This document shows positions 1 to 64,000 of a stretch of 64,000 bases of DNA, one piece after another (positions within the stretch are counted from its first letter, which is position 1; every line of letters begins with the position of its first letter). The notes beneath the pieces were generated by a model, which was given only the letters and a program-made list of their open reading frames with translations, made no database searches and was not told where the DNA came from. The translations under genes and the position numbers were made by a program. Where the stretch lies: positions 78,514 through 142,513 of the forward strand of contig JBGTCK010000038.1 of the NCBI GenBank assembly GCA_041748855.1. Direction: 5' to 3'. This stretch comes from Acidimicrobiia bacterium. Its GTDB lineage: Bacteria > Actinomycetota > Acidimicrobiia > Spongiisociales > ZC4RG35.

Positions 1-273
1 GAAAACATGTCCTGGTTCACCGGTGACGATGGGACCCAATACGAGCTTTTCGGCTCCGGTGGGGGAGAGGCTCTCGCCGCCGAGTTGAAGGTCGATTTGA
101 TGGCCAGGATCCCGTTGCTTCCGGCGATGGGTCGTGGGGCAGATGTCGGTGAGCCCGTTGCGGTGGCAGCAGCCGGGACAGAGGCGGAAGAGTCTTTCGC
201 CAGGCTGGCCGATGCCGTCATCGAGAAACGCCCCCGGATCCGCACCAACCCGGCGTTGGTAATCAAGAATTGA
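1..273 (+). CDS. Mrp/ApbC-family Fe-S cluster carrier ATPase, C-terminal fragment (5' end outside window)
   Basis: The ORF enters from the window edge. The tail ENMSWF..ELFGSGGGEALA..IPLLP resembles the conserved C-terminal block of Mrp/ApbC/NBP35 P-loop ATPases. Confidence 0.7.
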   Translation, partial: ENMSWFTGDDGTQYELFGSGGGEALAAELKVDLMARIPLLPAMGRGADVGEPVAVAAAGTEAEESFARLADAVIEKRPRIRTNPALVIKN

Positions 274-1115
274 ACCCGGGTCTAACCCGCTTTCTCAGTT
301 CGCTAGCGGCCTGGGTGTTCGGTCTGGCAACGACCATCCTGCTGCTCTCATTCTGGGGTCGGGCGGTGGTAGTCGACACTGACGAATTGGCTGACAACCT
401 GGCCCCTATCAGCGAGAGCGAGGAGGTCACCGGAAGGTTTTCGGACTGGATGACCACCCAGCTCGTCGATACCGGGGTCCCTCCCGATGCGGCTGGAGAG
501 GCGGCCACACTATCCCTGTTCACGCCTGAGGTGAAACAAGCACTGGCGTCATTGGTCGGCGCGGTGGTCGATGCAGCAGCCGAACCCGGCTTCGGGGAGA
601 CTGCAGTCGACATGGCCTCGATTTTCGCCCCCGCGGTCCCCGCGATGACTGCCTCGCTCGGCTCCCAGGGGATACAGGTGCCCGAGGCTCAGGTTGCCGC
701 GATTGTCGGCGGCCTCGACCCGCTGGTGATTCGGGAGGCAGGCGAAGCGCCGTTGGTGGGCCCGGTTTCTCCGGTGGCAAGGCGCCTTGGCATCGCATCG
801 GTGCTAGCGCTGGGGACCCAGATTGTCTTCGGCGCCATCTATGTGCTCGTAGCCGACAACCGGATAGGGGCGATGCGCACTCTCTCGACCAGGCTGGCAC
901 TGGGTGCCTTGACCTTCGCGTTGTTGCTCAAGTTGGGCAGCTGGGTGCTCGATCCTGGTGGAGGCCGCGCTCCGGTGGCCGAGAGTGTTTCCGAGCTGGC
1001 CGATTCCAAGTGGCTCATCCCCGCATTCATCGGCGTGGCCGCTTCGTTCGTGGCGTTGTTCTTCTGGCTGGTCCGCTCCGCTAAACCGGTGGCAGCGAAC
1101 CCGCCCACAGTCTGA
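270..1115 (+). CDS. hypothetical polytopic membrane protein
   Basis: 281-aa ORF overlapping the upstream stop by 4 nt. It has several hydrophobic helices (LAAWVFGLATTILLLSFW, LGALTFALLLKLGSWVL, IPAFIGVAASFVALFFWLV). No family recognised. Confidence 0.6.
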   Translation: MNPGLTRFLSSLAAWVFGLATTILLLSFWGRAVVVDTDELADNLAPISESEEVTGRFSDWMTTQLVDTGVPPDAAGEAATLSLFTPEVKQALASLVGAVVDAAAEPGFGETAVDMASIFAPAVPAMTASLGSQGIQVPEAQVAAIVGGLDPLVIREAGEAPLVGPVSPVARRLGIASVLALGTQIVFGAIYVLVADNRIGAMRTLSTRLALGALTFALLLKLGSWVLDPGGGRAPVAESVSELADSKWLIPAFIGVAASFVALFFWLVRSAKPVAANPPTV

Positions 1116-1467
1116 GCAGCCAGACCACTAGGAGGCTGACACCGGTTCCGATGAGGATGGCATTGGTGATCCTCGTCGATAGCGGCTTCACGGTTTTGGA
1201 GCGACTCAACATCCACCAACCCCACCCGGCAAGCGCCTGGACCGCGATCAGCATCACCAGCGGGTGATAGCGGAGGGCGGAAGAGAGGTCGCCCCGAATC
1301 AGGTACCCGGCTGCACGGGTCATCCCGCAACCAGGACAGGCAGTTCCGGTCATCAGGGCGAACGGGCAGATGGTGGGGCCGTCATCAACAGTTGGCACTA
1401 TCGCCAGCAACCCGGCCGCTAGAAGCGGAGCGGCCAGCAAAAGTCGGTTGCGCCAAACGGATGTCAT
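1081..1467 (-). CDS. DUF2752 domain-containing membrane protein
   Basis: CPFALMTGTACPGCGMTRA is the hallmark CxxC motif of DUF2752, and the protein has 4 predicted TM helices. Confidence 0.7.
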   Translation of the reverse strand: MTSVWRNRLLLAAPLLAAGLLAIVPTVDDGPTICPFALMTGTACPGCGMTRAAGYLIRGDLSSALRYHPLVMLIAVQALAGWGWWMLSRSKTVKPLSTRITNAILIGTGVSLLVVWLLRLWAGSLPPV

Positions 1468-1473
1468 CGCTTC

Positions 1474-1785
1474 CTAGAGGCTATCGAATGCGGTGAGGGA
1501 GACGCCGGCCACGAACAGCAAAGCGAACGCCACAGCTCCGATGACCCATAGCGCTACGGACACGATTCCCAGGATCTTGCCTGCATTGGCAGAGCCCCGG
1601 TTCTCGGGGTTCCTCCGTCCGGCATCGATGGCCTCGAGTTCTCGGTTGCCCATCACCCAGGCCGCAATGCCAAAGGGAACACAGCAGATAACGCCGAGGA
1701 TCCCCAACACGAGGATGGTCGTTGCCTGGCTCTGTTCCGGATACGCGCTCGACTGTGGAAATGTCATGACGGCGATCCTAAACAC
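1474..1785 (-). CDS. DUF4190-like small membrane protein
   Basis: 103 aa with two TM segments flanking GNRELEAIDAGRRNPENRGSANAGKILG, which is typical of DUF4190. It sits adjacent to DUF2752 on the same strand. Confidence 0.6.
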   Translation of the reverse strand: MFRIAVMTFPQSSAYPEQSQATTILVLGILGVICCVPFGIAAWVMGNRELEAIDAGRRNPENRGSANAGKILGIVSVALWVIGAVAFALLFVAGVSLTAFDSL

Positions 1786-1802
1786 GAGTCGGGAGGGAAG
1801 GG

Positions 1803-3077
1803 TTACAAACCGACTTTGTCGAGGGTCCGGTAAAGGAGGGAGGCGGGGTTGAGGAACCAGGGGTGGCCCCGGTAGTAGAAGCGCCCGTTGTGGGGGATCT
1901 TTGCAAATGGGCTGGTGGGCTCGTCACCGAGCAGCATCCCGGCGAGGTCGTGGCCGAGGAGGGTGGAGAGCCCGACTCCATGGCCCGCATAACCCATGGC
2001 GTACCAGGCTCCTTCGACATTCCCGATGTGGGGGATGAGATCGAAAGGGACTCCGAGTTTCCCGCCCCAGACGTGGCTGACTCCGGCGTCTCCGAGTTGG
2101 GGAAAGTAGCGAATGAGGCTGCTATGAAGGTCAGCTGCGCTGTCTTCCAGGGGCAGGTCGGTCTTCAGATTTCTCCTTCCCCCGATCAGGATCCGGTTAT
2201 CGGGGGTGCGTCGCATGTAATGGAGAAGCCGTCGTTTGGTGAAGGTCATCGCGTTGGCGGGGAAAACCGAAGCTGCCACGGCTTCCCCGAGGGGCTCGGT
2301 GACAATGATGTATGAGCCGATCGGCACCACCCGATTGCGAAGCTCAGCGATGGGGCGGCGCGTTGTATATCCGTTGGTTGCCACGACTACCCCTCCGGAA
2401 CGCACGGTCCCCTTTGCGGTTGTCACCTCGAAGCCCGGGCCCGATCGCTGAATTGCCTCGACCTCGCAGTCCGCGACCAAAAGGCCGCCCTGATCGGTCA
2501 CGGCCTGTGCCATGCCGAAGGAGAACCGGGCGGGTTGGATCCCGTAACCCTCGGGTTCGAAGAGTGCAGCTGTGAAGGCGTCTGAGCCTGCGATCTCACC
2601 TACCCGGTCCGGTCCCAACACCTCCCAATCGACCCCATAGCGGTCCCGATACCAAGCGGCGGTCTCGATAAACTTGGTTGCATCGCGCTGGTCCAAGCCC
2701 AGGGCTGCCATCCCGCTCTGGTTGACCTTGACGTCGATGTGGTTCTCCCGGCATAGCTCGAGGACGATCTCGATCGACCGCACTGTTGCGTGCCAGATTT
2801 CGTCGGCGATCTGCCGGCCATGAGACCCCTCCACAGCCCGCATCCCCGCCTTCACGTCGGGGGAGACCATGCCGCCGTTTATCGCAGACGCACCACCTGC
2901 AATCTCGCCGCTGTCGAGAACTACAACCGACTGCCCGCCACGGGCGAGCCGGAGCCCGGCGGATAGCCCGGTGAGCCCGGAACCGACGACCAGGTAGTCG
3001 GCTTCGGAAGGAATATCAGATTTGCCGAGGTCGGAGGGACGCGGATGGTCGTCGATCCAGAAGGGCCGCTGGATCAC
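1803..3077 (-). CDS. FAD-dependent oxidoreductase (DAO family, gamma-glutamylputrescine-oxidase-like)
   Basis: N-terminal dinucleotide-binding motif DYLVVGSGLTGLSAGLRLARGG. Length 424 aa. Its start overlaps the stop of the aminotransferase gene just upstream on the minus strand by 4 nt. Confidence 0.8.
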   Translation of the reverse strand: MIQRPFWIDDHPRPSDLGKSDIPSEADYLVVGSGLTGLSAGLRLARGGQSVVVLDSGEIAGGASAINGGMVSPDVKAGMRAVEGSHGRQIADEIWHATVRSIEIVLELCRENHIDVKVNQSGMAALGLDQRDATKFIETAAWYRDRYGVDWEVLGPDRVGEIAGSDAFTAALFEPEGYGIQPARFSFGMAQAVTDQGGLLVADCEVEAIQRSGPGFEVTTAKGTVRSGGVVVATNGYTTRRPIAELRNRVVPIGSYIIVTEPLGEAVAASVFPANAMTFTKRRLLHYMRRTPDNRILIGGRRNLKTDLPLEDSAADLHSSLIRYFPQLGDAGVSHVWGGKLGVPFDLIPHIGNVEGAWYAMGYAGHGVGLSTLLGHDLAGMLLGDEPTSPFAKIPHNGRFYYRGHPWFLNPASLLYRTLDKVGL

Positions 3078-4312
3078 AGAATGTTGAGGCCTGTCTGGAA
3101 CAAGGCGGCCATCTCGGCGACCTCATCCGGGGTCATGGTCAGCGGCGGTGACACCTGAAGCCCTCCTCCGCCGACAGCTCTGCTGAGCACGCCGGCTTCC
3201 CGGCACGCTGCTGCTGCCCGCGAGGGCAAGGTGTCGTCATCACCCACTTTGAGCTGGATCGCAGCGAGGGCACCAACGCCGCGGCGGACATGGTCGACAA
3301 CCTCGAGCTCTTCGAGCGGGAGGAGAGCGTCGTAGATCTCGCCTTCGAGGGCAGCTGCTCTCGCGATCAGCCCTTCGCGTTCGATGATCTCCATCACCTT
3401 CAAGGCGGCTACGCATGCAACGGCATGGCCCGAGTAGGTGTAGCCGTGCCGGAAGATCAAGCCTGGCTCGGTGAAGAAGGGGTCGGCAATTCTCGGGCTG
3501 GCGATGACCCCGCCGAGAGGGGCGTAGCCGCAGGTGACTCCTTTGGCGAACGTGATCAGGTCAGGATCGAGGTCGAACAGGTTGGCGGCGAACCAGTCGC
3601 CGACGCGGCCGAAGCCGGTGATGACTTCGTCGGAGATGTAGAGACCTCCGGCGCTACGGATCGACTCGCGGACCTGTCGGAGGTAGTCGGTTGAAACCGG
3701 CCGGATCCCCCCGGCACCGATGACCGCTTCGACGAAGATGCCGGCAATGCGGTCTGCGCCGGCGTGTTCGATGGCCTTGTCCACCGCATCGGCGTCGTCG
3801 TGAGGGACCATGACGACATCGGTGACTAGATCGCCGCCGTAGCCAAGCCGATTCGGTTCCATGCCCCCGAGCGAAGTTCCGTAGGTGTGCATGCCGTGAT
3901 AGGCCCACTCCCGGGCGATGAAGACGGTTCGCTCGGGCTCACCAACCGCGGAGAAGTAACGACGCGCCAGCTTCGCCGCGGTGTCGATGGCGTCGGAGCC
4001 ACCCGAACCGAAGAAGACTTTCGAGCCCTGGTCGGGCGAAACGGCCGCAATGCGCTCGGCAAGTTCGATGGGGGGACGGGTCCCATAGTCGATGAATGTG
4101 TGGAACGCGGGCAGCTTTCTGGCCTGCTCTGTCATGGCGTCCACGATTTCGTCCCGGCCATAACCGACGTTCATGTACCAGAGCGAGGCGGCGGCGTCGA
4201 GGTAACGATTCCCGTCTTCGTCGAAGACGTAGATGCCTTCGCCGCGGTCGACGATGAATGGACTGTCCTTGACCTTGGCCATCTCGGCGAAGGGGTGCCA
4301 GTAAGCAGACAT
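3074..4312 (-). CDS. class III (omega) aminotransferase, PLP-dependent
   Basis: Motifs GSGGSDAIDTA, SDEVITGFGRVG and TFAKGVTCGYAPLGG (PLP lysine) are typical of amine:pyruvate/2-oxoglutarate aminotransferases. It is divergent from potABCD. Confidence 0.85.
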   Translation of the reverse strand: MSAYWHPFAEMAKVKDSPFIVDRGEGIYVFDEDGNRYLDAAASLWYMNVGYGRDEIVDAMTEQARKLPAFHTFIDYGTRPPIELAERIAAVSPDQGSKVFFGSGGSDAIDTAAKLARRYFSAVGEPERTVFIAREWAYHGMHTYGTSLGGMEPNRLGYGGDLVTDVVMVPHDDADAVDKAIEHAGADRIAGIFVEAVIGAGGIRPVSTDYLRQVRESIRSAGGLYISDEVITGFGRVGDWFAANLFDLDPDLITFAKGVTCGYAPLGGVIASPRIADPFFTEPGLIFRHGYTYSGHAVACVAALKVMEIIEREGLIARAAALEGEIYDALLPLEELEVVDHVRRGVGALAAIQLKVGDDDTLPSRAAAACREAGVLSRAVGGGGLQVSPPLTMTPDEVAEMAALFQTGLNIL

Positions 4313-4442
4313 GGCGCGGAGGGTAGCGGCGATCAGGTTGGTTCGGTGCCGCCCGCTCCCCGTTTGTGCCGGTATGCTCCCCGCTCACGCTGGTGGCTGC
4401 GGTAGGTCCGTCAGGCATCAGTCTTTGTGTCAGGAGGAGAGA

Positions 4443-5516
4443 ATGGCCCTTCCGGCGGTTGAACTGGTAGGAGTATCGAAGAGGTTCGGCGACGATGTTG
4501 TTGCTGTCGACGGTATCGACCTCGTCGTCGACGACGGGGAGTTTTTCTCCCTGCTTGGCCCATCCGGTTGTGGAAAGACCACCACCCTGCGGATGATCGC
4601 CGGATTCGAATATCCGACGTCGGGCTCGATCCGCATCCACGGCGAGGAGATGGGACTCCGCCCTCCCAACCAACGACCGGTCAACACCGTGTTCCAGTCC
4701 TACGCCCTCTTTCCGCACATGACCGTCGCAGAGAATGTCGCGTTTGGCCTGCAGATGAAAAAGGTCCCGAAGAATGAGATCGCCGGGATGGTAAAGCGGG
4801 TTCTCGACCAGGTGCAACTGGGCAAGCGCGCCGATGCCAAGCCGAAACAACTCTCAGGTGGAATGCAACAGCGTGTCGCCCTGGCTCGTGCATTGGTGAA
4901 CGAGCCTGAGGTTTTGCTCCTCGATGAGCCACTTGGCGCCCTCGACCTCAAATTGCGCCAGGCGATGCAGGTGGAGTTGAAGGAACTCCAGACCCGGGTC
5001 GGGATCACATTCATCTACGTGACTCACGACCAGGAAGAAGCTCTGACCATGTCCGATCGGATCGGGGTGATGAACGAAGGTAGGTTGCTCCAGGTCGGTC
5101 CCTCGGAGGAGATCTACGAACGGCCAACCTCGCGATTCGTCGCTGATTTCATCGGCGAGATCAACCTGATTCCCGTCACTGTGGCGGAAAAGGGACGGAT
5201 CAGGTTGTCGAACGGGCAGGAATTCGCCATCTCGACGGAGGGAATTGGGGAGGCCACGCCAACGCTGACGATAAGACCGGAACGTTTATCCCTCTACGAC
5301 CTGGACGAGCCGATACCTGACGGGTACCACAAGGTCAAGGTGAATGTCACCCGTCGGATGTACCACGGGGATGTCTACTACTACGGAGTCGACGCCGGGG
5401 TGGGTGTCACGATCGACGTCAAAGAGGAGAATCGTCCTTCCGTGGAGCGATACGAAATCGGGGAAGAGGCGTATGTGGTCTGGCATCCCGATGCTGCAAC
5501 TTTGGTCGCCGGCTGA
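4443..5516 (+). CDS. potA: spermidine/putrescine ABC transporter ATP-binding protein
   Basis: Walker A GPSGCGKTT, signature LSGGMQQRVALARAL, Walker B LLLDEPL and a C-terminal TOBE-like region. The start was moved to the ATG at 4443, which is preceded by AGGAGGAG; the 5' extension of the tracked ORF looks non-coding. Confidence 0.85.
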   Translation: MALPAVELVGVSKRFGDDVVAVDGIDLVVDDGEFFSLLGPSGCGKTTTLRMIAGFEYPTSGSIRIHGEEMGLRPPNQRPVNTVFQSYALFPHMTVAENVAFGLQMKKVPKNEIAGMVKRVLDQVQLGKRADAKPKQLSGGMQQRVALARALVNEPEVLLLDEPLGALDLKLRQAMQVELKELQTRVGITFIYVTHDQEEALTMSDRIGVMNEGRLLQVGPSEEIYERPTSRFVADFIGEINLIPVTVAEKGRIRLSNGQEFAISTEGIGEATPTLTIRPERLSLYDLDEPIPDGYHKVKVNVTRRMYHGDVYYYGVDAGVGVTIDVKEENRPSVERYEIGEEAYVVWHPDAATLVAG

Positions 5517-6391
5517 TGACCCAACAGGCCACTCCTGAATTGGAGGCCGCCGCCGAACGGGCCAAAGGGTGGCGAGGGTTCCGGATTGCGTTGCCGGCAT
5601 ACCTCTATCTGGTCGTCTTCTTCGTGGTCCCCTTGTTGTTGGTGCTGGTCTACTCATTTGCAAGCAGGTCGTCCACAGGCCTGACAGTCCTCGCAGACTG
5701 GAATCTCGACTCCTACGCCCGGTTGTTCTCCACCGAGGTGGGGCGGATTTTTCTCCGTTCTCTATTGCTCGCTCTGACGACAACGGCGATCTGCCTGGTG
5801 GTTTGTTACCCATTCGCCTATTTCATCGCCACCAGAGGGCCGACGCTCCGCAATGTACTTCTCGTCCTGGTGATGATCCCGTTCTGGTCCAACTTCCTGG
5901 TGCGGACTTATGCATGGCGATTCATCCTCGGCTCCGATGGCATCGTCAGCCAGATCAGCCAGGCATTTGGGGGGGAGCCGATCCGCCTGCTCTTCACAAA
6001 CACAGCGGTCCTCATCGGGATGGTCTACGGGTTCATGCCGTTCATGGTGTTGCCCTTGTATGCCGCGATCGAAAGGCTCGACTGGAACCTCGTTGATGCA
6101 GCGCGGGATCTCTACGCCTCGGGTTGGGAGGCGTTCCGCAAGGTCACCTTGCCGCTGTCGATGCCGGGAGTGGTCGCCGGGTCGATACTGGTTTTCATCC
6201 CATCTCTGGGTGCCTACGTCACTCCTGCCATTCTCGGTGGGGCGAGGACGACGCTGATGGGTGACTACATCGTCGGCCAGTTCCTCTCCGCGAGAAACTG
6301 GCCGTTCGGTTCGGCACTATCCATTGCCCTGATGGCGCTCATGCTCATAGCCACCCTCATCTACTTCCGATCCGGGGCGAGGAACGTATGA
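5516..6391 (+). CDS. potB: polyamine ABC transporter permease
   Basis: 6-TM permease with an EAA-like loop (DAARDLYASGWEAFRKVTLPL). Its start overlaps the potA stop. Confidence 0.8.
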   Translation: MTQQATPELEAAAERAKGWRGFRIALPAYLYLVVFFVVPLLLVLVYSFASRSSTGLTVLADWNLDSYARLFSTEVGRIFLRSLLLALTTTAICLVVCYPFAYFIATRGPTLRNVLLVLVMIPFWSNFLVRTYAWRFILGSDGIVSQISQAFGGEPIRLLFTNTAVLIGMVYGFMPFMVLPLYAAIERLDWNLVDAARDLYASGWEAFRKVTLPLSMPGVVAGSILVFIPSLGAYVTPAILGGARTTLMGDYIVGQFLSARNWPFGSALSIALMALMLIATLIYFRSGARNV

Positions 6392-7278
6392 GCGAGAAGG
6401 GCCGGCGCTCTCCGATCGACCGATTGCTCGCCGTCAATGCATGGGTGATCTATGTCTTCTTCTACGCCCCGATCGCGCTGCTCATCGTTTTCAGCTTCAA
6501 CGACAACGACAACGTGTCGATCTGGACCGAACCGTCACTCCGGTGGTATCGGGCGATGCTCGAGGACGATCGGATTCTCGGAGCATTGCGGAACTCCCTG
6601 ATCGTTGCCTTTGCGTCGACGATCGTCGCCACCATCATCGGGACGATGCTCGCTATCGCCCTCGAGCGGTATCGCTTCCGGGGCCACGGTGCTCTCGACG
6701 GCATCGCCTATATGCCGATAATCATCCCTGACGTGACCATGGGGGTGATGCTCCTCATCTTCTTCTTCCAGGCGATAGGCGTTATCGAAGAGATCTTCGG
6801 TGCCACTTTCCGAACCGGCTTGGGCACGATCACACTCGCTCACATCGCCTTCAACATCTCTTTCGTGGCCATCGTGGTCAGAGCCCGACTTGCCCAGTTC
6901 GACAACTCACTCGAGGAAGCGGCTTCCGACCTGTATGCATCGCGGTGGGCGACCTTCCGCCGGGTCACCCTGCCACTCATAGCTCCTGGTGTCGCCGGCG
7001 GGGCATTGCTGGCTCTGACCCTCTCGCTGGATGATGTGGTGGTCACCCAGTTCGTCTCCGGCCAGGGCTCGACCACCCTCCCGGTATACGTTTTCGGGCT
7101 CGTTCGCCGCGGGGTTACTCCTTTGATCAATGCCGTGAGCACCGTGATGCTCCTCGCCTCAATGCTTCTCGTGGCCTTTTCTCTCGGACTGCAGAGGTCC
7201 CGAACGCGTGCCGTCGAGGAAGAAGACGATTTAAGTGATTTCGTCCCTGGAAGCTCCCAAGGTACAAAAACCGGATAA
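6388..7278 (+). CDS. potC: polyamine ABC transporter permease
   Basis: Second permease with the loop EEAASDLYASRWATFRRVTLPL. It overlaps potB by 4 nt. Confidence 0.8.
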   Translation: MSEKGRRSPIDRLLAVNAWVIYVFFYAPIALLIVFSFNDNDNVSIWTEPSLRWYRAMLEDDRILGALRNSLIVAFASTIVATIIGTMLAIALERYRFRGHGALDGIAYMPIIIPDVTMGVMLLIFFFQAIGVIEEIFGATFRTGLGTITLAHIAFNISFVAIVVRARLAQFDNSLEEAASDLYASRWATFRRVTLPLIAPGVAGGALLALTLSLDDVVVTQFVSGQGSTTLPVYVFGLVRRGVTPLINAVSTVMLLASMLLVAFSLGLQRSRTRAVEEEDDLSDFVPGSSQGTKTG

Positions 7279-7325
7279 CCTGCTCAGGGTCGCTTTGAAG
7301 AGTTGATCTTCACTCAGGAGGAAAA

Positions 7326-8456
7326 ATGAAGAGAATGACAAAAATGCTATCGCTGCTCGCCGTGTTGGCGATGGTGCTGGCTGCATGCGGCGATTCCGAC
7401 CAGGAGTCGACGACTACGGCCGCCGAAGCGCCCGACAACGGTGGTTCGGAGACCGCATGTGCGGTCGACGAGGTCGACGGGGACCTCAGTTTCTACAACT
7501 GGACGGAGTACATGGACCCCGACCTGATCGCAGCCTTCGAAGAGGAGTATGGGGTTGACGTTATCGAGGACTTCTATGACTCGAACGAGGCCATGCTCGC
7601 CCAACTGCAAGCCGGGGCTACCTACGACGTGATCGTGCCCTCCGACTACATGGTCGGGATCATGATCGAAGAAGGACTCCTGCTGCCCCTCACCGATGAA
7701 GCGATCCCGAATCGCGCCAATCTCGCTGAAGAGTTCGTCAACCCTCCCTACGACTCGACTGGTGAGTACACGGTTGCATATCAATGGGGAACCACCGGGC
7801 TCGGTGTCAACGTATCGATCGTCGGTGAGGACTTCGAACCGAGCTGGGGGCTCGTTTTCGACACCAGCTTGACAGACGGCTACGCCGGCGGAGTCTCGCT
7901 GCTAAACGACCCCCGGGAAACCATGGGTGCGGCGCTCAAGTACCTCGGCTACTCCCTCAACTCGACCAGTGAAGCCGAATTGCAGGAGGCCGCGGACTTG
8001 ATTGCGGAAGCCAAGGCCAATATCACCGCCTTCGACTCCGACCAGTACGCAGTCAATCTCGTCAACGGTGAGACTGCCGTTGCACACGGTTATTCGGGTG
8101 GCTTCTTCAGCGCTTTTGCAGACACCGATGACGCGGACAACTGGGCCTATGTGATCCCCGAGGAGGGAGGGACGGTTTGGGTGGACAACATGGCGATTCC
8201 GGCAGTGGCCGAGAGCCCATGCACCGCTCACACCTTCATCAACTTCCTGCTCGATGCCGAGAACGGTGCAGCGTTGACCAACTGGAACTACTACGCCAGC
8301 CCCAACGAGGCCGCTGAGGAGTTCATCGACGAGGAAGTGCTCGGCGATGACACCATCTACCCGTCCGACGAGTTGATGGCGGACCTCGAGATCATCACAG
8401 ACACCGGGGACTTCGAGATCAACTTCAACGACTTCTACCAGCAAGCCCGCAGCTAG
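7326..8456 (+). CDS. potD: polyamine (spermidine/putrescine) ABC transporter substrate-binding lipoprotein
   Basis: Lipobox LAACGD and a PotD/PotF-like body (FYNWTEYMDPDLI, YDVIVPSDYM, YQWGTTG). An RBS AGGAGGA lies upstream. Confidence 0.8.
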   Translation: MKRMTKMLSLLAVLAMVLAACGDSDQESTTTAAEAPDNGGSETACAVDEVDGDLSFYNWTEYMDPDLIAAFEEEYGVDVIEDFYDSNEAMLAQLQAGATYDVIVPSDYMVGIMIEEGLLLPLTDEAIPNRANLAEEFVNPPYDSTGEYTVAYQWGTTGLGVNVSIVGEDFEPSWGLVFDTSLTDGYAGGVSLLNDPRETMGAALKYLGYSLNSTSEAELQEAADLIAEAKANITAFDSDQYAVNLVNGETAVAHGYSGGFFSAFADTDDADNWAYVIPEEGGTVWVDNMAIPAVAESPCTAHTFINFLLDAENGAALTNWNYYASPNEAAEEFIDEEVLGDDTIYPSDELMADLEIITDTGDFEINFNDFYQQARS

Positions 8457-8463
8457 CTGCGGT

Positions 8464-8496
8464 CAGACGGGGCGGTGGTATTCACCGCCCCGTCTG
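8464..8496. terminator. GC-rich hairpin between convergent potD and the DUF4349 gene
   Basis: cagacggggcggtg-gtat-t-caccgccccgtctg forms a perfect 14-bp stem, 7 nt after the potD stop. Confidence 0.5.
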
Positions 8497-8500
8497 CTTG

Positions 8501-9472
8501 CTACTCGCCAGTAGCCAGAGGGACGGATGGCCCTGACGCCACCATGACGCTGCGCCGCGACTTCCACGCCCGATAGGCGCCATACAAGACAACTCCGGGC
8601 ACGCCCATAACGATGAGGAGCATCGGGAGTACCGCTATCACAAACGTGATCGATGTGTCGAGAAGGCCCTGCAAGCCGGAGATGAGATCTCTGCTGGCGT
8701 CGCGGAATGTGTTGATCGGGGCCCAGTTCTCCTCAACGATCGGAACCGCTGCGGGTGTGGGTTCGATACTCATGGTGACCGTCGCCAGGTCGACGGCGTC
8801 GTTGAGGTAGTTCAGCTGCCCCTGGATCTGTTCGATCTGTGATCGGGTGTTGGAGATCTCGGTAAACACTCTCAGCAACTTGTCAGGGTCGGCATCCGGT
8901 TGTGCTCGCACTTCTTCGAGGAGCGCTCGCAGCTCCGTCTCGAGGGCCGTCAGGTTGGTCAGTTGGGCTTCGAGGTCGATGAAGCTCTCGGTCACATCGT
9001 CGGCGCCCTGGGACTCGGCGAGCACCTCTTCAGCACTGTCCCGGAAGCCCTCGAGGGTGTCACTCAGGTTTGCCGAAGGTACGCGCACGGTGATCCTCAC
9101 AAAGGGTTGCCCCCCGTCTCCGGTTGGGCTCACCTCTGCGGCGGCAACAAACCCCCCGTTCTGCTCGGCTATCGCTGCGATGGCTTCGTATGCCGCTCTT
9201 GTGTCGTCGGCGGCCAACTGCAGGGACACGCTGCGGATCACCCTGCGGTCGGTGGTTACTGCGATGTCAAAAGTCAATTTCTCACCCGAGGCGTCTCTCC
9301 CCTCGTCGGAATCCATCGGATCGACCGCCGGAGTGTTGTTGCCGTAGAGCGCCGGCGCCGCTTGGCTCCCGTTTCCAGTGTCCCCAATCGTCTCCGCCGC
9401 GTCGCCTCCTCCACATGCGGCGAGCAAGAATCCCAGCACCCCAATCAAGACAATCTCTCGTCTCATTTCCAT
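8501..9472 (-). CDS. DUF4349 domain-containing lipoprotein
   Basis: Lipobox LLAACGGG, a central coiled-coil (LEAQLTNLTALETELRALLEEV) and C-terminal TM helices, which is the DUF4349 architecture. Confidence 0.65.
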   Translation of the reverse strand: MEMRREIVLIGVLGFLLAACGGGDAAETIGDTGNGSQAAPALYGNNTPAVDPMDSDEGRDASGEKLTFDIAVTTDRRVIRSVSLQLAADDTRAAYEAIAAIAEQNGGFVAAAEVSPTGDGGQPFVRITVRVPSANLSDTLEGFRDSAEEVLAESQGADDVTESFIDLEAQLTNLTALETELRALLEEVRAQPDADPDKLLRVFTEISNTRSQIEQIQGQLNYLNDAVDLATVTMSIEPTPAAVPIVEENWAPINTFRDASRDLISGLQGLLDTSITFVIAVLPMLLIVMGVPGVVLYGAYRAWKSRRSVMVASGPSVPLATGE

Positions 9473-9554
9473 CTCCTACTCATTTTGGCCGGCTTTCGCC
9501 GGGTTGAGGCTTGGACGGACAGTCACTTCTCCCGGTTCCCGGTAACGTTGCGGC

Positions 9555-10589
9555 ATGTACGGAGGACCTCTTCGAAATCTCGCCCTCGCCGGTTCAGCAG
9601 AGGCGATCGGGGCGACCCATGGGCTCCGACTCGGCGAACCGATAAAGGCATACCTGTCCGACCGGCTCGACCTCGCCGGAGACCCCTACTGGGCGGGCCG
9701 TTCAGAAGATGCCGGGACGATCCTGAAGATGGCGGAGGAGACCCTCGACCATCACGCCAAGTTCTCTGAGAGCCTCTACGAAGAGATGCTGTCGATGGCG
9801 GCCAGCGCTGGGATCACCCCTGCCGACGCGGTCGTGGTCGGCGGGTTCACCGACCTGATCGACCTGGTGCGGGCAGCCGGGGAACCGGGCATCGAAGAGG
9901 ACGACTGCACAGGTGTGATCGATGCTGCGAACGGCCTCGTCGCCCAGACGTGGGACATGCACGCCTCAGCGGGCGAGTACGTCTATCTGTTCGACATTCG
10001 ACCCGACGACCGGCCGCGAGCTCTCGTGCAGACGACTGCAGGTTGTCTCGGCCAGATCGGAATGAACGAAGCCGGGATTGCCATCGGGATCAACAATTTG
10101 ACGTCGATCGGGAGGCCTGGTGTCACCTGGCCTTTTGTGGTCCGTAAGGTCCTCGAGACCACCGACCTCGACGCCGCCGTCAAGGTGGTGGTCGACGCCG
10201 AGCTCGCCGGGGGCCATAATTTCATGATCATGGGCCCGGACGGCGCTGGTTGCAACATCGAGGCGATGCCGGGCAGCTACCGTGTGACCAAGGTCGAAAC
10301 CGGTTCGTTCGTGCACACGAATCACTGTCTCGCCGGGGTGACGAAAGGCGAGGAAGGTCTGCGCAACCCGCTCAATGAGGCGAATTCCGACCGCAGACTG
10401 GCGCAGGGTTCGGCCCTGGCCTCCGATCTCGAAGCCTTCTTCGCCGATGCTGACATCAACCGTTCAGCCTCGAATCCCCATGAGGTGGCGACCTGTGGAG
10501 CGGTAGTGATGCGGCCAACCCGACGTTCGATGGACGCGGTGTGGGGCCAGCCCGGTGCACATCCATGGGAGCACTTCACTTTTGGCTGA
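9555..10589 (+). CDS. C45-family peptidase / acyl-CoA:6-APA acyltransferase-like protein
   Basis: The putative autoproteolytic nucleophile context EEDDCTGVI and the block GHNFMIMG...HTNH resemble Ntn-hydrolase C45 members. Confidence 0.65.
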   Translation: MYGGPLRNLALAGSAEAIGATHGLRLGEPIKAYLSDRLDLAGDPYWAGRSEDAGTILKMAEETLDHHAKFSESLYEEMLSMAASAGITPADAVVVGGFTDLIDLVRAAGEPGIEEDDCTGVIDAANGLVAQTWDMHASAGEYVYLFDIRPDDRPRALVQTTAGCLGQIGMNEAGIAIGINNLTSIGRPGVTWPFVVRKVLETTDLDAAVKVVVDAELAGGHNFMIMGPDGAGCNIEAMPGSYRVTKVETGSFVHTNHCLAGVTKGEEGLRNPLNEANSDRRLAQGSALASDLEAFFADADINRSASNPHEVATCGAVVMRPTRRSMDAVWGQPGAHPWEHFTFG

Positions 10590-11208
10590 GGGGCACGAAG
10601 AGATACGGCTCGTCAATCTCGTAGAATCGATGGCGCCCGCTCTCGCTGCCATCGAACTCGCCTGCTTTCCAATGGCGAATCCCGATGACCTGTTCAGCGA
10701 GGACGATATCCGTCAATACGCCCGGGTCTTCCCCGAGGGCTATTTCGTAGCAATGGCGGGTGATACCCCCGTCGGGATGGGAGCGGGGATATTCCTCGAC
10801 TTCGATTTTTCCAACCCCCAGCACACAATCGCCGAGATCACAGGGGAGCACCAATGTGGCAACCACGACCCCGAAGGTGGGTGGTACTACGGGACCGACA
10901 TCACGGTGCTGCCCTCCCACAGAGGACAAGGTATCGGAGGGTTGCTCTATGAGGCGCGTAAGGATCTGGTCAGGAGACACGGGAAGCAGGGCATCATCGC
11001 CGGCGGGTCACTCCCCGGCTTCTATACCTACAAATCGAAGATGACGATCCAGGAGTATGTGGATGCTGTGGTCCGGGGCGAGCTCCGCGATCCGACACTG
11101 TCGTTCCAGCTCGACAACGGCTTCGAAGTGCGGGGCCTGCTCGAGAACTACATCGAAGACGAGGCGGACGACGGGTGGGCAACGCTGATCGTGTGGGAAG
11201 CCGACTGA
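10555..11208 (+). CDS. GNAT-family N-acetyltransferase
   Basis: Acetyl-CoA binding motif VLPSHRGQGIGGLLYEA. The start is uncertain: ATG 10555, TTG near 10582 or ATG 10630. It overlaps the C45 gene end. Confidence 0.7.
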   Translation: MHIHGSTSLLAEGHEEIRLVNLVESMAPALAAIELACFPMANPDDLFSEDDIRQYARVFPEGYFVAMAGDTPVGMGAGIFLDFDFSNPQHTIAEITGEHQCGNHDPEGGWYYGTDITVLPSHRGQGIGGLLYEARKDLVRRHGKQGIIAGGSLPGFYTYKSKMTIQEYVDAVVRGELRDPTLSFQLDNGFEVRGLLENYIEDEADDGWATLIVWEAD

Positions 11209-11289
11209 CAGGCCTCTGGTGCCTGACCGTTCGAACCGGCGATTGGAACAGGTCGGAAGGAACCCGACCGGGGCTCGTCAACTAGTGGA

Positions 11290-12216
11290 TCAGCTTGGAA
11301 TTTCGATGGCCAGAGGCTGGCGGAACAGGTCTGGAGGAACCGGCGCCCCGGATCGGATCAACGCCACTTCCCATGAGGGGGAATAGCTGAGAGCCCAACG
11401 CAATGCGTTGACGGCTGCCTTGCCTGCCGGAATCGAAAATGGCAGAGGGGTCAGGCCCAGAATGGCACGCAGGCGGCTTGGCAATGTGGCGGCGGCTGCG
11501 TTGTGGAGCACGTGGTAGGCAGGTTTGATCGTCCGATCCAGTGGTGGGTCTTTGAGGAAGTCCACCGCATCTCGCATTGCTGATGACGGGGCGAGATCAG
11601 GGTGTTCGGCGATCCATCGGTGCAGCCCGGGGGCAGATGCAGGCATCGGATCCGAATCGAGGAGAGCGCCAACCCGGGTCTGCTCTTGGACAAAGAGGTC
11701 ACACTCAACTTCAGTCAGCGAGTGTTCGCCGTACACCTGATGTGCAACCAGGAATGAGTCGGTGAGGGCGTTGTGGACCCAGGCAGAGAAGTTGGGATCG
11801 GCAGCATCGTAATAGACCCCTCTTTCGGAGACACCCTTGACCCGCTTGTGGATTCGCTTCACGGTCTCCACTGCTTGTTCGACTTCGGGCATGGCACCGA
11901 AGGTGGTGGCCGTGACATACGCCGAGGTGCGTGACAGCCGCCCGAGCGGGTCGTCGCGGTATCGCGAGTGGTCGCCGACCCCGGCCACCACCTCCGGATG
12001 CGCGGCCTGGATGAGTAGGCCCCTGATTCCCCCGACGAAAGTTGCGACGTCGCCAATCACCTTCCAGGATACCGACCCCGGCCCGTGGAGACCCGGATCG
12101 CCCATGTAGTCGAAGCTCGAGGCCATCGGATACTCCACATGCCGGAACGGCCCGGAAGCCGCGGCCGCGATGCTGACGCGGATCTGCTTGATCGGGGAGG
12201 TCAGAGCCTCGATCAA
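11290..12216 (-). CDS. DUF2236 (MpaB/LcoP-type) oxygenase-family protein
   Basis: GPGSVSWKVIGDVATFVGGIRGLLIQAAHPEV..HSRYRDDPLGRLSRT is the conserved N-terminal block of DUF2236. Confidence 0.7.
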   Translation of the reverse strand: MIEALTSPIKQIRVSIAAAASGPFRHVEYPMASSFDYMGDPGLHGPGSVSWKVIGDVATFVGGIRGLLIQAAHPEVVAGVGDHSRYRDDPLGRLSRTSAYVTATTFGAMPEVEQAVETVKRIHKRVKGVSERGVYYDAADPNFSAWVHNALTDSFLVAHQVYGEHSLTEVECDLFVQEQTRVGALLDSDPMPASAPGLHRWIAEHPDLAPSSAMRDAVDFLKDPPLDRTIKPAYHVLHNAAAATLPSRLRAILGLTPLPFSIPAGKAAVNALRWALSYSPSWEVALIRSGAPVPPDLFRQPLAIEIPS

Positions 12217-12220
12217 ACTC

Positions 12221-12682
12221 TCAGCCCTCCTGCTCGAGGAGCTCTCCGAGTTGTCCGGTGAAATGTTCCCATCCTTTTAGGTATGCCGCACCCTCATCTT
12301 CGGAGCCGGACTCGCGACGGATGATGCTTGCCACGCTCATGCGGCCGTCTTCCGTTCTGCCATGCCTGTGTCGATGCCGGCCGACATTGCCCGTGTGTCT
12401 CCCGTTGCTGCTGGATGGAGGTTGGCCGGGGACCACGTTCCTTTGATCGCTGGGAGAGGTGGCGTGGGTTCGGGCAAACAGACGCCGGTCGGCCGGGGCT
12501 GCCGCGCTCATGTGGCCGTCTTCCGTTCCGCCATGCCTGTGTCGATGCCGGCCGACTTTGCCCGTGTGTCTCCCGTTGCTGCTGGATGGAGGTTGGCCGG
12601 GGACCACGTTCCTTTGATCGCTGGGAGAGGTGGCGTGGGTTCGGGCAAACAGACGCCGGTCGGCCGGGGCTGCCGCGCTCAT
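12221..12682 (-). CDS. questionable ORF spanning the tandem repeat (two 57-aa P/S/R/H-rich repeats plus a 39-aa unique tail)
   Basis: Its ATG overlaps the speB stop (ATGA) and the 171-nt period keeps the frame. No recognisable family. Third-position GC is roughly 70 percent by my count. It may be a non-coding artefact of the duplication. Confidence 0.3.
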   Translation of the reverse strand: MSAAAPADRRLFARTHATSPSDQRNVVPGQPPSSSNGRHTGKVGRHRHRHGGTEDGHMSAAAPADRRLFARTHATSPSDQRNVVPGQPPSSSNGRHTGNVGRHRHRHGRTEDGRMSVASIIRRESGSEDEGAAYLKGWEHFTGQLGELLEQEG

Positions 12683-12708
12683 GTGGTCGTCTTCCGTTCC
12701 GCCATGCC
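12329..12708. repeat. 171-bp tandem direct repeat, 2 full copies plus a 29-nt third start
   Basis: The string catgYggYcgtcttccgttc starts at 12338, 12509 and 12680 (period exactly 171). The two full units are near-identical by eye. The third start is the last 29 nt of speB. Confidence 0.9.
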
Positions 12709-13695
12709 GTTCAACACTTCGAGGACTATGCGGTTGGCCAGGTAGGCGGTCTGTTCTCCGGGCCCGTCGTAGGCGGGGGATACCTCGACGATGTCGGCGC
12801 CGAGCACTTCGAGCTCTCGTGAGATCCGTCGGATGGTGTCGAGGATTTCCCTCGAGTTGAGCCCGCCCGGCTCCGGCGTCCCCGTTCCGGGGGCCAAACC
12901 CGGGTCGACCACGTCGATGTCAACGGAGATGAATACCCCTTTGGCGCCGCCTTCGAGGCTGTACTCCACCGCTTCGTCGACTACGGCATCCAGCCCGCGT
13001 TTGCCGATATCCTCCATCATGTAGCAACGCATCTTCTGCTCCGACATCCACTCGGTGACGTCCGGCTCCGGCCAGTAACCACGCAATCCGATCTGGACGA
13101 AGCGATGGCCGGGCACTGCGCCGGTTTCGATCAAACGACGCATCGGGGTGCCGTGGCCGATAAGCGCCCCGTGCTGGTGCATCCCCGTGTCGGCGTGAGC
13201 GTCGAAGTGGATGAGCCCGACCTCACCAAAGCCGTGAACCCGGGCGACGCCCAGCGCATCGGGGAAGGTGATGGAGTGGTCGCCACCGAGGACGATTGGC
13301 ACTTTCCCGGAGCGGGTCACGAACTCGACGGTGTCGGCGATCTGGTCGATCGACTTCTCCAGCTGTCCAGGAAACACGTACACATCGCCGACGTCGACGA
13401 CGCCGAGGACCTCAAAGGGGTCGATACCGGTTGTCAGGTGGGGTCGATACCCATCCATGGCGCCGTAGTCGGCGTTTCTAATCGCTTGCGGGCCGAATCG
13501 GGCCCCGGGGCGGTAGGTGGTTCCCCAATCGAACGGGGCGCCGATGATCACGACATCGCCATCTCCCAGATTGTCGGGAGTCACCGCGGGAACGCCGAGA
13601 AAAGAGTTCCTGGAGGCGAAGGAAATGTACTCGGCCGAAGCGAATGGGATCTCGTTCTTTCGCTTTTCATATGGCGTTTCATACGGCGTTGGCAT
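12679..13695 (-). CDS. speB: agmatinase / ureohydrolase-family enzyme
   Basis: Mn-binding motifs LGGDHSITFP, IHFDAHADT and SVDIDVVDP are diagnostic of the arginase/agmatinase fold. Confidence 0.85.
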   Translation of the reverse strand: MPTPYETPYEKRKNEIPFASAEYISFASRNSFLGVPAVTPDNLGDGDVVIIGAPFDWGTTYRPGARFGPQAIRNADYGAMDGYRPHLTTGIDPFEVLGVVDVGDVYVFPGQLEKSIDQIADTVEFVTRSGKVPIVLGGDHSITFPDALGVARVHGFGEVGLIHFDAHADTGMHQHGALIGHGTPMRRLIETGAVPGHRFVQIGLRGYWPEPDVTEWMSEQKMRCYMMEDIGKRGLDAVVDEAVEYSLEGGAKGVFISVDIDVVDPGLAPGTGTPEPGGLNSREILDTIRRISRELEVLGADIVEVSPAYDGPGEQTAYLANRIVLEVLNGMAERKTTT

Positions 13696-13911
13696 CGCCG
13701 GTTACGCTAACCGACCCGAACCGCTTCGTGACGTTCGTTGCCGCTGCAGACACCTCAGGTTTAGTGGGGCAATGCCGATGAGTTGTTGAAGGTGATCGGG
13801 CTGCCGCAATCGAGTGTGTTTTCACCTTGTACTCTGACGGTGAGAGAATTCGAACTCTCGAGTAGTCCGAGCCAAGACTCGTTCCGGGCTGAAAGCTGGC
13901 TAGCACTAACA

Positions 13912-15195
13912 ATGACACAAACGCGCATAAAAACGCCTGCACAAAACACCCTTCTCTCCGCGTGGGGCTTGTTCGCCGCGCTTTTGCTGATCATGATGGG
14001 CAATGGGCTCATTGGGGTACTCATCGGAGTTCGCTCCGAACTCGAGGGTTTCTCGACCACGACAACCGGCTTCATCATGGCCAGCTATTTCGGAGGTTTT
14101 CTCGCAGGGTCCCGACTCACTCCGAGGATCATGGCCCGGGTCGGGCACATCAGAGTCTTTGCGGGCCTCTCGTCTTTGGTCGCCACAACAGCGCTGATCC
14201 ACGCGGTGTGGGTCGTCCCGTTTGCCTGGATCGGGCTACGGCTCGTGTTCGGCTTCGCCATGGCCGGCCTCTACGTGGTGGTGGAGAGTTGGTTGAACGA
14301 CACTGTCACCAATGAGAACCGGGGGCGGGTCATGGCCCTGTACATGGTTTTCGCCATGGGGGGCCTCGCGGCGGGACAGATCGGCTTGGTCTTCGGGAGT
14401 CCTTTGGGCCAGACGCTCTTTCTCGTGGCTGGAGCCTTGATGGCGTTGGCCATCGCCCCTGTGTCCCTCTCGATCAATACCGCCCCCGAGTTCGAGGCCC
14501 CTCCTTCGATGAAGACACGCGACGTCTATAGGGCTGCTCCGGTTGGTGTGGTCACCGCAGTCGGGGCGGGCATGGCGAACGGAGCGCTTATCGGAATGGC
14601 GGCTGTCTATGCGACGCAGGTGGGAATGTCCAATGCTCGCACGGGCGCATTCGTCGCCGCCGCAGCTGCAGGGTCGGTCCTCTTGCAGTGGCCCATCGGG
14701 CAAATGTCTGATCGAATGGATCGGCGACGTGCCATTCTCCTCGTGACCCTCGGGGCAGTTGTCGTCAGCGCAATCGGGATCGGCACGTCGCCTGAGAGCC
14801 CCGGCATCGTCGGCGTGATGCTCCTTTTGGGCGGTTTGTCGTTCCCGATCTATTCGCTCGCCCTCAGCCACGTCGTGGACGTGTTGCCTGCGGGCAGAGC
14901 CGTCACGGGGAGCGTGGCCATTGTTTTCCTGACGGGAGTCGGTTCGATCTTCGGCCCACTACTGGCCTCCGTAGTAATGACCTCGATTGGCCCGGCTGGT
15001 TTCTTCTGGACTATCGCCTTTGTCCACGGGGCGATGGCGCTGTTCGGCTTGTACCGAATCGTCCGGAGACCTGTGATCAAGGGTATCGACCCGCAGCCGT
15101 ACGTTTCGGTACCGGCCCGCTCCACATACATACCGCGTCTGATCACAGTCACGGCAAAGAACGTACGGCGGAACGGAAAGACTTCCAGGGTCTAG
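13912..15195 (+). CDS. MFS transporter
   Basis: 12-TM profile. The start was set to the ATG at 13912 (MTQTRIKTPAQ); the upstream part of the tracked ORF is non-hydrophobic leader. It is divergent from speB. Confidence 0.8.
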   Translation: MTQTRIKTPAQNTLLSAWGLFAALLLIMMGNGLIGVLIGVRSELEGFSTTTTGFIMASYFGGFLAGSRLTPRIMARVGHIRVFAGLSSLVATTALIHAVWVVPFAWIGLRLVFGFAMAGLYVVVESWLNDTVTNENRGRVMALYMVFAMGGLAAGQIGLVFGSPLGQTLFLVAGALMALAIAPVSLSINTAPEFEAPPSMKTRDVYRAAPVGVVTAVGAGMANGALIGMAAVYATQVGMSNARTGAFVAAAAAGSVLLQWPIGQMSDRMDRRRAILLVTLGAVVVSAIGIGTSPESPGIVGVMLLLGGLSFPIYSLALSHVVDVLPAGRAVTGSVAIVFLTGVGSIFGPLLASVVMTSIGPAGFFWTIAFVHGAMALFGLYRIVRRPVIKGIDPQPYVSVPARSTYIPRLITVTAKNVRRNGKTSRV

Positions 15196-15460
15196 TTCGG
15201 TCCCGCCTGTCAGCGGGCCACGGCCCCACCGGCGCTGGCCGCCTCTGATTGGCCGGCCACGATGGCCTGGGCAATCTCGGATATGGAGCAGGCCCTTCCG
15301 GTTTGCGTCGATTGCGGTCACAGGCTCCGGGAGTGTCTCGTTAAAGTAGAGCGTCGCCTCCGATGAGGGGAGGTCCAGGCCATCGGCGACGAACGCGGTC
15401 GCCGCCCTTCCCTTTGTCGAACAACAGCGACAACGACGATTCGAAATCCTTCGGAGATTC

Positions 15461-16753
15461 ATGACTCCGCACGACATCCAGAAGACCTATCTGACGCTGA
15501 TCCTGCTCCAGACACTGGCGGCATCCTTGATCTGGGGCATCAATACCCTTTTCTTGCTCGACGCCGGGCTGTCGCTCACAGGGGCCTTTGTTGCTAATGC
15601 TGCTTTCACCGCCGGGATGGTCATCTTCGAGATCCCCACCGGGGTTATTGCCGACGCTCGGGGACGCAGGGTGTCCTTCATGCTCGGTGCGGCCACGCTT
15701 CTAGTGACGACTCTTGCCTATCTCGCCCTATGGAGCCTGCAGGCAGACCTCCTCTGGTGGATTCTGGTCTCCGCCTTGATCGGGCTCGGCTTCACCTTTT
15801 TCTCTGGGGCTACCGAGGCCTGGTTGGTCGACGCCCTCGAAGCCACTGGCTACGAAGGGGCCATCGAGACCGTATTCGGCAAAGGTCAGACGATCATGGG
15901 TGTTGCCACCTTGATTGGCACCATCGGTGGCGGGTTCCTCGGCACGATCTCGCTAGGCATCCCGTATGCGGCGCGATCTCTGCTTCTTCTGGTGGTGGTG
16001 GGAGCGGCCTGGAAATGGATGCATGACATCGGGTATGAGCCAGATTCGACGGGAAGTATCGCCGACCAGGCTCGGGCAATCCTCAGGGCCTCCGTAACCC
16101 ACGGTCTGAAGAATCCGCCGGTGCGGATGTTCCTCCTGGCAGCTCCGTTTTCAGCCGGGGTCTTCATCTGGGTCTTCTACGCTTTCCAGCCCTACCTCCT
16201 CGAACTCTTCGGCGATCCGAACGCGACCTACCTCGCTGGCATCGCCGCCGCGATCTTTGCCACCGCCCAGATGATCGGAGGCTGGTCGGTGAACCTGATC
16301 AGGCAGGTGTTCCGGAGCAGGACCCTGGTGTTGATCGGCGCTGTTGCGCTCGGAGCCACTGCCCTCGTCGGTGTCGGCCTTGCGTCTCTACTGGAGATTC
16401 CGATCGGTTTCTGGGTTGCTATATCCCTACTGGCGGCAACTGCTCTGATCGCCGCTGTGGCCGCCCCGATGCAGCAAGCGTATCTCAACACCGTGATCCC
16501 ATCGAAGCAACGTGCCACCGTTCTCTCGTTCGCATCACTCACAGGGTCGGCCGGCGGAGTTGTCTTCCAGCCCGCTCTGGGCAGGGTCGCCGATGTCTGG
16601 TCGCTCGGAATCGGCTACGTCGTGGCTGGAGCGCTATACATCCTCCAGCTCCCATTCTTGATCAAGGTCCGCGCCATGGGCCTCGACGCCGATGTGGTGA
16701 GTCCACCAGACAAGAAACCGGCTGACAAGCCGATCGACGAGGTGGCGCCTTAA
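15461..16753 (+). CDS. MFS transporter
   Basis: 430 aa with about 12 TM helices and an MFS loop motif GVIADARGRR between TM2 and TM3. Confidence 0.8.
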   Translation: MTPHDIQKTYLTLILLQTLAASLIWGINTLFLLDAGLSLTGAFVANAAFTAGMVIFEIPTGVIADARGRRVSFMLGAATLLVTTLAYLALWSLQADLLWWILVSALIGLGFTFFSGATEAWLVDALEATGYEGAIETVFGKGQTIMGVATLIGTIGGGFLGTISLGIPYAARSLLLLVVVGAAWKWMHDIGYEPDSTGSIADQARAILRASVTHGLKNPPVRMFLLAAPFSAGVFIWVFYAFQPYLLELFGDPNATYLAGIAAAIFATAQMIGGWSVNLIRQVFRSRTLVLIGAVALGATALVGVGLASLLEIPIGFWVAISLLAATALIAAVAAPMQQAYLNTVIPSKQRATVLSFASLTGSAGGVVFQPALGRVADVWSLGIGYVVAGALYILQLPFLIKVRAMGLDADVVSPPDKKPADKPIDEVAP

Positions 16754-16772
16754 ATCCTGCCATCATGTCGCT

Positions 16773-16991
16773 ATGGAAGTAAGTGACTCAAACGGGGACG
16801 GTCGGGCGGGCAAGGCCATCATCCGCGGCGTATTGATCGGGCTGCCGCTGACGTTCATTTTGTTGACCCTCGGCATCTACCTGATCACCAACAACGACAT
16901 CTTCGACTCGATGGCGACGGCGATACTCCCCGCAATCCTGCTCGGGACCTTCGGCGGCGGATTCGCCGGCATGGCCCTCACCATGGAGTAG
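16773..16991 (+). CDS. small two-TM membrane protein (hypothetical)
   Basis: 72 aa with two clear hydrophobic helices, 20 nt downstream of the MFS gene. Confidence 0.45.
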   Translation: MEVSDSNGDGRAGKAIIRGVLIGLPLTFILLTLGIYLITNNDIFDSMATAILPAILLGTFGGGFAGMALTME

Positions 16992-16994
16992 CGT

Positions 16995-18434
16995 TTACAA
17001 CTCTGCGCGCAGGCTGAACACGATGGTCTGCAGGTCGGTGAACTCGTCGATCCGTTGACGGCCCCATCCGGTGTCGGTCCCGGCAGCCCCGCCGAATGGC
17101 TGGAAAGTCTCCCAGAAGTCGGTCGAGTCGTTCACCACCACAGTCCCGGAACGAATCCGGTCGGCGTACCAGAAAGCTTTTGTGAGGTCGTTGGTGAACA
17201 CTGCTGCCTGCAATCCGAGGTGGGTGCGATTGGCCACATCGATGGCCTCGGCGTCGTCCTTGGCAGCCAGTATCGGCACCACCGGGCCGAACGACTCCTC
17301 CTGTGAGACGGCGGCAGACTCGGGCACTCTGTCGATCACGGTGAATTCGTAGTAGAGGTCTGTCGGGAACCCCGATGCCCGCCCTCCTCCGACGAGGACT
17401 TCAGCGCCCTGATCCCGGGCATCAGCAACATGGCGGTCCATCTTGTCCGCGGTCGCAGCATTGTTCAGCGGGCCCATGTTCGTGTTGTCATCGAACGGAT
17501 CACCCAGACGCACGTTCTGGGCAGCCTTGAGAGTTGCCTCGACGAATTCGTCATGCACTTCGTCGACGACGATCACCCGCTCGGTGGCACAGCACACCTG
17601 TCCTGCGTTGTAGTAGGCGCCGTAGACCGCGGCCTCGGCGGCGAGCGAGATATCGGCGTCGCTGGTGACGATGGTCGGCCCATTCCCCGACATCTCCATG
17701 ATGGAACGCTTCAACCCCATTTGAGAGACGATGCGCTTTCCGGTCTCCGAAGAGCCGGTAAAACCGATCGCATCTATTCCGTCGTGGGTGACCAGCATCT
17801 CGCCAACATCGCCGCCGCCCGGGATCACCGAGATCGCACCTTTCGGCACCCCTGCCTCCTCGAAGACCTTGGCCATTTCGAGCAGGGCCCAACTGGTGAA
17901 CTCCGGGGGCTTGACGATTATCGAATTTCCAGTGGCAAGGCCTGGGCCGACGTACTCCATCGGGATCATGACCGGGAAGTTCCACGGCGTTATCGCGGCC
18001 CAGACCCCGACCGGCCTCCGCACAGTGAACATGCGCCTATGGCGCTCGGTCGTCGGGATCAGTTCTCCAGAGAGCCTCTTGACGTCTTCAGCTGCGATCT
18101 GGAAGTAGTCGCCTGATTCGGCGATGTCGTCGACCGACTCAGCGGCGTAAGGCTTTCCTTGTTCCAGCGTGAGGATTCGCGCCACCTCTTCGACCTGCTC
18201 CTGCCACAGGTCATAGATCCTCAAACAGAGGTCGGCCCGCTCGAACGCGGTCCAGTGCCTGAGGTCGGCGGTCGCCTCCTGGGCTGCTTTCACCGCCCGG
18301 TCGATGTCCGCCTGGGACGCTTTCGGAACGTTGTAGATGTGCTCCCCGGTCACCGGTGAGTGCACTTCGTAGTGGTCGTCGCCGGTTCCTTCTGTCCATT
18401 CCCCGGCGATAAAAAGCTTGAGATCTGTTGGCAT
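16995..18434 (-). CDS. NAD(P)+-dependent aldehyde dehydrogenase
   Basis: Catalytic motifs EMSGNGP (ELGG-type Glu) and YNAGQVCCATERV (catalytic Cys), with FTGSSETGKRI for cofactor binding. Confidence 0.9.
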   Translation of the reverse strand: MPTDLKLFIAGEWTEGTGDDHYEVHSPVTGEHIYNVPKASQADIDRAVKAAQEATADLRHWTAFERADLCLRIYDLWQEQVEEVARILTLEQGKPYAAESVDDIAESGDYFQIAAEDVKRLSGELIPTTERHRRMFTVRRPVGVWAAITPWNFPVMIPMEYVGPGLATGNSIIVKPPEFTSWALLEMAKVFEEAGVPKGAISVIPGGGDVGEMLVTHDGIDAIGFTGSSETGKRIVSQMGLKRSIMEMSGNGPTIVTSDADISLAAEAAVYGAYYNAGQVCCATERVIVVDEVHDEFVEATLKAAQNVRLGDPFDDNTNMGPLNNAATADKMDRHVADARDQGAEVLVGGGRASGFPTDLYYEFTVIDRVPESAAVSQEESFGPVVPILAAKDDAEAIDVANRTHLGLQAAVFTNDLTKAFWYADRIRSGTVVVNDSTDFWETFQPFGGAAGTDTGWGRQRIDEFTDLQTIVFSLRAEL

Positions 18435-18617
18435 TGCAAGAAATCTAACCGCTGGCGGCGTCGAAAGGACTCAGGAAGTAGTCGATCGCGGTCAAAAAGG
18501 GTTACCTGCAGTGCCCGAGGGGCGATTAGTCTCCGTGAACGCATAGCTGGGTTGGCCCTACCGACCGGAGATCCTGGAGCCTCCGGCCGCGGAGCCGACC
18601 CCGAGAGGAGTGAGAAA

Positions 18618-19928
18618 ATGGGACTCCAGGGAGAACAGACCAAAGAGTGGTTCACTAGGGCCAGGTCGACGCTGATCAACGGCGTCTCGAGCCAGTTCAG
18701 ATATTGGGGTGACGACGACACCATCGTTATCGACCATGGTGAAGCCGGCCACCTCTTCGATATGGACGGGAAGCGCTATATCGACTACCAGCTCGGGTTC
18801 GGTCCGATCATCCTCGGGCACGGCGATCCAGACGTCTCCTCGGCTGTTGCCGACGCTGCCGGAGAGGCCACCAGTTTCGCAATGACCCAACGCCGCGAGA
18901 TCGAGGCGGCGGAAAAGGTCATCGAAGCCCTGTCGTGGGCAGATGCGATGCGGTTCACCAACACCGGCACCGAGGCGACAATGCACGCTATCCGTCTGGC
19001 TCGGGGAGTGACCGGACGCGATATAGTCCTCAAATTCGAGGGCCAGTATCACGGAGTCCACGACTACGTGATGTTCTCGACCGCCTCCGCGCCCTATGAG
19101 GCCCTCGGATCGCGGTTCCGGCCGATTCCGGTCCAGTCGAGTTCGGGAATCCCGGACCAGATCCAGACGTATGTGCGGGTCCTCCCCTATAACGACCTCG
19201 AGCTTGCCGAGTCCCTCTTCAAACGGGAAGGCGACAGAATTGCCGCCGTGATCGTGGAGCCGATGCTCGGCAACACTTTCGGGATCCTTCCGGTGGACGG
19301 CTTCCTGGAAGGTCTCCGCAAGCTCACATCCGATGCCGGCGCCGCCTTGATCTTCGACGAAGTGAAAACCGGGTTCCGGGTCGCTCCCGGGGGTGCCTTT
19401 GAGTATTTCGGGGTGACCCCCGACATCGGGACCTACGCCAAGGCCATGGGCAACGGCTTTCCGGTGGCCGCGATCGCAAGCAAAGGTGATTACGTCGAAG
19501 GCTGGAAGCAGGGTGGGATCGCCCAGGCCGGCACCTACAGCGGAAACGGGATTGCTGCCGCTGCCGCCAACGCCACGGTCACCAAGTTGCTCACGGGCGA
19601 GCCGCTGGCGTCGGTGGAGAAGATCGGTCGCAGCCTGATGGACGGACTGGAGAAGGTCCTCGCTGACAAGGGCGTCGAGAGCAGGATCACCGGCGTTCCT
19701 GCGATGTTCTCTATCTTCCTCGGCTCCGGCGACATCAAGGAGTTCCGCGACGGGTCGCGTCACAATGAGGAGCTCTATGAGGACATCACGATGAAGATGA
19801 TCGCCAAAGGGGTCATGCCCTGTCCTGATGCCAAGGAGCCCTGGTTCGTCTGTGCTGCCCACACCGAGGACGATGTGGCGACAACGCTGCAGGTATTCGA
19901 AGAGTCGCTCGACGAAGCTCTCGACTAA
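18618..19928 (+). CDS. class III aminotransferase (glutamate-1-semialdehyde aminomutase-like)
   Basis: The start was set to the ATG at 18618 after GAGAGGAG. Motifs FTNTGTEATMHAIRLAR, IFDEVKTGFRV and TYAKAMGNGFP (PLP lysine). Confidence 0.85.
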   Translation: MGLQGEQTKEWFTRARSTLINGVSSQFRYWGDDDTIVIDHGEAGHLFDMDGKRYIDYQLGFGPIILGHGDPDVSSAVADAAGEATSFAMTQRREIEAAEKVIEALSWADAMRFTNTGTEATMHAIRLARGVTGRDIVLKFEGQYHGVHDYVMFSTASAPYEALGSRFRPIPVQSSSGIPDQIQTYVRVLPYNDLELAESLFKREGDRIAAVIVEPMLGNTFGILPVDGFLEGLRKLTSDAGAALIFDEVKTGFRVAPGGAFEYFGVTPDIGTYAKAMGNGFPVAAIASKGDYVEGWKQGGIAQAGTYSGNGIAAAAANATVTKLLTGEPLASVEKIGRSLMDGLEKVLADKGVESRITGVPAMFSIFLGSGDIKEFRDGSRHNEELYEDITMKMIAKGVMPCPDAKEPWFVCAAHTEDDVATTLQVFEESLDEALD

Positions 19929-20684
19929 GTGGCTGTCACAGTTGCGGTGTCAGGGGTCGGCGGGAAGCTGGCCACTCCGATTGTCGCCGCCGTCAGCCAG
20001 GCCTCCGACCTCGAACTGGTCGGCCTCTACAACCCCAACCGCGGCGGCTCGACTTTCGGAGATGTCGAGGTCAGCGACGATCCGGAGTCACTACAGGCTG
20101 ATGTGATCGTCGAAACGGCACATCCCGACAAGGTGTTTGCCAACCTCGAGGTCTGGAAGCGCTCGGGGATGGCGGCCGTGGTGGGAACTTCGGGTTTCAC
20201 CGAGGAGCGACTGGCGAGGCTGAGGGGACTATGGGGCGAGATCGGGCCAGCGTGTCTGGTGGTGCCCAACTTCTCGGTCGGGGCGGTGCTCATGATGGAA
20301 TTCGCCCGCACCGCTGCGAAACACTTCGAATCAGTGGAGATAATCGAGCGCCATCACTCGACGAAGCCAGATGCACCCTCGGGGACCTCGCTGGCAACTG
20401 CGATGGGTGTGGCCGGCAGCGGGGGCTCGTCTGTGGAAGGCTCCGAAGAACTCGTTCCCGGCGCCCGCGGTGCCGATGTAAGTGGGGTCCGTGTCCACTC
20501 GCTGCGGCTCCACGGGCTCATCGCCCAACAGGAAGTGGCGATGTCCAACACCGGAGAGGTCCTCTCCGTGGAGCACCTGTCCACTTCGTACGACTCCTTT
20601 GCCTCCGGTGCACTGCTCGCGATCAGACGTGTCGGTCAACTGAGTCCCGGCGTCCACTTGGGTTTGGCCACCCTCCTCGAATAG
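19929..20684 (+). CDS. dapB: 4-hydroxy-tetrahydrodipicolinate reductase
   Basis: Signature IIERHHSTKPDAPSGTS plus VVGTSGFT and VPNFSVGAVL. It is collinear with actinobacterial DapB. GTG start 1 nt after the upstream stop. Confidence 0.8.
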   Translation: MAVTVAVSGVGGKLATPIVAAVSQASDLELVGLYNPNRGGSTFGDVEVSDDPESLQADVIVETAHPDKVFANLEVWKRSGMAAVVGTSGFTEERLARLRGLWGEIGPACLVVPNFSVGAVLMMEFARTAAKHFESVEIIERHHSTKPDAPSGTSLATAMGVAGSGGSSVEGSEELVPGARGADVSGVRVHSLRLHGLIAQQEVAMSNTGEVLSVEHLSTSYDSFASGALLAIRRVGQLSPGVHLGLATLLE

Positions 20685-20693
20685 CGTCACGAC

Positions 20694-22325
20694 ATGGCAC
20701 AGATCCACGGAGGCCAGATCATCGCCCGGGCTCTCAAGGCGGAGGGCGTCGAGGCGATTTTCACCCTGACCGGGGGCCACATTCTGCCGATCCTCGATGG
20801 CTGTGTTCAGGAGGGGATCAGGGTCGTCGACGTCCGCCACGAACAGGCAGCTGCGCACGCCGCTGAGGCCTACACCCGCCTCACCGGCAGGCTCGGGGTC
20901 GCGGCAGTTACGGCGGGCCCGGGGGTAACCGACGCCATGACCGGCGTCGCCACCGCGTTCTACGGGAACACGCCCATGCTGGTGATCGGGGGCCGGCACA
21001 TGATCCGCCAGGAGCTGAAGGGTGGCCTCCAGGAGATGGACCACACCCGTCTCTTCCACTCCATCACGAGGTGGGCCGCAACTGCCTGGCAGGTCGACCG
21101 GCTCGCCGACTACATAGCGACGGCTGCCCGTCACGCCTTTTCCGGACGGGGTGGGCCGGTGTTTCTCGACATCCCCATGGACGTCCAGTTCGACATGGTC
21201 GAGGAGACTGCCGTTCGTTTCCCCGAGTCGTACCGCCCGAACACCTCGGCCGGCGCTGATCAGGGGACGCTCGACTCGATATTGGAGGCGTTGACCGCCT
21301 CTGAAAAGGTAATGGTGTTTGCCGGGGCCGGCGCCCGACCCGGCGACCACAACCGTCTCCGGGAACTGGCAGAGATTCTGAAAGCTCCGACGTTCGTAAA
21401 CAGCCGCGCCCGGGGTTCGCTGCCCTACGGTCACGATTTCCTTGGAAATCACGCTCGCTCTCAGGCAATGGCGGGTGCCGACGTCGTGCTGGCGTTGGGG
21501 ATCGACTGGGACTTCCGCACCTCCTACGGTGAGAAGATCTCCCGCGATGCAACGGTGATTCAGATCGATTCCGATCCGCACAAGGTGGGGTGGAACCGAG
21601 CGGCGCACATCGGAGTTGTCGCCGACCCGCTGGCAGTGGTCTCCCAATTGGTGGATAGGGCCTCAGTGATTGGCCGAACCGGCGTTCCGGTCTGGACTAA
21701 GGAGATCATGGACCTCGAGCAGGAACGCGGCGAAGCGGCGATGAAGGAGTCGGGGGACGACTCGTCCCCGGTCATGCCCCAGCGCTTCGCCCGCGAGGTC
21801 GCTGACTTCTTCGGCACCGACTCGATCGTCGCCGTCGATGGGGGAGACATAGTCTCGACCACCGCCCGCTGGCTGCAGGTTTCGACCGCGGGCCACGTGC
21901 TCGACCCGGGACCGTTCGGAACTCTGGGGACCGGTGCGCCTTACGCCTTGGCTGCTGCGGTTGCCCACCCCGAAAAGATGGTGGGCGTGGTGTTCGGTGA
22001 CGGTGGGTTTGGTTTCAATGCAATGGAGTACGACACCATGGTCCGCCTCGGGCTCCCCATCATCGGGGTCATCGGCAACGACGGGGTCTGGTCGAACATC
22101 AAGACATTTCACCGGATGGCCTACCCGGAACGGTTGGTGGCAACAGATCTCGGAATCCGGCCGTACCACGAAATGGTCCGTGGACTGGGGGGCCATGGCG
22201 AATTCGTCGACCAACCCGACCAGATCCGCCCTGCCCTGGAGCGGGCGAGGGAGTCGGGCTTGCCTGCGCTGGTCAACGTCCATATCGCCGAGACGATGAG
22301 GATGTCGTCGAACTATTCGCAGTAG
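20694..22325 (+). CDS. thiamine-diphosphate-dependent enzyme (acetolactate synthase / oxalyl-CoA decarboxylase-like)
   Basis: N-terminal PYR domain (RHEQAAAHAAEAYTRLTG..TAGPGVTDA) and C-terminal PP domain GDGGFGFNAMEYDT..NDG. Confidence 0.85.
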   Translation: MAQIHGGQIIARALKAEGVEAIFTLTGGHILPILDGCVQEGIRVVDVRHEQAAAHAAEAYTRLTGRLGVAAVTAGPGVTDAMTGVATAFYGNTPMLVIGGRHMIRQELKGGLQEMDHTRLFHSITRWAATAWQVDRLADYIATAARHAFSGRGGPVFLDIPMDVQFDMVEETAVRFPESYRPNTSAGADQGTLDSILEALTASEKVMVFAGAGARPGDHNRLRELAEILKAPTFVNSRARGSLPYGHDFLGNHARSQAMAGADVVLALGIDWDFRTSYGEKISRDATVIQIDSDPHKVGWNRAAHIGVVADPLAVVSQLVDRASVIGRTGVPVWTKEIMDLEQERGEAAMKESGDDSSPVMPQRFAREVADFFGTDSIVAVDGGDIVSTTARWLQVSTAGHVLDPGPFGTLGTGAPYALAAAVAHPEKMVGVVFGDGGFGFNAMEYDTMVRLGLPIIGVIGNDGVWSNIKTFHRMAYPERLVATDLGIRPYHEMVRGLGGHGEFVDQPDQIRPALERARESGLPALVNVHIAETMRMSSNYSQ

Positions 22326-22492
22326 GTCTCCAGTGCTCTGGCCAGTGACGATGCGATGTTCAGGGCGAGTCAGGGGCGTCGTCCAGCAAGGAGGCAGGAC
22401 GAAGGCGCACCGGGCCGTTCGTTGAGGACGAGGACGCAGCTGGCGGCGTCATCTGGCCGTCCTGAACGCGGTAAACGTCGCTGGTCGGGGCA

Positions 22493-23266
22493 CTAAAGCC
22501 AGAGGATGGCGACGGATCCGATCAGGAAGCAGTAGACAGCGAAGGGAGCCAACCCGACCTTGCGCAATGCGGCGAGGAGGAGGGCGATGGCCGCGTATCC
22601 GGAGACTGCTGCGACCAGAGTGCCCACGAACAGTGGTCCGGCGGCGGTGCCGGTGCCGTCGAGCTCGAGCAGCTGGGAGAGGCCACCGCCGGCAATGGCA
22701 GGGATCCCGAGGAGGAACGAGAAACGCGCCGCCTCGGAAGGTGAGAACCCACGACCGTTCCCTGCAGCAATTGTGATGCCCGAGCGGGATATCCCCGGGA
22801 TCAAGGCAAACATCTGAGCCACGCCCACCACCACTGCATCGGGAACCCGTCCTTCGCTGAGGGTTCGGAGCCCGGTGGCGAGCTTCTGGCCGACGAGAAG
22901 GATCAGGCCGGTGGCGATCAATGCCCACCCGACATTGGCCACCGTGTCCTGGAACGAGTCGAGGGTGTCGGCGAGAGGTAGGCCGACCAGGGCGGGGAGG
23001 GTCCCGATGCCGACGAGGAGGGCAATCTTGCGCCCTTCGGGCTCGGTACGGAACCGGAGGACCTTGAGGATGTCCTCCCGGAAATAGATCAGAACTGCGA
23101 CGAGGGTTCCCAGATGTAGAACTGCCGTCACCGCAAGGTCGGGTTGTTCAATATCCATCCCCAACCGGGAGAGCAGGGCCGGTATGACGACGAGATGGCC
23201 CGACGAAGAAACGGGAAGGAATTCGGTCAGGCCCTGGATCAGGCCCCAGATGATGGCTGCGAGCAC
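22493..23266 (-). CDS. uppP: undecaprenyl-diphosphate phosphatase
   Basis: GLTEFLPVSSSGHL and PGISRSGITI motifs with 8 TM helices. Confidence 0.9.
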   Translation of the reverse strand: MLAAIIWGLIQGLTEFLPVSSSGHLVVIPALLSRLGMDIEQPDLAVTAVLHLGTLVAVLIYFREDILKVLRFRTEPEGRKIALLVGIGTLPALVGLPLADTLDSFQDTVANVGWALIATGLILLVGQKLATGLRTLSEGRVPDAVVVGVAQMFALIPGISRSGITIAAGNGRGFSPSEAARFSFLLGIPAIAGGGLSQLLELDGTGTAAGPLFVGTLVAAVSGYAAIALLLAALRKVGLAPFAVYCFLIGSVAILWL

Positions 23267-23282
23267 GGGTGCACGGTAGTTG

Positions 23283-23792
23283 TCATCCCGAGGAGACGAG
23301 CACTATCACCCGGCCGTTCGCAGAGGCGGCTGCGACGGCCACTGCCTGGTCAGGTGGGATCGCAACGGAGCCCAACCCGTTTCCGAGCGGATCGTCGTCG
23401 GCAACGGCCCGTATCGTCCCAGCGACGGCAATCCCGGTGTCGATGAGGACGAGCTGAACGGGGTCGCCCACTCTGGCGGTGCGGGGCACCGCGATTTCGA
23501 GATCCCACCATCCCGGAGCGGAAGGAGTGTCTTCGGTCCCTATCCCTCCGGGAGTGATTGGCTCGTCCGGCAGGAAGGTCCGGTTGGCGACACCGTACGC
23601 GTCGACCCGGGGAAGGAGCCCTGAAGGCACGAGACGCATCTCGACAACGTCCTCACTCAACTCGCTGCCAGGAGCGATGGTCTCGATAGCAAACGGGTGC
23701 TCGACCATCCCGTCACCCCTGAACTCGGTCCACAAAGCGGCGACGGCGATGGTGACGGCGACCGTCCAGCGGATCCATTGCGGTCCCTGCAT
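23283..23792 (-). CDS. membrane-anchored SAF-domain-like protein (hypothetical)
   Basis: N-terminal TM helix (WTVAVTIAVAALW) then a beta-rich body resembling SAF/CpaB N-terminal domains. The start was chosen at the internal ATG. Confidence 0.45.
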   Translation of the reverse strand: MQGPQWIRWTVAVTIAVAALWTEFRGDGMVEHPFAIETIAPGSELSEDVVEMRLVPSGLLPRVDAYGVANRTFLPDEPITPGGIGTEDTPSAPGWWDLEIAVPRTARVGDPVQLVLIDTGIAVAGTIRAVADDDPLGNGLGSVAIPPDQAVAVAAASANGRVIVLVSSG

Positions 23793-24013
23793 CCAGATCA
23801 CACCCCAAAGGTATGTCCTGCGCCGTCCCCCCGCTAGTGGTACGTCGCCCAAATATTGTTGGCGTCTCTCCGGCCCTCGTCGCCCCTGGCTGCGTCAAAA
23901 ATGCTCACCGCAGCTCCCCGGCTGCGACTGCGCTTTTCTCCTTGCCAGATGACGCCGATGACTCGGAGGTACGCGCATCCTATTTAACCGACACACCACA
24001 TGGGGTTGTCAGG

Positions 24014-24355
24014 TCAGTCCTTGTTCGAACTGCCGGAGGAGTCCTTGGATGCGGCGGTCGTCTTCTTGGTGTCGGACTTTCCGTTTTCGGATTTCGAAGA
24101 CTTGGATGTCTCGCCTTTGTCGTTCGAAGATTTGGACTCGCTCTTCTCGCCCTTCTCGCTCTTCTCACCCGAGGAGCCGGTCCTGGAGTCGGTCTTGTAG
24201 AAGCCAGAACCTTTGAACACCACTCCGCGCGCGTGAAATACCTTCTTCAACTCGCCGCCGCATTCGGCGTGTTTTTTCAGCGGCCGGGCGTTGAAGGACT
24301 GGAAGACCTCGATGTTGTCGCCGCAGGACTTGCAGGCGTATTCGTATGTAGGCAT
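24014..24355 (-). CDS. FmdB-family zinc-ribbon regulatory protein with S/K/E-rich tail
   Basis: MPTYEYACKSCG..(20 aa)..ECGGEL is the canonical FmdB CxxC...CxxC ribbon. The upstream part of the tracked ORF was discarded. Confidence 0.75.
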   Translation of the reverse strand: MPTYEYACKSCGDNIEVFQSFNARPLKKHAECGGELKKVFHARGVVFKGSGFYKTDSRTGSSGEKSEKGEKSESKSSNDKGETSKSSKSENGKSDTKKTTAASKDSSGSSNKD

Positions 24356-24452
24356 GGGTTGATTGGCCTGGATTGGATAGGAGACCGCCTGCGAATTGTA
24401 CCGGCATCGGGGAGGCAAGTACGAGTTGGCCGGTGGCGTAAGATGGCTCCCG

Positions 24453-25046
24453 ATGTCTCTTGCTATCGCCATTGCTGCCGCGTACATCGTGGGGAGCATC
24501 GATTTCGCAGTTGTGGTCGGCCGGATGCACGGCATCGACATCCACAAGGTGGGGAGCGGCAACCCCGGAGCGTCAAATGTGCTGCGCACTCTCGGGAAAG
24601 TGCCCGCAGCGATGGTCTTTGTCGGCGACATGTTGAAAGGCACTGTCGGGGCGGCGATGGGCATGATCGCCTCAGGCACATCTAATCCGACGGTCCACTG
24701 GGCTGTTCTCGCCGGACTCGCTGCTGTGATCGGTCACTGCTATCCGATCTTCCACAGATTCAAGGGCGGCAAAGGCGTCGCCACCGCGGGTGGGGTGATG
24801 TTGTGGGTCGTTCCTCTGGTAGCAATAGGGAGTGCACTGCTCTGGGCATTGATCGTGAAGCTGACCAAGACCGCCTCGATCGGTTCGCTGGTATTGGCCG
24901 TGATCACTTTGCCTCTGGCTATGTGGCGCGGGGTCGAGGGTTTGGCGCTCCTCTGGCTGGGCATCATGATCCTGCTCGTGGTTTGGCGGCATCGTGGCAA
25001 CATCGGGCGAATGATCAGAGGAAGCGAACAGAAAGTCCCTGCATGA
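24453..25046 (+). CDS. plsY: glycerol-3-phosphate acyltransferase PlsY
   Basis: GSIDFAVVVGR..GSGNPGASNVLR..HCYPIFHRFKGGKGVAT motifs. Start at the ATG at 24453. Confidence 0.9.
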   Translation: MSLAIAIAAAYIVGSIDFAVVVGRMHGIDIHKVGSGNPGASNVLRTLGKVPAAMVFVGDMLKGTVGAAMGMIASGTSNPTVHWAVLAGLAAVIGHCYPIFHRFKGGKGVATAGGVMLWVVPLVAIGSALLWALIVKLTKTASIGSLVLAVITLPLAMWRGVEGLALLWLGIMILLVVWRHRGNIGRMIRGSEQKVPA

Positions 25047-25858
25047 GTATCGAAGTGGCAGTTATCCCGGCAGCAGGCCGCGGAACGAGAATGAGACCGG
25101 CAACCCGGGTTGTTCCCAAGGCCCTGCTCGGTGTTGTCGATCGCCCCGCCATCCAGTACGGCGTTGAAGAGGCGGCCCGGGCCGGGGCGAAGGAGGCGGT
25201 GGTCGTGGTCGACCTCGACACCGGCCATCTCATCTCACAACACTTCAGCCTCGAAGGTTCCCTCCCAGGCCTCGAGGACATACGGATCCGTCCCGCCGTC
25301 CAGGAGGAGCCGCTCGGTTTGGGCCATGCCGTCTGGGAGGCGCGGGAGATGGTTCGGGATCGGCCCTTTTTCTGCATTCTCTCCGACAACATCGTCCGGC
25401 CGGGCCACGACGTCCTCCCCGCGATGGCACAGGGTTCAAGAGATGGCGAGGTCTCGGTGGTCTGCCTGCGTGAATATGGAGACGAGTACCTGGAGAAATA
25501 CGGGTTCGTCATTCCCGCGTCCGATGTCGAAGACGGATATCTCGACCTTTCCGGTGCGGTCGAGAAGCCGGGCAAGGAGCGCGCTCCGTCGAATCTGGGT
25601 TTGGTCGGCCGTTACATCTTCACGCCCGAGATCTTCGGCATCCTCGAGGAGACCAAGCCGGGGGCCCTCGATGAGATCCAGCTGACAGATGGCATCCACG
25701 AGCTGGGGACGAGGGGACGGCTCCGGGGCTATGTTGCCGACACCGACTTGCTCGATGTGGGAACTCCCGCGGGCCTCCTCAAGGCGACCGTCGAACTCGG
25801 CTTGCATCAGTTCGGATCCGACTTTCAGGACTTCCTGGACGACCTGGCCGGTCGGTGA
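25043..25858 (+). CDS. galU: UTP--glucose-1-phosphate uridylyltransferase
   Basis: AVIPAAGRGTRMRPATRVVPKALL is a nucleotidyltransferase signature. Its ATGA overlaps the plsY stop. Confidence 0.85.
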   Translation: MSIEVAVIPAAGRGTRMRPATRVVPKALLGVVDRPAIQYGVEEAARAGAKEAVVVVDLDTGHLISQHFSLEGSLPGLEDIRIRPAVQEEPLGLGHAVWEAREMVRDRPFFCILSDNIVRPGHDVLPAMAQGSRDGEVSVVCLREYGDEYLEKYGFVIPASDVEDGYLDLSGAVEKPGKERAPSNLGLVGRYIFTPEIFGILEETKPGALDEIQLTDGIHELGTRGRLRGYVADTDLLDVGTPAGLLKATVELGLHQFGSDFQDFLDDLAGR

Positions 25859-27081
25859 AACCACTTGAACTCGCCCAGGCCGAGGTGCTCGGCTCGATGC
25901 GGCACTCCGGTGCGGAGACCATCGAGCTGATCGACGCCGTGGGCAGGGTCCTTGCGTCCGATATCGAAGCCCGGGAGGCAGTTCCGCACTTCCCCAACTC
26001 TGCGATGGACGGGTATGCGGTCCAATCCGAAGATGTGGCCAAAGAGGGTGCGATGTTGCGAGTGGTCGGCGAGATCGCAGCCGGCAGCCCGTCGGACGCA
26101 ACGTTGCAGTCCGGCTGTGCGATGAAGATTATGACCGGCGCCCCGATTCCGGCCGGTGCCGACACTGTGGTGAAGGTGGAGGACACGGAGCGTCTCGATG
26201 ACGTTGTGAAAATCCAGGTGGCGGTTCCTGGTGGAACTTCGGTGAGGCCCGCGGGAGACGATATCGCCGAGGGGGCCATGGTCTTCGAACGGGGCGTCCG
26301 GCTGCAGAGCACACATCTTGCAGTGATGGCAACGGTGGGTGCCTCTCGCCCTTCGGTTGCGCGCCGGCCCCGTGTTGCGTTGTTCTCGACGGGTGACGAA
26401 CTGGCCTCACCGTCGGCGGCAACGCTCGTGCCCGGCCAGATTCGCGACTCGAACCGGGTGATGCTTCGGTCTCTGCTCTCAGACGTGGCCACCGTGCTCG
26501 ACGAAGGAATAATCCGTGACGATCCGGTCGCTCTCAGGGCCGGGTTCGGCAGGGCCGCGGCCGGTGCCGACGCGATCGTCGCTTCAGGAGGGGTGTCTAT
26601 GGGCGACCACGATCACGTCCGCAAGATCCTCGGCGATATGGGAAGCATCGACTTCTGGCAGGTGGCAATCAAGCCAGCAAAGCCGTTTGCATTCGGCCAG
26701 ATCGGAGGCGTCCCGTTTTTCGGACTACCCGGCAACCCCGTGTCGGCATTCATCGCGTTCGAACAGCTGGTGCGTCCGGCTCTTCTCGAAATGCAGGGGG
26801 CGTTGGTCCACTTCCGGCCCCTGATCCGTGCCACGGCCGGCGCGAAGATCGGAAGCGATCCGGACCGCCTCGAATTCGTCAGGGTCAGTTTGCGGATCGA
26901 CGAGAGGGCAAGGCTGGTGGCATCGCCCTCCGGCGGCCAGGGCTCACACATGCTTGCGGCCCTCGCCGCGGCAGACGGATTGGCCCGGATCCCGGTTGGT
27001 GAGTCCGGCGTCAAGGCGGGCCAGGGCCTCGATGTCGAGATGTTCCGCAACCCCGAGACAAGGAGATGGGAACGTGACTGA
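25855..27081 (+). CDS. moeA: molybdopterin molybdotransferase
   Basis: MoeA blocks FPNSAMDGYAV, TGAPIPAGADTVV, SGGVSMGDHD and GLPGNPVS. It overlaps galU by 4 nt. Confidence 0.85.
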   Translation: MKPLELAQAEVLGSMRHSGAETIELIDAVGRVLASDIEAREAVPHFPNSAMDGYAVQSEDVAKEGAMLRVVGEIAAGSPSDATLQSGCAMKIMTGAPIPAGADTVVKVEDTERLDDVVKIQVAVPGGTSVRPAGDDIAEGAMVFERGVRLQSTHLAVMATVGASRPSVARRPRVALFSTGDELASPSAATLVPGQIRDSNRVMLRSLLSDVATVLDEGIIRDDPVALRAGFGRAAAGADAIVASGGVSMGDHDHVRKILGDMGSIDFWQVAIKPAKPFAFGQIGGVPFFGLPGNPVSAFIAFEQLVRPALLEMQGALVHFRPLIRATAGAKIGSDPDRLEFVRVSLRIDERARLVASPSGGQGSHMLAALAAADGLARIPVGESGVKAGQGLDVEMFRNPETRRWERD

Positions 27082-27088
27082 GGAGAAG

Positions 27089-27550
27089 ATGAGCCATCTC
27101 AACGACAGGGGAGAGGTGCACATGGTGGATGTGGGCGACAAACCCATCACCCGCCGCGAGGCCACCGCCGAAGCCGAGGTGCGGATGTCCGAAGACCTGG
27201 TCTCCCGCTTCTTCGACGGAGACCTCCCCAAAGGAGACGCAGCTGCGGTGGCCCGGGTGGCGGGGATCATGGCCGCCAAGAAGACCCATGAACTGATCCC
27301 TCTCTGTCATCCGCTGCCCATTTCGGGAGTGGAGATATCGATGGAGTCGAATGGGCATGGGATCAGAGTGCTCACTAAAGTAAGCACTGACAGCCGCACC
27401 GGTGTGGAAATGGAAGCACTGACCGCGGTGTCGGTCGCTGCTTTGACCATCTACGACATGGTCAAAGGACTCGATAGAAATGTGGAGATCGCAAACATCC
27501 GTCTTCTCAAGAAGGCGGGCGGCCGTTCCGGTACCTGGGAGCGGTCTTGA
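27089..27550 (+). CDS. moaC: cyclic pyranopterin monophosphate synthase
   Basis: HMVDVGDKPITRREA..THELIPLCHPLPI..TGVEMEALTAVSVAALTIYDM. Alternative GTG start at 27074 overlapping the moeA stop. Confidence 0.9.
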   Translation: MSHLNDRGEVHMVDVGDKPITRREATAEAEVRMSEDLVSRFFDGDLPKGDAAAVARVAGIMAAKKTHELIPLCHPLPISGVEISMESNGHGIRVLTKVSTDSRTGVEMEALTAVSVAALTIYDMVKGLDRNVEIANIRLLKKAGGRSGTWERS

Positions 27551-27610
27551 ATCGTTGGAAGTAGCGGGTTTGCTCGCTACTCTTCGCCACGGACGGAGTG
27601 AATAGGAGCA

Positions 27611-28051
27611 ATGGAAACCCCACTGATAGTTGGCTTGCTGGTTATAGCCGCAGTCTGGAGTATCTACCTGCTTCCTTCGGTGTTCGGTGACCGCCGCGAG
27701 GCGGCGCTGCACTCTGCTGAGGAGTTCGACCGCTTCACCCATCTCATGGCAGATGTGCAGAAGCGTTCCCGCAGTGAAATCGTCCCCGAATCACGTAACA
27801 CGGTGAGAGGGAGACGTAGGGTCGTCCTCGGTGTCCTGGTGGTGGCCGCGATGGCAACGGCTGCAGCGGCGTTCTTTCAATCGTCATTGGGTTGGCTTCT
27901 GGTCCACCTGTTTGTCGACGGTCTGCTCTTCCTCTACATCGCAGCTCTAGCCCAGGTGAAGCAGCGTCGTGAGTACCGGCTCAAGGTCACCCACGTCTCC
28001 GAGCAACGGCCTGACTTCGAAGAGCCTCAAATCAAGGTCATTGCCAACTAA
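27611..28051 (+). CDS. hypothetical membrane protein
   Basis: 146 aa with three hydrophobic helices. No family recognised. Confidence 0.55.
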   Translation: METPLIVGLLVIAAVWSIYLLPSVFGDRREAALHSAEEFDRFTHLMADVQKRSRSEIVPESRNTVRGRRRVVLGVLVVAAMATAAAAFFQSSLGWLLVHLFVDGLLFLYIAALAQVKQRREYRLKVTHVSEQRPDFEEPQIKVIAN

Positions 28052-28102
28052 TCCCGGGTGGGGTATCCCACCTGTCGCCTCTAGAATCGTCTTTCCCGTC
28101 AT

Positions 28103-28176
28103 GGGGCTGTAGCTCAGCCTGGCAGAGCACCTCGTTCGCAACGAGGGGGTCGGGGGTTCAAGTCCCCCCAGCTCCA
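28103..28176 (+). tRNA. tRNA-Ala (anticodon CGC)
   Basis: Hand-folded cloverleaf. Acceptor GGGGCTG/CAGCTCC has the G3:U70 Ala identity pair, the anticodon loop is ttCGCaa, the T-arm is GGGGG-TTCAAGT-CCCCC, and CCA is not encoded. Confidence 0.9.
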
Positions 28177-28442
28177 CCCTTCTTTTGATGTCACCCATCT
28201 GGAACTGAGCGTCCCAAGCTTCAGCGGCTGGCGCGAAAAGGATCAGAATCCGTTTGATGGGGGTTTTGCCGGGTGCCGCTCGGGGTAGACCGTGGCGATG
28301 TTCAGTTCACAGACAGATGATTTCTTCGACAGACCGGCGACAGCCGAGACCGGAGCGGTGCCCGCCTGGCTGGCTTTGCTGCCTGGTTATCTGCTGATTG
28401 CCTGGGCGCTAGTCAGAGCCTTTTAACAGCAGCACAGTGGCG

Positions 28443-29003
28443 TCAGACTGACTGGTTGTGCAGGGTCAGTTCGTGCAAGGCTTCGACCAGCTCGCCGACG
28501 AATTTCAAAGTTGTCTCGTCGACGAATTCCCCGTCATCGTTTACCTTGTCCTGAGCCTCCGAAACGAGGACTTGGGGCACCTTCACCATCGGACAATTGT
28601 TGTAGATCAACGTCTGTCTCAACTGCTCCTGGGCGCGAGCAGTCCCATAGTTGCCTGTAGTTGCACCCATGATTGCGGTCGGCTTGCCGGTCAAAGGCGC
28701 CTCCCCGGGTGGTCGAGATGCCCAGTCGAGCGCGTTTTTTAGCGGCCCGGGAACTCCGTGTTGGTATTCCGGTGTGGCGATGAGAACAGCATCGGCCTCA
28801 TATATCGCCCTTTTGAAATGGACTACAGCGGCCGGGTCGCCGCCGGCTTCGAGGTCGGAGTCGAAAAGAGGGATATCATCGATGTCGACGATCGTGATCT
28901 CGACGTCGTCTCTCATGTTCCGGGCCGCCTCGAGAAGCGCCCGGTTGTAGGAATCGTCGCGAAGGCTCCCCGGGATACCTACTACCTTGATTTTCTGGGT
29001 CAT
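28443..29003 (-). CDS. NADPH-dependent FMN reductase
   Basis: MTQKIKVVGIPGSLRDDSYNRALL..ATPEYQHGVPGPLKNALDW is typical of the NAD(P)H-dependent FMN reductase family. Start at the internal ATG at 29003. Confidence 0.8.
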   Translation of the reverse strand: MTQKIKVVGIPGSLRDDSYNRALLEAARNMRDDVEITIVDIDDIPLFDSDLEAGGDPAAVVHFKRAIYEADAVLIATPEYQHGVPGPLKNALDWASRPPGEAPLTGKPTAIMGATTGNYGTARAQEQLRQTLIYNNCPMVKVPQVLVSEAQDKVNDDGEFVDETTLKFVGELVEALHELTLHNQSV

Positions 29004-29163
29004 AGCGCTCCTTGCGGGCCCATTACCCCTTCCGGTTCGCTCAGCAAACACCAGGAAGTCATCTGCAACACTTGAACCGATGAGGGGTTTACCTCCCCGC
29101 GGTGCCTGGGTAAGCAGGTTGGAATCGGGGCGAGATAGCCCTGCTACCGACCAGGAGCATGTT

Positions 29164-29367
29164 GTGGAAAGGTCAACCGAAACAATCACAGGACAAAAGC
29201 CGCAGGTGACTGGAAGGTCCCCGAAGGCTTTCACCGAAGATCGGGTCTGTGCCGAGAGAGCCTGCAGTACCCGCCTGAACCGGTACAACCGGTACGATCG
29301 GTGTAGCCAGCACCAGAGAGTCCGCTTTCCTCGCGTTCGCGGACGGAATCCGATCGAGCAGGACTAA
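29164..29367 (+). CDS. possible small Cys4/His zinc-ribbon protein
   Basis: The C-terminal segment VCAERACSTRLNRYNRYDRCSQH has a CxxxxC..(N)YN..C..H pattern seen in small actinobacterial proteins. It is divergent from the FMN reductase gene. The start (GTG 29164 or 29206) is uncertain. Confidence 0.3.
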   Translation: MERSTETITGQKPQVTGRSPKAFTEDRVCAERACSTRLNRYNRYDRCSQHQRVRFPRVRGRNPIEQD

Positions 29368-29377
29368 CAATCCGAGC

Positions 29378-29884
29378 TCACAAATCGCGGTACATGACCA
29401 ATATCGGAACAAACCCCTCTTTGGGATGTCGGAAAGCGCCTGGGACGGTGCCTATCACCTCAAAGCCCATCGACTTCCAAAGAGCGACCGCCGCCTTGTT
29501 CGTGGCCACCACGGCGTTGAACTGCATCCCCCGATATCCATTTCGACTGGCCTCCTCGAGCACATAGCTAGCGAACGCCCTCCCCAGGCCGCGGCCACGG
29601 AAAGACTCTGAGACCATCCAACCAGCATTGGCGATGTGATCTCCGAGACCGGGTTGGTTCGGTTTCAGGTATGCGGACCCGACGACGGTCTCATTGGATT
29701 TGGCGACGTACACCACCCGGGATGGTTCGTTGTTGCCCATCCAGATGGCGCGGCCTTCGGCTTCTGTCGTCTCCGGCGGGTAGGGGTACGAGTCCGCAGC
29801 CCTCAGGGTCGAACTGACGATCGGCCAGATCGCATCCCAATCCGATGCGTCGGCCTGTCGATATTCGATAGTGAGCTCGGTCAT
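29378..29884 (-). CDS. GNAT-family N-acetyltransferase
   Basis: VSESFRGRGLGRAFASYVLEEA acetyl-CoA motif. Start at MTELTIEYRQA. Confidence 0.8.
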   Translation of the reverse strand: MTELTIEYRQADASDWDAIWPIVSSTLRAADSYPYPPETTEAEGRAIWMGNNEPSRVVYVAKSNETVVGSAYLKPNQPGLGDHIANAGWMVSESFRGRGLGRAFASYVLEEASRNGYRGMQFNAVVATNKAAVALWKSMGFEVIGTVPGAFRHPKEGFVPILVMYRDL

Positions 29885-30037
29885 TGCGACGATTCTCCTC
29901 GATACCAAATACGGTGCCAACTAAGCTCGACGGACGGAACACACTGGTCCGCCCGGCGAATGCCGAGGAGGAGCACCGATGGGATTCGATAGCGGGGTGC
30001 TCCCCAAGACAGAGACAGAGACGAAACCTATCCGTGG

Positions 30038-30265
30038 ATGGGACTGCTGGCAATCCTCGTCATCGTTGGCGGCATGTTTTTGATAATGCTGTTAGCGGGC
30101 GTCTGGGGTGCCGATCTCGCACCAACCGTGACTACCCCCCGCTCCGATTCGCAGGCCTCACCGTATTCCTCTGATTGTGAACCACGCCTCTCATCAAAGA
30201 GAGGAAGTGGATCTTGCCCGGGATTCGCCGACCTTGGCGTTTGTGGCCTGGTTGCTTCGGGGTAA
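30038..30265 (+). CDS. possible small membrane protein
   Basis: The N-terminal 23 aa (GLLAILVIVGGMFLIMLLAGVWG) form a convincing TM helix. The rest is low-complexity with no homology recognised. Confidence 0.3.
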   Translation: MGLLAILVIVGGMFLIMLLAGVWGADLAPTVTTPRSDSQASPYSSDCEPRLSSKRGSGSCPGFADLGVCGLVASG

Positions 30266-30274
30266 TGAACCGGC

Positions 30275-30496
30275 ATGACTTACGAACCTGTCCCCCAGCG
30301 GATTGAGCGAATCCGTGAACGGCTTGCTGAGATCGACTCCGAGTTGCTTTCGATGAAGGTAGAGGAAGACACCGACAGCGAAGACGCCGCCGAACAGACC
30401 GAAATGGTGTCAAGGGTCACCGAGTTGCGCGACGAGTACGGAGTGCTGACAGAGCGCCTCGACGGCATCAAAGACGAATCGCTCATACACGACTGA
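30275..30496 (+). CDS. small acidic coiled-coil protein (hypothetical)
   Basis: 73 aa, highly acidic, with heptad-like helices. No family recognised. Confidence 0.4.
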   Translation: MTYEPVPQRIERIRERLAEIDSELLSMKVEEDTDSEDAAEQTEMVSRVTELRDEYGVLTERLDGIKDESLIHD

Positions 30497-30680
30497 AGGT
30501 CTGGACCTAGGTGGCGACTCGACCCAATTGGTTGCGGCTTTTGGCGTGGGGTGGGGCGTTGTGAGGTGTTGAAGTCTGGAGGTTCGGGTACCTGAGCCGT
30601 CCCGTGACTACAGAACCGACAACGAGCGATCCGACCTTGATCAGCGACACCGCGGGCTGCTCCACGACGATGGACGACGA

Positions 30681-31691
30681 GTGGACGTCAACGGCTACGT
30701 AGACCAGGCTGCCGAGGCCGGCCTTATCTATATGACCGACGAGGCTCCCGGGTACCGGCGGCACAGGCGCGGGGATGGCTTCACCTATGTGACCTCAGGC
30801 GGCAAGACCGTCGGGCAGGCAGAGCGTGAGCGAATCAAAACGCTGGCAATTCCCCCCGCGTGGGAAAGGGTATGGATCTCCCCGGAGCCTCTCGGGCACA
30901 TCCTGGCCACGGGTCAGGATGCCGCCGGGAGGAAGCAATACATCTACCACCCTGAATGGGACCTGATCCGCGACGAGGTCAAATTCCAACGCATGGGGGA
31001 GTTCGGTGCGCAGATCGCCCGAATCCGCAAGCTGGTCGACGGCGACTTACGCCGGCGTGGACTCGGCCGGGACAAGGTGGTGGCCCTGGCGGTTGCGGTC
31101 CTCGACCTGACCCTCATCAGAGTGGGCAATCGCCGCTACGCCGACGAGAACGGGTCTTACGGCTTGACCACCCTCACCGAAGAGCATCTAGGACTGAAAG
31201 GGCAACAGGTTCAGCTCGACTTCGAAGCGAAGGGAGGCGCCGAGCACCAGGTCATTTTCAAGAGCAGGCGGCTGGCTTCTCTGCTGGCACGCTGTCAGGA
31301 GTTGCGGGGCCAGACTCTCTTCAGTTACGAAGTCGACGGGCACATCGGCGCGATACGTTCCGACGACGTCAACGACTATCTGTCAACTGCCGCAGGATTC
31401 CGGTGCACTGCGAAGGATATGCGCACCTGGGGGGCTACGACCCATGTGGTGCAACAGCTCGCGGCACCTTCAGAAGAGGACAACCAGGAATCGCGAATCT
31501 TGGAGGCGATCGACTCGGCAGCCGAGGCGCTGGGCAACACCAGGGCTGTCTGTCGGGCGTCTTATGTCCATCCCGAGATTCCTGGCGCTTACATCGACGG
31601 CCGGCTCGAGGATGCGTGGGAGAGGTCGCGAAGAGGCACATGGCTGTCGCGCGCCGAGTCGGCCGGGAGAAAGATTCTGGAAGGCCAATGA
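30681..31691 (+). CDS. DNA topoisomerase IB (bacterial, poxvirus-like)
   Basis: LIYMTDEAPGYRRHRRGDGFTY, RIKTLAIPPAWERVWI, GRKQYIYHPEW, RVGNRRYADENGSYGLTTL and a C-terminal SYVHP with the catalytic Tyr context. Confidence 0.8.
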   Translation: MDVNGYVDQAAEAGLIYMTDEAPGYRRHRRGDGFTYVTSGGKTVGQAERERIKTLAIPPAWERVWISPEPLGHILATGQDAAGRKQYIYHPEWDLIRDEVKFQRMGEFGAQIARIRKLVDGDLRRRGLGRDKVVALAVAVLDLTLIRVGNRRYADENGSYGLTTLTEEHLGLKGQQVQLDFEAKGGAEHQVIFKSRRLASLLARCQELRGQTLFSYEVDGHIGAIRSDDVNDYLSTAAGFRCTAKDMRTWGATTHVVQQLAAPSEEDNQESRILEAIDSAAEALGNTRAVCRASYVHPEIPGAYIDGRLEDAWERSRRGTWLSRAESAGRKILEGQ

Positions 31692-31769
31692 ACATCGCAG
31701 AGGGCGGTTTGCCGACCGAGGTTTCCGGGTATTCGTCGTCACAATCGATCGAGCCTCAGGAGGGCACAG

Positions 31770-32369
31770 ATGAAAGACGCACAAGTAGAAGAGTTGTTGT
31801 ATCAGGCTCTGGAGACGGAACTCGGCGGCGTAGAGATCTATAAGACCGCCCTTCGCTGCGCTACCAACCCCGACCTCCGCGAAGAGTGGAAGAAGTATCT
31901 CGAGGAGACAGAGAACCACGTCAGCATCGTCAAGGATGTATTTTCACAACTCGGGCTCGATGAGTCCACGGAGACGCCGGGACGGAGTGTTGTGCGCCAT
32001 AAGGGTGAATCACTCGTCAAAGCGATGGAGATGGCACTCCAGTCCGGTGACAAGGTGGCCGCACAGCTCGTTGCCGCCGAATGTGTGGTGGAGGCAGAGA
32101 CGAAGGATCATGCCAACTGGGAGTTGATCGGCGAGGTCGCCGAAGAAGACAAAGGTGAGCGGAAGAAGGTCCTCTCCGAGGCATACGAGCAGGTCGAGGA
32201 AGAAGAAGACGAGCACCTCTACCACACCATGGGTTGGGCCCGCGAGCTGTGGATGGAGTCACTCGGCATGACCGCCGTCCTCCCACCTCCCGAAGAGCAG
32301 AAGAAGGTCAAGACGGCCATCGGTGCCTCCCGCGCTGCCCAAGCCCGAGACGAGATGACCTCGAAATAG
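31770..32369 (+). CDS. ferritin-like four-helix-bundle protein (hypothetical)
   Basis: Helical, E/H-rich repeats (ELLYQALETELGGVEIY, EEWKKYLEETENH, AECVVEAETKDH, EEEEDEH) suggest a ferritin-like/rubrerythrin-type bundle. The assignment is tentative. Confidence 0.55.
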   Translation: MKDAQVEELLYQALETELGGVEIYKTALRCATNPDLREEWKKYLEETENHVSIVKDVFSQLGLDESTETPGRSVVRHKGESLVKAMEMALQSGDKVAAQLVAAECVVEAETKDHANWELIGEVAEEDKGERKKVLSEAYEQVEEEEDEHLYHTMGWARELWMESLGMTAVLPPPEEQKKVKTAIGASRAAQARDEMTSK

Positions 32370-32407
32370 ATCAGCACTGCAGTACCCGAACCGTGCAGAG
32401 GATTGGT

Positions 32408-32434
32408 AACTGCCCGCGAGCCCCTGCGGGCAGT
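32408..32434. terminator. hairpin downstream of the ferritin-like gene
   Basis: aactgcccgc-gagcccct-gcgggcagtt forms a 10-bp stem. There is no U-tract, which is common in high-GC actinobacteria. Confidence 0.35.
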
Positions 32435-32496
32435 TGCCAATGTCCGGCTTTGCGGCAGAGGCGTCGGCGAAGGTCAGCAATCCTGGTTGAGGAGTT

Positions 32497-33006
32497 ATGA
32501 CAGACGAAGCGTTTGAAATGCTGTCCACCTACCTGGACGACCATCGAGCGGGTGCCGCCGGGGGCCGCTCCCTTGTCCGGCGGATGGCGAACGAGAACTC
32601 CGACACCGGATGGGCGGAGAAGCTCGCCACGTTGGCTGACGAGATCGAAGCCGATGTTCGCACGCTCGATGAGGTGAGGAGATCTCTTGGCGTTCGCGGG
32701 GGTCTGGCGAAGCGGGGTCTGGCCAGGCTTGCAGCGGAGGCGGGGCGACTGAAGTTGAACCGGCGCCTAGTCGGCTACTCGCCGCTCAGCCGGGTCCTCG
32801 AGGCGGAGGCGATGATGGCCGGTGTCACCGCCAGAAAGTGCCTCTGGTCCGCAATGCAGGGCCGGGGCGAGGTCGGCGACCATACGGCCCGGTTCGATTT
32901 CGCTGCACTGGAGAAGAAGGCCGTGGAACATATCGAGTTGCTGACGGAATTCCATACCGAGTCAGCGAAGACTGCCTTTACCGGGGCCCACGGCCACGGC
33001 ATCTGA
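32497..33006 (+). CDS. hypothetical helical protein
   Basis: 169-aa ORF with an RBS-like GAGGAG upstream. All-helical composition and no family recognised. Confidence 0.5.
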   Translation: MTDEAFEMLSTYLDDHRAGAAGGRSLVRRMANENSDTGWAEKLATLADEIEADVRTLDEVRRSLGVRGGLAKRGLARLAAEAGRLKLNRRLVGYSPLSRVLEAEAMMAGVTARKCLWSAMQGRGEVGDHTARFDFAALEKKAVEHIELLTEFHTESAKTAFTGAHGHGI

Positions 33007-33077
33007 CCTGCCGCAGTGCGGACACGGGTCCTGACGTCGATCCGGTTACGCCATGCCCACCGGTAACCTGACTCGCC

Positions 33078-34379
33078 ATGGTCAGGTTCCGCTCTTTTTT
33101 CGTTTCGCTGGCGTGTGCTCTGGTGGTCGTTGCCTGCACGAGCGACGGTGGCACCGAATCGACTTCGACGATTCCGGCCGAGACAACAACCACGTCGCAG
33201 CCAGACGAGACCACGACGACTCCGGCCCGGCTCGTGTTCGAGGAACTCCCCGGCACCGATAGCCTCCCCGAATCGGTTCAGGAAGAGCTATTGGAGTTGG
33301 TGAACATCACCCAGGACCTCCGCGAGCTGAATTTCATCGAGGCACCCCTGATCTCAGTTGTAACCAACGCCGAGCTCGAGGCACTGGTCAGGGAACAGAT
33401 CGAAGAAGAAGCCGAAAACCTTCCCGCTGATCAAGCCCTGTACGAGTTGTTAGGACTGCTCGATGGCGGGGTGAACCTGCAGACTCTGCTCACCGACTTG
33501 TACGGCGAGCAGGTGGCCGGCTTCTATGACGGCGAGACCGGGGAGATGGTGGTCCCGATCACTGCCTCGGGCTTCAGCCAGGTGCAGAGAGCGACTCTGG
33601 TCCACGAGCTCACCCACGCATTGACTGACCAAAACTTCGACTTCCATTCGAAGTATCAGGCGATGTTCGACGAAGAGCGGTACGACGAGGCATCGGCGTA
33701 CCAGGCCTTGATCGAGGGGGATGCGAGCTTCACCGAAGTCCTCTATCTGCAGACCCTCTCCCAACAGGAGCTGGGTGAGTTCTTCGCCGAAGCCCTGCAA
33801 ATCGGTACCGAGCAATTCGAGTCAGCCCCCCAGTTCATTCAAGATTCCCTTCTCTTCCCTTACGACACAGGTCTTAGCTTCGTCCAGCACATCTATATGG
33901 CCGACGGCTGGGAGACTGTGAACGAGGCGTACCAGCGTTTCGTCGACCTGCCCGGATCCACCGAGCAGGTGATCACGCCAGATGACTACGGCCGCGACCT
34001 CCCGCTGGAGGTGACGATGCCTGAGATCGAGGTTCCGGGCTACGAGCTGCGGGAGTCGTCGGTATGGGGCGAGCTGGGATTCCGTATCTTGTTCAATGAG
34101 GTTCTGGGGGACAACGCCACCCTCGAGGCATCCGACGGATGGGGAGGGGACAGGTACTCCTTCTGGTTCGACGGGTCCAACGCAGTCTTCGTTCTCGTCT
34201 ACGAGGGTGATACCGCTACAGATCAGGATCAGGCCGAAGCGGCCTTGCTCGAATTTGCCCGGTCGTCGGTCCCGGACCCCGCTTTTGTTTGGGTCGAGGT
34301 GATAAACGACCAGCTCACGTTTATTGCATCCGACGTTCCATCGGTTGGAGAAACCATCCGGGACAATCTCAAGGGGTGA
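33078..34379 (+). CDS. secreted lipoprotein with HExxH motif (putative zinc metallopeptidase-like)
   Basis: Lipobox VVVACTSDG, a T-rich linker and VHELTHAL (HExxH). Confidence 0.6.
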   Translation: MVRFRSFFVSLACALVVVACTSDGGTESTSTIPAETTTTSQPDETTTTPARLVFEELPGTDSLPESVQEELLELVNITQDLRELNFIEAPLISVVTNAELEALVREQIEEEAENLPADQALYELLGLLDGGVNLQTLLTDLYGEQVAGFYDGETGEMVVPITASGFSQVQRATLVHELTHALTDQNFDFHSKYQAMFDEERYDEASAYQALIEGDASFTEVLYLQTLSQQELGEFFAEALQIGTEQFESAPQFIQDSLLFPYDTGLSFVQHIYMADGWETVNEAYQRFVDLPGSTEQVITPDDYGRDLPLEVTMPEIEVPGYELRESSVWGELGFRILFNEVLGDNATLEASDGWGGDRYSFWFDGSNAVFVLVYEGDTATDQDQAEAALLEFARSSVPDPAFVWVEVINDQLTFIASDVPSVGETIRDNLKG

Positions 34380-34419
34380 ACCCCTGTTCCGCCGATCACC
34401 AGCGATCTATGTTGGGACC

Positions 34420-34743
34420 GTGAAGTACGTTGGTTTGAGGGCAGGGTCGTGGTCAGTCGAGGGTTTGGTTCTGACTGAGTCGTTTCTCGAGCGCTTTCGC
34501 GGTGTGAATATGGCCACGGCAGCGCGCGGTGTGGTCATCCGACGTTCGGCTGTGCACACGATGGGCATGGCACGCGCGATCGAGACGATCGCTGTCGACA
34601 GAAAGGGCCGGGTCGTGGAAGCTCGCACCCTCGATCCCAACCGATTCGCGTGGTTCCGTGGGGCACGGTATCTGGTGGAGCTCCCAGCGGGCAGCGATCT
34701 GCCCGAGGTCGGCTCGGTGGTAGAGGTGGCTCTTGTCGGATAA
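34420..34743 (+). CDS. DUF192 domain-containing protein
   Basis: RSAVHTMGMARAIETIAVDRKGRVV...ARYLVELPAG matches the DUF192 (COG1430) pattern. The start is uncertain (tracked ORF begins at 34324; GTG at 34420). Confidence 0.55.
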   Translation: MKYVGLRAGSWSVEGLVLTESFLERFRGVNMATAARGVVIRRSAVHTMGMARAIETIAVDRKGRVVEARTLDPNRFAWFRGARYLVELPAGSDLPEVGSVVEVALVG

Positions 34744-35572
34744 AGGCTTCCTCTACGTCTGTGCAACTCCGATCGGGAACCTGGGAGACATTTCCGAGCG
34801 CCTCCGATCTACATTGGAGATCGTCGACGTCGTGTATGCCGAAGACACCAGGCGCACCGGGAAGCTTCTGAGCCATCTCGGCATAAACGTACCGATGCGC
34901 TCGATGTTCTCCGGGAATGAGTCGGAGCGAACTGGAGAGATGCTGGGGCGGCTCGGGGTGGGAGAGAAGGTGGCACTCGTCTCGGACGCAGGGACGCCGT
35001 CGGTGTCCGATCCCGGCGCAGAGGCGGTGAGACTGGCCCATGCCGCAGGCATCGCCGTCACCGTGATACCCGGGCCGAGCGCAGTTACTACCGCCGTGGC
35101 CCTCTCCGGATTCCCCGGCGACCGGTTTGTTTTCGAAGGATTTCTGCCACGGAAGGGCGGCGAACGCCAGCGCCGTATTCAGTCGTTTGTCGACGAAGAG
35201 CGGCTCATCGTTCTCTTCGTCAGCCCACATCGGCTGGTTGCCGATCTGGAGATCCTGGAGAAGGCACTGGGACCTACTCGAGAAATCGTCGTCACCCGGG
35301 AACTGACCAAACTCCACGAAGAAGTCTGGAAGGGATCGCTCGAAGAGGCGATCGCCCATTGGCGCGAAACCCCTGGCCGTGGTGAATTCAGTGTGGTGAT
35401 CGGTCCTGCTGATAAGCGGCCCGACAGCTTCGAAGACACAGTGGTGACAGCAAAAGCACTGGTGGCTTCCGGTGAGTCGGCTTCAGCCGCGGCACGGGAG
35501 GCGGCACGTGGCTCCGGCCACTCCCGGCGGGAGATCTACGATGCGCTACTCAAAAGTCAGGGACGAAGTTGA
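34733..35572 (+). CDS. rsmI: 16S rRNA (cytidine1402-2'-O)-methyltransferase
   Basis: GFLYVCATPIGNLGDIS..AEDTR..VSDAGTPSVSDPG tetrapyrrole-methylase-fold RsmI motifs. Confidence 0.9.
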   Translation: MSDKGFLYVCATPIGNLGDISERLRSTLEIVDVVYAEDTRRTGKLLSHLGINVPMRSMFSGNESERTGEMLGRLGVGEKVALVSDAGTPSVSDPGAEAVRLAHAAGIAVTVIPGPSAVTTAVALSGFPGDRFVFEGFLPRKGGERQRRIQSFVDEERLIVLFVSPHRLVADLEILEKALGPTREIVVTRELTKLHEEVWKGSLEEAIAHWRETPGRGEFSVVIGPADKRPDSFEDTVVTAKALVASGESASAAAREAARGSGHSRREIYDALLKSQGRS

Positions 35573-35793
35573 GCACGGCAACCCGAGCAAATGCCCTTTT
35601 CCTTGAATTGCTTGACATCGACATCGGTCCCACAGAACGTGCAGGTGTCGGTCATCTTGCGGATGACGATCGAACCGCCCTCGACAGAGATAAAGAGCTG
35701 GTCTCCCTCCCGGATGTTGAAGAGCTTGCGGGTCTCGGCAGGTATGACGATTCGGCCGAGGTCGTCGATCTTCCGGGCGATGCCAGGTTCCAT
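35557..35793 (-). CDS. AbrB/MazE/SpoVT-family DNA-binding protein with C-terminal zinc ribbon
   Basis: RKIDDLGRIVIPAETRKLFNIREGD is a swapped-hairpin AbrB motif, followed by CTFCG...CSGC. Confidence 0.7.
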   Translation of the reverse strand: MEPGIARKIDDLGRIVIPAETRKLFNIREGDQLFISVEGGSIVIRKMTDTCTFCGTDVDVKQFKEKGICSGCRAQLRP

Positions 35794-35864
35794 TGGGTAA
35801 ATCCTCCTTGTGGGGCGAGCCTACAACGCTGGCGGGGACGTTTGCATGCGGCGGGGCCGGTCTC

Positions 35865-36611
35865 GTGACCTGGGTAGATACCCACTGCCACCTCCAACTC
35901 GACGAGCGTGCGCCGGAGGAGATGCTTTCGCGTGCCGATGATGTCGATTGGGTGGTGGCCCCCGGCGTCGACGCATCGTCGTCGGCCGACTCGATCCGAC
36001 TCGCCGCGGAGTTTCCCGGGCGGGTGGTGGCTACAGCGGGACTGCATCCACACGATGCCTCCCTCTGGCGCGAGCAGTCCCAAGCAATCGAGGAGATGGC
36101 GGGCGCGGTCGCCGCAATTGGTGAGACCGGACTCGACTTCTATCGGACTCTCTCTCCGCGCGACGACCAGATCGAGAGCTTCCGTGCCCAGCTCGAGCTG
36201 GCTGCGGCCAGTGACTTGCCGATCATCGTCCATTGCCGCGACGCCTTCGCCGATGTCCATCAGCTGCTCGAGTCCACGAGCAGCGGCAATCGAGCCGTCC
36301 TCCACTGTTGGACCGGTGGGCGGAAGTGGACCAGACGATTTCTCGAGCTCGGCGTCACCTTCTCATTCGCCGGGCCGGTTGCTTTCGAGACAGGAGAGAC
36401 GATCAGGCTCGGTGCCGAGCTAGTGCCACCTGAGCGGGCGATGGTCGAGACCGATACGCCGTACCTCGCTCCTCCTCCGCACCGTGGTCAGCCCAATGAG
36501 CCGGCCTGGGTGGCCCTCGTCGGTGAGGCACTTGCCGGCGTTTGGGGTCTCCCGCCAGCGGAGGTCGCAGCGATCACCTCCGCCAACGCCCGTCGGATCT
36601 TCCGAAAGTGA
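35865..36611 (+). CDS. tatD: TatD-family metal-dependent hydrolase
   Basis: WVDTHCHLQ, GETGLDFYR, IVHCRDA, HCWTG and METDTPYLAP motifs. GTG 35865 was chosen as the start. Confidence 0.85.
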   Translation: MTWVDTHCHLQLDERAPEEMLSRADDVDWVVAPGVDASSSADSIRLAAEFPGRVVATAGLHPHDASLWREQSQAIEEMAGAVAAIGETGLDFYRTLSPRDDQIESFRAQLELAAASDLPIIVHCRDAFADVHQLLESTSSGNRAVLHCWTGGRKWTRRFLELGVTFSFAGPVAFETGETIRLGAELVPPERAMVETDTPYLAPPPHRGQPNEPAWVALVGEALAGVWGLPPAEVAAITSANARRIFRK

Positions 36612-37420
36612 GACCCCAGTCGAGGGGCGAGATCGCCGCCATGCTGGAACGACACGGGCTCACACCGATCCACCGTCTCGGTCAGCATTTCCTTGCAGAC
36701 GCCAATATCACGACAAAGATCGTGACGATCGCCGCTGTCAAGCCCGGGGACAGCGTTGTCGAGGTGGGCGCCGGCACCGGCACGCTGACTGCAGCTCTCG
36801 CCGAGACCGGAGCCCATGTCATTGCCTATGAGATCGACGGTGGCCTCCGGCCGGTGCTCGAAGAGGTGACCGCCGGCCTCGACGTCGACCTGCGATTCGA
36901 GGACATCATGGATGTCGACCTCGGCGAAGTGCTGGACCGGGCCAGGTCCTGGAAGTTCGTTGCGAATCTTCCCTACAACGTCGGCACCCCCCTGGTTCTC
37001 GACGCGATGCGCCACGTCAGTCAGGCCGGTCTCTTCGTAGTGATGGTGCAGAAAGAGGTGGCATCGCGCTTCTGTGCCCAACCCGGCAGCAAGGACTACG
37101 GGCTGCCCTCTATCGTGGCCCAGATCCATACCGAACCTCGCCTCGATTTCACGGTTCCGCCTCAGGTCTTCTTTCCGGCACCCAGGGTTGAGTCTGCGGT
37201 GCTGGTCATGCCGCGGGTTCCGGCTCCTCCCCATTCGGAGCGGGCCATCGAACTGGCAGGCGTCGCCTTCCGTCAGCGGAGGAAGATGCTGCGACGATCG
37301 CTCGCTGACGAATTCGCCGACACTGTCGCAGTTCTCGAATCGGTGGGCATCGCCCCAACGGCGAGGGCAGAAGACCTTTCACCCGACGACTTCTTGCGTC
37401 TGGCAGGATCGACATCGTGA
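36608..37420 (+). CDS. rsmA: 16S rRNA (adenine1518/1519-N6)-dimethyltransferase
   Basis: LGQHFL..VVEVGAGTGTLT..ANLPYNV. GTG start overlapping the tatD stop (GTGA). Confidence 0.9.
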   Translation: MRPQSRGEIAAMLERHGLTPIHRLGQHFLADANITTKIVTIAAVKPGDSVVEVGAGTGTLTAALAETGAHVIAYEIDGGLRPVLEEVTAGLDVDLRFEDIMDVDLGEVLDRARSWKFVANLPYNVGTPLVLDAMRHVSQAGLFVVMVQKEVASRFCAQPGSKDYGLPSIVAQIHTEPRLDFTVPPQVFFPAPRVESAVLVMPRVPAPPHSERAIELAGVAFRQRRKMLRRSLADEFADTVAVLESVGIAPTARAEDLSPDDFLRLAGSTS

Positions 37421-38256
37421 AGTACCTGGCTCCGGCAAAGCTCAACCTCAATCTCCTGGTCTCCAGAGTCGACGATTCCGGTTTTCATCCGATTCGCTCG
37501 CTGGTCCAGACGATCGAGTGGTGTGACGTGCTCGAGGCAGAGGAGGCCGACTCCGACGAATTGGAACTCGTCGGCATCGAGGTGCCCGACGGAGGTGACA
37601 ATCTCGTGCTGAAGGCGTTGACGGGCCTACGAACCAAGATCGAGGTCCCCCCGGTGGTGTTCAGGCTGGAGAAGCGGATTCCGCCCGCGGCCGGTCTTGG
37701 CGGTGGCTCGGCTGACGCTGCGGCCGCCCTGATCGCAGGCTGTGACATCGTTGGCGCCGAACACGAGAAAGCGGAGCTCGTGGCGCCCGAGATCGGTTCC
37801 GACGTGCCCTTCCCTCTGGTGGGGGGCACGGCCGAGATGACAGGCTATGGCGAACTGATCGAGTCCATCCCACCCTTTGATGCGATCGCATTTGCAGTAG
37901 TGGTCCCCGAATTCGGCCTCTCCACCCCGGAGGTTTACAAACGGTGGGACGAGATCGGTGAGCCGGTCGGCTTCGAGGTGCCGGACCGTTTCCTGCCGCC
38001 GGTGCTGCGCCACAGCTACCCAATCCGAAACGATCTATACCGGGCCGCCGTCGAGGTCGAGCCCGCCCTCGGTGACTTCGTCAGCGACACTGCCCGCCTC
38101 TGGGACACCGCAGTGATGATGACTGGCTCCGGCTCGGCCTGTTTCAGTTTCTTCCCGAGCGAGGAGGAGGCCGTGCTGGCAGCTGCTGCTGTCCCCGGCA
38201 CCAGAGCCGCCACCGGCGCAGCAGCCCGCCCCAAAGGAGTAGAACGAGTGGAATGA
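37417..38256 (+). CDS. ispE: 4-diphosphocytidyl-2-C-methyl-D-erythritol kinase
   Basis: APAKLNL, KRIPPAAGLGGGSADAAA (GHMP kinase motif). It overlaps rsmA by 4 nt. Confidence 0.9.
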   Translation: MKYLAPAKLNLNLLVSRVDDSGFHPIRSLVQTIEWCDVLEAEEADSDELELVGIEVPDGGDNLVLKALTGLRTKIEVPPVVFRLEKRIPPAAGLGGGSADAAAALIAGCDIVGAEHEKAELVAPEIGSDVPFPLVGGTAEMTGYGELIESIPPFDAIAFAVVVPEFGLSTPEVYKRWDEIGEPVGFEVPDRFLPPVLRHSYPIRNDLYRAAVEVEPALGDFVSDTARLWDTAVMMTGSGSACFSFFPSEEEAVLAAAAVPGTRAATGAAARPKGVERVE

Positions 38257-38458
38257 GCCCGCAACTCCCCCTCCGCTCACGGAGGGAGTACCGGCAACGG
38301 AGGAGCCGGGGAGGGTGGGGCGTTCCCACCAATGGAGCTGAAGATTCGCTGCAGACGCGACCGCTCTCCCAGCCCGAGGGGATCTCTCCCTCCTACCTCC
38401 GCCCTCCTTCGTCGGTTACTTCTCTGGCCGTTGGGCGATTATCCTCGGGAGCCCGCTG

Positions 38459-38530
38459 TGGGGGGTGGTGTAACTGGTAGCACGGCAGGTTTTGGTCCTG
38501 TAAGAGTGGGTTCGAGTCCTGCCCCCCCAG
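38459..38530 (+). tRNA. tRNA-Gln (anticodon TTG)
   Basis: Hand-folded. Acceptor TGGGGGG/CCCCCCA (U1:A72, typical of tRNA-Gln), anticodon loop ttTTGgt, T-loop TTCGAGT. Confidence 0.85.
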
Positions 38531-38552
38531 CGATCGCCGAGGAAAGGCCCAC

Positions 38553-39941
38553 TTGCCAACACATGTGATCATTCTGGCCGCCGGCCAGGGCAAGCGAATG
38601 ATGTCTGCCCTGCCCAAAGTGGCACATACGGCGGCCGGTAGGACCCTGGTCGGCTGGGTTATCGATGCCGCGGCGAAGTCGAACCCCGAGTCAATGGTGG
38701 TGGTTCTTGGTCACGGTGCCGACGAAGTCCGCCCCCACCTCGACTCCGGGGTCCTCGTTGCGATTCAGGAGAAGCAACTGGGGACGGGTGACGCTGCGCG
38801 CGTGGGAATCACACAGATCCCTGACCTCGCATCCGATGACACCGTTGTGGTCCTCAACGGCGACATGCCCATGATCACTCCTGAGCTCGTCGCCGAGCTC
38901 GTTGCCCGGCCCCCGGCGACCTCGGCTCTGCTAGTCACATCTGTGTTCGATGACCCGTCCGGTTACGGGAGGATCGTGCGTGAGAACGGGTCTGTGGTTG
39001 GGATAGTCGAGGACAGAGACTGCACCCCGGACCAGCTCGAAATCGACGAGATAAACGCTGGCATCTACTCGTTTCGCGCCGGTGACCTGACCGAGGCTCT
39101 CGGTCAGGTCACAAGCGACAACTCTCAAGGGGAGTTATACATAACCGATGTAATCGGGATTCTTTCCCGCAAAGGTGCAAAACTGGAGCCGGTGAAGGCC
39201 GCTCCTCGAGAGGTGATCGGGATTAACTCACAGGACCAACTCGCCGACGCTCGCAAGCAGCTTCGGAACAGGATCAACACCGGCCATCTCCAGGCCGGCG
39301 TCAAGATCATCGACCCGGAACGCACCTACATCGACGATTCCGTCTCCATCGAACCCGGCGCCACCATCTATCCCGGTGTGCACCTCGAGGGAAACACGAC
39401 TGTCGGAGCAGACGCCCGTGTCGGGCCGGACGTATTCGCCATCGACGCCGAAATCGGCTCCGGGAGCATCGTCTGGTACTCGGTGTTGCGCGGTGCGGTG
39501 ATCGGTGAGGGTTGCGAGGTCGGACCCTACGCCTCCCTCCGCAGCGGGACTGTTCTCATGAATGGGGCCAAGCTGGGGACGTTCGTGGAGACGAAGAACT
39601 CGACGCTCGGCGAGGGTGCCAAAGCCAACCATCTCACTTACCTTGGTGACGCGACGATCGGTCGGGGAACAAACATCGGTGCCGGAACCGTCACCTGTAA
39701 CTACGACGGTTACGAGAAGCATGCCACCACCATCGGTGAAGATGTGTTCATCGGGTCTGACACCATGCTGGTGGCCCCGTTGACCATCGGTGACCGGGCA
39801 ATCACCGGGGCCGGGTCGGCGATCACCAGAGACGTCGATGCCGACGCGCTGGCAGTCGAGCGGAGCGAGCAGAAGAACATCGAAGGCTACGCCCGGAGAC
39901 GCGCAGAGCGCCAGGCGGCGAAGAAGACCGAGGAGCATTAA
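38553..39941 (+). CDS. glmU: bifunctional UDP-N-acetylglucosamine pyrophosphorylase / glucosamine-1-phosphate N-acetyltransferase
   Basis: ILAAGQGKRM N-terminal NTP-transferase motif and C-terminal left-handed beta-helix hexapeptide repeats. Confidence 0.9.
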   Translation: MPTHVIILAAGQGKRMMSALPKVAHTAAGRTLVGWVIDAAAKSNPESMVVVLGHGADEVRPHLDSGVLVAIQEKQLGTGDAARVGITQIPDLASDDTVVVLNGDMPMITPELVAELVARPPATSALLVTSVFDDPSGYGRIVRENGSVVGIVEDRDCTPDQLEIDEINAGIYSFRAGDLTEALGQVTSDNSQGELYITDVIGILSRKGAKLEPVKAAPREVIGINSQDQLADARKQLRNRINTGHLQAGVKIIDPERTYIDDSVSIEPGATIYPGVHLEGNTTVGADARVGPDVFAIDAEIGSGSIVWYSVLRGAVIGEGCEVGPYASLRSGTVLMNGAKLGTFVETKNSTLGEGAKANHLTYLGDATIGRGTNIGAGTVTCNYDGYEKHATTIGEDVFIGSDTMLVAPLTIGDRAITGAGSAITRDVDADALAVERSEQKNIEGYARRRAERQAAKKTEEH

Positions 39942-39943
39942 TA

Positions 39944-40918
39944 GTGGATATCGTCTCCCGGAATCGGATGCTGCTGTTCTCGGGGAGTGCCAACGTTCCC
40001 CTCGGAGAAGAAGTCGCCGAAATGCTCGGCCTCCCTCTCGGCCAACTCGAACTGTCGAAGTTCTCCAACGGTGAGTTGTACGCCCGGCCGGTGGAGTCGG
40101 TGCGCGGAGCGGACTGCTTCCTGATCCAGAGCCACTGTCACCCGGTCAACGAGCACATCATGGAGCAGTTGATCACCATCGACGCCCTGCGTCGTGCCTC
40201 TGCGCGCCGGATCACGGCGGTTATGCCGTTCTATGGATATTCCCGCCAGGACAAGAAAGTCCTTCCCCGCGAGCCGATCACAGCACGTTTGGTCGGCGAC
40301 CTGTTCATGACCGCCGGTGCCGACCGCCTTGTTTCCGTCGACCTCCATACCGGCCAGCTCCAGGGTTTCATCCAGAAGCCATTCGACCACCTCACTGCGA
40401 TCCCGATGATCGCCGACTACGTTGCCAGCCAGATCAGTGGCCGCGTTGCTGTCTTGTCACCTGACGCGGGCGGCGTCAAGCGCGCTGAGCGATACGCCCG
40501 CCGACTCGGTGATGCCTCTGTTGCGTTCATCTACAAACGGCGTGACCCCAGCGAGCACAACGTTTCCCACGCTCTCTCTATGGCAGGACGGGTCAAGGAC
40601 AAACATGTGGTGATCGTCGACGACATGATCGACACTGCGGGCACCGTGTGCAACGCCGCCGAGATGATGCGCGACTACGGGGCCCTGACCGTCCGTATCG
40701 CTGCGACCCATGCAATCCTCTCCGAACCCGCCATCGACCGCATCAAGAACGCTCCCATCGAGGAGATGATCATCACCAACACCCTCCCGGTGAGCGACGA
40801 TGTGAGGTCCCTCGACAAGGTGAAGGTTCTCTCGATAGCTCCGATTGTCGCCGAAGCGCTGCAGGCAATCTTCATGGAGTCTTCCGTGTCGGAGATCTTC
40901 CTCGGCGACAACGTATAA
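39944..40918 (+). CDS. prs: ribose-phosphate pyrophosphokinase
   Basis: FSNGELY, MPFYGYSRQDKK and VIVDDMIDTAGT PRPP-binding loop. Confidence 0.9.
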   Translation: MDIVSRNRMLLFSGSANVPLGEEVAEMLGLPLGQLELSKFSNGELYARPVESVRGADCFLIQSHCHPVNEHIMEQLITIDALRRASARRITAVMPFYGYSRQDKKVLPREPITARLVGDLFMTAGADRLVSVDLHTGQLQGFIQKPFDHLTAIPMIADYVASQISGRVAVLSPDAGGVKRAERYARRLGDASVAFIYKRRDPSEHNVSHALSMAGRVKDKHVVIVDDMIDTAGTVCNAAEMMRDYGALTVRIAATHAILSEPAIDRIKNAPIEEMIITNTLPVSDDVRSLDKVKVLSIAPIVAEALQAIFMESSVSEIFLGDNV

Positions 40919-41003
40919 CCTGCCGGCGCCCCCGCACGCTTAGGACGCGACAGATCATGACGAAGGTTCTCTTTTGCCGCTCCGTTTCCTACACTCCGCT
41001 TGA

Positions 41004-42347
41004 GTGAGCGCACGACACAGAGAACCCCTGTCCCCGGCCGAATCCCGACTCCGGGGTCTCGTCATCGGCCTGGTGCTCGTTTTCCTCATCGTCTTCTTCT
41101 TTCTTCGCGGGGAGGGCCAGGAAGGTTCCAACCCCACCACCCAGCCGGTGGCCGGGGAAACGACGACCACTGCCCCTGAAGGTTCTGAGACCACCGGAGA
41201 CGGGTCAACGGTCCCCGCCGTCCCGGGAGAAACGACCACGACCGGGGCCAACCTGCCCGAGCTGGCAAGTTTGAGCCTCGACGTTGTGTTCGAAGGTTTC
41301 CAACAGCCAGTGGTCATCACCTCTCCGCCAGGAGACAACCGCCTCTTCGTGGTGCAACGGGTCGGGGTGATCCGGATCCTCGATGAGAACTTCGAGATGG
41401 TCGACCCTGCCTTCCTCGCCATCGACGACCGGGTCCTTGCCAACGGAATCGAGCAGGGGCTGCTCGGTCTGGCTTTCCACCCCGACTATGCCACCAACGG
41501 CAGGTTCTTCGTCTACTTCACCACCCCCGGAGGAAACCGCCAGCTCTCGGAATTCACCGTGTCGCCAACCAATCCGAATCGCGCCGATCCGGACTCCGAA
41601 CGGGTGCTGTTCAACCTTCCTCAGCCGGAAGGTCACACAGATATCCGGCATTACGCGGGGGCGTTGGCCTTTGGTCCTGACGGGTACCTGTACTCGGCGC
41701 AGGGTGACGGAGCCGCTTCACGTGCGCAGGGACAGGATCCAAACACCATGTATGCGGCGATCTCGCGTCTCGACGTGGACAGCGGTGACCCCTACGGAAT
41801 ACCACCGGATAATCCTTTTGTCGGCGGCGGCGGCGCCCCCGAGGTGTGGGCATACGGTTTGCGCAACCCGTGGCGGTTCAGCATCGACGCGGTGGACGGC
41901 CTGGTCTACATCGCTGATGTCGGCCATGCTGACCAGGAGGAGATCAACGTCGTGCCCCTCAGCGGTGGTGGATACAACTTCGGTTGGTCCGATGTCGAGG
42001 GCACGCGGTGCTTCCATGTTCAGGACTGTGACCTCTCCCTCTATACCGCGCCGGCGATCACCTACCTGCACGGGTCAGAGGAGGACCAGGGTTGTTCGGT
42101 GACCGGTGGCTATGTCTATCGCGGGAGTGAGATCCCCGAATTGCACGGGACCTACTTCTACAGCGACTGGTGTACCCAATGGATCAAGTCGTTCCGATTT
42201 GTCGATGGCCAGGTCACCGATGAGAGAGACTGGACTGCCGAAGTCGGCACGATCGGTCAGATCAACTCGTTCGGACTGCGCGGCGACGGGGAGCTCTTTG
42301 CAGTGACCCACGACGGCAAGGTCGCCAAGCTCACGGCCAATCGCTAA
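41004..42347 (+). CDS. PQQ-dependent sugar (glucose/sorbosone) dehydrogenase-like beta-propeller, membrane-anchored
   Basis: N-terminal TM helix, a T-rich linker, then GLLGLAFHPDYATNGRFFVYFT, GLRNPWRFS and GWSDVEG blocks. Confidence 0.8.
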   Translation: MSARHREPLSPAESRLRGLVIGLVLVFLIVFFFLRGEGQEGSNPTTQPVAGETTTTAPEGSETTGDGSTVPAVPGETTTTGANLPELASLSLDVVFEGFQQPVVITSPPGDNRLFVVQRVGVIRILDENFEMVDPAFLAIDDRVLANGIEQGLLGLAFHPDYATNGRFFVYFTTPGGNRQLSEFTVSPTNPNRADPDSERVLFNLPQPEGHTDIRHYAGALAFGPDGYLYSAQGDGAASRAQGQDPNTMYAAISRLDVDSGDPYGIPPDNPFVGGGGAPEVWAYGLRNPWRFSIDAVDGLVYIADVGHADQEEINVVPLSGGGYNFGWSDVEGTRCFHVQDCDLSLYTAPAITYLHGSEEDQGCSVTGGYVYRGSEIPELHGTYFYSDWCTQWIKSFRFVDGQVTDERDWTAEVGTIGQINSFGLRGDGELFAVTHDGKVAKLTANR

Positions 42348-42673
42348 CCGCTGCCAGCGGGCAGCACCAGCTCCTCACCGGGGTAGATCAGGTTCGGGTC
42401 TCCGGAGCGGAGCGAATCGAGATTGATCTCGATGGTCTCCAGCCAGTAGGGGTGGACTTCCTCATTCCGGGGCTCGCGATCCAGCTTTCCCCCAAGGCTC
42501 TCCTTTGAGATCTTCCAGATGTGATCGCCACTGACCACCACCACTGTTGTCGATGAGGCACCACGTATCTCGATCGGGACGTAACCGCCGTTGGCGGCTG
42601 GCTCGGCTAGCGCCAGGGTCATGATGGCGAACATTGCCGCCGTGATCAGGGCCATTACAAAGGGTCGGCTCAT
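42344..42673 (-). CDS. LysM-domain membrane protein
   Basis: N-terminal TM helix. The C-terminal GDHIWKISKE...DPNLIYPGEELVLP is LysM-like. Confidence 0.6.
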   Translation of the reverse strand: MSRPFVMALITAAMFAIMTLALAEPAANGGYVPIEIRGASSTTVVVVSGDHIWKISKESLGGKLDREPRNEEVHPYWLETIEINLDSLRSGDPNLIYPGEELVLPAGSG

Positions 42674-42750
42674 GGCTCAAACGTAAGGCTTCCGGCGAAC
42701 GGTGTGAAGGGGGTTACGATCAGCGTCTAATCGAGAGGATTTGGAACCAG

Positions 42751-42981
42751 ATGAAAGTTCGTATCGCAGTGGCCGAGTCGAGCAAGGTGGTCGAACTCGA
42801 AGTCGACGACCTGCCAGCCTTCAAGGAGACAATGAAAGCGACGGTCGAGGCCGGAGAGGTGTTCTGGACGACAGACACCAAAGGTCGAGAGTTCGGGATT
42901 CCTGCCGAGCGCATCGCATTCGTGGAAGTCGAGTCAGAGAACGCCGACGTGGCAGTTGGCTTCGCCCCAGGTAATCGATGA
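42751..42981 (+). CDS. DUF3107 domain-containing protein
   Basis: MKVRIAVAESSKVVELEV...TDTKGREFGIPAERIAFVEV...VGF matches the actinobacterial DUF3107 pattern. Confidence 0.75.
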   Translation: MKVRIAVAESSKVVELEVDDLPAFKETMKATVEAGEVFWTTDTKGREFGIPAERIAFVEVESENADVAVGFAPGNR

Positions 42982-42990
42982 TCGGAAAAA

Positions 42991-43018
42991 CTGAGACCCT
43001 CCGGCTGGAGGGTCTCAG
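42991..43018. terminator. bidirectional hairpin between the DUF3107 gene and whiB
   Basis: ctgagaccctcc-ggct-ggagggtctcag forms a perfect 12-bp stem flanked by A-run and T-containing tails. Confidence 0.6.
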
Positions 43019-43033
43019 TTCAGAACCTGCGTT

Positions 43034-43309
43034 TCAGGCGGATCGTCTCCGCCGGTCAGCCAGCCACCGCTTGCGGAGGCGTCGGCGGTCGTCTTCGGCA
43101 TAGCCTCCCCATACACCCGATTCCTGGTTGGTTTCGAGGGCGTACTGAAGACAGTCTTCCTGAACCATGCACGTCGAACAGATTGCGATCGCGGCATCGA
43201 TCTGCTCCACTGCAGGACCTGTGGTTCCGACAGGGAAGAAGAGGTTCGGCTCGGAGTCCCGGCAAGAGGCAAGGTCTCGCCAGTCAGTTGTTATCTGGGT
43301 TGTAAGCAC
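43034..43309 (-). CDS. whiB: WhiB-family (WhiB1-like) Fe-S transcription factor
   Basis: Four Cys (C..C..C..C: ASCRD, ICSTCMVQEDC) and GVWGG followed by a basic tail. GTG start. Confidence 0.9.
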   Translation of the reverse strand: MLTTQITTDWRDLASCRDSEPNLFFPVGTTGPAVEQIDAAIAICSTCMVQEDCLQYALETNQESGVWGGYAEDDRRRLRKRWLADRRRRSA

Positions 43310-43325
43310 AAAATATCCTTGGGAT

Positions 43326-43341
43326 TGTGATCTTTTTCACA
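43326..43341. promoter_or_regulatory. CRP/FNR-family (cAMP receptor protein-type) palindrome upstream of whiB
   Basis: TGTGATCTTTTTCACA is a perfect TGTGA-N6-TCACA. It lies in the AT-rich whiB/glycerophosphodiesterase divergent intergenic region. Confidence 0.5.
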
Positions 43342-43437
43342 AGCATTCCCACCAAAAAGGCGCGGTGCGAGGGGAGTCACGATTGAATTTAGTGGTGTGA
43401 TCCCTTTTTGTAAACGAGTTTCTAGGAAAATTATTCC

Positions 43438-44142
43438 GTGAGCAGACAAACCAACGTTATCGGCCACCGTGGGTGGCGGGGCCGCCACGCAGACAATTCG
43501 CTGCCGGGAATCATCGCCGCCGCTGCGGTCTGTGACGCGGTGGAATTGGATGTGCGCCGGTCGGCCGACGGCAAGCTGGTCCTTGCCCACGATCCCGGTA
43601 TCGGGGGTTTCGAAGTGGCGACCACACCATGGAGTGTTCTTTCCGAAGTCGAGCTGGGTGGTGGAGCAAAACCGTGTCTTCTCGATGAGGCGCTTGCAGC
43701 TCTGCCCGAAACTCCTGTTCTCATCGAGATCAAGAACGCTCCAGGTCAGAGCGGCTACGAGCCGGATCACAGGCTCGGCCTCGAGGCTGCGGCGATGTCG
43801 CGGCCAGCCGACATCTTGATCTCGTTCAACTGGGCGACCATCGATTCGGTGAGAGCGACTTTTCCCGAGACTTCCACCGGTCTCAATGTCGGCATCCTGG
43901 GAGATATCGACGACGCGATCCAACATTGTCGGGAAGGTGGCCACGGCTACTTGATGCCAGACGCAGACCTGGTTTTGGCGCGCGCCGAACCGTTACCCGA
44001 AGAGCTCGACGTTGTCGTATGGTCGCCCCGCCAGGTCGAAGCCGATCGGGGTTTTCTGGGTGAGTTGGTGTCGAAGGGTGTCTGGGGCATCATTACCGAT
44101 GACCCGCCGAACACCATCGATCTTCTGAGGAGTCTCACATGA
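43438..44142 (+). CDS. glycerophosphodiester phosphodiesterase-family protein
   Basis: VIGHRGWRG..NSLPG, ELDVRRSADGKLVLAHD, EIKN motifs of the GDPD fold. Confidence 0.8.
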   Translation: MSRQTNVIGHRGWRGRHADNSLPGIIAAAAVCDAVELDVRRSADGKLVLAHDPGIGGFEVATTPWSVLSEVELGGGAKPCLLDEALAALPETPVLIEIKNAPGQSGYEPDHRLGLEAAAMSRPADILISFNWATIDSVRATFPETSTGLNVGILGDIDDAIQHCREGGHGYLMPDADLVLARAEPLPEELDVVVWSPRQVEADRGFLGELVSKGVWGIITDDPPNTIDLLRSLT

Positions 44143-44603
44143 CAATCAAGGAACAACTGGCTGCCGAGCTCAAAGAAGCGATGTTGGCCAAGGATGCGAG
44201 GCGCCGCGATGTCGTGCGCCAGGTGCAAAGCGAGGTGTCCGTCGCCGTCAGTGAGCCAGATTTCAAGGGTGAGCCTGACGATGCCTTCTACGAGCAGGTC
44301 ATTTCGAGCTATGTCAAGAAGATGAAGAAGTCGAAAGAGGAGTACGAAGGTTTCGGTGAGCGCGGCCAGGCGATGGCCGAGAAACTGGGCTACGAAGTGG
44401 AGTACCTGAGTCGCTGGCTGCCCCAGAAACTCGATGAAGACGCAACCAGGGCCCTCGTCCGCGACACCATCTCTTCGCTTGGTGTCGCCGGTGACGAAAA
44501 GGCAGCGGGTCGGGTCATCGGGGCGTTGATGAAGGAGCACGGTGACGACCTCGACGGGGGCCTGGTCAACAGGCTGGTCCGGGAAGAACTGGCCTCTGGT
44601 TGA
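44139..44603 (+). CDS. GatB/YqeY domain-containing protein
   Basis: IKEQLAAELKEAMLAKDARRRDVVR..., with 4-nt overlap to the upstream gene. Confidence 0.85.
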   Translation: MTIKEQLAAELKEAMLAKDARRRDVVRQVQSEVSVAVSEPDFKGEPDDAFYEQVISSYVKKMKKSKEEYEGFGERGQAMAEKLGYEVEYLSRWLPQKLDEDATRALVRDTISSLGVAGDEKAAGRVIGALMKEHGDDLDGGLVNRLVREELASG

Positions 44604-44622
44604 GCCAACGGTCTAGCAGCTG

Positions 44623-45555
44623 ATGCTCCCCGACTTCGAGCCGATGCTGGCCACGCGGTGGAACGACCCGTTCGACGACCCGGGCTGGTGGTTCGAGGTC
44701 AAGTGGGATGGTTACCGGGCGGTGCTTTCCAACGACGGTGGGGTCCGTGCCCGCTCCCGGCGGGGAATCGACCTCCTCGAGCCGTTCCCCGAACTGAAGG
44801 GGCTGCCAATTCCTGAAGGGGTGGTCCTCGACGGCGAGATCGTCGCGTTCGACGACATCGGTCTGCCCAGCTTCGACAGGATTCAGAAACGGACCGGGTT
44901 CGGCGGCAAAGGTACCGGCGACAGGACGCCGGTCAACTTCGTTGTCTTCGATGTCCTGTTTCAGGGCGGCGAGGTTCGGATCGGCCTTCGCTATGAGGAG
45001 CGACAGGAGATCCTCGCCGGTCTCTCTCTGCCATCCCCACTTGTGGTCACCGAGGCGACGAAAGGGTCGGGCGTTGCCCTGTATGAGGCGGTGAAGGCAC
45101 AGGGCATCGAGGGAATCGTCGCCAAGCGATCCGGCTCCAAATATATGCCGGGTCGTCGCTCGGCGGACTGGCGCAAAGTCTCGGTGAAACAGAGGATGCG
45201 GGCAATAGTGGGCGGATACGCCGAAGGAGAAGGTGGGCGGTCGTCGACTTTCGGGTCGCTACTGCTTGGGTTGTGGGACGATGGGAAACTCAGGTTTATC
45301 GGGGCGGTCGGGTCAGGTTTCGATGACCGGACGCTGCGGGCCATCAAGGGGTCCCTCGACGAGCTGGAGCGAGAGTCCCGCACTTTCCAACCTTCCGTCC
45401 GTTATCCCGGTCGGTTGCACTGGGTGGAGCCAGGCATCGTCGTCAACGTCGAGTTCAAGGAGTGGACCGCGGATATGCACCTTCGCGCCCCGGTCTACAA
45501 GGGGGTCGAAATCGCCGACGTCTCCGCAATAACCTGGGAGAGCGAGGGTCCGTAG
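44623..45555 (+). CDS. ligD: ATP-dependent DNA ligase (LigD ligase-domain-only, NHEJ)
   Basis: Adenylation motif I EVKWDGYR, with later blocks EGIVAKR and LLLG. 310 aa with no polymerase or phosphoesterase domains. Confidence 0.85.
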   Translation: MLPDFEPMLATRWNDPFDDPGWWFEVKWDGYRAVLSNDGGVRARSRRGIDLLEPFPELKGLPIPEGVVLDGEIVAFDDIGLPSFDRIQKRTGFGGKGTGDRTPVNFVVFDVLFQGGEVRIGLRYEERQEILAGLSLPSPLVVTEATKGSGVALYEAVKAQGIEGIVAKRSGSKYMPGRRSADWRKVSVKQRMRAIVGGYAEGEGGRSSTFGSLLLGLWDDGKLRFIGAVGSGFDDRTLRAIKGSLDELERESRTFQPSVRYPGRLHWVEPGIVVNVEFKEWTADMHLRAPVYKGVEIADVSAITWESEGP

Positions 45556-45714
45556 GAGCCCGTTGAACAAGGCATGTCACCCATCTTGACGGCCAGGCAT
45601 CACCACTCGCTGCGTTCTCGGCCCCGCCATTCCGGACCGAGGAGTGGCGAAACCTCGGCTTGCGATTGGCGCGCCTGGCCGCCAATCTGGGCCACGGCAT
45701 CATCCAACGGACTC

Positions 45715-46497
45715 CTAGCTAGCCGCCTTCTTGGTGGCTTCGACAGACGCCTTGAGGGCTTCGAGGAGATCGACGACCTTGGTGGGCTCGGGGGAGGAGT
45801 CGACGGCCACTATCTCTTCGCCGGCGACCTTCTTGGCCGCGAGCTCTTCGATCTGCTCCCGTGACTTGTCGACGTAGGCTTCGCGCTCGAAGGGCCGGGT
45901 GAGGTTGTCGATCAGCAATGCCGCCATCTCGACTTCTTCCTTGCGGATCTCGACTTCAGCTTCGAGCTCCTCGAACTCAGCAGCCCGTATTTCGTCGGGC
46001 CAGTACATGGTCTCCATCACGATCATTCCGTCTTTGGACCGGAGGGTGGCCAGCTGCTGCTTGTCACGGATCGAGACTTTGGCAATGCCGATACGCTCCT
46101 TCTCGGCGAGGGCCTGCTCCAGGATCTGGTAGGCCTTGATTCCGGTCTTTTCCGGGGCCAGGTAGTAGGTCTTCTTGAAGAGGATGGGGTCGATCTCCTC
46201 CTCGTCGACGAACTGGATGACGTCGACCAGTTTGTTGCCGTCGGGGTTGACACCTTCCAGCTCTTCGTCTGTAAACACGACATAGCGGCCCTTTTCGAAT
46301 TCGTAACCCTTCACGATGTCGTCCCATTCGACTTCTTTGCCGTCACTCTCGGCAACCCGCTTGTATTTGATTGGGGAGTGGTCGTCCTTGCGAAGCTGTT
46401 TGAACTTGGGGGATTTCTCGTCGGTGGCGCTGTACATCCCTACCGGGATGGTGACCAACCCGAAGTTGATGGCGCCTTTCCAGATTGCTCTAGGCAT
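45715..46497 (-). CDS. ku: Ku protein (NHEJ DNA end-binding)
   Basis: MPRAIWKGAINFGLVTIPVGMYSAT canonical Ku N-terminus. The 5' extension of the tracked ORF was discarded. Confidence 0.9.
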   Translation of the reverse strand: MPRAIWKGAINFGLVTIPVGMYSATDEKSPKFKQLRKDDHSPIKYKRVAESDGKEVEWDDIVKGYEFEKGRYVVFTDEELEGVNPDGNKLVDVIQFVDEEEIDPILFKKTYYLAPEKTGIKAYQILEQALAEKERIGIAKVSIRDKQQLATLRSKDGMIVMETMYWPDEIRAAEFEELEAEVEIRKEEVEMAALLIDNLTRPFEREAYVDKSREQIEELAAKKVAGEEIVAVDSSPEPTKVVDLLEALKASVEATKKAAS

Positions 46498-46673
46498 GAT
46501 CACCATTCTAAAGCCACCCGGAGACAGAATTGACCAGAAGCACCACCGAGAACGTCCGGTTGCCGGGGATGCCCTACCCTTGGTCGTCGACATCCAGAAG
46601 AGCCAAATGACCAAGCGAGGCCGCCTGTTTCCTTCCTAGTAAGAAGGACAGAAGTCCTTGTCAGCGCCGTATG

Positions 46674-46752
46674 TGCCCCCGGCAGGATTCGAACCTGCGC
46701 ACCCGGCTCCGGAGGCCGGTGCGGTGTATCGCCCCCCATTCGCTACGAAACC
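46674..46752 (-). tRNA. tRNA-Arg(CCG)-like gene with atypical 5' half (possible pseudo-tRNA)
   Basis: Canonical 3' two-thirds: anticodon arm CCGGC-ctCCGga-GCCGG, T-arm GCAGG-TTCGAAT-CCTGC and acceptor 3' strand CGGGGGC-A. The 5' acceptor GGTTTCG gives one G.G mismatch and three G.U pairs, and the D-loop is about 15 nt. Confidence 0.5.
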
Positions 46753-46952
46753 CCAGGTCAGAGGCTTGCGTATGCTCTCTAAGGGTAGGTAAAGCCGGTT
46801 GCGTAAATGCGCCAGAGATCCTTCATGCTGCGAGATTTTTTAATGTCTCCAACCGGGTTGATCTACTTAGACCCACGGAAGAACGGAGCGCCGAAATCCA
46901 AGGCTCGCCTCGTGCGGAAGTGTTGTTTTCCCAGGACCACTCGTTGGCTGTC

Positions 46953-47432
46953 TTAATTTGAAGCCCTGATGAAGAACATCTGGCCGAGGTCATTTGTCCA
47001 GATCATTCGGTCTCCCTCCGTGACGACACTCACCTCACTCTCAAAAAAGGAGTCGAAGACCTCATCGAAAGCATTGCTGGCTGGGTCGCAACCCTTCAGC
47101 TCATGAAAGACGTCTCTAAATTCGAGCATGGAGTCATCGGTTGTGAAGTGGCCGGAGAAGTTGTTACATCCGGAGTTCCCTGTGACCTCAGAGCCATCGA
47201 ACGAAACAGACGGAAGAGTCTCTGCTTGCGTGGGTTGGCCCGCGCTCAATGCGGGGGAGACTTCGTCGAGATTCCAACTTCCCTGATTAGCGTCAGACGA
47301 GCTGCACCCATTCATCGTAAGGACGAGTATCAGCAAAAGGACGTATCGGCTTTGCGGAAGGAGAAGCCAATATCCTGATCGTTGTCGCGCCATCGGATTC
47401 GAGCCTGTCGTAATCACCAAGATAGGGGACAT
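46953..47432 (-). CDS. META-domain (HslJ-like) lipoprotein
   Basis: Lipobox LTMNGCSS. GNSGCNNFSGHFT...LKGC resembles the META domain. Lower GC than upstream genes. The start is uncertain. Confidence 0.6.
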   Translation of the reverse strand: MSPILVITTGSNPMARQRSGYWLLLPQSRYVLLLILVLTMNGCSSSDANQGSWNLDEVSPALSAGQPTQAETLPSVSFDGSEVTGNSGCNNFSGHFTTDDSMLEFRDVFHELKGCDPASNAFDEVFDSFFESEVSVVTEGDRMIWTNDLGQMFFIRASN

Positions 47433-47577
47433 CAGCCCCGGTCGTCGGAGGCCGTGTTCGCCGCGATGGGCATCCAGGCCACCGGTACCTAGCCCCAGGC
47501 GTAGTCGATCTGTTGGTTCTCAAGGGTTGGGCGACGGTCGCTACCGAATCGTTGATCGGTGCGAGTGTCTCGAAGGC

Positions 47578-48090
47578 TCATCGGTGTGTGCCATCGGTGG
47601 GCGTACGACGGGATCGGTTCACCGCCAGAACGGCGGTCACCGTCAAAGCGGCCGCGAAAAGTCCCGTCAACACCAGTTGAGGCCACGAGGAGACTGACCC
47701 GGTGACTGTGAACGGGTCCCATCTGTAATGCTGGTAGTTCTCGCTCATTTCGTAGAAAGCCACCGCATACGTCCCCGGCGGTACGTCCGGTATCTGGAAG
47801 ACGATGTCGTTCCGGAGCATCCGGCCTTCCGCCTCGACAAGAACGATCGAAGGGAGATCGGGGTGGTGCGGGTAGCCAACGGGGATGCTGCTCTGCGCTG
47901 CGTTCCACACCATCTTCCACGTCGAGAATTCGACTTCCACTCGGGTGCCCGGTTCGCCGAGCTGTGGACTCAGGCAGGGATCTGGCGAACAAAGCTCATG
48001 CGCCCACGCCACTCCGCCGAAGAGGCTGATCCAAAGGAGTAGCAGACAACCGGCTCCCAGATAACGCCACCGTCGCACAATCCAGCTCAT
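47578..48090 (-). CDS. hypothetical secreted protein with C-terminal membrane anchor
   Basis: Signal peptide (MSWIVRRWRYLGAGCLLLLWISLFGGVAWA), a beta-rich body and a C-terminal TM helix. No family recognised. Confidence 0.5.
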   Translation of the reverse strand: MSWIVRRWRYLGAGCLLLLWISLFGGVAWAHELCSPDPCLSPQLGEPGTRVEVEFSTWKMVWNAAQSSIPVGYPHHPDLPSIVLVEAEGRMLRNDIVFQIPDVPPGTYAVAFYEMSENYQHYRWDPFTVTGSVSSWPQLVLTGLFAAALTVTAVLAVNRSRRTPTDGTHR

Positions 48091-48259
48091 TCCTCTTAAC
48101 CGCTCATCCCGGGGAATCCTCTCGCGAAACCCGCCAGCCCTCATCTATCAGTATGACGTTTACGAGCCATGCGGGGAGGAAGGGCTTTCTGCATTTCACA
48201 GCACCTGTCGCCGTCGGATGTAGGGAACCCGTGGCGACGATTCAGAGTTAAATACCAGT

Positions 48260-49690
48260 ATGAATCGGCTGGCCGGTGCCATAGTTTTTTCCCTTGTCCT
48301 CTCCGCCTGCGTTGGGACGGCCTCTCCCACTGATGTCGCGGGTTCCCTGCCAGACAGCTCGACAACTCTGACAACTGACACATCCACATCCACCACCACC
48401 ACAAGCACGACTGCACCAGTGCCGCTCGCTGCGGGACGGGTTGGCCTCTACCAGGTCGATCCCCTCAGTTTGGAAGCGGTAGGGGGTGCTTCTCCGATTA
48501 CCACCGGAGATCGGCTGTATGGGACCACGTCGCAGAACGGGGAGTGGGTAGTGGTTACCGTTTGGATTGACACACCTGAAACCGACATGATCCGGGTGAT
48601 CAACGTGGCCGACCAAGCTGTTGTCTCGGAGACCAAAGTACTCGTGCCGACCGAGGCAGCGATCGCTGACAATGGTGTTGCGTACTGGTTGCATGGGGGC
48701 ATGGCTCCCTTCCTCCGATTACACCGCCTCAGGGTTGGAGAGGAGTCGTCCGAGCTGATCTTCAACGATTTCCCGCTCGGTTTCGAGAGTTGGTCGAGGG
48801 GCACGATTCTCGACAACGATCGAATCGCTTTCTTTGGGATCTTCGGTCCGCAGACCGACGAAGATGCACCCGCACTCGTGATCCTCGACCTGGTCAACTT
48901 GACGACAACGACGTATCCGTTGCCCGAGGTGATGGTGGGCGAGGGCGATCTGGTTGATTTCGGTGAGATCAGTATCTCGGAGTGGTTTCAGCCGGAAGTG
49001 GGATGGGATTCGGCCAGGAACATGGCCTACGTGGTACACGGGGATCGAGACGCTTTCACGGCGGTGGATCTGACAACTGGTGAGTCGAACACGCGTGACT
49101 GGGCACAGCCGACTTCTTGGCTAGGGCGGGTTCTCGCCTGGCTGATGCCTCCGGCACAAGCCAAAGGCCCGAACCTGGGCGCTCGACGAAGTGTTGGCCT
49201 CAGTTCAGACGGAGCGACGTTGTATGTCGGAACCACACGAAGCCACATCGAGACCGAGAGCGACACAGGACTGACCGCCGTCTGGGAACCGCAAGGCATC
49301 GTGGCCATTGATACCGCAACGGGCGACATGCGCCAGCATTGGTCGATCCCCGCCTCCGAAGTTCATCTTGCTCCGGGAGGCGAATACCTCGTGGCGACCG
49401 GGTTGACGGTCCGCGACTCGCTCTCCACCTCCAGCGCCGTCAATGAAGGTGCGTTTATCATCCACCTGCCCACGGGCGAAGTAACGGGACACATCCTCGA
49501 CGGCCACGTCAATGGAAACCAGGTCCAGTTCTCTTTGGCCGATGGAATCGCGTACCGGACCAACTACAGCGGCACGATAGAAGTCGTGGATCTGCGGACG
49601 GCCGAAGTGCTTTCCACTATGACCGGTGGGGAGTTGGCGATCTTCGGCGAAGCCGGACTCCTTGCCACAAGACAAACCAGATATAGGTGA
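48260..49690 (+). CDS. hypothetical lipoprotein (repeat/beta-propeller-like)
   Basis: Lipobox LVLSACVG, a T-rich linker and a 476-aa beta-rich body. No family recognised. Confidence 0.6.
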   Translation: MNRLAGAIVFSLVLSACVGTASPTDVAGSLPDSSTTLTTDTSTSTTTTSTTAPVPLAAGRVGLYQVDPLSLEAVGGASPITTGDRLYGTTSQNGEWVVVTVWIDTPETDMIRVINVADQAVVSETKVLVPTEAAIADNGVAYWLHGGMAPFLRLHRLRVGEESSELIFNDFPLGFESWSRGTILDNDRIAFFGIFGPQTDEDAPALVILDLVNLTTTTYPLPEVMVGEGDLVDFGEISISEWFQPEVGWDSARNMAYVVHGDRDAFTAVDLTTGESNTRDWAQPTSWLGRVLAWLMPPAQAKGPNLGARRSVGLSSDGATLYVGTTRSHIETESDTGLTAVWEPQGIVAIDTATGDMRQHWSIPASEVHLAPGGEYLVATGLTVRDSLSTSSAVNEGAFIIHLPTGEVTGHILDGHVNGNQVQFSLADGIAYRTNYSGTIEVVDLRTAEVLSTMTGGELAIFGEAGLLATRQTRYR

Positions 49691-49750
49691 TGGTCGGGAC
49701 CCAAGGATTCGAAACGCCGAGGGGGCGCTTGAACATCTTCGGCAGCCGGT

Positions 49751-49783
49751 TTCCCCGGCAGGATTCGAACCTGCGACACCGGG
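49751..49783 (-). other. orphan tRNA 3'-end fragment (T-arm plus acceptor 3' strand), att-like
   Basis: 23 nt (49753-49775, ccccggcaggattcgaacctgcg) are identical to 46677-46699 of the tRNA-Arg-like gene. No anticodon arm, D-arm or 5' acceptor strand can be folded upstream of it. Confidence 0.55.
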
Positions 49784-49881
49784 TTTAGGAAACATCGTCT
49801 CAATTCGGGGGGTCTCAACCCACCAAAAACCCAATGGATATAGGGGTTTTCATCACTCTAACTTTGCGGCCAACTTGGTAT

Positions 49882-49922
49882 CAGTTTGAGCCTCGATCTG
49901 CTTCATTTTCTAATCTGCGACC
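49882..49922. repeat. left imperfect direct repeat (putative attL) of the 12-kb island
   Basis: cagtttgagcctcgatctgcttcattttctaatctgcgacc aligns with 62032-62074 (36 identities, 5 mismatches, 2 one-nt gaps by hand). It is preceded by the hairpin ccaacttgg. Confidence 0.6.
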
Positions 49923-50047
49923 TATTGCACCAGTTAGGTATTCCTTGTCGCTTTATCTGGCTTCGTCGGCTGACGCACCTCCTCTGTGTGGCATCGATAA
50001 GAGCGGTGACTCGCACTGGGTAGAGGCTGACCTGCGACACTTGCAAC

Positions 50048-50950
50048 GTGGACATGCATCAGAACCAGCTCGGCGTCACGGTTGGCATGGTGCGGGAACT
50101 CGTCGTAGACCAGTTCCCGCACCTCGCTGCGAAGTCAATTACGGAGTTTGAATCGGAGGGCACTGTGAACTTGATCTTCCGGATCGGCACCGAACTCGTG
50201 GCGCGGTTCCCGCTTCAGCCTGGCCGGGAGGTCGAAGAGACTCGTGAGTGGCTGTTGTCCGAGGCCGAGGCAGCGCGCGTGTTGCTAGCCAACACGTCGT
50301 TTCCTGTGCCGGAGCCGGTGGGGATCGGCGAGCCTGGAGCTGGCTACCCACTGCCTTGGTCGATGCAGACGTGGTTGCCGGGCGTCACGGCAAGCCACGA
50401 AGACCCTGCCGGGTCGGTCGCCTTCGCGGAGAATCTGGCGAGCTTTATCGAGCAAGTCAGGTCGATCGAGACAGGTGGCCGAGTCTTCTCTGGAAGAGGC
50501 CGCGGTGGCGAACTAGCCTCGCATGACGAATGGATGGAGACGTGTTTCGCCGAGAGTGAGCGGTTGCTCGAAGTCTCCAGGCTCCGCCGGGTGTGGGCAC
50601 GGTTCCGAAAGCTGCCGAGGGAGTCCACTGATGTCATGACACACGGAGACCTCGTTCCCGGAAACGTATTGGTAGGCGACGGGCGACTCGTCGGAGTTCT
50701 CGACGTCGGTGGTCTTGGCCCGGCGGACCCAGCCTTGGACCTCGTCGGCGCCTGGCATCTCCTGGACAGAGAACCCCGGCGCCTCCTACGGGTTCGGCTC
50801 GGCTGTGGCGATCTCGAATGGGAACGCGGAAAGGCGTGGGCATTTGAGCAGGCGATGGGCGCGGCCTGGTACTACCAGCACAGCAACGAGGCGATGCACC
50901 GCATGGGCCTTCGCACGCTGGAACGGATCCTCGCCGAGGAGCCAGCGTGA
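50048..50950 (+). CDS. aminoglycoside/choline-kinase-type phosphotransferase (APH family)
   Basis: Brenner motif THGDLVPGNVLV, then GVLDVGGLGPADPALDL. 300 aa. Confidence 0.8.
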   Translation: MDMHQNQLGVTVGMVRELVVDQFPHLAAKSITEFESEGTVNLIFRIGTELVARFPLQPGREVEETREWLLSEAEAARVLLANTSFPVPEPVGIGEPGAGYPLPWSMQTWLPGVTASHEDPAGSVAFAENLASFIEQVRSIETGGRVFSGRGRGGELASHDEWMETCFAESERLLEVSRLRRVWARFRKLPRESTDVMTHGDLVPGNVLVGDGRLVGVLDVGGLGPADPALDLVGAWHLLDREPRRLLRVRLGCGDLEWERGKAWAFEQAMGAAWYYQHSNEAMHRMGLRTLERILAEEPA

Positions 50951-51071
50951 CTCGGGGCATTCCCGCACGCTGGCTGAGGGGGGCACTCAGTCACTAGAAG
51001 CGTCAGTCGTCTTGCTCGATCTCTGCGAGCATTCACGGTCAGGGATGCATGGAGAACTATCTTGCTTACCT

Positions 51072-51842
51072 ATGAGACGCAGAATTCGGGCGGTGGCTCT
51101 GGCTCTGGTCATCCTTACGGCGGGGTGCGAAGCAGACCCAGCAAGTGACACGACCCCAAGTTCGAGTGAAACGACCGCAACCAGGACTCCACTAGTGATC
51201 GAACCGATCACTACCCTTGCTTCCGAACCCTTGCCGATTGATGAGGTTCCGAGCAAGTTCGTCGAGGGTGAATTGGTCGCAGTGTTCGGTTTCTCGCTCG
51301 ACGATCAGGTGACTCTTTGGGATCTTCCAACCGACGACGACTATGCAGCTCCCACTCGAATGTCGGGACTCGTCGATCGCCAAGCCACAGATTTGGTCGC
51401 TTCAGGGATAGCCCAGAGTTGGGACGGTGGGCCTCCATGGGAGCATCTCAGTTCCAGCGAACTTGACTCGTCCGGGAACCCACAATATGGCGGGTACATT
51501 TCTGAAGACAAAGTGGGCTTCTTCGGAAGGACTGAGTTAGTTACCGATGAGGTCGCTGATATGTCCAACGAGCGAGCTGACGATCTCGGCGTTGAGGTAG
51601 CTCAGTTCTTCGCAGAAGTTGAAGGGTTGGAGGTCGTGCAGATCACACGACGCGAGCACCTCGGTCGCGAACTCACATTTGACCTGGTGGGCGGTATCGA
51701 CGAAGCAACGGCAGGTTGGCGAATCCACGTCGTCATGGAAGAGGACGGCGATCTGTTCCGAGTGGTTCAGGTGGAACGCACCTTGTTTTGTTGGTTCGCC
51801 GTCGATGAATCGGGCGCATGTGTGAGTGATCCCCGGTCGTAG
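51072..51842 (+). CDS. hypothetical lipoprotein
   Basis: MRRRIRAVALALVILTAGCEAD is a signal peptide plus lipobox. The upstream part of the tracked ORF overlaps the APH gene and was discarded. Confidence 0.55.
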   Translation: MRRRIRAVALALVILTAGCEADPASDTTPSSSETTATRTPLVIEPITTLASEPLPIDEVPSKFVEGELVAVFGFSLDDQVTLWDLPTDDDYAAPTRMSGLVDRQATDLVASGIAQSWDGGPPWEHLSSSELDSSGNPQYGGYISEDKVGFFGRTELVTDEVADMSNERADDLGVEVAQFFAEVEGLEVVQITRREHLGRELTFDLVGGIDEATAGWRIHVVMEEDGDLFRVVQVERTLFCWFAVDESGACVSDPRS

Positions 51843-51932
51843 ATTGCGTGGGTCGTAACCCCAAGGCACAAAGGACCATTGATCTGTCGGATCCCCCCTG
51901 TAGCCTGGGGATGTCATCTTGGAAGGAGACGA

Positions 51933-52595
51933 GTGGCGATCCCTGGCGAACCCGATCTAGGTGTGGGTGTCTACACCTTCAGCGAAGCTGCCACGATCCT
52001 CGGTAGAGGACCCGACGCGGTTACTTCCCGACAGGTCAACTATTGGATTCGGACTGGCCTCACCCCACCGAGCATGGAGGCGCTCGACCGTGGTGTGCTG
52101 TCCTTCCACGACCTCATCAGTCTCGAAATGGTGCGCCGGTTCAGGGCGCTCGGGGTCAGCCTTCAACGGGTCCGGTGGTTCGAGGAGCGCCTTCGCCACG
52201 AATACTCTGACCGGGTGCGACCGATGGCCTACGAAGTTTTCTTCACCGACGGGGCCACGATCTGGGCAAAGGAAGCGGGTGAGGCCGACAGCAAGTTGTT
52301 GGAGATCGTCGGTCGCCGACAGGACCACTACGTCTGGTCCGACAGCGTCACGACCTTTGCCATTGAGGTCGAGTTTGAGGAACAGTCCGGCGCGGCAACC
52401 TCCTGGACCCCGGCCCCCTGGATTTCGCTCGACCCTGATGTCCAATTCGGAACTCCAGTGGTAGCAGGTAGCCGAGTCCCGGTCAGGACTATCGGAGCCA
52501 ACCTGAAGGTTGGGGACCCCGAGCAGGTGGCCGATTGGTACGGCCTCACCATCAACCAGGTGCTGGGCGTGAGGGACTACCTCGCCGTCACCTAG
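51933..52595 (+). CDS. HTH (MerR-like) plus DUF433 domain protein, putative antitoxin
   Basis: GTG start 6 nt after GGAAGGAG. N-terminal VYTFSEAATILG..VNYWIRTGL is HTH-like. C-terminal DPDVQFGTPVVAGSRVPVRTI..GDPEQVADWYGLTINQVLGVRDYL matches the DUF433 pattern. Confidence 0.7.
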   Translation: MAIPGEPDLGVGVYTFSEAATILGRGPDAVTSRQVNYWIRTGLTPPSMEALDRGVLSFHDLISLEMVRRFRALGVSLQRVRWFEERLRHEYSDRVRPMAYEVFFTDGATIWAKEAGEADSKLLEIVGRRQDHYVWSDSVTTFAIEVEFEEQSGAATSWTPAPWISLDPDVQFGTPVVAGSRVPVRTIGANLKVGDPEQVADWYGLTINQVLGVRDYLAVT

Positions 52596-52626
52596 GTACG
52601 ACCGCCGCTTCTGTCTCGACGCGCAG

Positions 52627-53022
52627 TTGAGCTACAAGGTGGCCATGGCGCTCGACACCGTCGAGCAGCCAGTAACCCACGTCACCCAACTCTGCCCCGA
52701 ATACACCACCTCCACACCGGGTCAGAACCGGGCACCAGACGAACTCATAGCCGAGCGATGTGCGGACGGTCAGATTGTGCTGGTGACCGTGGACTCCGAC
52801 TTCAGGGGCCGGTGGCTACGAACAGGTGTCCTTGCTAATCACGGTGTCGAGGTCATCGTGTTCACTAAAGACCTCGAAGGTCTAGACCAACAACACCAGG
52901 TCGTCACCCGGTGGCTGCCGAACTGGAAGTCGGAACTCGGCAAGAAGCCGTACGGGTACCGAGTGTGGGATCAGCCGGTCAACCGGTCGCTCTACAGGCG
53001 TAAGTCGAAATACCGAATCTGA
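52627..53022 (+). CDS. DUF5615 (PIN-like, Mut7-C-related) protein, putative toxin
   Basis: DELIAERCADGQIVLVTVDSDF matches the DUF5615 core. TTG is the only in-frame start, yet domain-like residues RFCLDAQL lie just upstream of it. Confidence 0.6.
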   Translation: MSYKVAMALDTVEQPVTHVTQLCPEYTTSTPGQNRAPDELIAERCADGQIVLVTVDSDFRGRWLRTGVLANHGVEVIVFTKDLEGLDQQHQVVTRWLPNWKSELGKKPYGYRVWDQPVNRSLYRRKSKYRI

Positions 53023-53621
53023 CGGTCGGGAGAGGAGTGGTGGCAGTTCATTCGGAAGTGGCGTGCGGGACGGTCAGCCACATCGCAGGAGCAGTGGCTC
53101 CTCGCGGGCATGACTGTGGGGGAGTGGTCTGATTTCCCGTTGTGTTCGACGCACTCGCTAGAAGCAATGACTGGCCGCACGGCCTCCGAAGTTCTTGCTA
53201 GTCTCCAACTTCGTCTGAGTGGTGTCACATTCACACGAGACCCGCTTCGACATGAGAACCCCCAGAAGGTCAAGTCCAAACATCTCGTTTAGGAATCGGT
53301 CGGCTGGGGGTTTTCGCTCCTCTAGTCCTCGATACTCGGTGATGTTGAGAGATGCCCCTTGCTGGAGAGACCATCGGCTCAACCCATCTTGGCAGTGGCG
53401 ACGGGGTACTACCCCTTAAGTACTCCCTCCTTTGGAGAATTCTTGCGAGCGAACGGGGCTAAAACACGCCCTTACCGGTAGTCAGAAACTCCACCCGTAT
53501 CACGGTCCCCCAACCGTGTCAGATCGTGGCCCCCGTGTTCCACCCTGATGCTGTCTTACCGCACCTATCTCCTAGCTAAGGAGTGAATAAGGGAGTTACA
53601 CACCTCGGAAGGAGGCACACC

Positions 53622-53948
53622 ATGAATAGACAAATGCCAGATCTGATCGGGCAAGCCGTACGAGCAACCGACGGCCTGCTAGCCAAGAGCGTTCGATCCG
53701 GTCGCGACACTGACCGACTAAGGCTGATATCAATTGCGGAGACTGCAGCGATCTTGAGCTTGAGCCGGTCGAGCGTCAATCGGATTCTAAATTCCGGCCG
53801 TCTCCCGTCGGTGAGGATCTTGGGTAGCCGTCGGATTCGGGTACGCGATATAGAAGTGTTTCTCGATGATCTCGCAAATGCCGAGAAGCCCTCGGATGCC
53901 GTGGACTTCCCGTCCCACTCTCCCAGTCGATCAGCGAGGAGAAAATAA
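53622..53948 (+). CDS. excisionase/MerR-superfamily helix-turn-helix protein (Xis-like)
   Basis: ATG preceded by GGAAGGAGG. LISIAETAAILSLSRSSVNRILNSGRLPSVRILGSRRIRVRDIEVFL is the excisionase-family HTH pattern. Confidence 0.65.
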   Translation: MNRQMPDLIGQAVRATDGLLAKSVRSGRDTDRLRLISIAETAAILSLSRSSVNRILNSGRLPSVRILGSRRIRVRDIEVFLDDLANAEKPSDAVDFPSHSPSRSARRK

Positions 53949-54391
53949 TGCTGAACGTAGCCAGAAAGGTATATCGATTCCTTAGTTCATGGAGGCCCAC
54001 AATCAGAATTCATAGAGTTTTCGGAAATCGTGGTTCGTTGCCAAGAAGATACGGCATGGCACTTTCGACTTCCCTCCTCGTTCCGTTCTGTTCCGTGTGC
54101 AGACATGAGAGGGACCGACATCGAGACGACCGTCGCAAGAGGTGCAAGGCTGAATCATGTTTTTGTACCGGCTGGCAACTGGCGCTCTTTTCTGTGAGAT
54201 GTACATCGTGTGGACACCCGGTCACATTTCATCGACCGGCGGGCAAATGCCGGGCGCTGGGGTGCCGTCGATGTTCGCATCTGAAATTCAATGCGGTGAC
54301 GATCGACGTTATCGCCGATCATCGAGAAGGGAGACAAATGATGAGAATGAGCAAGATGTCGCCGAAAGGCGGGTCGAAGGCTAGAGATTGA
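53948..54391 (+). CDS. Cys/His/Arg-rich hypothetical protein (multi zinc-finger-like)
   Basis: Its start shares 1 nt with the Xis-like stop (TAATG). Motifs CSVCRH..RH, CKAESCFC, CTSCGH..FH and CRALGCRRCSH. About 50 percent GC by eye. The 3' end overlaps the Type ISP gene convergently by 11 nt. Confidence 0.4.
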   Translation: MLNVARKVYRFLSSWRPTIRIHRVFGNRGSLPRRYGMALSTSLLVPFCSVCRHERDRHRDDRRKRCKAESCFCTGWQLALFSVRCTSCGHPVTFHRPAGKCRALGCRRCSHLKFNAVTIDVIADHREGRQMMRMSKMSPKGGSKARD

Positions 54392-57300
54392 GCCGTGGGA
54401 GGGTGTCGATAATGTCGAGGGTCCGGATCGAGACACTGACCACTTGGCCCACCAGATCGAAGATGTACTTCGGGTTGCTATGTTCGATCGCCCAGTCGTT
54501 GGGGTCGTTGACGATGCCGGACTTCTTGTCTTTGCGGATTCGGTTGGTCTCCAACACCCAGTCGAGGGCGGAGCGGGAACCGAGCATGTACTCGTGGACG
54601 CGTTCTGGGATGTTCGAGATCGTGATGTTTTCGTTATATGTGATCGCCGTCTTCTCATCGTTGCAGTAGCGCATTTTGGTGACGCAATAGAGGTCCTCCA
54701 GAGAGGTGTCGAGTCCCTCAGCTACCTGGACTTCGAGGTCGCCCCAAGGATCGATCTCCTCGAACTCGGTGTGGAGCCGAGCCAGTTCTCTTCCCGCCCC
54801 GGCGAAAGTCCAGAATTCGTCGGCGGACTCAACTTGAGGAATGCGCGGAAGCGTCTTCTTTAAGTCGGCAACGTATGCCTCCCGGTAGTCAGGTGAGTGG
54901 AGAATGCCGTATACGTAAAAGAAGATGTCATCCTTCGAGATGCCGGAGTCGAGAGTCCGGTAGAGGTCCAGAGCGTAATCGGTGATGTTGTGGCGACGGG
55001 ATGGTTCTTCGTGTTCCAGAAGCGACCCCTGAGGTGTATCCGCCCCCGGCAAGTCGTAGGTATACATCGGAAGCAGGGCTGTGTCTCCGGACCACAGATG
55101 CAGATCAGCGATTGTGCTTACGGCCAATGCGGAGAACGGACTCCGAGTGTCGCGAATAGATACTCCGATACTTAGCTGCCTGGTGTCGTCGTCTGGGTAG
55201 ATCCTCGGCAACTGGTATGTCCTGTTGTTGAGACTAGGCCCCGCGTTGACATGTCTTCGGTGAAATGGGCGGTAAGCCCCCACCATGAAGCTCGCGTCGT
55301 CAAGGCTATAGTTCGTCCCCTGCACTAGACGGTTGAAGTCTGCCGCATCCCAACTCAACCTGAGCGGGTCGCGATCTACGACTTCCCTCGCCTGCCTGGC
55401 GCGCGCTGCCACTGTGCCTTTCGGGTCTGGATTGGCTCGGGAAAACTTCTCGACTTGTTCGTTGTAATGCGAAATCCACTTCGCAGTATTGGCTTCGAGT
55501 CTCGGGCGACTGGAGTTCCAGTTCCAGGCATCGCGGTTGGTCTTGAGACCGTTGGTGAGCACCTCGAAGATGGCAGGTTCATGGTCAGAATGGACAATCG
55601 GGTGTTCAGTGAAGGAGTCAGACCGCTGGTTGACCCAGTCTCCGTGCTCATTAGGTTCGATTCGGTGCCACACAATCTCATCGAGGTGGATTGGGGTCTC
55701 AGTCAGTTCACTAGTGAGGATTTCAAGTTTGCGGTTGCGGGTGAGGTAGTCACCAATATCGCGGTAATAGAGCTTGGCACCCCCAGCCGGGACTTCCCCC
55801 GAGTCCTTGATCAGGAGCATGATGGCGACGGTTGCACGGCTTCCCGCCCCGAAGACTTTTCCACCCTCTTCTCGGGAGCGTTCACCGGCGGTTCGCTGAT
55901 TGCCTCGGAGGTTGTAGATGTAGATGTGGTGGAACTCCTCGGCGAGCGTGAGCCGAAGTCCGTCGGCCGTGTTGCCGTCGATGTATCCGCCGTTGGTGAC
56001 ATAGCTCACAATTCCGCCGTGTTCAGAGGCCAGGATGCGGTCCGATGCCCAGCGGATAGCTCGGATATAGGAGTCGTACAGGCTGTTCTTGAGCTTGGCC
56101 GTAGAGCGTGCGGCGTATGAGGAGGTGATCGAAGCGTCAAGGGTGGGATAGCCCCGATTGGGAGCATTGTCGTTCTGGGAGTCCTGACCAGACGAGTAGG
56201 GCGGGTTGCCGATGATGACTCGGAGATCGAGATTCCTCTGCCGCTCAGCCCGCTGGTTGTTGACGGGGAAGACATCGAGCACTCCAGTGCCTTCCCCGCT
56301 CTCCCCCAGCTCAAAGGTGTCTGTGAGAACAATGCCCGGGAAAGGATCGTAGATGGGGTCGTTCTCGTCGTCGGCTGTGAGTTGCTTGTAGGTGGTTTCG
56401 ATGTTGACCGCAGCGATGTAGTAGGCGAGGAGGAGGAATTCGTTGGCGTGGATTTCGTCGTGATATTTCCGTTCGAGGTCGGTTGGGTCGATGTAGCCGG
56501 ATTGGAGGAGACGGGCAATGAATGTGCCGGTTCCGGTGAAGGGATCGAGGATGTGAACCCCTTTTCCCGACAGCGACGTGTCGAAGTGCTCAATGAGAGC
56601 GGCCTGGGTGGCGCGGATCATGAAATCGACAACCTCGACAGGCGTGTAGACGATGCCCAAGGAATCGGCGACCTGAGGGAACGCTTTCTTAAAGAACCGC
56701 CCGTAAAGGTCCTTGACGATCGTCTGGCGGGCCTGCCCATCGGACGGCGGGATGCCTTCGACTCGACGTTGCACCGAGCGGTAGAAGTCATCGAGATGGC
56801 GAGTCTCTGTGTCCAGGTGGTGATCCTCCAGGACTTGGACCATCCGATCCATGGTTTGGGCGACGGGGTTGTTGGCCTCGAATACGTCTGACCCAAACAG
56901 CGCATCAAAGATCGGAGAGGTAATGAGGTGCTGGGACAGCATGGCGATAGCGTCCTGGTGGGTGATCCCATCGTTCAGGATCGAGCGCAGACCAGAGACA
57001 AAACGGTCGAACTCAGCGGCGACCTCCCGATCAGAGTCCAGGATGTTGGTTATGCGGTCGCGCTGACGGTTGGCGATGTCCACGACATCGTCGGCCCAGT
57101 CCTCCCAATAGGTACGGGTGCCGACCTTGGTAACAATCTTGGTGTAAATAGCCCCCACCCAGTCCTCGTGAGAGAAGAGCCGGCCTTGAAGAGCTTCGGT
57201 GTCAGGCTCACCTTCCGGCTCGTCGATTTCAGATTCGGGCGGGTTGCCATCGAGAATCTCAATCGGAGCATCCGGATCATCGCCCAAGTCCTCGGAACGG

Positions 57301-59300
57301 AGAGCAATACGGTTGATATAGGCGTTGAATCGTTCGTCGTGAGACCGGAGGGCCTGGAGAACATCCCAAACAACGTCGTAATCCGAATTGCGGTCGAGTG
57401 CGGACGATGGGTCCTGTCCAACGGGTATGGCGATGGGTAGGATGATGTAACCGATCTCCTTGCCCGGTGGCTTCCGCATCACCCGACCAACTGCCTGGAC
57501 AATGTCGATCTTTGACCGACGGGGTTTCAGGAACATGACCGCGTCCAGCGCAGGTACGTCAACACCCTCGGTCAGACACTTGGCATTGGTCAGCACGCGG
57601 CACTCGCCGGGAGGTGGTGACTCTTTGAGCCAACGTATGTCTTCCCGACGGGAGGCAATCTTGTCGGTCCCATCAACATGCCGGGTCGGCACACTGATCG
57701 GTTCGTAGTCGATGTTGGAGACAGCGTTCTCTCGATTGAATTGATCGGCAACCAAGGAGAACTGTTCTGCGAAACGAGCCGATTCGGATATCCGCGACCA
57801 GAAAGCCACGGCCCGTTGCATCGGTGGCTCAGAACCAGTGAATCCCGACTTACCGCTCCTTGAACGCAGCTTGGCTAAACCTGAAAGGCAACCGACGAAC
57901 TTGGCTACGTCCGGCAGATTTAGCTCTCCATCGGAAGACAAGAGCTGTTGGAAAGATCGGGAGATCGACTCCTCCTCAACGGTCAGGATCAGCACCCGAT
58001 AGTCGGCCAACAGCCCCTGCTCGACCGCCTCCCCGAAACCGAGACGATAAAACTCGGGGCCGAAGGTCTCAGGATCGTCCATCGAAGCGACGATCACATC
58101 GTTCTCCGCCGCATCCATCTTGGCAGCAGCCCTGTACACACGCGGGGTAGCCGTCATGTAGAGACGCTTGTGGGCGGGGACGACCGAATCATCGTGAACC
58201 TTGACAAAATGACTGGCACCATCGTTGGCATCAGACGTGCCTGCCGTACGGTGGGCCTCATCCCCGACGATCAAGTCGAACACGAGACCCGAGGCTTTCT
58301 GGAGATCAGCCACAACCTGGATTGACTGGTAGGTGGAGAAGATCACCGTCATGGTCTCGGGATCTGACTCGGCAGCACCAGCCGATCGAAGTGACTCCAT
58401 ATTGGTCGTTGGGGGTATGGGCAGGTCATAAGGAGCCGCGTTGTCCCCTTTGATCTGCTGTCCTGCTGTAGCGTCTGAGCAGACTGCGAAGGGCCTGATC
58501 GGAGTCTCACACTCAACGGTCCACCCTTTGAGAGCCTGTGAGACGAGAGCGATCGACGGGGCAAGGAACAGCACTGTTCCGCCAGCGCCCACGTGATCCT
58601 CGGCGATGCGCAGAGCCGTCAGAGTCTTGCCTGTGCCGCATGCCATGATCATTTGCCCGCGGTCGGTTTCGCCGAACCCGGCCCGCACCTTCTCGGCCGC
58701 GACCACCTGATGAGGCCGAAGTTGCTTGCGAGGTGTCTCGACAAGGTCGGTGACTCTGTCAGGATCGAACTGAGACCAATCGACCGACATCGCATCCAGG
58801 TCGTCGATACCGATTCGCACCACCGGAATCTGCTGGCGCTCCAAAGCCTTCTCAGCGTGCCTCGACCAGCGATCTGTGGTGGACACGATGATCCGCTCAG
58901 AAAACGGCTCTCGTCCCGACGCGGTGAAGAATGAGTCGATGTCCGCCTTCACCAACGTGTGTTCCGGGTGATAGAACTTGCACTGAATCGCTACAAGGCC
59001 ACCGTCAACAGTCTTCGCCACCAAGTCGATACCGGTGTCCGGTTCACCCACCCGGTCCGCCCAGTCCATCCACAGCCACACATCCGTGAACCGCTCCCGG
59101 TAGGTGCGGTCAGTCCTGAAAGCCGACAGGATCAATCGCTCGAAGCGATCCCCGAGGTCACGAGAGCTAGTCGCCCGCAGGCGAAGAGTGTCCAGAACAT
59201 CGGTAGCGGATTTAACGGGAGTCGTCGTTGTCGTCGTGTTTCCATCCACGGTGGGATCGTAACGAAGGTTCCTCCACGGCCTCGACAATCCTCCGCGCAT
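54381..59300 (-). CDS. Type ISP restriction-modification enzyme (Mrr-like nuclease, SF2 helicase-like ATPase, N6-adenine MTase, C-terminal specificity domain)
   Basis: In order: a PD-(D/E)xK-like block TGIDLVAKTVDGGLVAIQCKF; Walker A MACGTGKT; DEAH box VGDEAHR; MTATPR; motif VI QAVGRVMR; SAM motif ILDPFTGTGTF; catalytic IIGNPPYSSGQ; then about a 550-aa C-terminal region. The single-polypeptide architecture resembles LlaGI/LlaBIII. Confidence 0.85.
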   Translation of the reverse strand: MRGGLSRPWRNLRYDPTVDGNTTTTTTPVKSATDVLDTLRLRATSSRDLGDRFERLILSAFRTDRTYRERFTDVWLWMDWADRVGEPDTGIDLVAKTVDGGLVAIQCKFYHPEHTLVKADIDSFFTASGREPFSERIIVSTTDRWSRHAEKALERQQIPVVRIGIDDLDAMSVDWSQFDPDRVTDLVETPRKQLRPHQVVAAEKVRAGFGETDRGQMIMACGTGKTLTALRIAEDHVGAGGTVLFLAPSIALVSQALKGWTVECETPIRPFAVCSDATAGQQIKGDNAAPYDLPIPPTTNMESLRSAGAAESDPETMTVIFSTYQSIQVVADLQKASGLVFDLIVGDEAHRTAGTSDANDGASHFVKVHDDSVVPAHKRLYMTATPRVYRAAAKMDAAENDVIVASMDDPETFGPEFYRLGFGEAVEQGLLADYRVLILTVEEESISRSFQQLLSSDGELNLPDVAKFVGCLSGLAKLRSRSGKSGFTGSEPPMQRAVAFWSRISESARFAEQFSLVADQFNRENAVSNIDYEPISVPTRHVDGTDKIASRREDIRWLKESPPPGECRVLTNAKCLTEGVDVPALDAVMFLKPRRSKIDIVQAVGRVMRKPPGKEIGYIILPIAIPVGQDPSSALDRNSDYDVVWDVLQALRSHDERFNAYINRIALRSEDLGDDPDAPIEILDGNPPESEIDEPEGEPDTEALQGRLFSHEDWVGAIYTKIVTKVGTRTYWEDWADDVVDIANRQRDRITNILDSDREVAAEFDRFVSGLRSILNDGITHQDAIAMLSQHLITSPIFDALFGSDVFEANNPVAQTMDRMVQVLEDHHLDTETRHLDDFYRSVQRRVEGIPPSDGQARQTIVKDLYGRFFKKAFPQVADSLGIVYTPVEVVDFMIRATQAALIEHFDTSLSGKGVHILDPFTGTGTFIARLLQSGYIDPTDLERKYHDEIHANEFLLLAYYIAAVNIETTYKQLTADDENDPIYDPFPGIVLTDTFELGESGEGTGVLDVFPVNNQRAERQRNLDLRVIIGNPPYSSGQDSQNDNAPNRGYPTLDASITSSYAARSTAKLKNSLYDSYIRAIRWASDRILASEHGGIVSYVTNGGYIDGNTADGLRLTLAEEFHHIYIYNLRGNQRTAGERSREEGGKVFGAGSRATVAIMLLIKDSGEVPAGGAKLYYRDIGDYLTRNRKLEILTSELTETPIHLDEIVWHRIEPNEHGDWVNQRSDSFTEHPIVHSDHEPAIFEVLTNGLKTNRDAWNWNSSRPRLEANTAKWISHYNEQVEKFSRANPDPKGTVAARARQAREVVDRDPLRLSWDAADFNRLVQGTNYSLDDASFMVGAYRPFHRRHVNAGPSLNNRTYQLPRIYPDDDTRQLSIGVSIRDTRSPFSALAVSTIADLHLWSGDTALLPMYTYDLPGADTPQGSLLEHEEPSRRHNITDYALDLYRTLDSGISKDDIFFYVYGILHSPDYREAYVADLKKTLPRIPQVESADEFWTFAGAGRELARLHTEFEEIDPWGDLEVQVAEGLDTSLEDLYCVTKMRYCNDEKTAITYNENITISNIPERVHEYMLGSRSALDWVLETNRIRKDKKSGIVNDPNDWAIEHSNPKYIFDLVGQVVSVSIRTLDIIDTLPRLNL

Positions 59301-59523
59301 GGAGCGTCATGGCCATCCTCACTGGGCCACACCGACTACCACATCACTGGCCCCCCTCGATCAGGTGAGCATGGTGCTGACCCCAATCGACGCAGCCTGG
59401 AGCAAGAGCATGTGGTCACACACCTGGAAGGACGGAGGTAGCAGATACCAGCCATGTCATCCACCACGCTCCCCATCACGGGGTCATACTCCCTTCACCT
59501 CGACAATCAATTCAGCTTTCGTA

Positions 59524-60540
59524 TCAATGACCTCTCTCTCTTAGAGCTTCGACAATCCTCACTCGAAGTTCCTCACGGACCGGAGCCAGGGCTTCTCGAT
59601 ACCGCTCTGGAGCGTCACCGGGGAGGTATTGCAGAATGGCTTGCCTGCACAGTTCCCGACCGGCCTCAGGATCAGCGAGGAGCGCATTCGCCTCCACCTT
59701 GCGCGCTCCGTAGTTGGCCAGGTAGTCCTGGACCCACTCCTCCTTGTGCTGTGGGTGAGAGGTGCTGGCTAGGTTCTTCCCCGATCCGGTGATCAGGTTC
59801 TCGATCCACACCAGGGGATGCTCAGGGTTCTCGATGTAGGTCACATCGAGTCCGAAGCGATCAACGTAGAGACTGGTCGGCTCCCAGCCGACAGCACCAG
59901 CCAAGTCCATCATGTTCGATTTCAAGTGGTCGGAGATTCGGAGACCTCCCGGATCGAAGTCACCGAAGTAGAGGAGGACCACCTTCTTGCCCTCACGCTC
60001 TTTCTCAGCGAACCGCTCCATCATTTCGGCCCTGACGTTCAGGTCTGCCCAACCTGAGACGTTGGCAATCGGAATGTGATAGCGACTACACACCTTTGTA
60101 AATAGGCTCTTGAGGTCAGTCTTCTCCACCGCCATCTGGACGTAGGTGTCCTTGTCATCCCAGAACGAGAACGGCTTGTACGACATGTGGGCGTTTTCCA
60201 CGTAGCCGATGATGCTCTCGGCCTCGGACTCGATGTCACCATCGACCCACCCGACGTTGGACCACTCCCGCTTGGAGTCAGGCGCGGTGATGTCCATCGG
60301 GAGGGTTCCATCCTTCCGGCAGTTGTTGATCGTCCTCTCCACCAAGTTGATGTCGCCCTTGTCGATGCTCCCCAGCCCTTCCAGGTAGTAGCCCCATCCC
60401 CGAGCCGACATCGAGAAATCGGTTCTCGATGCGATTTCCCGAATGTCCCTAGCGAACTGGCGCATTGCCTCGTCATGCTCATCCTGCTTGGCAGCCGATA
60501 ACGCACCACGGCCACGACGGGGGAGGATGACCTCACTCAT
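59524..60540 (-). CDS. stand-alone Topo VI-A/Spo11-like protein (5Y-CAP-like plus Toprim; Mini-A/JetD-related)
   Basis: ARGWGYYLEG (R..YY), MAVEKTD (Toprim Glu), SGWADLNVRAEM (cf. G-Y-P-D..R) and LLYFGDFDPGGLRI (DxD), in the order seen in type IIB topoisomerase A subunits. Its ATG overlaps the upstream stop by 8 nt. Confidence 0.6.
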   Translation of the reverse strand: MSEVILPRRGRGALSAAKQDEHDEAMRQFARDIREIASRTDFSMSARGWGYYLEGLGSIDKGDINLVERTINNCRKDGTLPMDITAPDSKREWSNVGWVDGDIESEAESIIGYVENAHMSYKPFSFWDDKDTYVQMAVEKTDLKSLFTKVCSRYHIPIANVSGWADLNVRAEMMERFAEKEREGKKVVLLYFGDFDPGGLRISDHLKSNMMDLAGAVGWEPTSLYVDRFGLDVTYIENPEHPLVWIENLITGSGKNLASTSHPQHKEEWVQDYLANYGARKVEANALLADPEAGRELCRQAILQYLPGDAPERYREALAPVREELRVRIVEALRERGH

Positions 60541-60817
60541 CGAGATCACCCACCTCCAGGTACTCATCAATCTGATCGAGGTCGAATCCGTACCAGGCTT
60601 CTCCCAAGATCACCGCGTCGCTGTTGTAGGGATCGACCAGCCGATAGGTGCCGTAGCCGAGAGCTTTGGGGTCGCGCCGTCTCGACTTCTGTAGCTGGAG
60701 ACCCTGACGGTCGGCCATCCTTCGGACCCGATTCTCGTAGACCTCTAATTCGGCCTCCGACATCTCATTGACATCCAGCCTCTCATCTGTGGCTCCCGCC
60801 ACTTCGACCTCCCTCAT
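60533..60817 (-). CDS. small hypothetical protein (acidic ends, basic core)
   Basis: 94 aa, with core RRMADRQGLQLQKSRRRDPKALGYGTYRLVD...GFDLDQIDEYL. It is translationally coupled to the Toprim-like gene. The family is of unknown function. Confidence 0.5.
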   Translation of the reverse strand: MREVEVAGATDERLDVNEMSEAELEVYENRVRRMADRQGLQLQKSRRRDPKALGYGTYRLVDPYNSDAVILGEAWYGFDLDQIDEYLEVGDLDE

Positions 60818-61190
60818 CGAATACTCCTGTTCTGATAGTTCTCATTGCCATGAGACACGTGTACAGGAAGTGAGGCTGGTTGTCACTCGAAGAATTCTTA
60901 TAAACCCCAGGTCAGAGCCAGAAAAAAAATCCTCTCATTCCCCCCCGACTGCTCAGAACATGGGGTCGATCGTGAAGCCCGCCCTGGGTCTAATTACCTC
61001 GCGGTTCCGCGGGAGTTTCGATGATCGAAGGGCAAGGGCCGTGCGAAAAGGTCCTTATCGGAATGTCCGTGGGCGGAGAGTAAGGGTCTTCTTCAGGTCA
61101 CTCAAGCTGTGAAGCTTCTCCCGGAGAACCTCCTTGGCGTATCAATATCTTCAGTTACTGTTACACCCCAGGTAGAGAGGTAGGGGTTGA

Positions 61191-61877
61191 TTGAAGCTTG
61201 TCGGCTATTTGAGGGTTTCGACTGCGAGTCAGGTCGATGATGGCCAAGGACTGGAGATCCAAGAGGAGACGATTCGCGGGTGGGCCAGGAGACATAACCA
61301 CCGAATTGTCCGCTGGTATCGAGACGAGGGTGTATCCGGATCCTCGGAAAGCCGCGAGGGGCTGGAGGATGCCCTCATGGCTATCAAGTTCAATGGTGCT
61401 GATGGTATCGCCGTAGCTTCCCTCGATCGGTTAGCGCGCTCCCTTACGGTTCAAGAAGCCGCTCTTCAGCAAGTCTGGACATCTGAAGGGCGTGTTTTCA
61501 GCGTTGACACTGGTGAGGTGGTGCGTGATGATCCCGATGATCCAGTTCGCACATTCGTCAGACATATTCTCGGCGCAGTCTCACAACTGGAAGCTGCAAT
61601 GATCGCCCGTCGGCTAAGACGGGGTCGGACACATAAGGCAGCATCAGGTGGCTACGCGCACGGTGCGCCTCCATTCGGCTACCGGGCTGAGGGTGGACGG
61701 CTGAATACCTTCCCGACCGAGCAAAACGTGATTCAGCTAATGATGGAAATGCGAGAGGCAGGTTTGAGTTTCAGGCGTATCGCCGAGCAGCTGAATAGTG
61801 ACGGCTTCGTTGCTAAACGTGGTGGTCGATGGCATCCCCAATCCGTAGCCAGAGTCATCGCAAGGGACGCGGAGTGA
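61191..61877 (+). CDS. small serine recombinase (resolvase/invertase family)
   Basis: MKLVGYLRVSTASQ (catalytic Ser), WYRDEGVSGS, SLDRLARS and a C-terminal HTH GLSFRRIAEQLN. TTG start. Confidence 0.9.
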   Translation: MKLVGYLRVSTASQVDDGQGLEIQEETIRGWARRHNHRIVRWYRDEGVSGSSESREGLEDALMAIKFNGADGIAVASLDRLARSLTVQEAALQQVWTSEGRVFSVDTGEVVRDDPDDPVRTFVRHILGAVSQLEAAMIARRLRRGRTHKAASGGYAHGAPPFGYRAEGGRLNTFPTEQNVIQLMMEMREAGLSFRRIAEQLNSDGFVAKRGGRWHPQSVARVIARDAE

Positions 61878-62031
61878 ATCTCGCCCAACCTCCGCGACAA
61901 CGGTCACATCTGTCCCACCGAGTCGGCGTAAGCCTTGGGGCAAGACTGTCGTCCAACGGATGACGCTCTGGCGCAGCGATGTCCAGCAACACGACATTGC
62001 AGATCGAGTTCGGTGCGCCCTCCTGGCAACC

Positions 62032-62074
62032 AGGTTTGAGCCTTGATTTGATTCATTTTTTAATCTTCGAACCC
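62032..62074. repeat. right imperfect direct repeat (putative attR) of the 12-kb island
   Basis: caggtttgagccttgatttgattcattttttaatcttcgaacc is the partner of 49882-49922. It overlaps the hairpin cctggcaaccagg. Confidence 0.6.
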
Positions 62075-62427
62075 GTGCCCGGGCGATGTGTGCCGATCAG
62101 TTGCGATCTCGGATGTGGGCGAAATCGCTAAGAACTGGTGATATGGAACGCCCCCTTGGGGGGCGATTACCCCATATAGAAGACCTCACGGTCCTGTCGC
62201 GATGCTAGATCCGAACAGTTGTTCGGGCTACTCTCGGTCCGGTGAACTGTCCGTTCGAAAAAGCGATCGTTCACCTCTGCTCTCAGAGCACGATTGCATA
62301 CCGGGGCTATCGCGGTTGACCGCTATCGATTGGGCCGATCGTCGCAGGTGATTCCCTGGTCGCTTGGCCCGGACCTAAGTTTCGAAAACAACTCTGGCGA
62401 CCGCTCTTAGCCCGTCAAGCAATCTGG

Positions 62428-62898
62428 TCAGCCGAGGCTTAGCTCGATGTGCCAGCCGTCAGCCTCAAGGTCGGCGTGCGTGAACGTCGGTGCTTCACGG
62501 CCAGCTACCTCCACTGTATAGAAGGGAGCTTCACCGATCAGGTCCACTTCGAAGATGAAGCGGCACGTCGTATCGGACCACTCACCATCAGGTGGGATGT
62601 GGTACTCGCCGCGGCCCAAGTCGCCCACGCCAAGAGTGTTCCCATCTCCATCCAGTGCTACGACATTGGCACCTTCTGTAAGGTCCTCATAACCTCCCTG
62701 GCCCCAACATAAGGTTTCCCGATCACCGTCAAAACCTCCGATCGGAAGATCGACGGTGCCAGTCAGCCCGATCGTCGTGGCCGTGGTAGTTGTCGGCTTA
62801 GGTGATGCCGTCGTTGTGGCAGCGACCTCGCCACCACAAGCTGTCAAAGCGATGAGGAGCATGGCCAGTGATCCTGCAGTGGTATTTCTAACCTTCAC
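62428..62898 (-). CDS. hypothetical lipoprotein
   Basis: Lipobox LIALTACGG, a T-rich linker and a beta-rich body. Confidence 0.6.
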   Translation of the reverse strand: MKVRNTTAGSLAMLLIALTACGGEVAATTTASPKPTTTTATTIGLTGTVDLPIGGFDGDRETLCWGQGGYEDLTEGANVVALDGDGNTLGVGDLGRGEYHIPPDGEWSDTTCRFIFEVDLIGEAPFYTVEVAGREAPTFTHADLEADGWHIELSLG

Positions 62899-63138
62899 AA
62901 CAACAGACTAGGACGAGGGCGGATGGCGAGTGACCTGATCTGTTGAATGAGCCATTGGCCAAGCCGAGGTTGTCGGGGGTAAGTGCCGCTCGTGCAGACC
63001 GATCGGTGTCGTCGCCACGGTCCCCACTCAACGGCGAGACCTCGGTGGCTCTGTAAGGAATCTCAACCGGATTCGGGGCGTACCTGCCGGCATTTGAAGC
63101 AGCTACCGACGAAAATCGCCCGTTTCCGTGGATACGCA

Positions 63139-63564
63139 ATGCTTATCATCGCAGTGATGGAGATGACGTACCAATGGCGAGGAAGCTTCTCGAACGGGGA
63201 GGTCAACAGGCTCCACGCTGACGCATTCGAGCATCGGGTCTACGACCCGGCGGACTGGAACTGGGAGCAGCTCGTCCACGATCACAGCCTAGGTTGGGTC
63301 GTGGCCCGTGAGGGAGACGAGCTAGTGGGATTCGTCAACGTCCTCTGGGACGGCCTCGTCCACGCCTGGATCCAAGACACCATGGTGGCCGAGCGTGCCC
63401 GACACTCCGGCATCGGAACCAGACTGATCGAAGATGCCAGGGACCATGCGAAAGCAGCTGGCTGCGAGTGGCTCCACGTCGATTTCGACGATCACCTGAA
63501 GAAGTTCTACATCGACGCGTGCGGTTTCAAACCCGTAAGCGCAGGTCTGATCGATCTGGCGTAA
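63139..63564 (+). CDS. GNAT-family N-acetyltransferase
   Basis: VAERARHSGIGTRLIEDARDHAKAAG acetyl-CoA motif. Start at ATG 63139 or 63157; the upstream part of the tracked ORF was discarded. Confidence 0.75.
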   Translation: MLIIAVMEMTYQWRGSFSNGEVNRLHADAFEHRVYDPADWNWEQLVHDHSLGWVVAREGDELVGFVNVLWDGLVHAWIQDTMVAERARHSGIGTRLIEDARDHAKAAGCEWLHVDFDDHLKKFYIDACGFKPVSAGLIDLA

Positions 63565-64000
63565 ACCACTCTCCGCAGACCGACTTGCGGGGGAGTGTGA
63601 CTGCCCTTTAGAAGCAGAAGGCCCGGGGCTACATTCATGCGACCTTGATCGGTGTCTCCGCCACGATCATCACCGTCATCGCTCAAATCTGATGGTCATT
63701 GCCAAGGAAGACCGGACCTTCCTGAGAATCAAGCCCAGTAACAACGCCCCGCCTCTTGACCGAAGCCAGTAGGCGGGGTTAATGTTGTTGGCACGTTTGA
63801 TGCTGATGGCAATCATAGATGGTTGCCGGTGAGACGGCATTTTCATTGAAGGAAATGTTATGTCTTACCAAGGCAGAATTGGTTACCCTGGATCCCTGAT
63901 CGATGTATGCGATGGAGATACCGCACTGGCCCTCGTCATCAGCCAGATGGTCCACAAACATCCCGATGAGACCGTCAGGCCAGAGATCTATGAACGGGGC

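Follow-up and report, generated by a model that had tools for sequence, protein, structure and literature searches.

Results

The window, a 64,000-nt stretch of an Acidimicrobiia MAG (assembly GCA_041748855.1, contig JBGTCK010000038.1, positions 78,514 to 142,513), contains a speB-like gene of the agmatinase/arginase family that is followed by a tandem array, a remnant of an AHSA1/SRPBCC-family gene and an MpaB/Lcp-family oxygenase gene (Table 1). The minus strand carries all of the genes around the array at 12329-12708. Orthologues of the speB-like gene, with 80-95% identity, were found in 11 of the 12 other genomes of the genus. A 153-aa ORF runs through the array; its TGA is followed 4 nt later by the TTG at 12216 with which the ORF list begins the mpaB-family gene.

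Table 1. Features of the speB junction, with positions in the window.
Feature	Position	Strand	Description
MpaB/Lcp-family oxygenase gene	11290..12216	-	308 aa; last of the gene string; Pfam PF09995, E=3.4e-50
AHSA1/SRPBCC-family gene remnant	12221..12340	-	39 codons; codons 1-6 fused in frame to the last 33
153-aa ORF	12221..12682	-	Junction ATG plus E, twice, then the gene remnant
T3, oldest junction copy	12329..12366	-	3-4 substitutions; aligns to the G250 junction
E2, element copy 2	12371..12507	-	Covariance model R1, 109 bits, E=2.6e-23; 1 substitution vs E1
T2, junction copy 2	12500..12537	-	1 substitution vs T1
E1, element copy 1	12542..12678	-	Covariance model R1, 112.7 bits, E=3.8e-24
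E1 stem P1a	12659-12667/12548-12556	-	
E1 invariant bulge	12650-12658	-	CGGCGTCTG
E1 stem P1b	12642-12649/12557-12564	-	
T1, native gene junction	12671..12708	-	Unit positions 1-38: last 9 speB codons, TGA, overlapping ATG, GCGCGGCA
speB-like agmatinase/arginase-family gene	12679..13695	-	338 aa; Pfam PF00491, E=6.6e-87

In Tandem Repeats Finder, the array has a period of 171 nt and 2.2 copies, with 97% matches and without indels. Only 2 of 171 positions distinguish the full unit at 12538-12708 from that at 12367-12537 (98.8% identity), and the partial third copy, which is 38 nt long, has 3-4 substitutions relative to them. The original prediction of an exact 171-bp tandem duplication was therefore right about the tandem arrangement, and near-exact describes the repeat more accurately. 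The same prediction had placed the string at the unit boundary at 12338, 12509 and 12680, where we found it, and had assigned to each unit the last nine speB codons with their stop codon and an overlapping ATG (ATGA), which the sequence confirmed; codons and stop together span 30 nt. The inverted repeat CCGGCCGAC...GTCGGCCGG that had been noted is present in both units, as P1a of E1 and at 12488-12496/12377-12385 in E2.

Each unit is made up of an element of ~135 nt with a bulged 17-bp closing stem, which we call E, and a copy of ~30-38 nt of the junction between the speB stop codon and the start of the next gene, which we call T; the array has the layout T-E-T-E-T. T contains the last nine speB codons (…GMAERKT), the stop codon and the start codon that overlaps it, and the last speB codons carry the RBS of the next gene. 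The ATG of T3 is the start of the AHSA1/SRPBCC remnant. Since T3 departs from T1 at 4 positions out of 38, the T-E-T core predates the last duplication. The single substitution in E2, at 12386, breaks the last pair of P1b and leaves a U-U there.

A structured element within the unit had been anticipated, and E proved to be one. As single-stranded DNA or RNA, it is predicted to form a long hairpin with a GC-rich closing stem of 9+8 bp, which a near-invariant bulge of 9 nt (CGGCGUCUG) interrupts on the 5' side. Among full-length copies in 201 genomes, the bulge base that follows GCGT was changed in only one. The interior of ~75 nt is variable and retains only UCCCC and GGAG. In the stem alignment, 97.4% of 1669 cells were paired and compensatory changes occurred at 14 of the 19 pairs; none of 500 shuffles reached this level, and slid controls gave 28-44%. 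A separate HMM-based alignment placed Watson-Crick pairs in 1246 of 1309 stem cells. G-U pairs (16) and A-C pairs (10) were similarly frequent, and therefore neither strand is favoured. When the unit was folded as a single sequence, neither strand did better than shuffled sequence (folding energy z = -0.08), so it is the covariation, and not the folding energy, that argues for the structure. Consensus folding of the interior yielded no conserved helices, leaving the outer stem as the supported part. The Rfam search that had been suggested for the unit returned only noise across 11900-13000 at E up to 10 (best E=2-5.4, far under the gathering scores), and the unit matched no curated model. No terminator-like or promoter-like site was found at E.

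The ~142 nt downstream of speB had been treated as specific to this locus, which they are not: they belong to a family of dispersed hairpins found at many unrelated gene ends in related genomes. In the source genome, BLAST and model R1 located four E copies at three loci, the other two being a junction between two ABC ATPase genes (C61) and a site 5' of a histidine ammonia-lyase gene (C67). Of the 61 genomes of the family, 29 carried E, the copy number per genome ranging from 0 to at least 30, and the loci examined contained at least 89 distinct copies with conserved ends. Head-to-tail arrays with periods of 105-171 nt were frequent among the 61 genomes; those elsewhere consist of E and an array-specific spacer of 30-37 nt, and the units within one array are near-identical. 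The 5' motif of E was found in 48 stretches, in MAG records only, nearly all of which were labelled Acidimicrobiia or Acidimicrobiaceae, with a few assigned to Actinomycetota or to 'bacterium' and one to an Acidobacteriota MAG. The literature search found no paper that links Acidimicrobiia with MITEs and none with the motif string. E is an undescribed interspersed repeat family, almost entirely of uncultured Acidimicrobiia.

The neighbours of E are unrelated in function, and the element usually sits at a distance of 0-30 nt from a stop codon. Among 77 distinct elements, about 21 lay in sense orientation in a co-directional gap, 12 in antisense orientation, 12 between convergent genes and 2 between divergent genes, the last being 2 of about 60 classifiable contexts. 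Contexts also included tRNA gene ends. Nitrogen-related neighbours at the loci of the source genome (the agmatinase, a branched-chain-type ABC ATPase and histidine ammonia-lyase) had prompted us to consider a riboswitch or leader, an idea that was dropped when E turned up, in the wider census, in both orientations as well as at convergent gene ends and at the ends of tRNA genes. Thirteen elements lay at most 60 nt upstream of a sense gene, and in eight of these an open frame crossed the element and terminated at the start codon downstream or close to it, with an ATGA overlap in three cases. The ABC-ATPase junction of the source genome is again T-E-T, with a 15-nt duplication (AGGTGGCTCTCATGA), and, as read directly in the sequence, a 56-codon ORF extends there from ATGA to ATGA. 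The corresponding junction in G105 is T-E-T-e', where e' is a truncated copy, so that the copy number is about 1.2 in G105 versus 1 in the source genome.

The speB junction was found in several states among relatives, with no, one, about 1.2 or a truncated E, compared with two copies in the source genome. One unit had been expected ancestrally, and relatives do have fewer copies (0 or 1). G250 has speB, ATGA, an intact AHSA1 gene and mpaB, without E; its junction (...CATGAGCGCGGCGAGC) joins the speB stop directly to the AHSA1 start. G249 has the order T-E-T-e'-AHSA1-mpaB, with a left T boundary identical to that of the window, G246 has T, a truncated E and a partial AHSA1 gene, and G242 retains only a 12-nt remnant of the 5' end of E. 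In G105 the order is T-E-mpaB, and a 46-codon ORF ends 8 nt before mpaB. Two sequencing runs added further states. In run X4, a contig of a ~96%-identical relative joins 12328 to 12671, which corresponds to an empty site (speB-T-tail) with the same AHSA1 deletion as in the window, and in run X3, 288 other letters separate a single E from the tail. In the nearest congener, the E interior at this locus is only 77% identical to that of the window. The interior of the G249 element is 56% identical to the window's, and since non-orthologous copies are 48-62% identical, orthology of the G249 element is not demonstrable from its interior. E may have inserted repeatedly at the same site in the speB junction.

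These comparisons show that T-E-T is the older structure, which keeps the speB stop codon upstream of E and, behind it, an RBS and ATG for the downstream gene, and that the source genome underwent a very recent expansion by one unit. The expansion is placed as recent because the units are 98.8% identical, compared with 77% for the element interior of the nearest congener. Alignment of the remnant with the intact 134-aa gene of G250 revealed an in-frame deletion of 285 nt at an ATC microhomology. The comparisons likewise show that this deletion was an independent event. Congeners have other deletions in the AHSA1/SRPBCC gene or have lost it completely.

The source genome is a short-read MAG of 86 contigs that is 81% complete, and copy number was assessed from assembler unitigs, probably of the MAG's own sample. 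In run X1, the hot-spring metagenome in which the locus was best represented, the flanking unitigs had depths of 38.7-42.6 and the unitig common to both E interiors had a depth of 70.6 (1.7-1.8x the flanks). The E1-T2 junction unitig (12486-12559), which reaches into E2, and the unitig from the tail via T3 into E2 (11950-12385) had the single-copy depths of 43.6 and 42.6, respectively. These depths favour two copies of E at this junction.

The 153-aa ORF is present as originally described, a 57-aa repeat occurring twice before a tail of 39 aa. The tail had been called unique, a description that does not hold: it is what remains, in frame, of an AHSA1/SRPBCC gene whose intact form is found in congeners, with the intact genes of G250 and G003 matching PF08327 at about 3e-19 and the tail itself giving a tblastn match with 59% identity over 32 aa (E=7e-9). 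The repeat part of the ORF has a GC content of.68/.64/.70 at the three codon positions, versus.65/.44/.78 in speB, and relative to the element of G105, the nearest relative, a 1-nt indel shifts the frame after codon 14. Without codon periodicity and with a frameshift in the nearest relative, the ORF is therefore a by-product. It is a read-through artefact, in which reading from the junction ATG continues across two non-coding E copies into a gene remnant.

Mobilisation of E was examined in the same genomes. The Y1/RAYT transposase (PF01797) was found in none of the 61 family genomes and in 6 of 14 control genomes, and RAYT was rejected as a partner on account of this absence. TnpB occurred in 2 of the 61 genomes, which have few or no E, and was absent from E-rich genomes; its distribution is unrelated to that of E, and it too was rejected. 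Among the partial matches in the loci examined, there was no autonomous or parent element with E-matching ends. E has some of the features by which MITEs are recognised, namely arms of 9+8 bp at the ends of a 135-nt element, a length below about 400 bp and no transposase gene. A fixed-length target-site duplication was not general. Flanking direct repeats that scored at least 10 were found at 11 of 74 elements, compared with 1 of 300 controls; they were 10-52 nt long and mostly belonged to arrays.

Discussion

What is the origin of the 171-nt unit? We consider it likely, with a probability of roughly 80%, that the unit combines a dispersed hairpin repeat, E, with a re-copied junction, T, and that it represents an ordinary repeat of variable copy number, giving rise to neither a new protein nor a new regulator. 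Direct repeats for unequal recombination or replication slippage would be provided by the T copies and, after a duplication, by the E copies as well, and it is because they act as direct repeats that T-E-T would expand and collapse. E may behave like REP, ERIC and MIRU sequences in that it gathers just past stop codons and is tolerated within operons, where it may tune the stability of the mRNA or the coupling of translation. Handing ribosomes that leave speB on to the mpaB-family gene may be all that the read-through ORF does.

The leading idea of the original prediction was a recent slippage duplication of unremarkable, locus-specific sequence. The head-to-tail, 98.8%-identical units and the lower copy numbers in relatives fit this idea, and a recent local duplication did take place; what does not fit is a simple doubling, given the T-E-T-E-T layout with its older core, the membership of the segment in a family with conserved ends, and the same architecture at the unrelated ABC-ATPase junction. 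As a complete explanation, plain duplication is contradicted and very improbable; what remains of it is the final step in the history of the locus. Another explanation is that the array is an assembly artefact and that the true genome has one unit, as might happen in a short-read MAG, and E-family repeats are often found at contig ends in related MAGs. Unitig depth speaks against this explanation, as the shared interior has 1.7-1.8x the depth of the flanks, two distinct junction unitigs are each present at 1x, and fixed differences tell the copies apart, and we regard a true copy number of one as extremely unlikely. An equally slim chance attaches to the suggestion of an emerging repeat protein, that is, that the 153-aa ORF encodes a genuine repeat protein whose translation is coupled to that of speB, or that at any rate the 39-aa peptide is genuine. 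The frame opens with an ATG that overlaps the speB stop codon (ATGA), a unit is a whole number of codons long, and the tail is in frame and descends from a real gene. Opposing this are the flat GC periodicity of the repeat part and the frameshift in G105; moreover, a 57-codon frame is open by chance in ~31% of cases at 69% GC (a base-composition calculation), unit lengths at other arrays are mostly not multiples of 3, Pfam matches to the ORF were sub-threshold noise only, and about 95 of the AHSA1 fold's 134 residues are missing from the remnant.

A repeated regulatory RNA or terminator downstream of agmatinase had also been proposed. With no Rfam match, no canonical terminator and elements in both orientations, E is therefore not a dedicated agmatinase regulator. 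A broader version of this proposal is that E is chiefly an RNA element useful to the host, such as an intercistronic stabiliser, a processing site, a partial terminator or a protein-binding RNA, that has been recruited repeatedly, with the tandem copies at speB tuning downstream expression relative to speB. The near-invariant bulge, the UCCCC and GGAG motifs kept across genera and the covarying stem are what such an element would display, as is its position just past stop codons, which resembles that of functional REP elements, and the open frames that span 8 of the 13 near-upstream sense elements, 3 with an ATGA overlap, are compatible with it. The roughly 21 sense elements in co-directional gaps are nonetheless accompanied by 12 antisense ones, the G-U and A-C counts favour neither strand, copy numbers range from 0 to at least 30 even among related genera, terminator-like sites, promoter-like sites and Rfam matches are lacking, and the folding energy does not surpass that of shuffles. 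A role primarily as a host RNA element is thus possible but unlikely. The bulge and the two motifs point, even so, to a putative sequence-specific function that goes beyond a purely selfish-repeat model.

It is tempting to speculate that E is a mobile hairpin with an ssDNA or RNA intermediate, whose 5' arm and bulge (...GACCGGCGT^CTG...) would be recognised by a putative partner protein of its own, and that E prefers stop/start junctions and re-copies the junction upon insertion. We hold this idea tentatively and as rather improbable. The two independent truncated second copies, at the speB junction of G249 and the ABC-ATPase junction of G105, break off within the bulge at an identical nucleotide, and the G246 deletion begins at the opposite point of the stem; both observations are weak hints. 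Across the family, a search for the GCGT^CTG pattern yielded a single point variant besides the G105 copy already identified, and therefore the proposed cut site has two truncated copies behind it, or three end points if G246 is counted. If E does move in this way, the upstream stop codon and the downstream RBS and start codon would both be preserved upon insertion, and Acidimicrobiia would have evolved independently a coupling-preserving insertion like that of MIRUs.

By analogy, the closest counterparts of the E repeat are the mycobacterial MIRU-VNTRs and REP/ERIC-type repeats. REP sequences are short (20-40 nt), imperfect palindromes with a GTAG/CGTC head that form clusters of alternating orientation. 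E resembles the REP/BIME/REPIN repeats of Proteobacteria as an extragenic palindrome that lies just past stop codons, is rare between divergent genes, occurs in either orientation and in local clusters, and has a covarying stem with a conserved short tag. It differs from them in being ~4x longer (~135 nt), in having neither a GTAG nor a CGTC head, in clustering head to tail, and in the absence of a RAYT/Y1 transposase from all 61 genomes. The Rickettsia palindromic elements are likewise palindromic repeats that sit inside ORFs and are read through in frame, whereas the frame through E is created by the junction ATG and bears no sign of protein selection, and E is essentially intergenic.

MIRU-VNTRs are described, in the passages devoted to them in PMC3184786 and PMC12548453, as mycobacterial intergenic operon repeats with units of 40-100 nt and tetranucleotide flank repeats (Supply et al. 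1997), and the same passages attribute the tolerance of insertion to a coupling ORF. The likeness to E lies in tandem repeats inside actinobacterial operons that vary in copy number among close relatives, in unit ORFs whose ends overlap the flanking stop and start codons (-4, ATGA), and in the occurrence of empty and filled sites. This is a functional analogy, and E is set apart from MIRUs by description: E is found in Acidimicrobiia, its unit is larger (135-171 nt), its core is a long bulged hairpin, its coupling ORFs occur at some loci only, and its flank duplications are irregular (13-38 nt). ERIC, Correia/nemis and RUP are MITE-like repeats of 100-170 nt with terminal inverted repeats and a single long stem-loop (PMC3184786). 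E shares with these their length range, terminal inverted repeats, long stem-loop, putative co-transcription with genes and presence/absence polymorphism (PMC3184786), and it differs in having no fixed-length target duplication, no parent insertion sequence among the partial matches in the loci examined, a fast-diverging interior and a near-invariant asymmetric bulge.

The E family has practical consequences for the study of Acidimicrobiia. Gene callers will report spurious ORFs rich in P, S, R and H across E copies, and neither the 153-aa nor the 39-aa product should be given a protein name, the shorter being the remnant of an AHSA1/SRPBCC pseudogene. The family also breaks short-read MAG assemblies and creates sites of variable copy number, which could serve long-read metagenomes as strain markers in the manner of MIRU-VNTRs in mycobacteria. 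At the speB locus, a hairpin repeat sits between translationally coupled genes with a stop/RBS/start module duplicated behind it, and the resulting direct repeats would drive expansion, precise loss and decay of the neighbouring gene. The near-invariant bulge within a freely covarying stem points to a specific putative binding partner, and it is this part of the element that could prove to be new.

A tandem array of a hairpin element follows speB

The original prediction described a tandem array at the end of the agmatinase gene speB, and a check of the sequence together with Tandem Repeats Finder (period 171 nt, 2.2 copies, 97% matches, zero indels) bore out the array, its boundary string, the ATGA overlaps, the 57-aa repeats and the inverted repeat. 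All genes at the locus lie on the minus strand, and in minus-strand reading the two full 171-nt units are the same at all but 2 positions, with a third, partial copy of 38 nt that differs from them at 3-4 positions. Each unit is composed of a hairpin-forming element of about 135 nt, termed E, and a remainder, termed T, which repeats the end of speB, its stop codon and the overlapping start; the array can thus be read as T1-E1-T2-E2-T3. A separate 12-nt tandem duplication (TTTCATACGGCG x2.2) within the speB 5' end adds four residues (MPTPYETPYEK versus MPTPYEK in the related genome G105), so that SpeB has 338 aa here and 334 aa in G105.

Coordinates of the features discussed in the text
Feature	Location	Strand	Basis
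speB, arginase-family agmatinase	window 12679-13695	minus	PF00491, E-value 6.6e-87
12-nt duplication in speB	window 13665-13690		
171-nt array	window 12329-12708		Tandem Repeats Finder
153-aa ORF	window 12221-12682	minus	ORF call
AHSA1 remnant	window 12221-12340	minus	alignment to G250
MpaB/Lcp-family oxygenase gene (mpaB)	window 11290-12216	minus	PF09995
Second T-E-T of the genome	G000:C61:15868-16049 (L006 1469-1650)		
Truncated second E	L156 (G249), oriented locus about 2660-2690		
Truncated second E	L042 (G105:C67), 1667-1691		
Start of the G246 deletion	L148, about 2620		
Inverted E doublet	L012/L043 (G126:C7), about 291360-291662		

One possibility raised at the outset was that the array is an assembly artefact. 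In run X1, a hot-spring metagenome in which 88% of sampled words were present, the flanking unitigs have depths of 38.7-42.6, the unitig matching both E interiors has a depth of 70.6, and the unitigs that cross E1-T2 into E2 and run from the tail via T3 into E2 have depths of 43.6 and 42.6, respectively. These depths fit two E copies, since the two junctions are distinct and each at single-copy depth while the interior stands at ~1.75x, and they speak against an artefact, the evidence being assembler unitigs, not a long read, and probably from the MAG's own sample.

Covariation supports the predicted structure of E

When one unit was searched against the genome that contains the window, its positions 33-68 were matched on two further contigs, where a homologous element of ~133 nt lies between two ABC ATPase genes (C61) and another lies between genes for a CoA-binding protein and histidine ammonia-lyase (C67). 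Alignment of the own-genome copies with copies from related genomes defined E as a conserved 5' part, GCGGCAGCnnCGGCCGAC-CGGCGTCTG-TTTGsCCG, and a conserved 3' part, CGGsCAAA-GTCGGCCGG-CAATCA, around an interior of ~75 nt in which only UCCCC and GGAG are conserved and in which consensus folding brought out no conserved helices.

The predicted hairpin is supported by covariation and not by folding energy, for which single sequences gave no gain over shuffles. With a covariance model built from 13 E copies, standard pairs filled 97.4% of 1669 stem cells across 91 matches in an alignment fitted to that model, and in 14 of 19 pairs both partners had changed (191 cells). Such values were attained by none of 500 shuffles, and a slid-partner control reached only 28-44% pairing. 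An independent HMM alignment gave the same picture (1246/1309 cells Watson-Crick), with one stem pair split into GC 27, CG 21 and AU 19. G-U and A-C cells occur about equally often in this alignment (16 and 10), which favours neither strand. The stem carries a 9-nt bulge that is almost invariant: in 201 genomes, a search for copies with another base after GCGT yielded a single full-length point variant and a single truncated copy.

E is distributed like an intergenic repeat

The covariance model found four E copies in the window's genome and matches in 29 of 61 family genomes, with per-genome copy numbers from 0 to at least 30. Many copies stand in head-to-tail runs, such as a run of five at a 135-nt period in G222. 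That arrangement is the rule apart from a REPIN-like doublet of two inverted (convergent) copies ~55 nt apart in G126. Arrays elsewhere consist of E plus an array-specific spacer of 30-37 nt, and units are near-identical inside one array while interiors differ from array to array. About 185,000 species, each represented by one genome, were scanned for an exact match to the 5' motif, in a form limited to the subfamily whose 5' arm is one base longer; the scan returned 48 stretches, every one from MAG records and nearly all labelled Acidimicrobiia or Acidimicrobiaceae; the few others were labelled Actinomycetota, 'bacterium' or, in one MAG, Acidobacteriota.

When the contexts of 77 distinct elements (loci L009-L145) were classed by a simple GC3-based gene call, about 21 were sense and 12 antisense in co-directional gaps, 12 lay between convergent genes and 2 between divergent genes. 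The usual distance to a stop codon is 0-30 nt, and at least 16 elements have the stop codon of an antisense, convergent neighbour on or a few nt from the E 3' end; this end, …CATCA/AATCA, has TGA as its complement, and E thus abuts or supplies the stop codon. The distribution is that of REP, ERIC or MITE-type repeats and unlike that of a leader RNA. Neither a sigma-70-like promoter nor a canonical terminator is present at E. Several arrays (L160 in G222:C4, L168 in G227:C1, and L115) end directly against an apparent tRNA-gene 3' end on the opposite strand (…GGATTCGAACCTGCG…).

Probable gain and loss of units across the genus

speB is present in 11 of 12 other genomes of the genus, and ten of these eleven loci take in the speB-to-mpaB interval, which ranges from zero E to T-E-T-e' (e', a truncated second copy), in line with the expectation that relatives would carry fewer units. 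The left T boundary (…ACA|GGCATGG…) is common to G249 and the window, and the G249 T copies match G249's own speB end. Aligned to G250, T3 and the 39-aa tail, which had been described as unique, correspond to the native junction and an AHSA1 gene that lost 285 nt in frame at an ATC microhomology. In a relative ~96% identical (run X4), a contig joins 12328 to 12671 and reads speB-T-tail, with the same deletion and zero E; another relative (run X3) has one E, then 288 other letters, a length that fits the intact AHSA1 5' part, and then the tail.

State of the interval between speB and mpaB
Genome	Interval	AHSA1/SRPBCC gene
G250 (L150)	speB, ATGA, AHSA1/SRPBCC, mpaB; E absent	intact, 134 aa (PF08327)
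G249 (L156; speB 80% identical)	T-E-T-e', AHSA1, mpaB; second E cut after 25 nt	intact
G003 (L069)		intact
G246	T, E truncated in 3' arm, AHSA1 residues 77-131, mpaB	partly deleted
Window	T1-E1-T2-E2-T3, AHSA1 remnant, mpaB	partly deleted
G105	T-E-mpaB	absent
G242	first 12 nt of E alone	absent
G245, G119, G244	E absent	absent

E1 and E2 are ~99% identical, T1 and T3 have 4 mismatches in 38 positions, and between the window's genome and G105 the E interiors share 77% identity at speB and 75% at the ABC-ATPase junction. The simplest reading of these sequences is an old T-E-T, with one 171-nt unit gained very recently here and collapse or decay in other lineages. The substrate for gain and collapse may have been the direct repeats, T and, after its duplication, E. 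The ABC-ATPase junction has the same architecture and kind of variation: in the window's genome it is a second T-E-T, in which E is flanked by a 15-nt duplication, AGGTGGCTCTCATGA, that comprises a Shine-Dalgarno sequence and ATGA, and in G105 it is T-E-T-e', with an extra truncated unit. Other repeats also occupy the end of speB, namely a different tandem repeat with units of ~57 nt (...TCTCACTCCCCTTCCGGCTGTCGCAATCGTGCCGACCCAGTCCTTGACACCGAGA...) that runs into the contig end in G003 (L152, G003:C157) and an unrelated insert of ~300 nt rich in GGAGGG/CCCTCC palindromes in G248, and several repeat families seem to be drawn to this junction.

How E might spread and what it resembles

No Y1/RAYT transposase was found in the 61 family genomes, TnpB occurs in two of them that have few or zero E copies and is missing from the E-rich genomes, and no autonomous parent of E was seen. 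Direct repeats flank 11 of 74 elements versus 1 of 300 controls, mostly inside arrays, and are not general. One might speculate that a template switch with upstream re-entry would give flank duplications of arbitrary length. Two independent truncated second E copies, in G249 and G105, break off within the bulge at exactly ...GACCGGCGT|, and on the 3' strand the G246 deletion begins directly across from this point (GGGCAAAG|). Such a position may be prone to breakage or cleavage; a pattern search through the family brought up no more copies that end there, and the cases are too few for a cut-site claim.

By their defining tests, E is neither a REP-RAYT system nor a classical MITE with a fixed target duplication. 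An Rfam search, proposed in the original prediction, gave no match and places E in none of its families, and a literature search brought up neither work on repeats like these in Acidimicrobiia nor any mention of the E motif. E works most like MIRU-VNTR, REP or ERIC repeats and is taken to be an undescribed family of an already known kind.

The 153-aa ORF and the nature of the array

An emerging repeat protein had also been proposed for the array. GC at the three codon positions is flat in the repeat part of the frame (.68/.64/.70, compared with.65/.44/.78 in speB and.67/.49/.71 in mpaB), and by base composition an open frame of 57 codons has a chance of about 31% at 69% GC. In G105 one nucleotide of the element is missing after codon 14, which gives a different frame, of 46 aa, and unit lengths in other arrays are mostly no multiples of three. 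From these observations, the ORF encodes no conserved protein. It may nonetheless have a mechanical role: its start lies in the ATGA that overlaps speB and its end 4 nt short of the mpaB-family start, and ribosomes could therefore pass along the gene string by way of it. Similar spanning frames occur at C61 (56 codons, first ATGA to second ATGA), in G105 and in 8 of 13 elements directly preceding a sense gene; because open frames are common to begin with, such a hand-over is only inferred.

The recent gain of a unit and the structured element thus stand from the first reading of this locus, and the new protein and the unique tail do not: the 153-aa ORF is a by-product, the tail is a gene remnant, and the array itself is an ordinary, undescribed, copy-number-variable hairpin repeat.

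Follow-up and report, generated by a model that had tools for sequence, protein, structure and literature searches.

A repeat-flanked defence cassette and its small serine recombinase in a tRNA-linked variable region of an Acidimicrobiia genome

In the genome of an uncultured member of the Acidimicrobiia (GCA_041748855.1), a hypervariable island region linked to tRNA genes contains a 12.15-kb segment that carries defence and accessory genes between two imperfect direct repeats. The window analysed here is a 64,000-nt stretch of this genome (contig JBGTCK010000038.1, positions 78,514–142,513 of the forward strand). The reading that we tentatively favour, rating it a little short of an even chance, is that the segment is a cassette acquired in a tRNA-Arg hotspot, that the repeats are its attL and attR sites, and that a small serine recombinase encoded beside the right repeat is an accessory gene rather than the inserting enzyme. 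The sequence itself shows the repeats, their variable surroundings, the remnants of tRNA genes and a DNA site shared by the recombinase family, and the window has no tyrosine integrase; that the repeats are att sites and that the recombinase has an accessory role is what we infer.

The left direct repeat (49865..49924, + strand) and the right direct repeat (62014..62074, + strand) are both AT-rich, and the left copy is non-coding. The similarity is strongest in an ungapped core of 37 nt (49884–49920 and 62034–62070), with 32/37 identical positions (86%), and with gaps it reaches left to 49865 and 62014 (57 columns, 77%). The repeat strings reported in an earlier, preliminary description of this DNA were located at 49882–49922 and 62031–62073. 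That description had also proposed a self-comparison as a check, in which the pair proved to be the top direct repeat in the 44–64 kb region, scoring 44 bits and exceeding all of 200 dinucleotide shuffles (mean 28.0, s.d. 2.1, maximum 38.3 bits). A search with a degenerate pattern found two copies in the 64-kb window and 0 matches in 100 shuffles. The sequence had no copy in 1.9 Mb of related loci, nor in IMG/VR, and neither repeat matched a tRNA or any other Rfam family. The junction at the right repeat is also present in Logan contig L001. The short hairpins previously noted beside the repeats did not stand up, as DNA folding gave non-significant z-scores of +0.34 and −0.47 and the hairpins are out of register within the repeat.

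The repeats are most likely att-like scars of a site-specific insertion. We infer the insertion itself, because no empty-site genome was found; none sufficiently close spans the junctions. A quite different origin would be that the repeats are two copies, since diverged, of a short intergenic sequence, promoter-like or a relic of local duplication, which bracket the cassette by chance. The two repeats are AT-rich and lie between genes, each can be seen to contain sigma-70-like spaced hexamers (TTGAGC-17-TCTAAT/TTTAAT), comparison with other genomes gives no evidence of an empty site and the shift in GC content does not fall at the repeats. However, a simple promoter scan called neither repeat as a promoter, and the restriction to two copies in 64 kb, with none in the related loci, also speaks against this origin. 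Moreover, the two copies agree at 77–86% over 37–57 nt, the putative spacer among them, as would be expected from shared ancestry rather than convergence, and the repeats exactly enclose a block of defence and mobile-type genes. We regard a chance bracketing as improbable.

The segment had been described as a 12.2-kb A/T-richer island bounded by direct repeats. The repeats are real, but the low-GC block extends past both of them. The GC content is 0.5795 between the repeats, 0.581 to their left (46753–49752) and 0.575 to their right (62075–64000), compared with 0.615 for the core (1–46673). It therefore stays at ∼0.58 from ∼46.7 kb to the end of the window, on both sides of both repeats, and the GC plot suggested earlier does not delimit the segment. 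Within the 12.15-kb cassette, the GC3 values form a mosaic (0.53–0.74). Two close relatives, L171 and L172, are 88–90% identical in nucleotide sequence to the window over 34284–46552 and then carry different genes. Synteny with both is lost right after Ku (46552), and it is the larger variable region that is absent from this site in them. Because the GC content is low on both sides and the relatives diverge after Ku, the segment is a single module within a composite stretch of accessory DNA, at least 17 kb long, that begins after Ku. What survives of the original island reading is a discrete block with real repeats, defence cargo, variable DNA and a recombinase at its edge; what does not is a free-standing island in core DNA.

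The variable low-GC region starts with a truncated tRNA-Arg(CCG)-derived unit (46672..46848, − strand), whose 3′ 50 nt (46673–46722) match the intact L171 tRNA at every position (100% identity) and whose 5′ part is degenerate. A second remnant, the 3′ half of a tRNA-Arg(CCT) (positions 30–70 of the tRNA; 49753..49793, − strand), is broken at the anticodon loop and lies 72 nt left of the left repeat. No 5′ half of this tRNA was found in the window. The two remnants share a 30–38-nt direct repeat and enclose a neighbouring 3-kb module (46953..49690) encoding META-domain, 188-aa and 476-aa proteins; they bound this module, not the 12-kb segment. Remnants of this kind are typical of serial integration. 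On the favoured reading, the composite island, which begins at 46.6 kb and continues past 64 kb, grew at a tRNA-Arg-linked hotspot downstream of Ku, with the 12.15-kb cassette gained horizontally as one of its modules.

The broken tRNA-Arg(CCT) raises the alternative that a larger recombinase-bearing element, extending from 49797 to beyond 64000, split this tRNA at its anticodon loop, in which case the repeats would be internal. The window has positions 30–70 only, and the locus of the closest recombinase homologue (L002, 74% aa identity) ends with positions 9–38 of a tRNA-Arg(CCT); the anticodon-loop sequence at which the tRNA similarity ends, TTTCCTAA, is common to both, as is the orientation of the tRNA piece relative to the recombinase. 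Neither the window nor the L002 sequence contains a tyrosine integrase, and in a third locus (L118) the recombinase is followed, 720 nt downstream, by a tRNA-Arg(CCT) 3′ half. Against this, the conserved palindrome of the recombinase (described below) is intact in the window and in L002 and lies 9–11 kb from the tRNA junctions, and therefore did not serve as the site of crossover. The window would not reach the far end of the element or the 5′ half, nor L002 the host flank, and the pattern was seen in two or three cases. Breakage within the anticodon loop that leaves a tRNA 3′ half is given as the classic signature of tyrosine integrases that target this loop (Williams 2002, as cited in PMC3218068), and such an integrase could lie beyond 64 kb. 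A split of the tRNA by a larger element seems to us rather improbable.

The gene content of the 12.15-kb segment had been read correctly from the start: the calls of an APH-like kinase, a TA-like pair, an Xis-like HTH, a Type ISP enzyme and a Spo11-like module (here a Toprim/topo-VI-A-like protein) were all borne out. On the + strand, an APH-family phosphotransferase (50048..50950; Pfam PF01636, 1.6e-28) is followed by a predicted lipoprotein (51045..51842; signal peptide with an LTAGC lipobox, low GC3 of 0.57) and by the TA-like pair (51879..53022), made up of a MerR-HTH/DUF433 protein (51879–52595) and a DUF5615 protein (52627–53022). The HTH_17 excisionase-like protein (53583–53948; Pfam PF12728, 1.2e-9; phrog_66 excisionase, 6e-9) overlaps a 147-aa protein of unknown function, the two genes together spanning 53583..54391, and both have a low GC3 (0.53–0.58). 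On the − strand are a full-length Type ISP restriction-modification enzyme (54381..59300), with Mrr-like nuclease, helicase, coupler, methyltransferase and target-recognition domains, and a 348-aa Toprim/topoisomerase-VI-A-like protein (59524–60570; phrog_6247 ‘DNA topoisomerase’, 8e-53; weak JetD matches), whose gene is overlapped by that of a 94-aa partner (60533–60817).

The recombinase gene (61191..61877, + strand, TTG start) encodes a protein of 228 aa that is intact, not truncated. As first described, it lies just inside the right repeat; the gene ends 153 nt before the repeat as originally delimited and 136 nt before the extended repeat. The protein matches Pfam PF00239 (3e-28) and PF07508 (2e-8), giving an architecture of a catalytic domain followed by the first half of the large serine recombinase (LSR) ‘Recombinase’ domain. 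It had been called a small resolvase/invertase-type recombinase. The protein is indeed small, but its C-terminus is not resolvase-like: residues 175–225 match PF07508 positions 1–51, and Pfam reported no resolvase HTH family there. Residues R8, S10, D79 and R80, comprising the Ser nucleophile and the Arg/Asp catalytic residues, are invariant in 20 homologues. The PDB matches were Gin, gamma-delta, Tn3 and Sin; the best curated matches were to the N-termini of CcrB, XisF and CcrA (NCBIfam) and to the phrog_95 integrase (2e-50). At 228 aa, the protein does not have the full recombinase domain, zinc ribbon, coiled coil and length above 400 aa of a full LSR, and no remnant of an LSR C-terminal part was found downstream in any frame. 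There were 1016 homologues at E ≤ 0.001, mostly 220–245 aa long among the best 120 of the 1016, and the family comes mostly from Actinomycetota and Acidimicrobiia metagenomes. Judged by its sequence, the recombinase belongs, as an intact protein, to a large ‘half-LSR’ family that resembles the N-terminal half of large serine integrases; we found no description of this family in the literature.

An imperfect palindrome that the family conserves, TGTAAC..N..GTTACA, occupies 61132..61180 together with the CCCAGGTAGAG motif that comes after it (+ strand; nhmmer E 2.3e-6); this site is 10–60 nt upstream of the recombinase start and overlaps the promoter. A weaker second copy of the site motif, TTATAAACCCCAGGTCAGAG, is located 250 nt upstream in direct orientation (60884..60918, + strand; nhmmer E 0.033). 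The palindrome and the CAGGTCAG motif are kept upstream of homologues with 40–74% aa identity, and the recombinase gene and its palindromic site are all that the window has in common with L002, L005, L006 and L089. The nhmmer profile of the site matched at these two positions and at neither repeat, and no further copies were found elsewhere. The palindrome is probably the cognate binding site of the recombinase, either an operator or a res-like site. The enzyme would then bind the palindrome and not the repeats, for autoregulation and/or res-like resolution of multimers or tandem copies. The half-LSR enzymes move as a gene-plus-site unit, with the site over their own promoter.

The window contains no other recombinase gene, either in the 12.15-kb segment or in the rest of the 64 kb. 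An HMM built from 12 tyrosine integrases of related loci matched no window ORF (E ≤ 10), nor the six-frame translation of 46–64 kb. Elsewhere, of the 39 homologous loci with enough downstream sequence, 7 have a tyrosine integrase gene as the immediate downstream neighbour of the recombinase, and 15 of the 83 recombinase-family loci have one somewhere in the available sequence. One locus (L096), an island at tRNA-Ile bounded by 70-nt repeats, encodes a tyrosine integrase of its own; in another (L169), a 517-aa large serine recombinase is encoded 3.4 kb from the family recombinase. Because other loci often carry tyrosine or large serine integrases, the family recombinase is often a passenger, and in the window it is probably a passenger with its own separate DNA site.

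The preliminary description had instead taken the 228-aa recombinase to be the integrase/excisionase of the 12.15-kb element, acting on both repeats. It could do so either as a phiRSM-like integrase or in a resolvase-type deletion between direct sites, and the HTH_17 protein might be its directionality factor. In favour of this, it is the sole recombinase in cis, encoded at the extreme end of the segment beside the right repeat, with its catalytic residues intact, an Xis-like gene in the segment and integrative or excisive enzymes as nearest curated relatives (CcrB, XisF, CcrA, phrog_95). A precedent is the Ralstonia filamentous phage phiRSM, a replicon integrated by a small serine recombinase (Askora et al. 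2011, as cited in PMC3218068), and L005 has a similar edge: there, a 28-nt direct repeat (26/28 identical) bounds 8.6 kb, and the recombinase gene is found immediately inside one of the two copies. However, the repeats of L005 show no sequence relationship to those of the window and are on the other side of the gene, even though the palindromes upstream, and hence the DNA-binding specificity, are conserved between the two. The window repeats are also unlike the conserved palindromic site of the family, and their internal dyad symmetry is weak by eye. Large serine integrases use their zinc-ribbon and coiled-coil domains to select attP × attB, and the protein here has neither. Together with the frequent company of other integrases, these points make it doubtful that the recombinase acted on the repeats.

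Returning to the passenger reading, we envisage that a circular element recombined through a ∼45–60-bp AT-rich intergenic sequence common to element and target, leaving the hybrid attachment sites attL and attR. The five substitutions and the indels between the repeats could be attP/attB differences or later decay. The inserting enzyme would not be identifiable in cis, and the cassette would probably be non-autonomous, like a cis-mobilizable element (CIME) or a decayed integrative element, and now either fixed or mobile only with an integrase in trans. Some observations fit this account less readily. The recombinase is alone in both the segment and the window, and in a circular form the repeat would adjoin its 3′ end; an integrase gene next to attP is the usual int–attP geometry. 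The Xis-like HTH_17 gene is in the cassette, the four closest homologous loci (L002, L005, L006 and L168) have no other integrase within 7–10 kb, and L005 has its own repeat–recombinase edge. Loss of an integrase with both att sites intact would also need a tidy deletion.

If the passenger reading is true, the locus represents ordinary accumulation of defence genes in a tRNA-linked integration hotspot, and is of value mainly as an annotated case from the Acidimicrobiia, a class that has been little studied. Of greater interest is a by-product of the analysis, the compact half-LSR family with its conserved ∼50-bp palindromic site over its own promoter. We consider it unlikely that these enzymes form a distinct class of autonomous integrases, in which case the window's enzyme would have inserted the 12-kb cassette, and could excise it, through the 43–57-bp repeats or, with the relative in L002, would target and split tRNA-Arg(CCT) at its anticodon loop. 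If they can integrate or excise DNA alone, they would offer a minimal scaffold for a serine integrase, one that dispenses with zinc ribbon and coiled coil, and would bear on the evolution of directionality in serine integrases and possibly on genome engineering.

The locus shares features with several known systems. Like CIMEs and tRNA-accretion islands, it has a repeat-flanked cassette beside other modules in a hypervariable locus, with tRNA 3′ remnants, defence and accessory cargo and no cis tyrosine integrase. It differs in that the repeats are not tRNA-derived and a serine recombinase lies at the edge; mobilisation of the cassette in trans, as for CIMEs, is putative. The sole small serine recombinase, the terminal direct repeats and the nearby tRNA remnant recall phiRSM as reported in PMC3218068 (citing Askora et al. 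2011). The phiRSM att core given there is a tRNA 3′ end, whereas the repeats here (43–57 nt) are not tRNA sequence, and the recombinase here, known from sequence alone, is LSR-like in its C-terminal part.

Large serine recombinases (CcrA/B of SCCmec, XisF, and phage integrases such as TP901-1, Bxb1 and SPbeta SprA) gave the best matches over residues 1–225, and the similarity takes in the part where the recombinase domain begins (GGYAxGxPPxGY ... KRGGRWHP); SCC elements likewise have short direct repeats at their ends. These proteins are 440–650 aa long, compared with 228 aa here, where there is no second recombinase-domain half, zinc ribbon, coiled coil or downstream remnant. The size class and catalytic domain are those of Tn3/gamma-delta resolvase and the Hin/Gin invertases, and, as with res/tnpR, the gene is directly preceded by a palindromic site that overlaps its promoter. 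In contrast to resolvases and invertases, the C-terminal DNA-binding part is not a resolvase HTH, there is one strong and one weak site, and there is no transposase or invertible segment. Tycheposons come from a different phylum, and the likeness drawn here is one of description. The accessory genes listed for these tyrosine-recombinase elements include small serine recombinases, which occur in site-specific, tRNA-linked cargo islands that are integrated by another recombinase (bioRxiv 10.1101/2020.12.28.424599).

The pair of imperfect direct repeats of about 43 bp given in the preliminary description was found in the window at 49882–49922 and 62031–62073. The ungapped core (49884–49920 versus 62034–62070) is identical at 32 of 37 nt, and in a gapped alignment the similarity extends leftward to 49865 and 62014, giving 57 columns at 77%. 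This was the top direct repeat when the 44–64 kb region was compared with itself, scoring 44 bits, where 200 dinucleotide-preserving shuffles gave a mean of 28.0 (sd 2.1) and a maximum of 38.3. A degenerate pattern fitting both copies had two matches in the window and none in 100 shuffles. The repeat is therefore real and above background in a statistical self-alignment. The short hairpins claimed beside the two copies did not hold up: folding the 81 nt of DNA that surround each copy gave non-significant z values of +0.34 and −0.47, and the two palindromes are out of register with each other inside the repeat.

The repeat sequence was found neither in 1.9 Mb of related loci nor in IMG/VR. Promoter and terminator scans did not call the repeats, and they were rejected as such elements; as for a coding duplication, the minus-strand ATGs open ORFs of just 16 aa and 50 aa. 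Duplications made by transposition are far shorter than these repeats. Because of this, and because the copies number only two, they are most simply explained as attL/attR scars left by an insertion through conservative site-specific recombination.

The 12.15 kb segment between the repeats carries an APH-family kinase (50048–50950), a lipoprotein (51045–51842), a TA-like pair consisting of a MerR-HTH/DUF433 protein and a DUF5615 protein, an HTH_17 excisionase-like protein (53583–53948) with a 147-aa partner, a complete Type ISP restriction-modification enzyme of 1639 aa (54381–59300, minus strand) and a Toprim/topoisomerase-VI-A-like protein of 348 aa with an overlapping 94-aa protein (59524–60817, minus strand; phrog_6247 ‘DNA topoisomerase’ 8e-53, JetD/Toprim matches weak). 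The 348-aa and 94-aa genes form a two-gene module adjoining the Type ISP enzyme. The last listed gene encodes the 228-aa serine recombinase (61191–61877), at the segment edge as had been reported. The gene assignments also bear out the cargo list made from the sequence alone (APH-like kinase, TA-like pair, Xis-like HTH, Type ISP R-M and Spo11-like module). The central elements of the original observation are confirmed, namely the repeat pair, the cargo and the edge position of the recombinase. A plasmid or phage origin was rejected; there is one trivial 65-nt plasmid match, and the recombinase family is rare in IMG/VR, with homologues at just four loci.

The segment had also been described as an A/T-richer island bounded by the repeats. 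Its GC content (0.5795) is indeed lower than that of the core at 1–46673 (0.615, with every 12.1-kb core window at least 0.606), but low GC continues past both repeats, at 0.581 in the 3 kb to the left (46753–49752) and 0.575 in the 1.9 kb to the right. Therefore, the low-GC block extends from about 46.7 kb up to the window end, and the repeats are not its bounds. Within the segment GC3 is a mosaic, being 0.70–0.74 for the APH, TA-like pair, ISP enzyme and Toprim-like genes and 0.53–0.58 for the recombinase, HTH_17, 147-aa and lipoprotein genes.

The left 46 kb carries ordinary chromosomal genes (ksgA, ispE, tRNA-Gln, glmU, prs, sorbosone dehydrogenase, GDPD, YqeY, LigD and Ku). It includes a tandem repeat with a 171-bp period at 12329–12708, with copies 97.6% identical over 209 nt by self-BLAST. 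Two close relatives, a stromatolite metagenome contig (L171) and a contig of the Acidimicrobiia MAG GCA_040881735.1 (L172), were retrieved through YqeY and LigD protein clusters at 90% identity. Their DNA is 88–90% identical to window 34284–46552, beyond which both carry wholly different genes. Since this divergence begins directly after Ku, there is a hypervariable hotspot at this point and all window DNA to the right is accessory. The hotspot coordinates are 46552–46848 in the window, 12254–17627 in L171 and 10676–13176 in L172.

Two tRNA-Arg remnants lie in the accessory DNA. Window 46673–46722 matches the 3′-terminal 50 nt of the intact L171 tRNA-Arg(CCG) gene at 100% identity; towards the 5′ end the tRNA sequence is degenerate, and the remnant as a whole scores 38.5 bits against the Rfam tRNA model with mismatched acceptor pairs and is rejected by ARAGORN. 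It is contained in a 177-nt unit (46672–46848) that is present as two copies around a histidine-kinase gene in L172. Window 49753–49793 (minus strand) corresponds to positions 30–70 of tRNA-Arg(CCT), with 95% identity to the intact gene of database locus L025, and starts at the anticodon loop; no 5′ half of this tRNA was found anywhere in the 64-kb window. The two remnants have 30–38 nt in common and flank a 3-kb module encoding META, 188-aa and 476-aa proteins (46953–49690), with a homologue of the 476-aa protein occurring in an unrelated context in locus L173. The post-Ku divergence, the remnants and the neighbouring module thus make the segment the next module in a row, not an island in core DNA.

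The recombinase is intact. There are 1016 homologues at E ≤ 0.001, and the best 120 of these are mostly 220–245 aa and mostly metagenomic, the named ones being Acidimicrobiia; R8, S10, D79 and R80 are invariant in 20 homologues. A truncated large serine recombinase (LSR) pseudogene was rejected on the basis of this like length and because no C-terminal remnant follows, no zinc ribbon or coiled coil being found downstream in any frame. The C-terminal 50 residues align with the first half of the ‘Recombinase’ domain of LSRs and not with a resolvase HTH. Among curated families, CcrB, XisF and CcrA match best, through their N-termini; the phage integrase family phrog_95 was matched at 2e-50 and ‘DNA invertase’ at 4e-29, and PDB matches comprised the TP901-1 catalytic domain, Gin, and Bxb1-like and SPbeta integrases. 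The protein is best described as a ‘half-LSR’ rather than a resolvase/invertase, the type assigned in the preliminary description. It is the family itself that deserves follow-up.

We aligned the DNA upstream of the start codon from the window and from L002, L005 and L006, whose recombinases have 68–74% aa identity. A conserved imperfect palindrome, TGTAACAGTA-N8-TAnnGTTACA, is followed by CC(G/C)CAGGT(C/A)AG, with one palindromic site per locus. The gene and this site are the sole sequence common to the window and its closest relatives, with no neighbouring gene in common. The same architecture is found in homologues down to 40% identity, and there the site overlaps an evident leaderless promoter, TTTACA-17 nt-TAnnnT, 6–7 nt before the start codon. 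The overlap (TTTACA/TTGACA-17 nt-TAnnnT) is seen in L150, L148, L167, L142, L137, L095 and L106, where the spacer of the promoter shows unusual conservation (CCGCAGGTCAG); per 100 kb, recombinase loci have 4.7 occurrences of the motif and control Acidimicrobiia loci 1.0.

As the site is conserved across the family, DNA-binding specificity is likewise conserved. An nhmmer profile from 13 loci matched the window at 61132–61180 (E 2.3e-6), with a weaker direct copy at 60884–60918 (E 0.033), and gave no match at either repeat even at E ≤ 100. Partner copies at the island ends, as for an inversion or resolution pair, were rejected, since pattern, fuzzy and nhmmer searches returned just these two places; a palindrome-like copy at 50026–50036 (minus strand) has an E-value of 6. 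Judged by sequence, neither repeat resembles the kind of site that this family recognises. Our best reading, offered tentatively, is that the segment would be a non-autonomous cassette forming part of a composite island at a tRNA-Arg hotspot, and that the recombinase would act on the palindrome near its own promoter, in autoregulation or resolution.

The recombinase had been interpreted as the mobility gene of the segment. This fits the four closest loci (L002, L005, L006 and L168), where no other integrase was seen within 7–10 kb, and also L005, where a direct repeat (26/28) bounds an 8.6-kb stretch and the recombinase lies just within one of the copies. The E-value of the L005 repeat, 0.003, is unremarkable given the ∼35 loci tested, and the L005 and window repeats are unrelated in sequence and lie on opposite sides of the recombinase gene. 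The mobility-gene interpretation is possible, but we consider it unlikely and do not favour it, because the site conserved within the family is a different one and because family members are often found together with other integrases. Of 83 family loci, 15 have a tyrosine integrase somewhere in the available sequence. For 39 loci the sequence downstream of the recombinase covers 1.5 kb or more, and in 7 of these a tyrosine integrase directly follows the recombinase. In L096, a tRNA-Ile island that has repeats of 70 nt and encodes its own tyrosine integrase, the recombinase is mid-island beside a DNA methylase; L107 combines tRNA-type repeats of 44 nt with a degenerate tyrosine integrase; and in L169 the family member lies near SIR2 and Type I R-M genes and a large serine recombinase of 517 aa. 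The family thus behaves as an accessory module riding on islands. Small serine recombinases are named among the accessory genes of tycheposons (bioRxiv 10.1101/2020.12.28.424599). Near-perfect inverted repeats bracket the gene in L089 (29 nt, 6011–6039/6931–6959) and L127 (40 nt, 136–175/2015–2054), an arrangement that points to an IS-like or invertible unit in some members.

A further explanation would have these elements integrate within the anticodon loop of tRNA-Arg(CCT), splitting the tRNA. The L002 sequence, which holds the closest homologue, ends with positions 9–38 of this tRNA (17738–17767, minus strand), complementary to the 3′ half in the window. Similarity to the tRNA breaks at the anticodon loop TTTCCTAA in both, the tRNA piece has the same orientation relative to the recombinase, and neither sequence contains a tyrosine integrase. 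However, the conserved palindrome is intact in both, 9–11 kb from the junctions, the deciding flanks fall outside both sequences, and anticodon-loop 3′ halves are also left by tyrosine integrases of the anticodon-loop class, of which such halves are described as the trace (Williams 2002, as cited in PMC3218068). We regard a split tRNA as an improbable rival explanation. A group I intron in tRNA-Arg(CCT) was rejected, with no second tRNA half within reach in the window or L002 and no Rfam match. The window junction and the 5′ flank of the L025 tRNA share 14 nt in inverted orientation, which was judged to be chance, this flank being unconserved in L008 and L026. The L002 element also has 49–56-nt repeats, direct and inverted (GGTTCGGTATTC...GAATACCGAAC), at 12119–12174/13622–13677 around its AAA_25 (RepA-like) gene, which may be an origin or iteron-like structure.

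In a search for an empty site, exact look-ups of the flank proteins returned the same sequence only, including a 7.4-kb Logan contig and the 150,723-nt NCBI source contig. Scanning GTDB with the right-flank GNAT gave 80 Acidimicrobiia loci at 57–72% identity, without synteny, and in three of these an intact tRNA-Arg(CCT) lies 1.6–2.9 kb from the GNAT gene. With the repeat-bounded 12.15 kb removed from the window, the tRNA half would stand 1.19 kb from GNAT. This spacing is compatible with insertion between them; the relative orientation differs, so we place no weight on it. In a distant Acidimicrobiia genome (L074, 8950–10400), a sorbosone dehydrogenase homologue directly adjoins the GNAT homologue, unlike in the window, where the sorbosone dehydrogenase gene (41004–42347) and GNAT are 21 kb apart.

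Follow-up and report, generated by a model that had tools for sequence, protein, structure and literature searches.

The 338-aa protein encoded on the minus strand of the window (the whole 64-kb stretch of DNA that was analysed) is almost certainly an intact Topo mini-A, a stand-alone type IIB topoisomerase A-subunit-like protein of mobile elements. Topo mini-A is a family that has already been described but is functionally unsolved, and the protein reported here is a further member of it. The reading that best accounts for the locus as a whole is probably that of a Mini-A belonging to an integrated element and serving the DNA of that element, with the neighbouring Type ISP restriction-modification (R-M) gene carried as cargo. 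The adjacency of the Mini-A and Type ISP genes is incidental, a one-off in this locus, and a conserved link between the two can be dismissed with high confidence.

Identity of the 338-aa Protein

The preliminary description of this DNA had called the product a stand-alone Spo11/Topo VI-A-like protein containing a Toprim domain and the tyrosine of the 5Y-CAP, and had named the Mini-A proteins among its relatives. This assignment is upheld by comparisons with PHROG and hhalign and by AF2 and Foldseek. The protein matched phrog_6247 ('DNA topoisomerase') with an E-value of 7e-53. A tblastn comparison with the 'Topo mini-A' BDI55083.1 of the Asgard MGE 10H_0 gave 39% identity over 96% of the length (E 9e-72), and hhalign aligned the protein over 250 columns with gp28 of Salmonella phage BP12C, the Mini-A of a Chi-like phage, with a probability of 97.6% and an E-value of 4.5e-12.

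The AF2 model of the protein was confident throughout (pLDDT 93). A structure search had been proposed earlier, and Foldseek returned Topo VI-A as the best PDB match of this model (1d3y_B and 1d3y_A, prob 0.98, E 4e-3 to 6e-3); the matches that followed had a prob of at most 0.54 and unrelated folds. The TM-scores to 1d3y were low, at 0.31–0.39 over 326–335 columns, which possibly stems from a differing orientation of the two domains. Searches of the PDB sequences with the protein and its 40-sequence profile yielded only spurious matches to designed repeat proteins, a Foldseek search of the model against BFVD yielded nothing specific, and Pfam TP6A_N was not matched at E ≤ 1. When genome contigs were scanned with the single protein sequence, no homologue loci were found; these were found by an alignment-based scan.

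Alternatively, the protein might be a Toprim defence nuclease, JetD-like or of another type, that acts alone against plasmids or phages. JetD is distantly related to Topo VI-A, and the best PADLOC JetD match had an E-value of 1.1e-3 (16 bits), with Pfam JetD_C/DUF2399 at E 0.04–0.08. However, these weak matches are confined to about 25–40 residues around the DxD (22–41 with PADLOC), and JetD_C scored 13.6 bits against a cut-off of 22, while along its full length the protein resembles Mini-A and Topo VI-A. No JetABC-like or SMC-like gene was seen among the Pfam-scanned ORFs of 49.9–62.1 kb, and the neighbours of the family are replication and integration genes. A lone defence nuclease of this type is therefore considered extremely unlikely.

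Catalytic Residues and Motifs

The motifs quoted in the preliminary description (ARGWGYYLEG, VEK, SGWADLNVR, YFGDFDPGG and QKSRRRDPKALGYGTY) are all present in translation. The R-x-x-x-Y-Y segment had been proposed to contain the catalytic tyrosine, and the site stands, but the exact residue was corrected through alignment with Mini-A: Y51, the first tyrosine of the pair, is invariant, whereas position 52 varies. R47 and Y51 lie within helix 46–55 of the AF2 model and align with the arginine and the second tyrosine of TTRQVYYQL in the phage Mini-A and of SQRQLYY in Topo VIII. E139 aligns with the IEKE of both the phage Mini-A and Topo VIII, and D194 and D196 align with GDHDPSG of the phage Mini-A, the invariant G199 completing the DxDxxG. 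Strands and helices follow one another in the model in the order that a Toprim fold would lead one to expect.

The C-terminal T2BI box was defined in PMC7671362, where the Mini-A signature is given as xWELDAL. The 338-aa protein reads KVEANAL instead, V replacing W and N replacing D, and this stretch aligns with SWELDAL of the phage Mini-A and RVELNSM of Topo VIII. The box of the Asgard 'Topo mini-A' is the same variant (RKVEANAI); the deviation is therefore a sub-clade difference that does not exclude membership of the Mini-A family.

The island has no recognisable replication genes, and the R-M gene sits where relatives carry a primase, which would fit a Mini-A gene left over, without function, from an element that has decayed. 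Such decay is unlikely, as the ORF is full length, the AF2 model shows no poorly predicted part, and the ribosome-binding site and start are intact. In addition, all columns that are invariant in the 40 aligned sequences are kept, including R47, Y51, E139, D194, D196, K281 and E283.

Gene Layout

The features of the locus are collected in Table 1. As described earlier, the 94-aa and 338-aa ORFs overlap by 8 nt on the minus strand, the overlap ATGAGTGA being visible in the sequence itself; downstream, on the same strand, the Type ISP gene follows after a gap of 223 nt. The N-termini of homologues agree with a start at the ATG inside ATGAGTGA. The NCBI product of the Mini-A gene has 347 aa rather than the 338 aa counted from this ATG; the NCBI call presumably uses a start near the upstream TTG, which is seen as a 348-aa ORF in the ORF list. 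Homologues of the 338-aa protein form at least 926 clusters at 90% and 3274 representatives at 50%, and those of the 94-aa protein at least 1946 clusters. With such large counts, both ORFs are genuine genes rather than chance ORFs. A promoter and terminator scan of 59100–61300 gave no match, and hence no terminator-like or sigma-70-like motif in the 223-nt spacer, but such a scan is uninformative for a genome of this type.

Table 1. Positions in the window of the Mini-A gene, its predicted functional residues and the surrounding features.
Feature	Position	Strand	Remarks
Left imperfect direct repeat, possible island end	49884..49920		37 nt, 86% identity to 62034-62070
HTH_17 (excisionase/AlpA-like) gene and start/stop-coupled 147-aa Cys-rich ORF	53583..54391	+	Convergent with Type ISP gene
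Type ISP R-M gene, 1639 aa	54381..59300	-	Pfam Type_ISP_C 5e-86; PADLOC REase_MTase_IIG 1903 bits
Spacer between Mini-A and Type ISP genes	59301..59523	-	223 nt
338-aa Mini-A gene	59524..60540	-	ATG within ATGAGTGA; GGAGGTG ~10-12 nt upstream
C-terminal T2BI box, K281-VEANAL287	59680..59700	-	K281 and E283 invariant
D194-F-D196 codons, Toprim DxD, predicted metal binding	59953..59961	-	Both D invariant; after strand 186-192
E139 codon, Toprim glutamate, VEK	60124..60126	-	Invariant; after strand 132-138 of model
Y51 codon, predicted catalytic tyrosine (R47-G-W-G-Y51)	60388..60390	-	R47 and Y51 invariant, 40 homologues
Overlap ATGAGTGA	60533..60540	-	Stop of small gene and start of Mini-A gene; read from sequence
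94-aa small basic protein gene	60533..60817	-	AGGAG Shine-Dalgarno 8 nt upstream of ATG
Short serine recombinase, 228 aa	61191..61877	+	Resolvase 3e-28 and partial Recombinase domain; divergent from small gene
Right direct repeat copy	62034..62070		About 160 nt beyond recombinase gene; spacing of copies 12150 nt

Neighbourhoods of Mini-A Relatives

Homologues of the Mini-A are carried by phages, viral contigs and plasmids and are also found in integrase-bearing loci; one homologue contains an intein. The closest relatives (55–65% identity) adjoin integrases, Prim-Pol, DUF3631, PolA/RusA/AAA_25 or phage head genes. The nearest (P0002, 65% identity) has the order serine recombinase, Mini-A, Prim-Pol, DUF3631. 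In P0003 (56%), an integrase and phage head genes flank the Mini-A gene; P0008 (55%) carries Mini-A, RusA, DNA_pol_A and AAA_25; and P0009 (56%) runs from integrase to Mini-A to Prim-Pol, with stop and start overlapping.

A tyrosine integrase was found within 8 kb of Mini-A in 24 of 79 genomic loci. Pfam domains on the 300 nearest neighbours included AAA_25, Toprim_3, DUF3987, DUF3631, DUF927, Prim-Pol, a DnaG zinc ribbon, SF2 helicases and PolA, and the only methylases were one HsdM and one N6_N4 methylase. Where PADLOC models matched the genes downstream, the matches trace to helicase and methylase domains of a generic kind. Although this census rests on the annotated minority, most neighbours of Mini-A homologues being devoid of annotation, it points to replication and integration, as was already suspected in the literature. 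The preliminary description had held that its proposal would be refuted if homologues were consistently linked to replication, partition or conjugation genes in place of R-M or defence genes, and the annotated neighbours, integrases and replication genes, are of that kind.

The Probable Integrated Element

The setting of the Mini-A gene in the window is that of a mobile element, with a serine recombinase, an HTH_17 gene, a TA-like pair and flanking direct repeats. The Mini-A gene would be a backbone gene of an integrated element of roughly 12 kb, at about 49.9–62.1 kb, whose content would comprise the short serine recombinase, the HTH_17 excisionase-like gene, a MerR/DUF433 and PIN-like pair, the small protein and the Type ISP cargo. 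The boundaries of this island rest on a single imperfect direct repeat. tRNA-3'-end-like remnants lie just upstream of the left copy, near 49.75 kb, where neither Rfam nor ARAGORN called a tRNA.

Two further Mini-A loci, L055 and L048, contain homologues of the recombinase that are similar to it in length, and the notion that it is truncated was dropped on that account. The large serine recombinases of L081 and L136 did not match it. No primase, helicase or polymerase of its own is recognisable in the island, and a replication partner of Mini-A is therefore missing here. In relatives, Prim-Pol, DUF3631 or PolA stands at the place that the Type ISP gene takes here.

The 94-aa Small Basic Protein

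The family of the small protein is uncharacterised, has the core ENRxRRMAxRQGLxLxKSRRRDPRA, and includes one named member among the matches listed, from an actinobacterium. Nothing significant was found for the protein in Pfam, PHROGs, NCBIfam, PADLOC, the PDB sequences or Foldseek. Its AF2 model (pLDDT 72) consists of a helix, three short strands and a helix. A methyl-CpG-binding domain was considered and rejected, since the top Foldseek match to one had a prob of only 0.13, on a model of this pLDDT. The small protein is probably a DNA-binding or regulatory protein.

The 8-nt overlap suggests that the small protein and Mini-A are expressed in a coupled manner, and the two genes had earlier been described as a two-gene module. 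A conserved module was not borne out: a profile HMM found no homologue of the small protein in the 88 other Mini-A loci, and Mini-A was absent from all eight small-protein loci (five scanned by HMM, and three further loci whose gene tables list none). The pairing is seen only here and is not a conserved system. The partners downstream of small-protein homologues are mixed, comprising 72-aa, 120-aa, 533-aa and 63-aa proteins, HNH and HTH_17; at L134 the homologue shares 8 nt with the gene of a 95-aa HNH nuclease, and at L084 and L136 the overlap is with other genes that follow it.

It might be argued from the overlap, with the coupled translation it suggests, that the small protein is a lineage-specific partner of Mini-A, be it a substitute for the B subunit or a targeting or inhibitory subunit, so that the two would form a DNA-cleaving unit or an addiction pair. 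The overlaps at L134, L084 and L136 would fit a small protein that accompanies effectors of varying kind. However, the lack of co-occurrence in either direction, the heterogeneity of the downstream partners, the lack of a conserved small gene upstream of most Mini-A genes and the lack of a detectable fold relative make such a partnership improbable. The small protein is better seen as a separate, widespread small gene of mobile elements, which would have become translationally coupled to Mini-A by chance in this locus.

The Type ISP Gene

In Pfam, the Type ISP gene showed Mrr_cat_2, ResIII/Helicase_C, ISP_coupler, N6_Mtase-like and Type_ISP_C domains; it is of full length, and its product matched PADLOC REase_MTase_IIG over 5–1639/1646. 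PADLOC includes no Mini-A-type component for Type ISP systems. Characterised Type ISP enzymes, e.g., LlaGI and LlaBIII, are single-polypeptide systems.

It had been suggested that Mini-A could be a novel accessory to, or partner for, the Type ISP enzyme. In that case, the small protein and Mini-A would form an accessory module, perhaps serving as a second nuclease, as an anti-plasmid component or as an aid in processing DNA at which the translocating enzyme stalls or collides. The Mini-A and Type ISP genes lie on one strand, and no terminator-like motif was seen in the spacer between them; co-transcription is therefore possible. An identical arrangement is present on a metagenomic contig (L001), and defence genes are known to cluster on mobile elements. 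However, L001 is the same sequence and hence provides no independent conservation. Neither Mini-A nor the small protein was found by tblastn and profile HMMs near relatives of the Type ISP gene with 39–62% identity (0/39 loci, about 21 of them with at least 1.9 kb of upstream sequence). Conversely, no Type ISP gene adjoins Mini-A in the 88 other Mini-A loci, where tblastn with the Type ISP protein gave only short helicase-motif matches (E 8e-6 or weaker), and the closest Mini-A relative is followed by Prim-Pol instead. Together with the single-polypeptide nature of LlaGI and LlaBIII, these counts leave an accessory module very unlikely, and the earlier proposal is not sustained.

A narrower version is that Mini-A and its coupled small protein were recruited in this one lineage to work with the Type ISP enzyme. 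The recruited pair might process ends or topological stress that arise from the translocating nuclease, or might guard the element against its own R-M enzyme. Some room is left for recruitment by the shared strand, by the lack of a terminator motif in the spacer and by the fact that the arrangement is found in only this genome, yet it is highly improbable. If true, it would be the first functional context for a Mini-A.

B Subunit and Topo VIII-Like Relatives

The absence of a B subunit gene nearby, noted earlier, holds for the entire window: when six Topo VIII-like B halves were compared with it by tblastn, none of the 64 kb showed a coding sequence of GHKL or Topo VIII-B type (best E = 0.45). 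When the family profile was compared by hhalign with the A half of the pPPM1a Topo VIII, the prob was 0.14, with a single-sequence template of low sensitivity.

Within the wider family, a Topo VIII-like ATPase half is fused or encoded directly upstream in 12 of 94 loci (about 13%). The B halves of the fused relatives are 37–39% identical to the B halves on pPPM1a, pMPPla107 and pBASL58. This occurrence of the same Mini-A clade with an ATPase half, fused or split, is the more useful by-product of the analysis, as it bears on the possible existence of a 'Mini-B' and on a possible origin of Mini-A by loss of the B subunit.

Proposed Function

Mini-A was described by Takahashi et al. (NAR Genom Bioinform 2(1):lqz021, Dec 2019, PMC7671362) and is also treated in 'Viruses of Asgard archaea' (bioRxiv 10.1101/2021.07.29.453957). 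The literature reports no activity for any Mini-A and gives its function as unknown, and a replication-initiator role has been proposed for Mini-A in skuldviruses. The catalytic mechanism and the replication role given here are inferred from homology and neighbourhood.

A Mini-A dimer would cut and reseal DNA by way of a 5'-phosphotyrosyl intermediate, using Y51 and Mg2+ held by E139, D194 and D196. As there is no ATPase gate, ATP-driven strand passage by Mini-A would not be expected. The enzyme would serve the DNA of its own element, and its likeliest roles would be that of an origin-nicking or replication-initiating enzyme, or that of a relaxing or unlinking enzyme acting with the primase or polymerase that follows in relatives. 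For a replication-associated role of this kind, the chances are judged to be about even.

The Mini-A family is large, with thousands of clusters from bacteria, archaea and their viruses, and has intact topoisomerase-type catalytic residues. Clues to its role matter for the replication of mobile elements and for the question of how type IIB topoisomerases and Spo11 arose. The present window supplies no such clue, its R-M adjacency being unique to it.

Comparison with Known Systems

The protein shares the Toprim DxD metal site with JetD of Wadjet but differs from it in length and in the N-terminal region, and is not accompanied by JetABC genes. Its 1639-aa neighbour resembles Type ISP enzymes of the LlaGI/LlaBIII type, with an Mrr nuclease, an SF2 motor, a coupler, a methylase and Type_ISP_C; this gene lies outside the Mini-A family and has no conserved linkage to it.

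With Topo VI-A and Spo11, the protein shares a two-domain fold and catalytic residues in the same order. In contrast to them, it lacks a full N-terminal 5Y-CAP and a B subunit (Top6B/Top6BL), and they were not reached by sequence searches. Topo VIII is a plasmid-borne type IIB topoisomerase in which B and A are fused. The T2BI box of the 338-aa clade, [RK]VE[LA]NA[LM], is close but not identical to the RVELNAM of Topo VIII. The protein differs from Topo VIII in lacking a GHKL domain and in the sequence around the tyrosine, where Y51 is followed by x-L-E, without the R-P found three residues after the tyrosine in RxxYYxxRP.

The closest resemblance is to Topo mini-A, although the 338-aa clade departs from it in four respects. 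The T2BI box of the protein reads KVEANAL in place of xWELDAL; the residue before the catalytic tyrosine is small (G/A/C/S) and not Y/F as in the Mini-A signature; some members of the clade do have a GHKL partner; and the gene, unlike viral Mini-A genes, is found in a serine-recombinase island beside an R-M gene, with no recognisable virus. The features shared with Topo mini-A are a length of about 300–340 aa, a 5Y-CAP that is truncated, its N-terminal portion being absent, and that retains R-x3-Y, a Toprim domain in which E and DxDxxG are present, a T2BI box at the C-terminus, the lack of a B subunit gene nearby and carriage by a mobile element.

Gene Arrangement at the Locus

Both the list of ORFs and the nucleotide sequence itself bore out the gene pair previously described upstream of the Type ISP restriction-modification gene. 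The 338-aa ORF begins at the ATG within ATGAGTGA, overlapping the stop of the small-protein ORF by 8 nt, and 223 nt separate the 338-aa gene from the co-oriented Type ISP gene. Both starts are preceded by ribosome-binding sites, and homologues in a 40-sequence alignment have N-termini consistent with translation of the 338-aa protein from this ATG. The sequence motifs quoted in the preliminary description for the 338-aa and 94-aa proteins are all present in the translations. The 1639-aa ORF encodes a complete Type ISP enzyme with Mrr_cat_2, ResIII/Helicase_C, ISP_coupler, methylase and Type_ISP_C domains, and it matches a PADLOC IIG model end to end.

Features of the locus and of related loci (positions are those of the window, except for the fetched loci L084, L134 and L136)
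Feature	Position	Strand	Remarks
ATP-dependent DNA ligase (LigD-like, 310 aa) adjoining Ku protein (299 aa)	44623-46614		Outside the island
Two GGTTCGAATCC-like tRNA T-arm/3'-end remnants	49700-49790	-	Just left of the first repeat
37-nt imperfect direct repeat	49884-49920 and 62034-62070		86% identity; 12,150 nt apart
APH-like kinase, 300 aa	50048-50950	+	Between the repeats
377-aa ORF without family	50709-51842	+	Overlaps the APH-like ORF by ~240 nt in another frame
MerR_1/DUF433 protein (238 aa), then DUF5615/PIN_10-like protein (131 aa)	51879-53022	+	Pfam
HTH_17 (AlpA/excisionase-like) gene and 147-aa Cys-rich ORF	53583-54391	+	HTH_17 stop overlaps start of Cys-rich ORF
Type ISP gene, 1639 aa	54381-59300	-	ORF list and raw sequence
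Mini-A gene, 338 aa	59524-60540	-	ORF list and raw sequence
Small-protein gene, 94 aa	60533-60817	-	ORF list and raw sequence
Serine recombinase gene, 228 aa	61191-61877	+	Divergent from small-protein ORF
Small-protein homologue overlapping 95-aa HNH nuclease gene	L134 1630-2137		Overlap again 8 nt
Small-protein homologues overlapping 120-aa and 63-aa genes	L084 6001-6575; L136 2741-3159		Start/stop overlap; downstream genes unrelated, as in L134

Identity of the 338-aa Protein

No Pfam or NCBIfam family was assigned to the 338-aa protein. Its matches to JetD_C, DUF2399 and TIGR02679 in these databases were sub-threshold and covered the DxD region alone, and the PADLOC JetD models gave at most 16 bits; the protein is not a JetD. 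PHROGs returned a full-length match to phrog_6247 'DNA topoisomerase' (E 7e-53). By tblastn, the protein is 39% identical (E 9e-72, 96% coverage) to the 'Topo mini-A' of the Asgard element 10H_0 among plasmids. Among phages, it is 42% identical to proteins of Cellulophaga phages and 24-25% identical to more distant matches in Chi-like Salmonella phages, Xylella/Xanthomonas phages and HCIV-1; RefSeq names the phage homologues 'DNA topoisomerase'. An hhalign comparison of the family profile with gp28 of Salmonella phage BP12C, which bears the published Mini-A signature SWELDAL, gave 97.6% probability (E 4.5e-12), with R47/Y51, E139, the DxD and the C-terminal box all in register.

Eleven residues (R47, G48, W49, Y51, E54, E139, D194, D196, G199, K281 and E283) are invariant across the 40 aligned sequences, and Y51, the first Y of the 'YY', is the predicted catalytic tyrosine. 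The AlphaFold model built from this alignment is of high confidence (pLDDT 93.1, pTM 0.88) and has a helical N-terminal domain followed by alternating strands and helices, with E139 after strand one and the DxD after strand three. The Topo VI A subunit 1d3y was the first Foldseek match in the PDB (prob 0.98, with low TM-scores), and nothing else specific was found below it. Because the phrog_6247, Asgard 10H_0, phage, hhalign, alignment and fold matches agree, the protein is Topo mini-A as defined in PMC7671362 and the Asgard-virus paper (bioRxiv 10.1101/2021.07.29.453957), and the suspected Topo VI-A-like relationship, fold included, is upheld.

At 90% identity the Mini-A family forms at least 926 clusters, and at 50% identity (E 1e-3 or better) it has 3274 representatives; its genomic loci are spread over many bacterial and archaeal phyla. 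The T2BI box of the 338-aa protein reads KVEANAL, closer to the RVELNAM of Topo VIII than to the Mini-A signature xWELDAL. Since Asgard Mini-A has the same variant, the variant marks a sub-clade. The gene is a new member of a known, uncharacterised family, with a sub-clade-specific T2BI box. Assignments to Topo VIII, or to Topo VI-A with a partner, were both rejected. As previously claimed for the vicinity of the gene, no GHKL or B-like gene is present, and this holds anywhere in the 64-kb window.

Gene Neighbourhoods and the Link to Type ISP

The Mini-A loci compared were 79 genomic loci, six viral contigs and the surroundings of the four metagenomic relatives that are closest. The relative at 65% identity has the order serine recombinase, Mini-A, Prim-Pol, DUF3631. 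Two relatives at 56% carry integrase, Mini-A and Prim-Pol in one case and integrase, Mini-A and phage head genes in the other, and that at 55% carries Mini-A, RusA, PolA and AAA_25. When neighbours in the genomic loci were clustered, one family recurred, a tyrosine integrase (24 loci), beside smaller clusters of primases, helicases and a terminase. The Pfam domains of the 300 nearest neighbours were those of integrases and replication functions (AAA_25, Toprim_3, DUF3987, DUF3631, DUF927, Prim-Pol, DnaG zinc ribbon, SF2 helicases and PolA). Only a single HsdM and a single phage-type methylase turned up among the 300, and the PADLOC matches among downstream neighbours trace to this methylase and to those few helicases. 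One Mini-A homologue (P0189, 711 aa) is split by a LAGLIDADG_3 domain that looks like an intein. Such elements are frequent in proteins of replication and DNA metabolism.

Co-occurrence was scanned with tblastn and with profile HMMs on six-frame ORFs. The Type ISP sample consisted of 39 loci of relatives (39-62% identity), of which about 21 extend at least 1.9 kb upstream, and the small-protein sample of eight loci of homologues. The Mini-A HMM, which matches every Mini-A locus, found nothing in the 39 Type ISP loci or in the five small-protein loci scanned, and Mini-A was absent from the gene tables of the three further small-protein loci. Conversely, the small-protein HMM matched none of the 88 other Mini-A loci, and no other Mini-A locus has an adjoining Type ISP gene by tblastn or HMM. 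Apart from the window, the arrangement was seen solely on a metagenomic contig of 7.4 kb whose sequence is identical to it. Across these loci the Mini-A-Type ISP link is not conserved, and they offer no evidence for a new system. The preliminary description had suggested a possible accessory or defence function beside Type ISP, to be refuted if homologues were consistently linked to replication, partition or conjugation genes; the replication and integration genes in the neighbourhoods of homologues are that refuting outcome. Co-transcription with a lineage-specific recruitment of Mini-A to Type ISP is very improbable.

The Island and the Small Protein

The direct repeats enclose the APH-like kinase, the MerR/DUF433 and DUF5615/PIN-like pair, the HTH_17 gene with its coupled Cys-rich ORF, and the Type ISP, Mini-A, small-protein and recombinase genes, and the right copy lies ~160 nt beyond the recombinase gene. 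ARAGORN and Rfam called no tRNA at the remnants beside the left copy. Beyond the repeats, one side has Ku and the ATP-dependent ligase, which form a chromosomal NHEJ pair close to the island, and the other side has a GNAT. The APH-like ORF or the 377-aa ORF probably has a mis-set start. The MerR_1/DUF433 and DUF5615/PIN_10-like genes are probably a toxin-antitoxin-like pair. The Cys-rich ORF has no family match, and at its 3' end it runs 11 nt into the 3' end of the Type ISP gene, which is convergent with it. Two other Mini-A loci also carry homologues of the short recombinase. The region is best described, with tentative boundaries, as an integrated element of ~12 kb that has the recombinase, the small protein, Mini-A and HTH_17 among its backbone genes and carries the restriction-modification gene and the toxin-antitoxin-like pair as cargo.

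The small protein belongs to a family of 70-100 aa with at least 1946 clusters and the strongly basic core ENRxRRMAxRQGLxLxKSRRRDPRA; one named member, from the actinobacterium Nostocoides japonicum, is among the matches listed. Searches of Pfam, PHROGs, NCBIfam, PADLOC and the PDB gave no match, and fold comparison of a medium-confidence model (helix, three short strands, helix) yielded nothing significant. The surroundings of its homologues are element-like and include serine recombinases, HTH_17 and AAA_25 genes; the homologues are often coupled to a downstream gene that varies (an HNH of 95 aa, or ORFs of 120, 63 or 533 aa). The small protein is probably an independent element gene with a DNA-binding or regulatory function.

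Proposed Role of Mini-A

In the Mini-A of the window the 5Y-CAP tyrosine and the Toprim metal site are intact; it has a mobile-element context and no ATPase partner in the window, and its relatives stand at the head of replication modules. It would be a dimeric, Mg2+-dependent enzyme that breaks and rejoins DNA through Tyr51; lacking an ATP gate, it would be incapable of type II strand passage. Its substrate would be the element's own DNA, on which it may act beside a primase or polymerase as an origin-nicking/initiating enzyme, or as a relaxing/unlinking one. Such a replication-associated role stands at about an even chance. For the Mini-A of skuldviruses, the Asgard-virus paper put forward a role as replication initiator, which a 2026 preprint restates as a hypothesis; no activity of any Mini-A has been shown in the literature (PMC7671362; Asgard-virus paper). 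In the window, the Type ISP gene takes the slot that Prim-Pol has in the relatives, and no replication gene can be recognised in the island, so the element may be non-autonomous.

Mini-A Relatives with a B-Like ATPase Half

Several of the best 150 Mini-A representatives are fusions of 730-890 aa with an N-terminal HATPase_c domain. In one of them, P0153, the N-terminal half is 37-39% identical to the Topo VIII B halves of pPPM1a, pMPPla107 and pBASL58, whereas the C-terminal half matches Mini-A alone; it has RGWxY and RK[VC]EANAL, the signatures of the clade of the window protein, and not the YYxxRP and RVELNxM of Topo VIII. Clade members with a GHKL half are P0153, P0155, P0160, P0205, P0233 and P0299. 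A B-like half is fused or directly upstream in 12 of the 94 Mini-A family loci (~13%; L015, L018, L054, L055, L062-L064, L067-L069, L072 and L075). These sequences suggest three forms of the clade (stand-alone, split and fused), which bears on the 'Mini-B' question posed in PMC7671362. The GHKL half may be 'Mini-B', or it may represent an undescribed Topo VIII-like subfamily, possibly already counted as Topo VIII in that paper.
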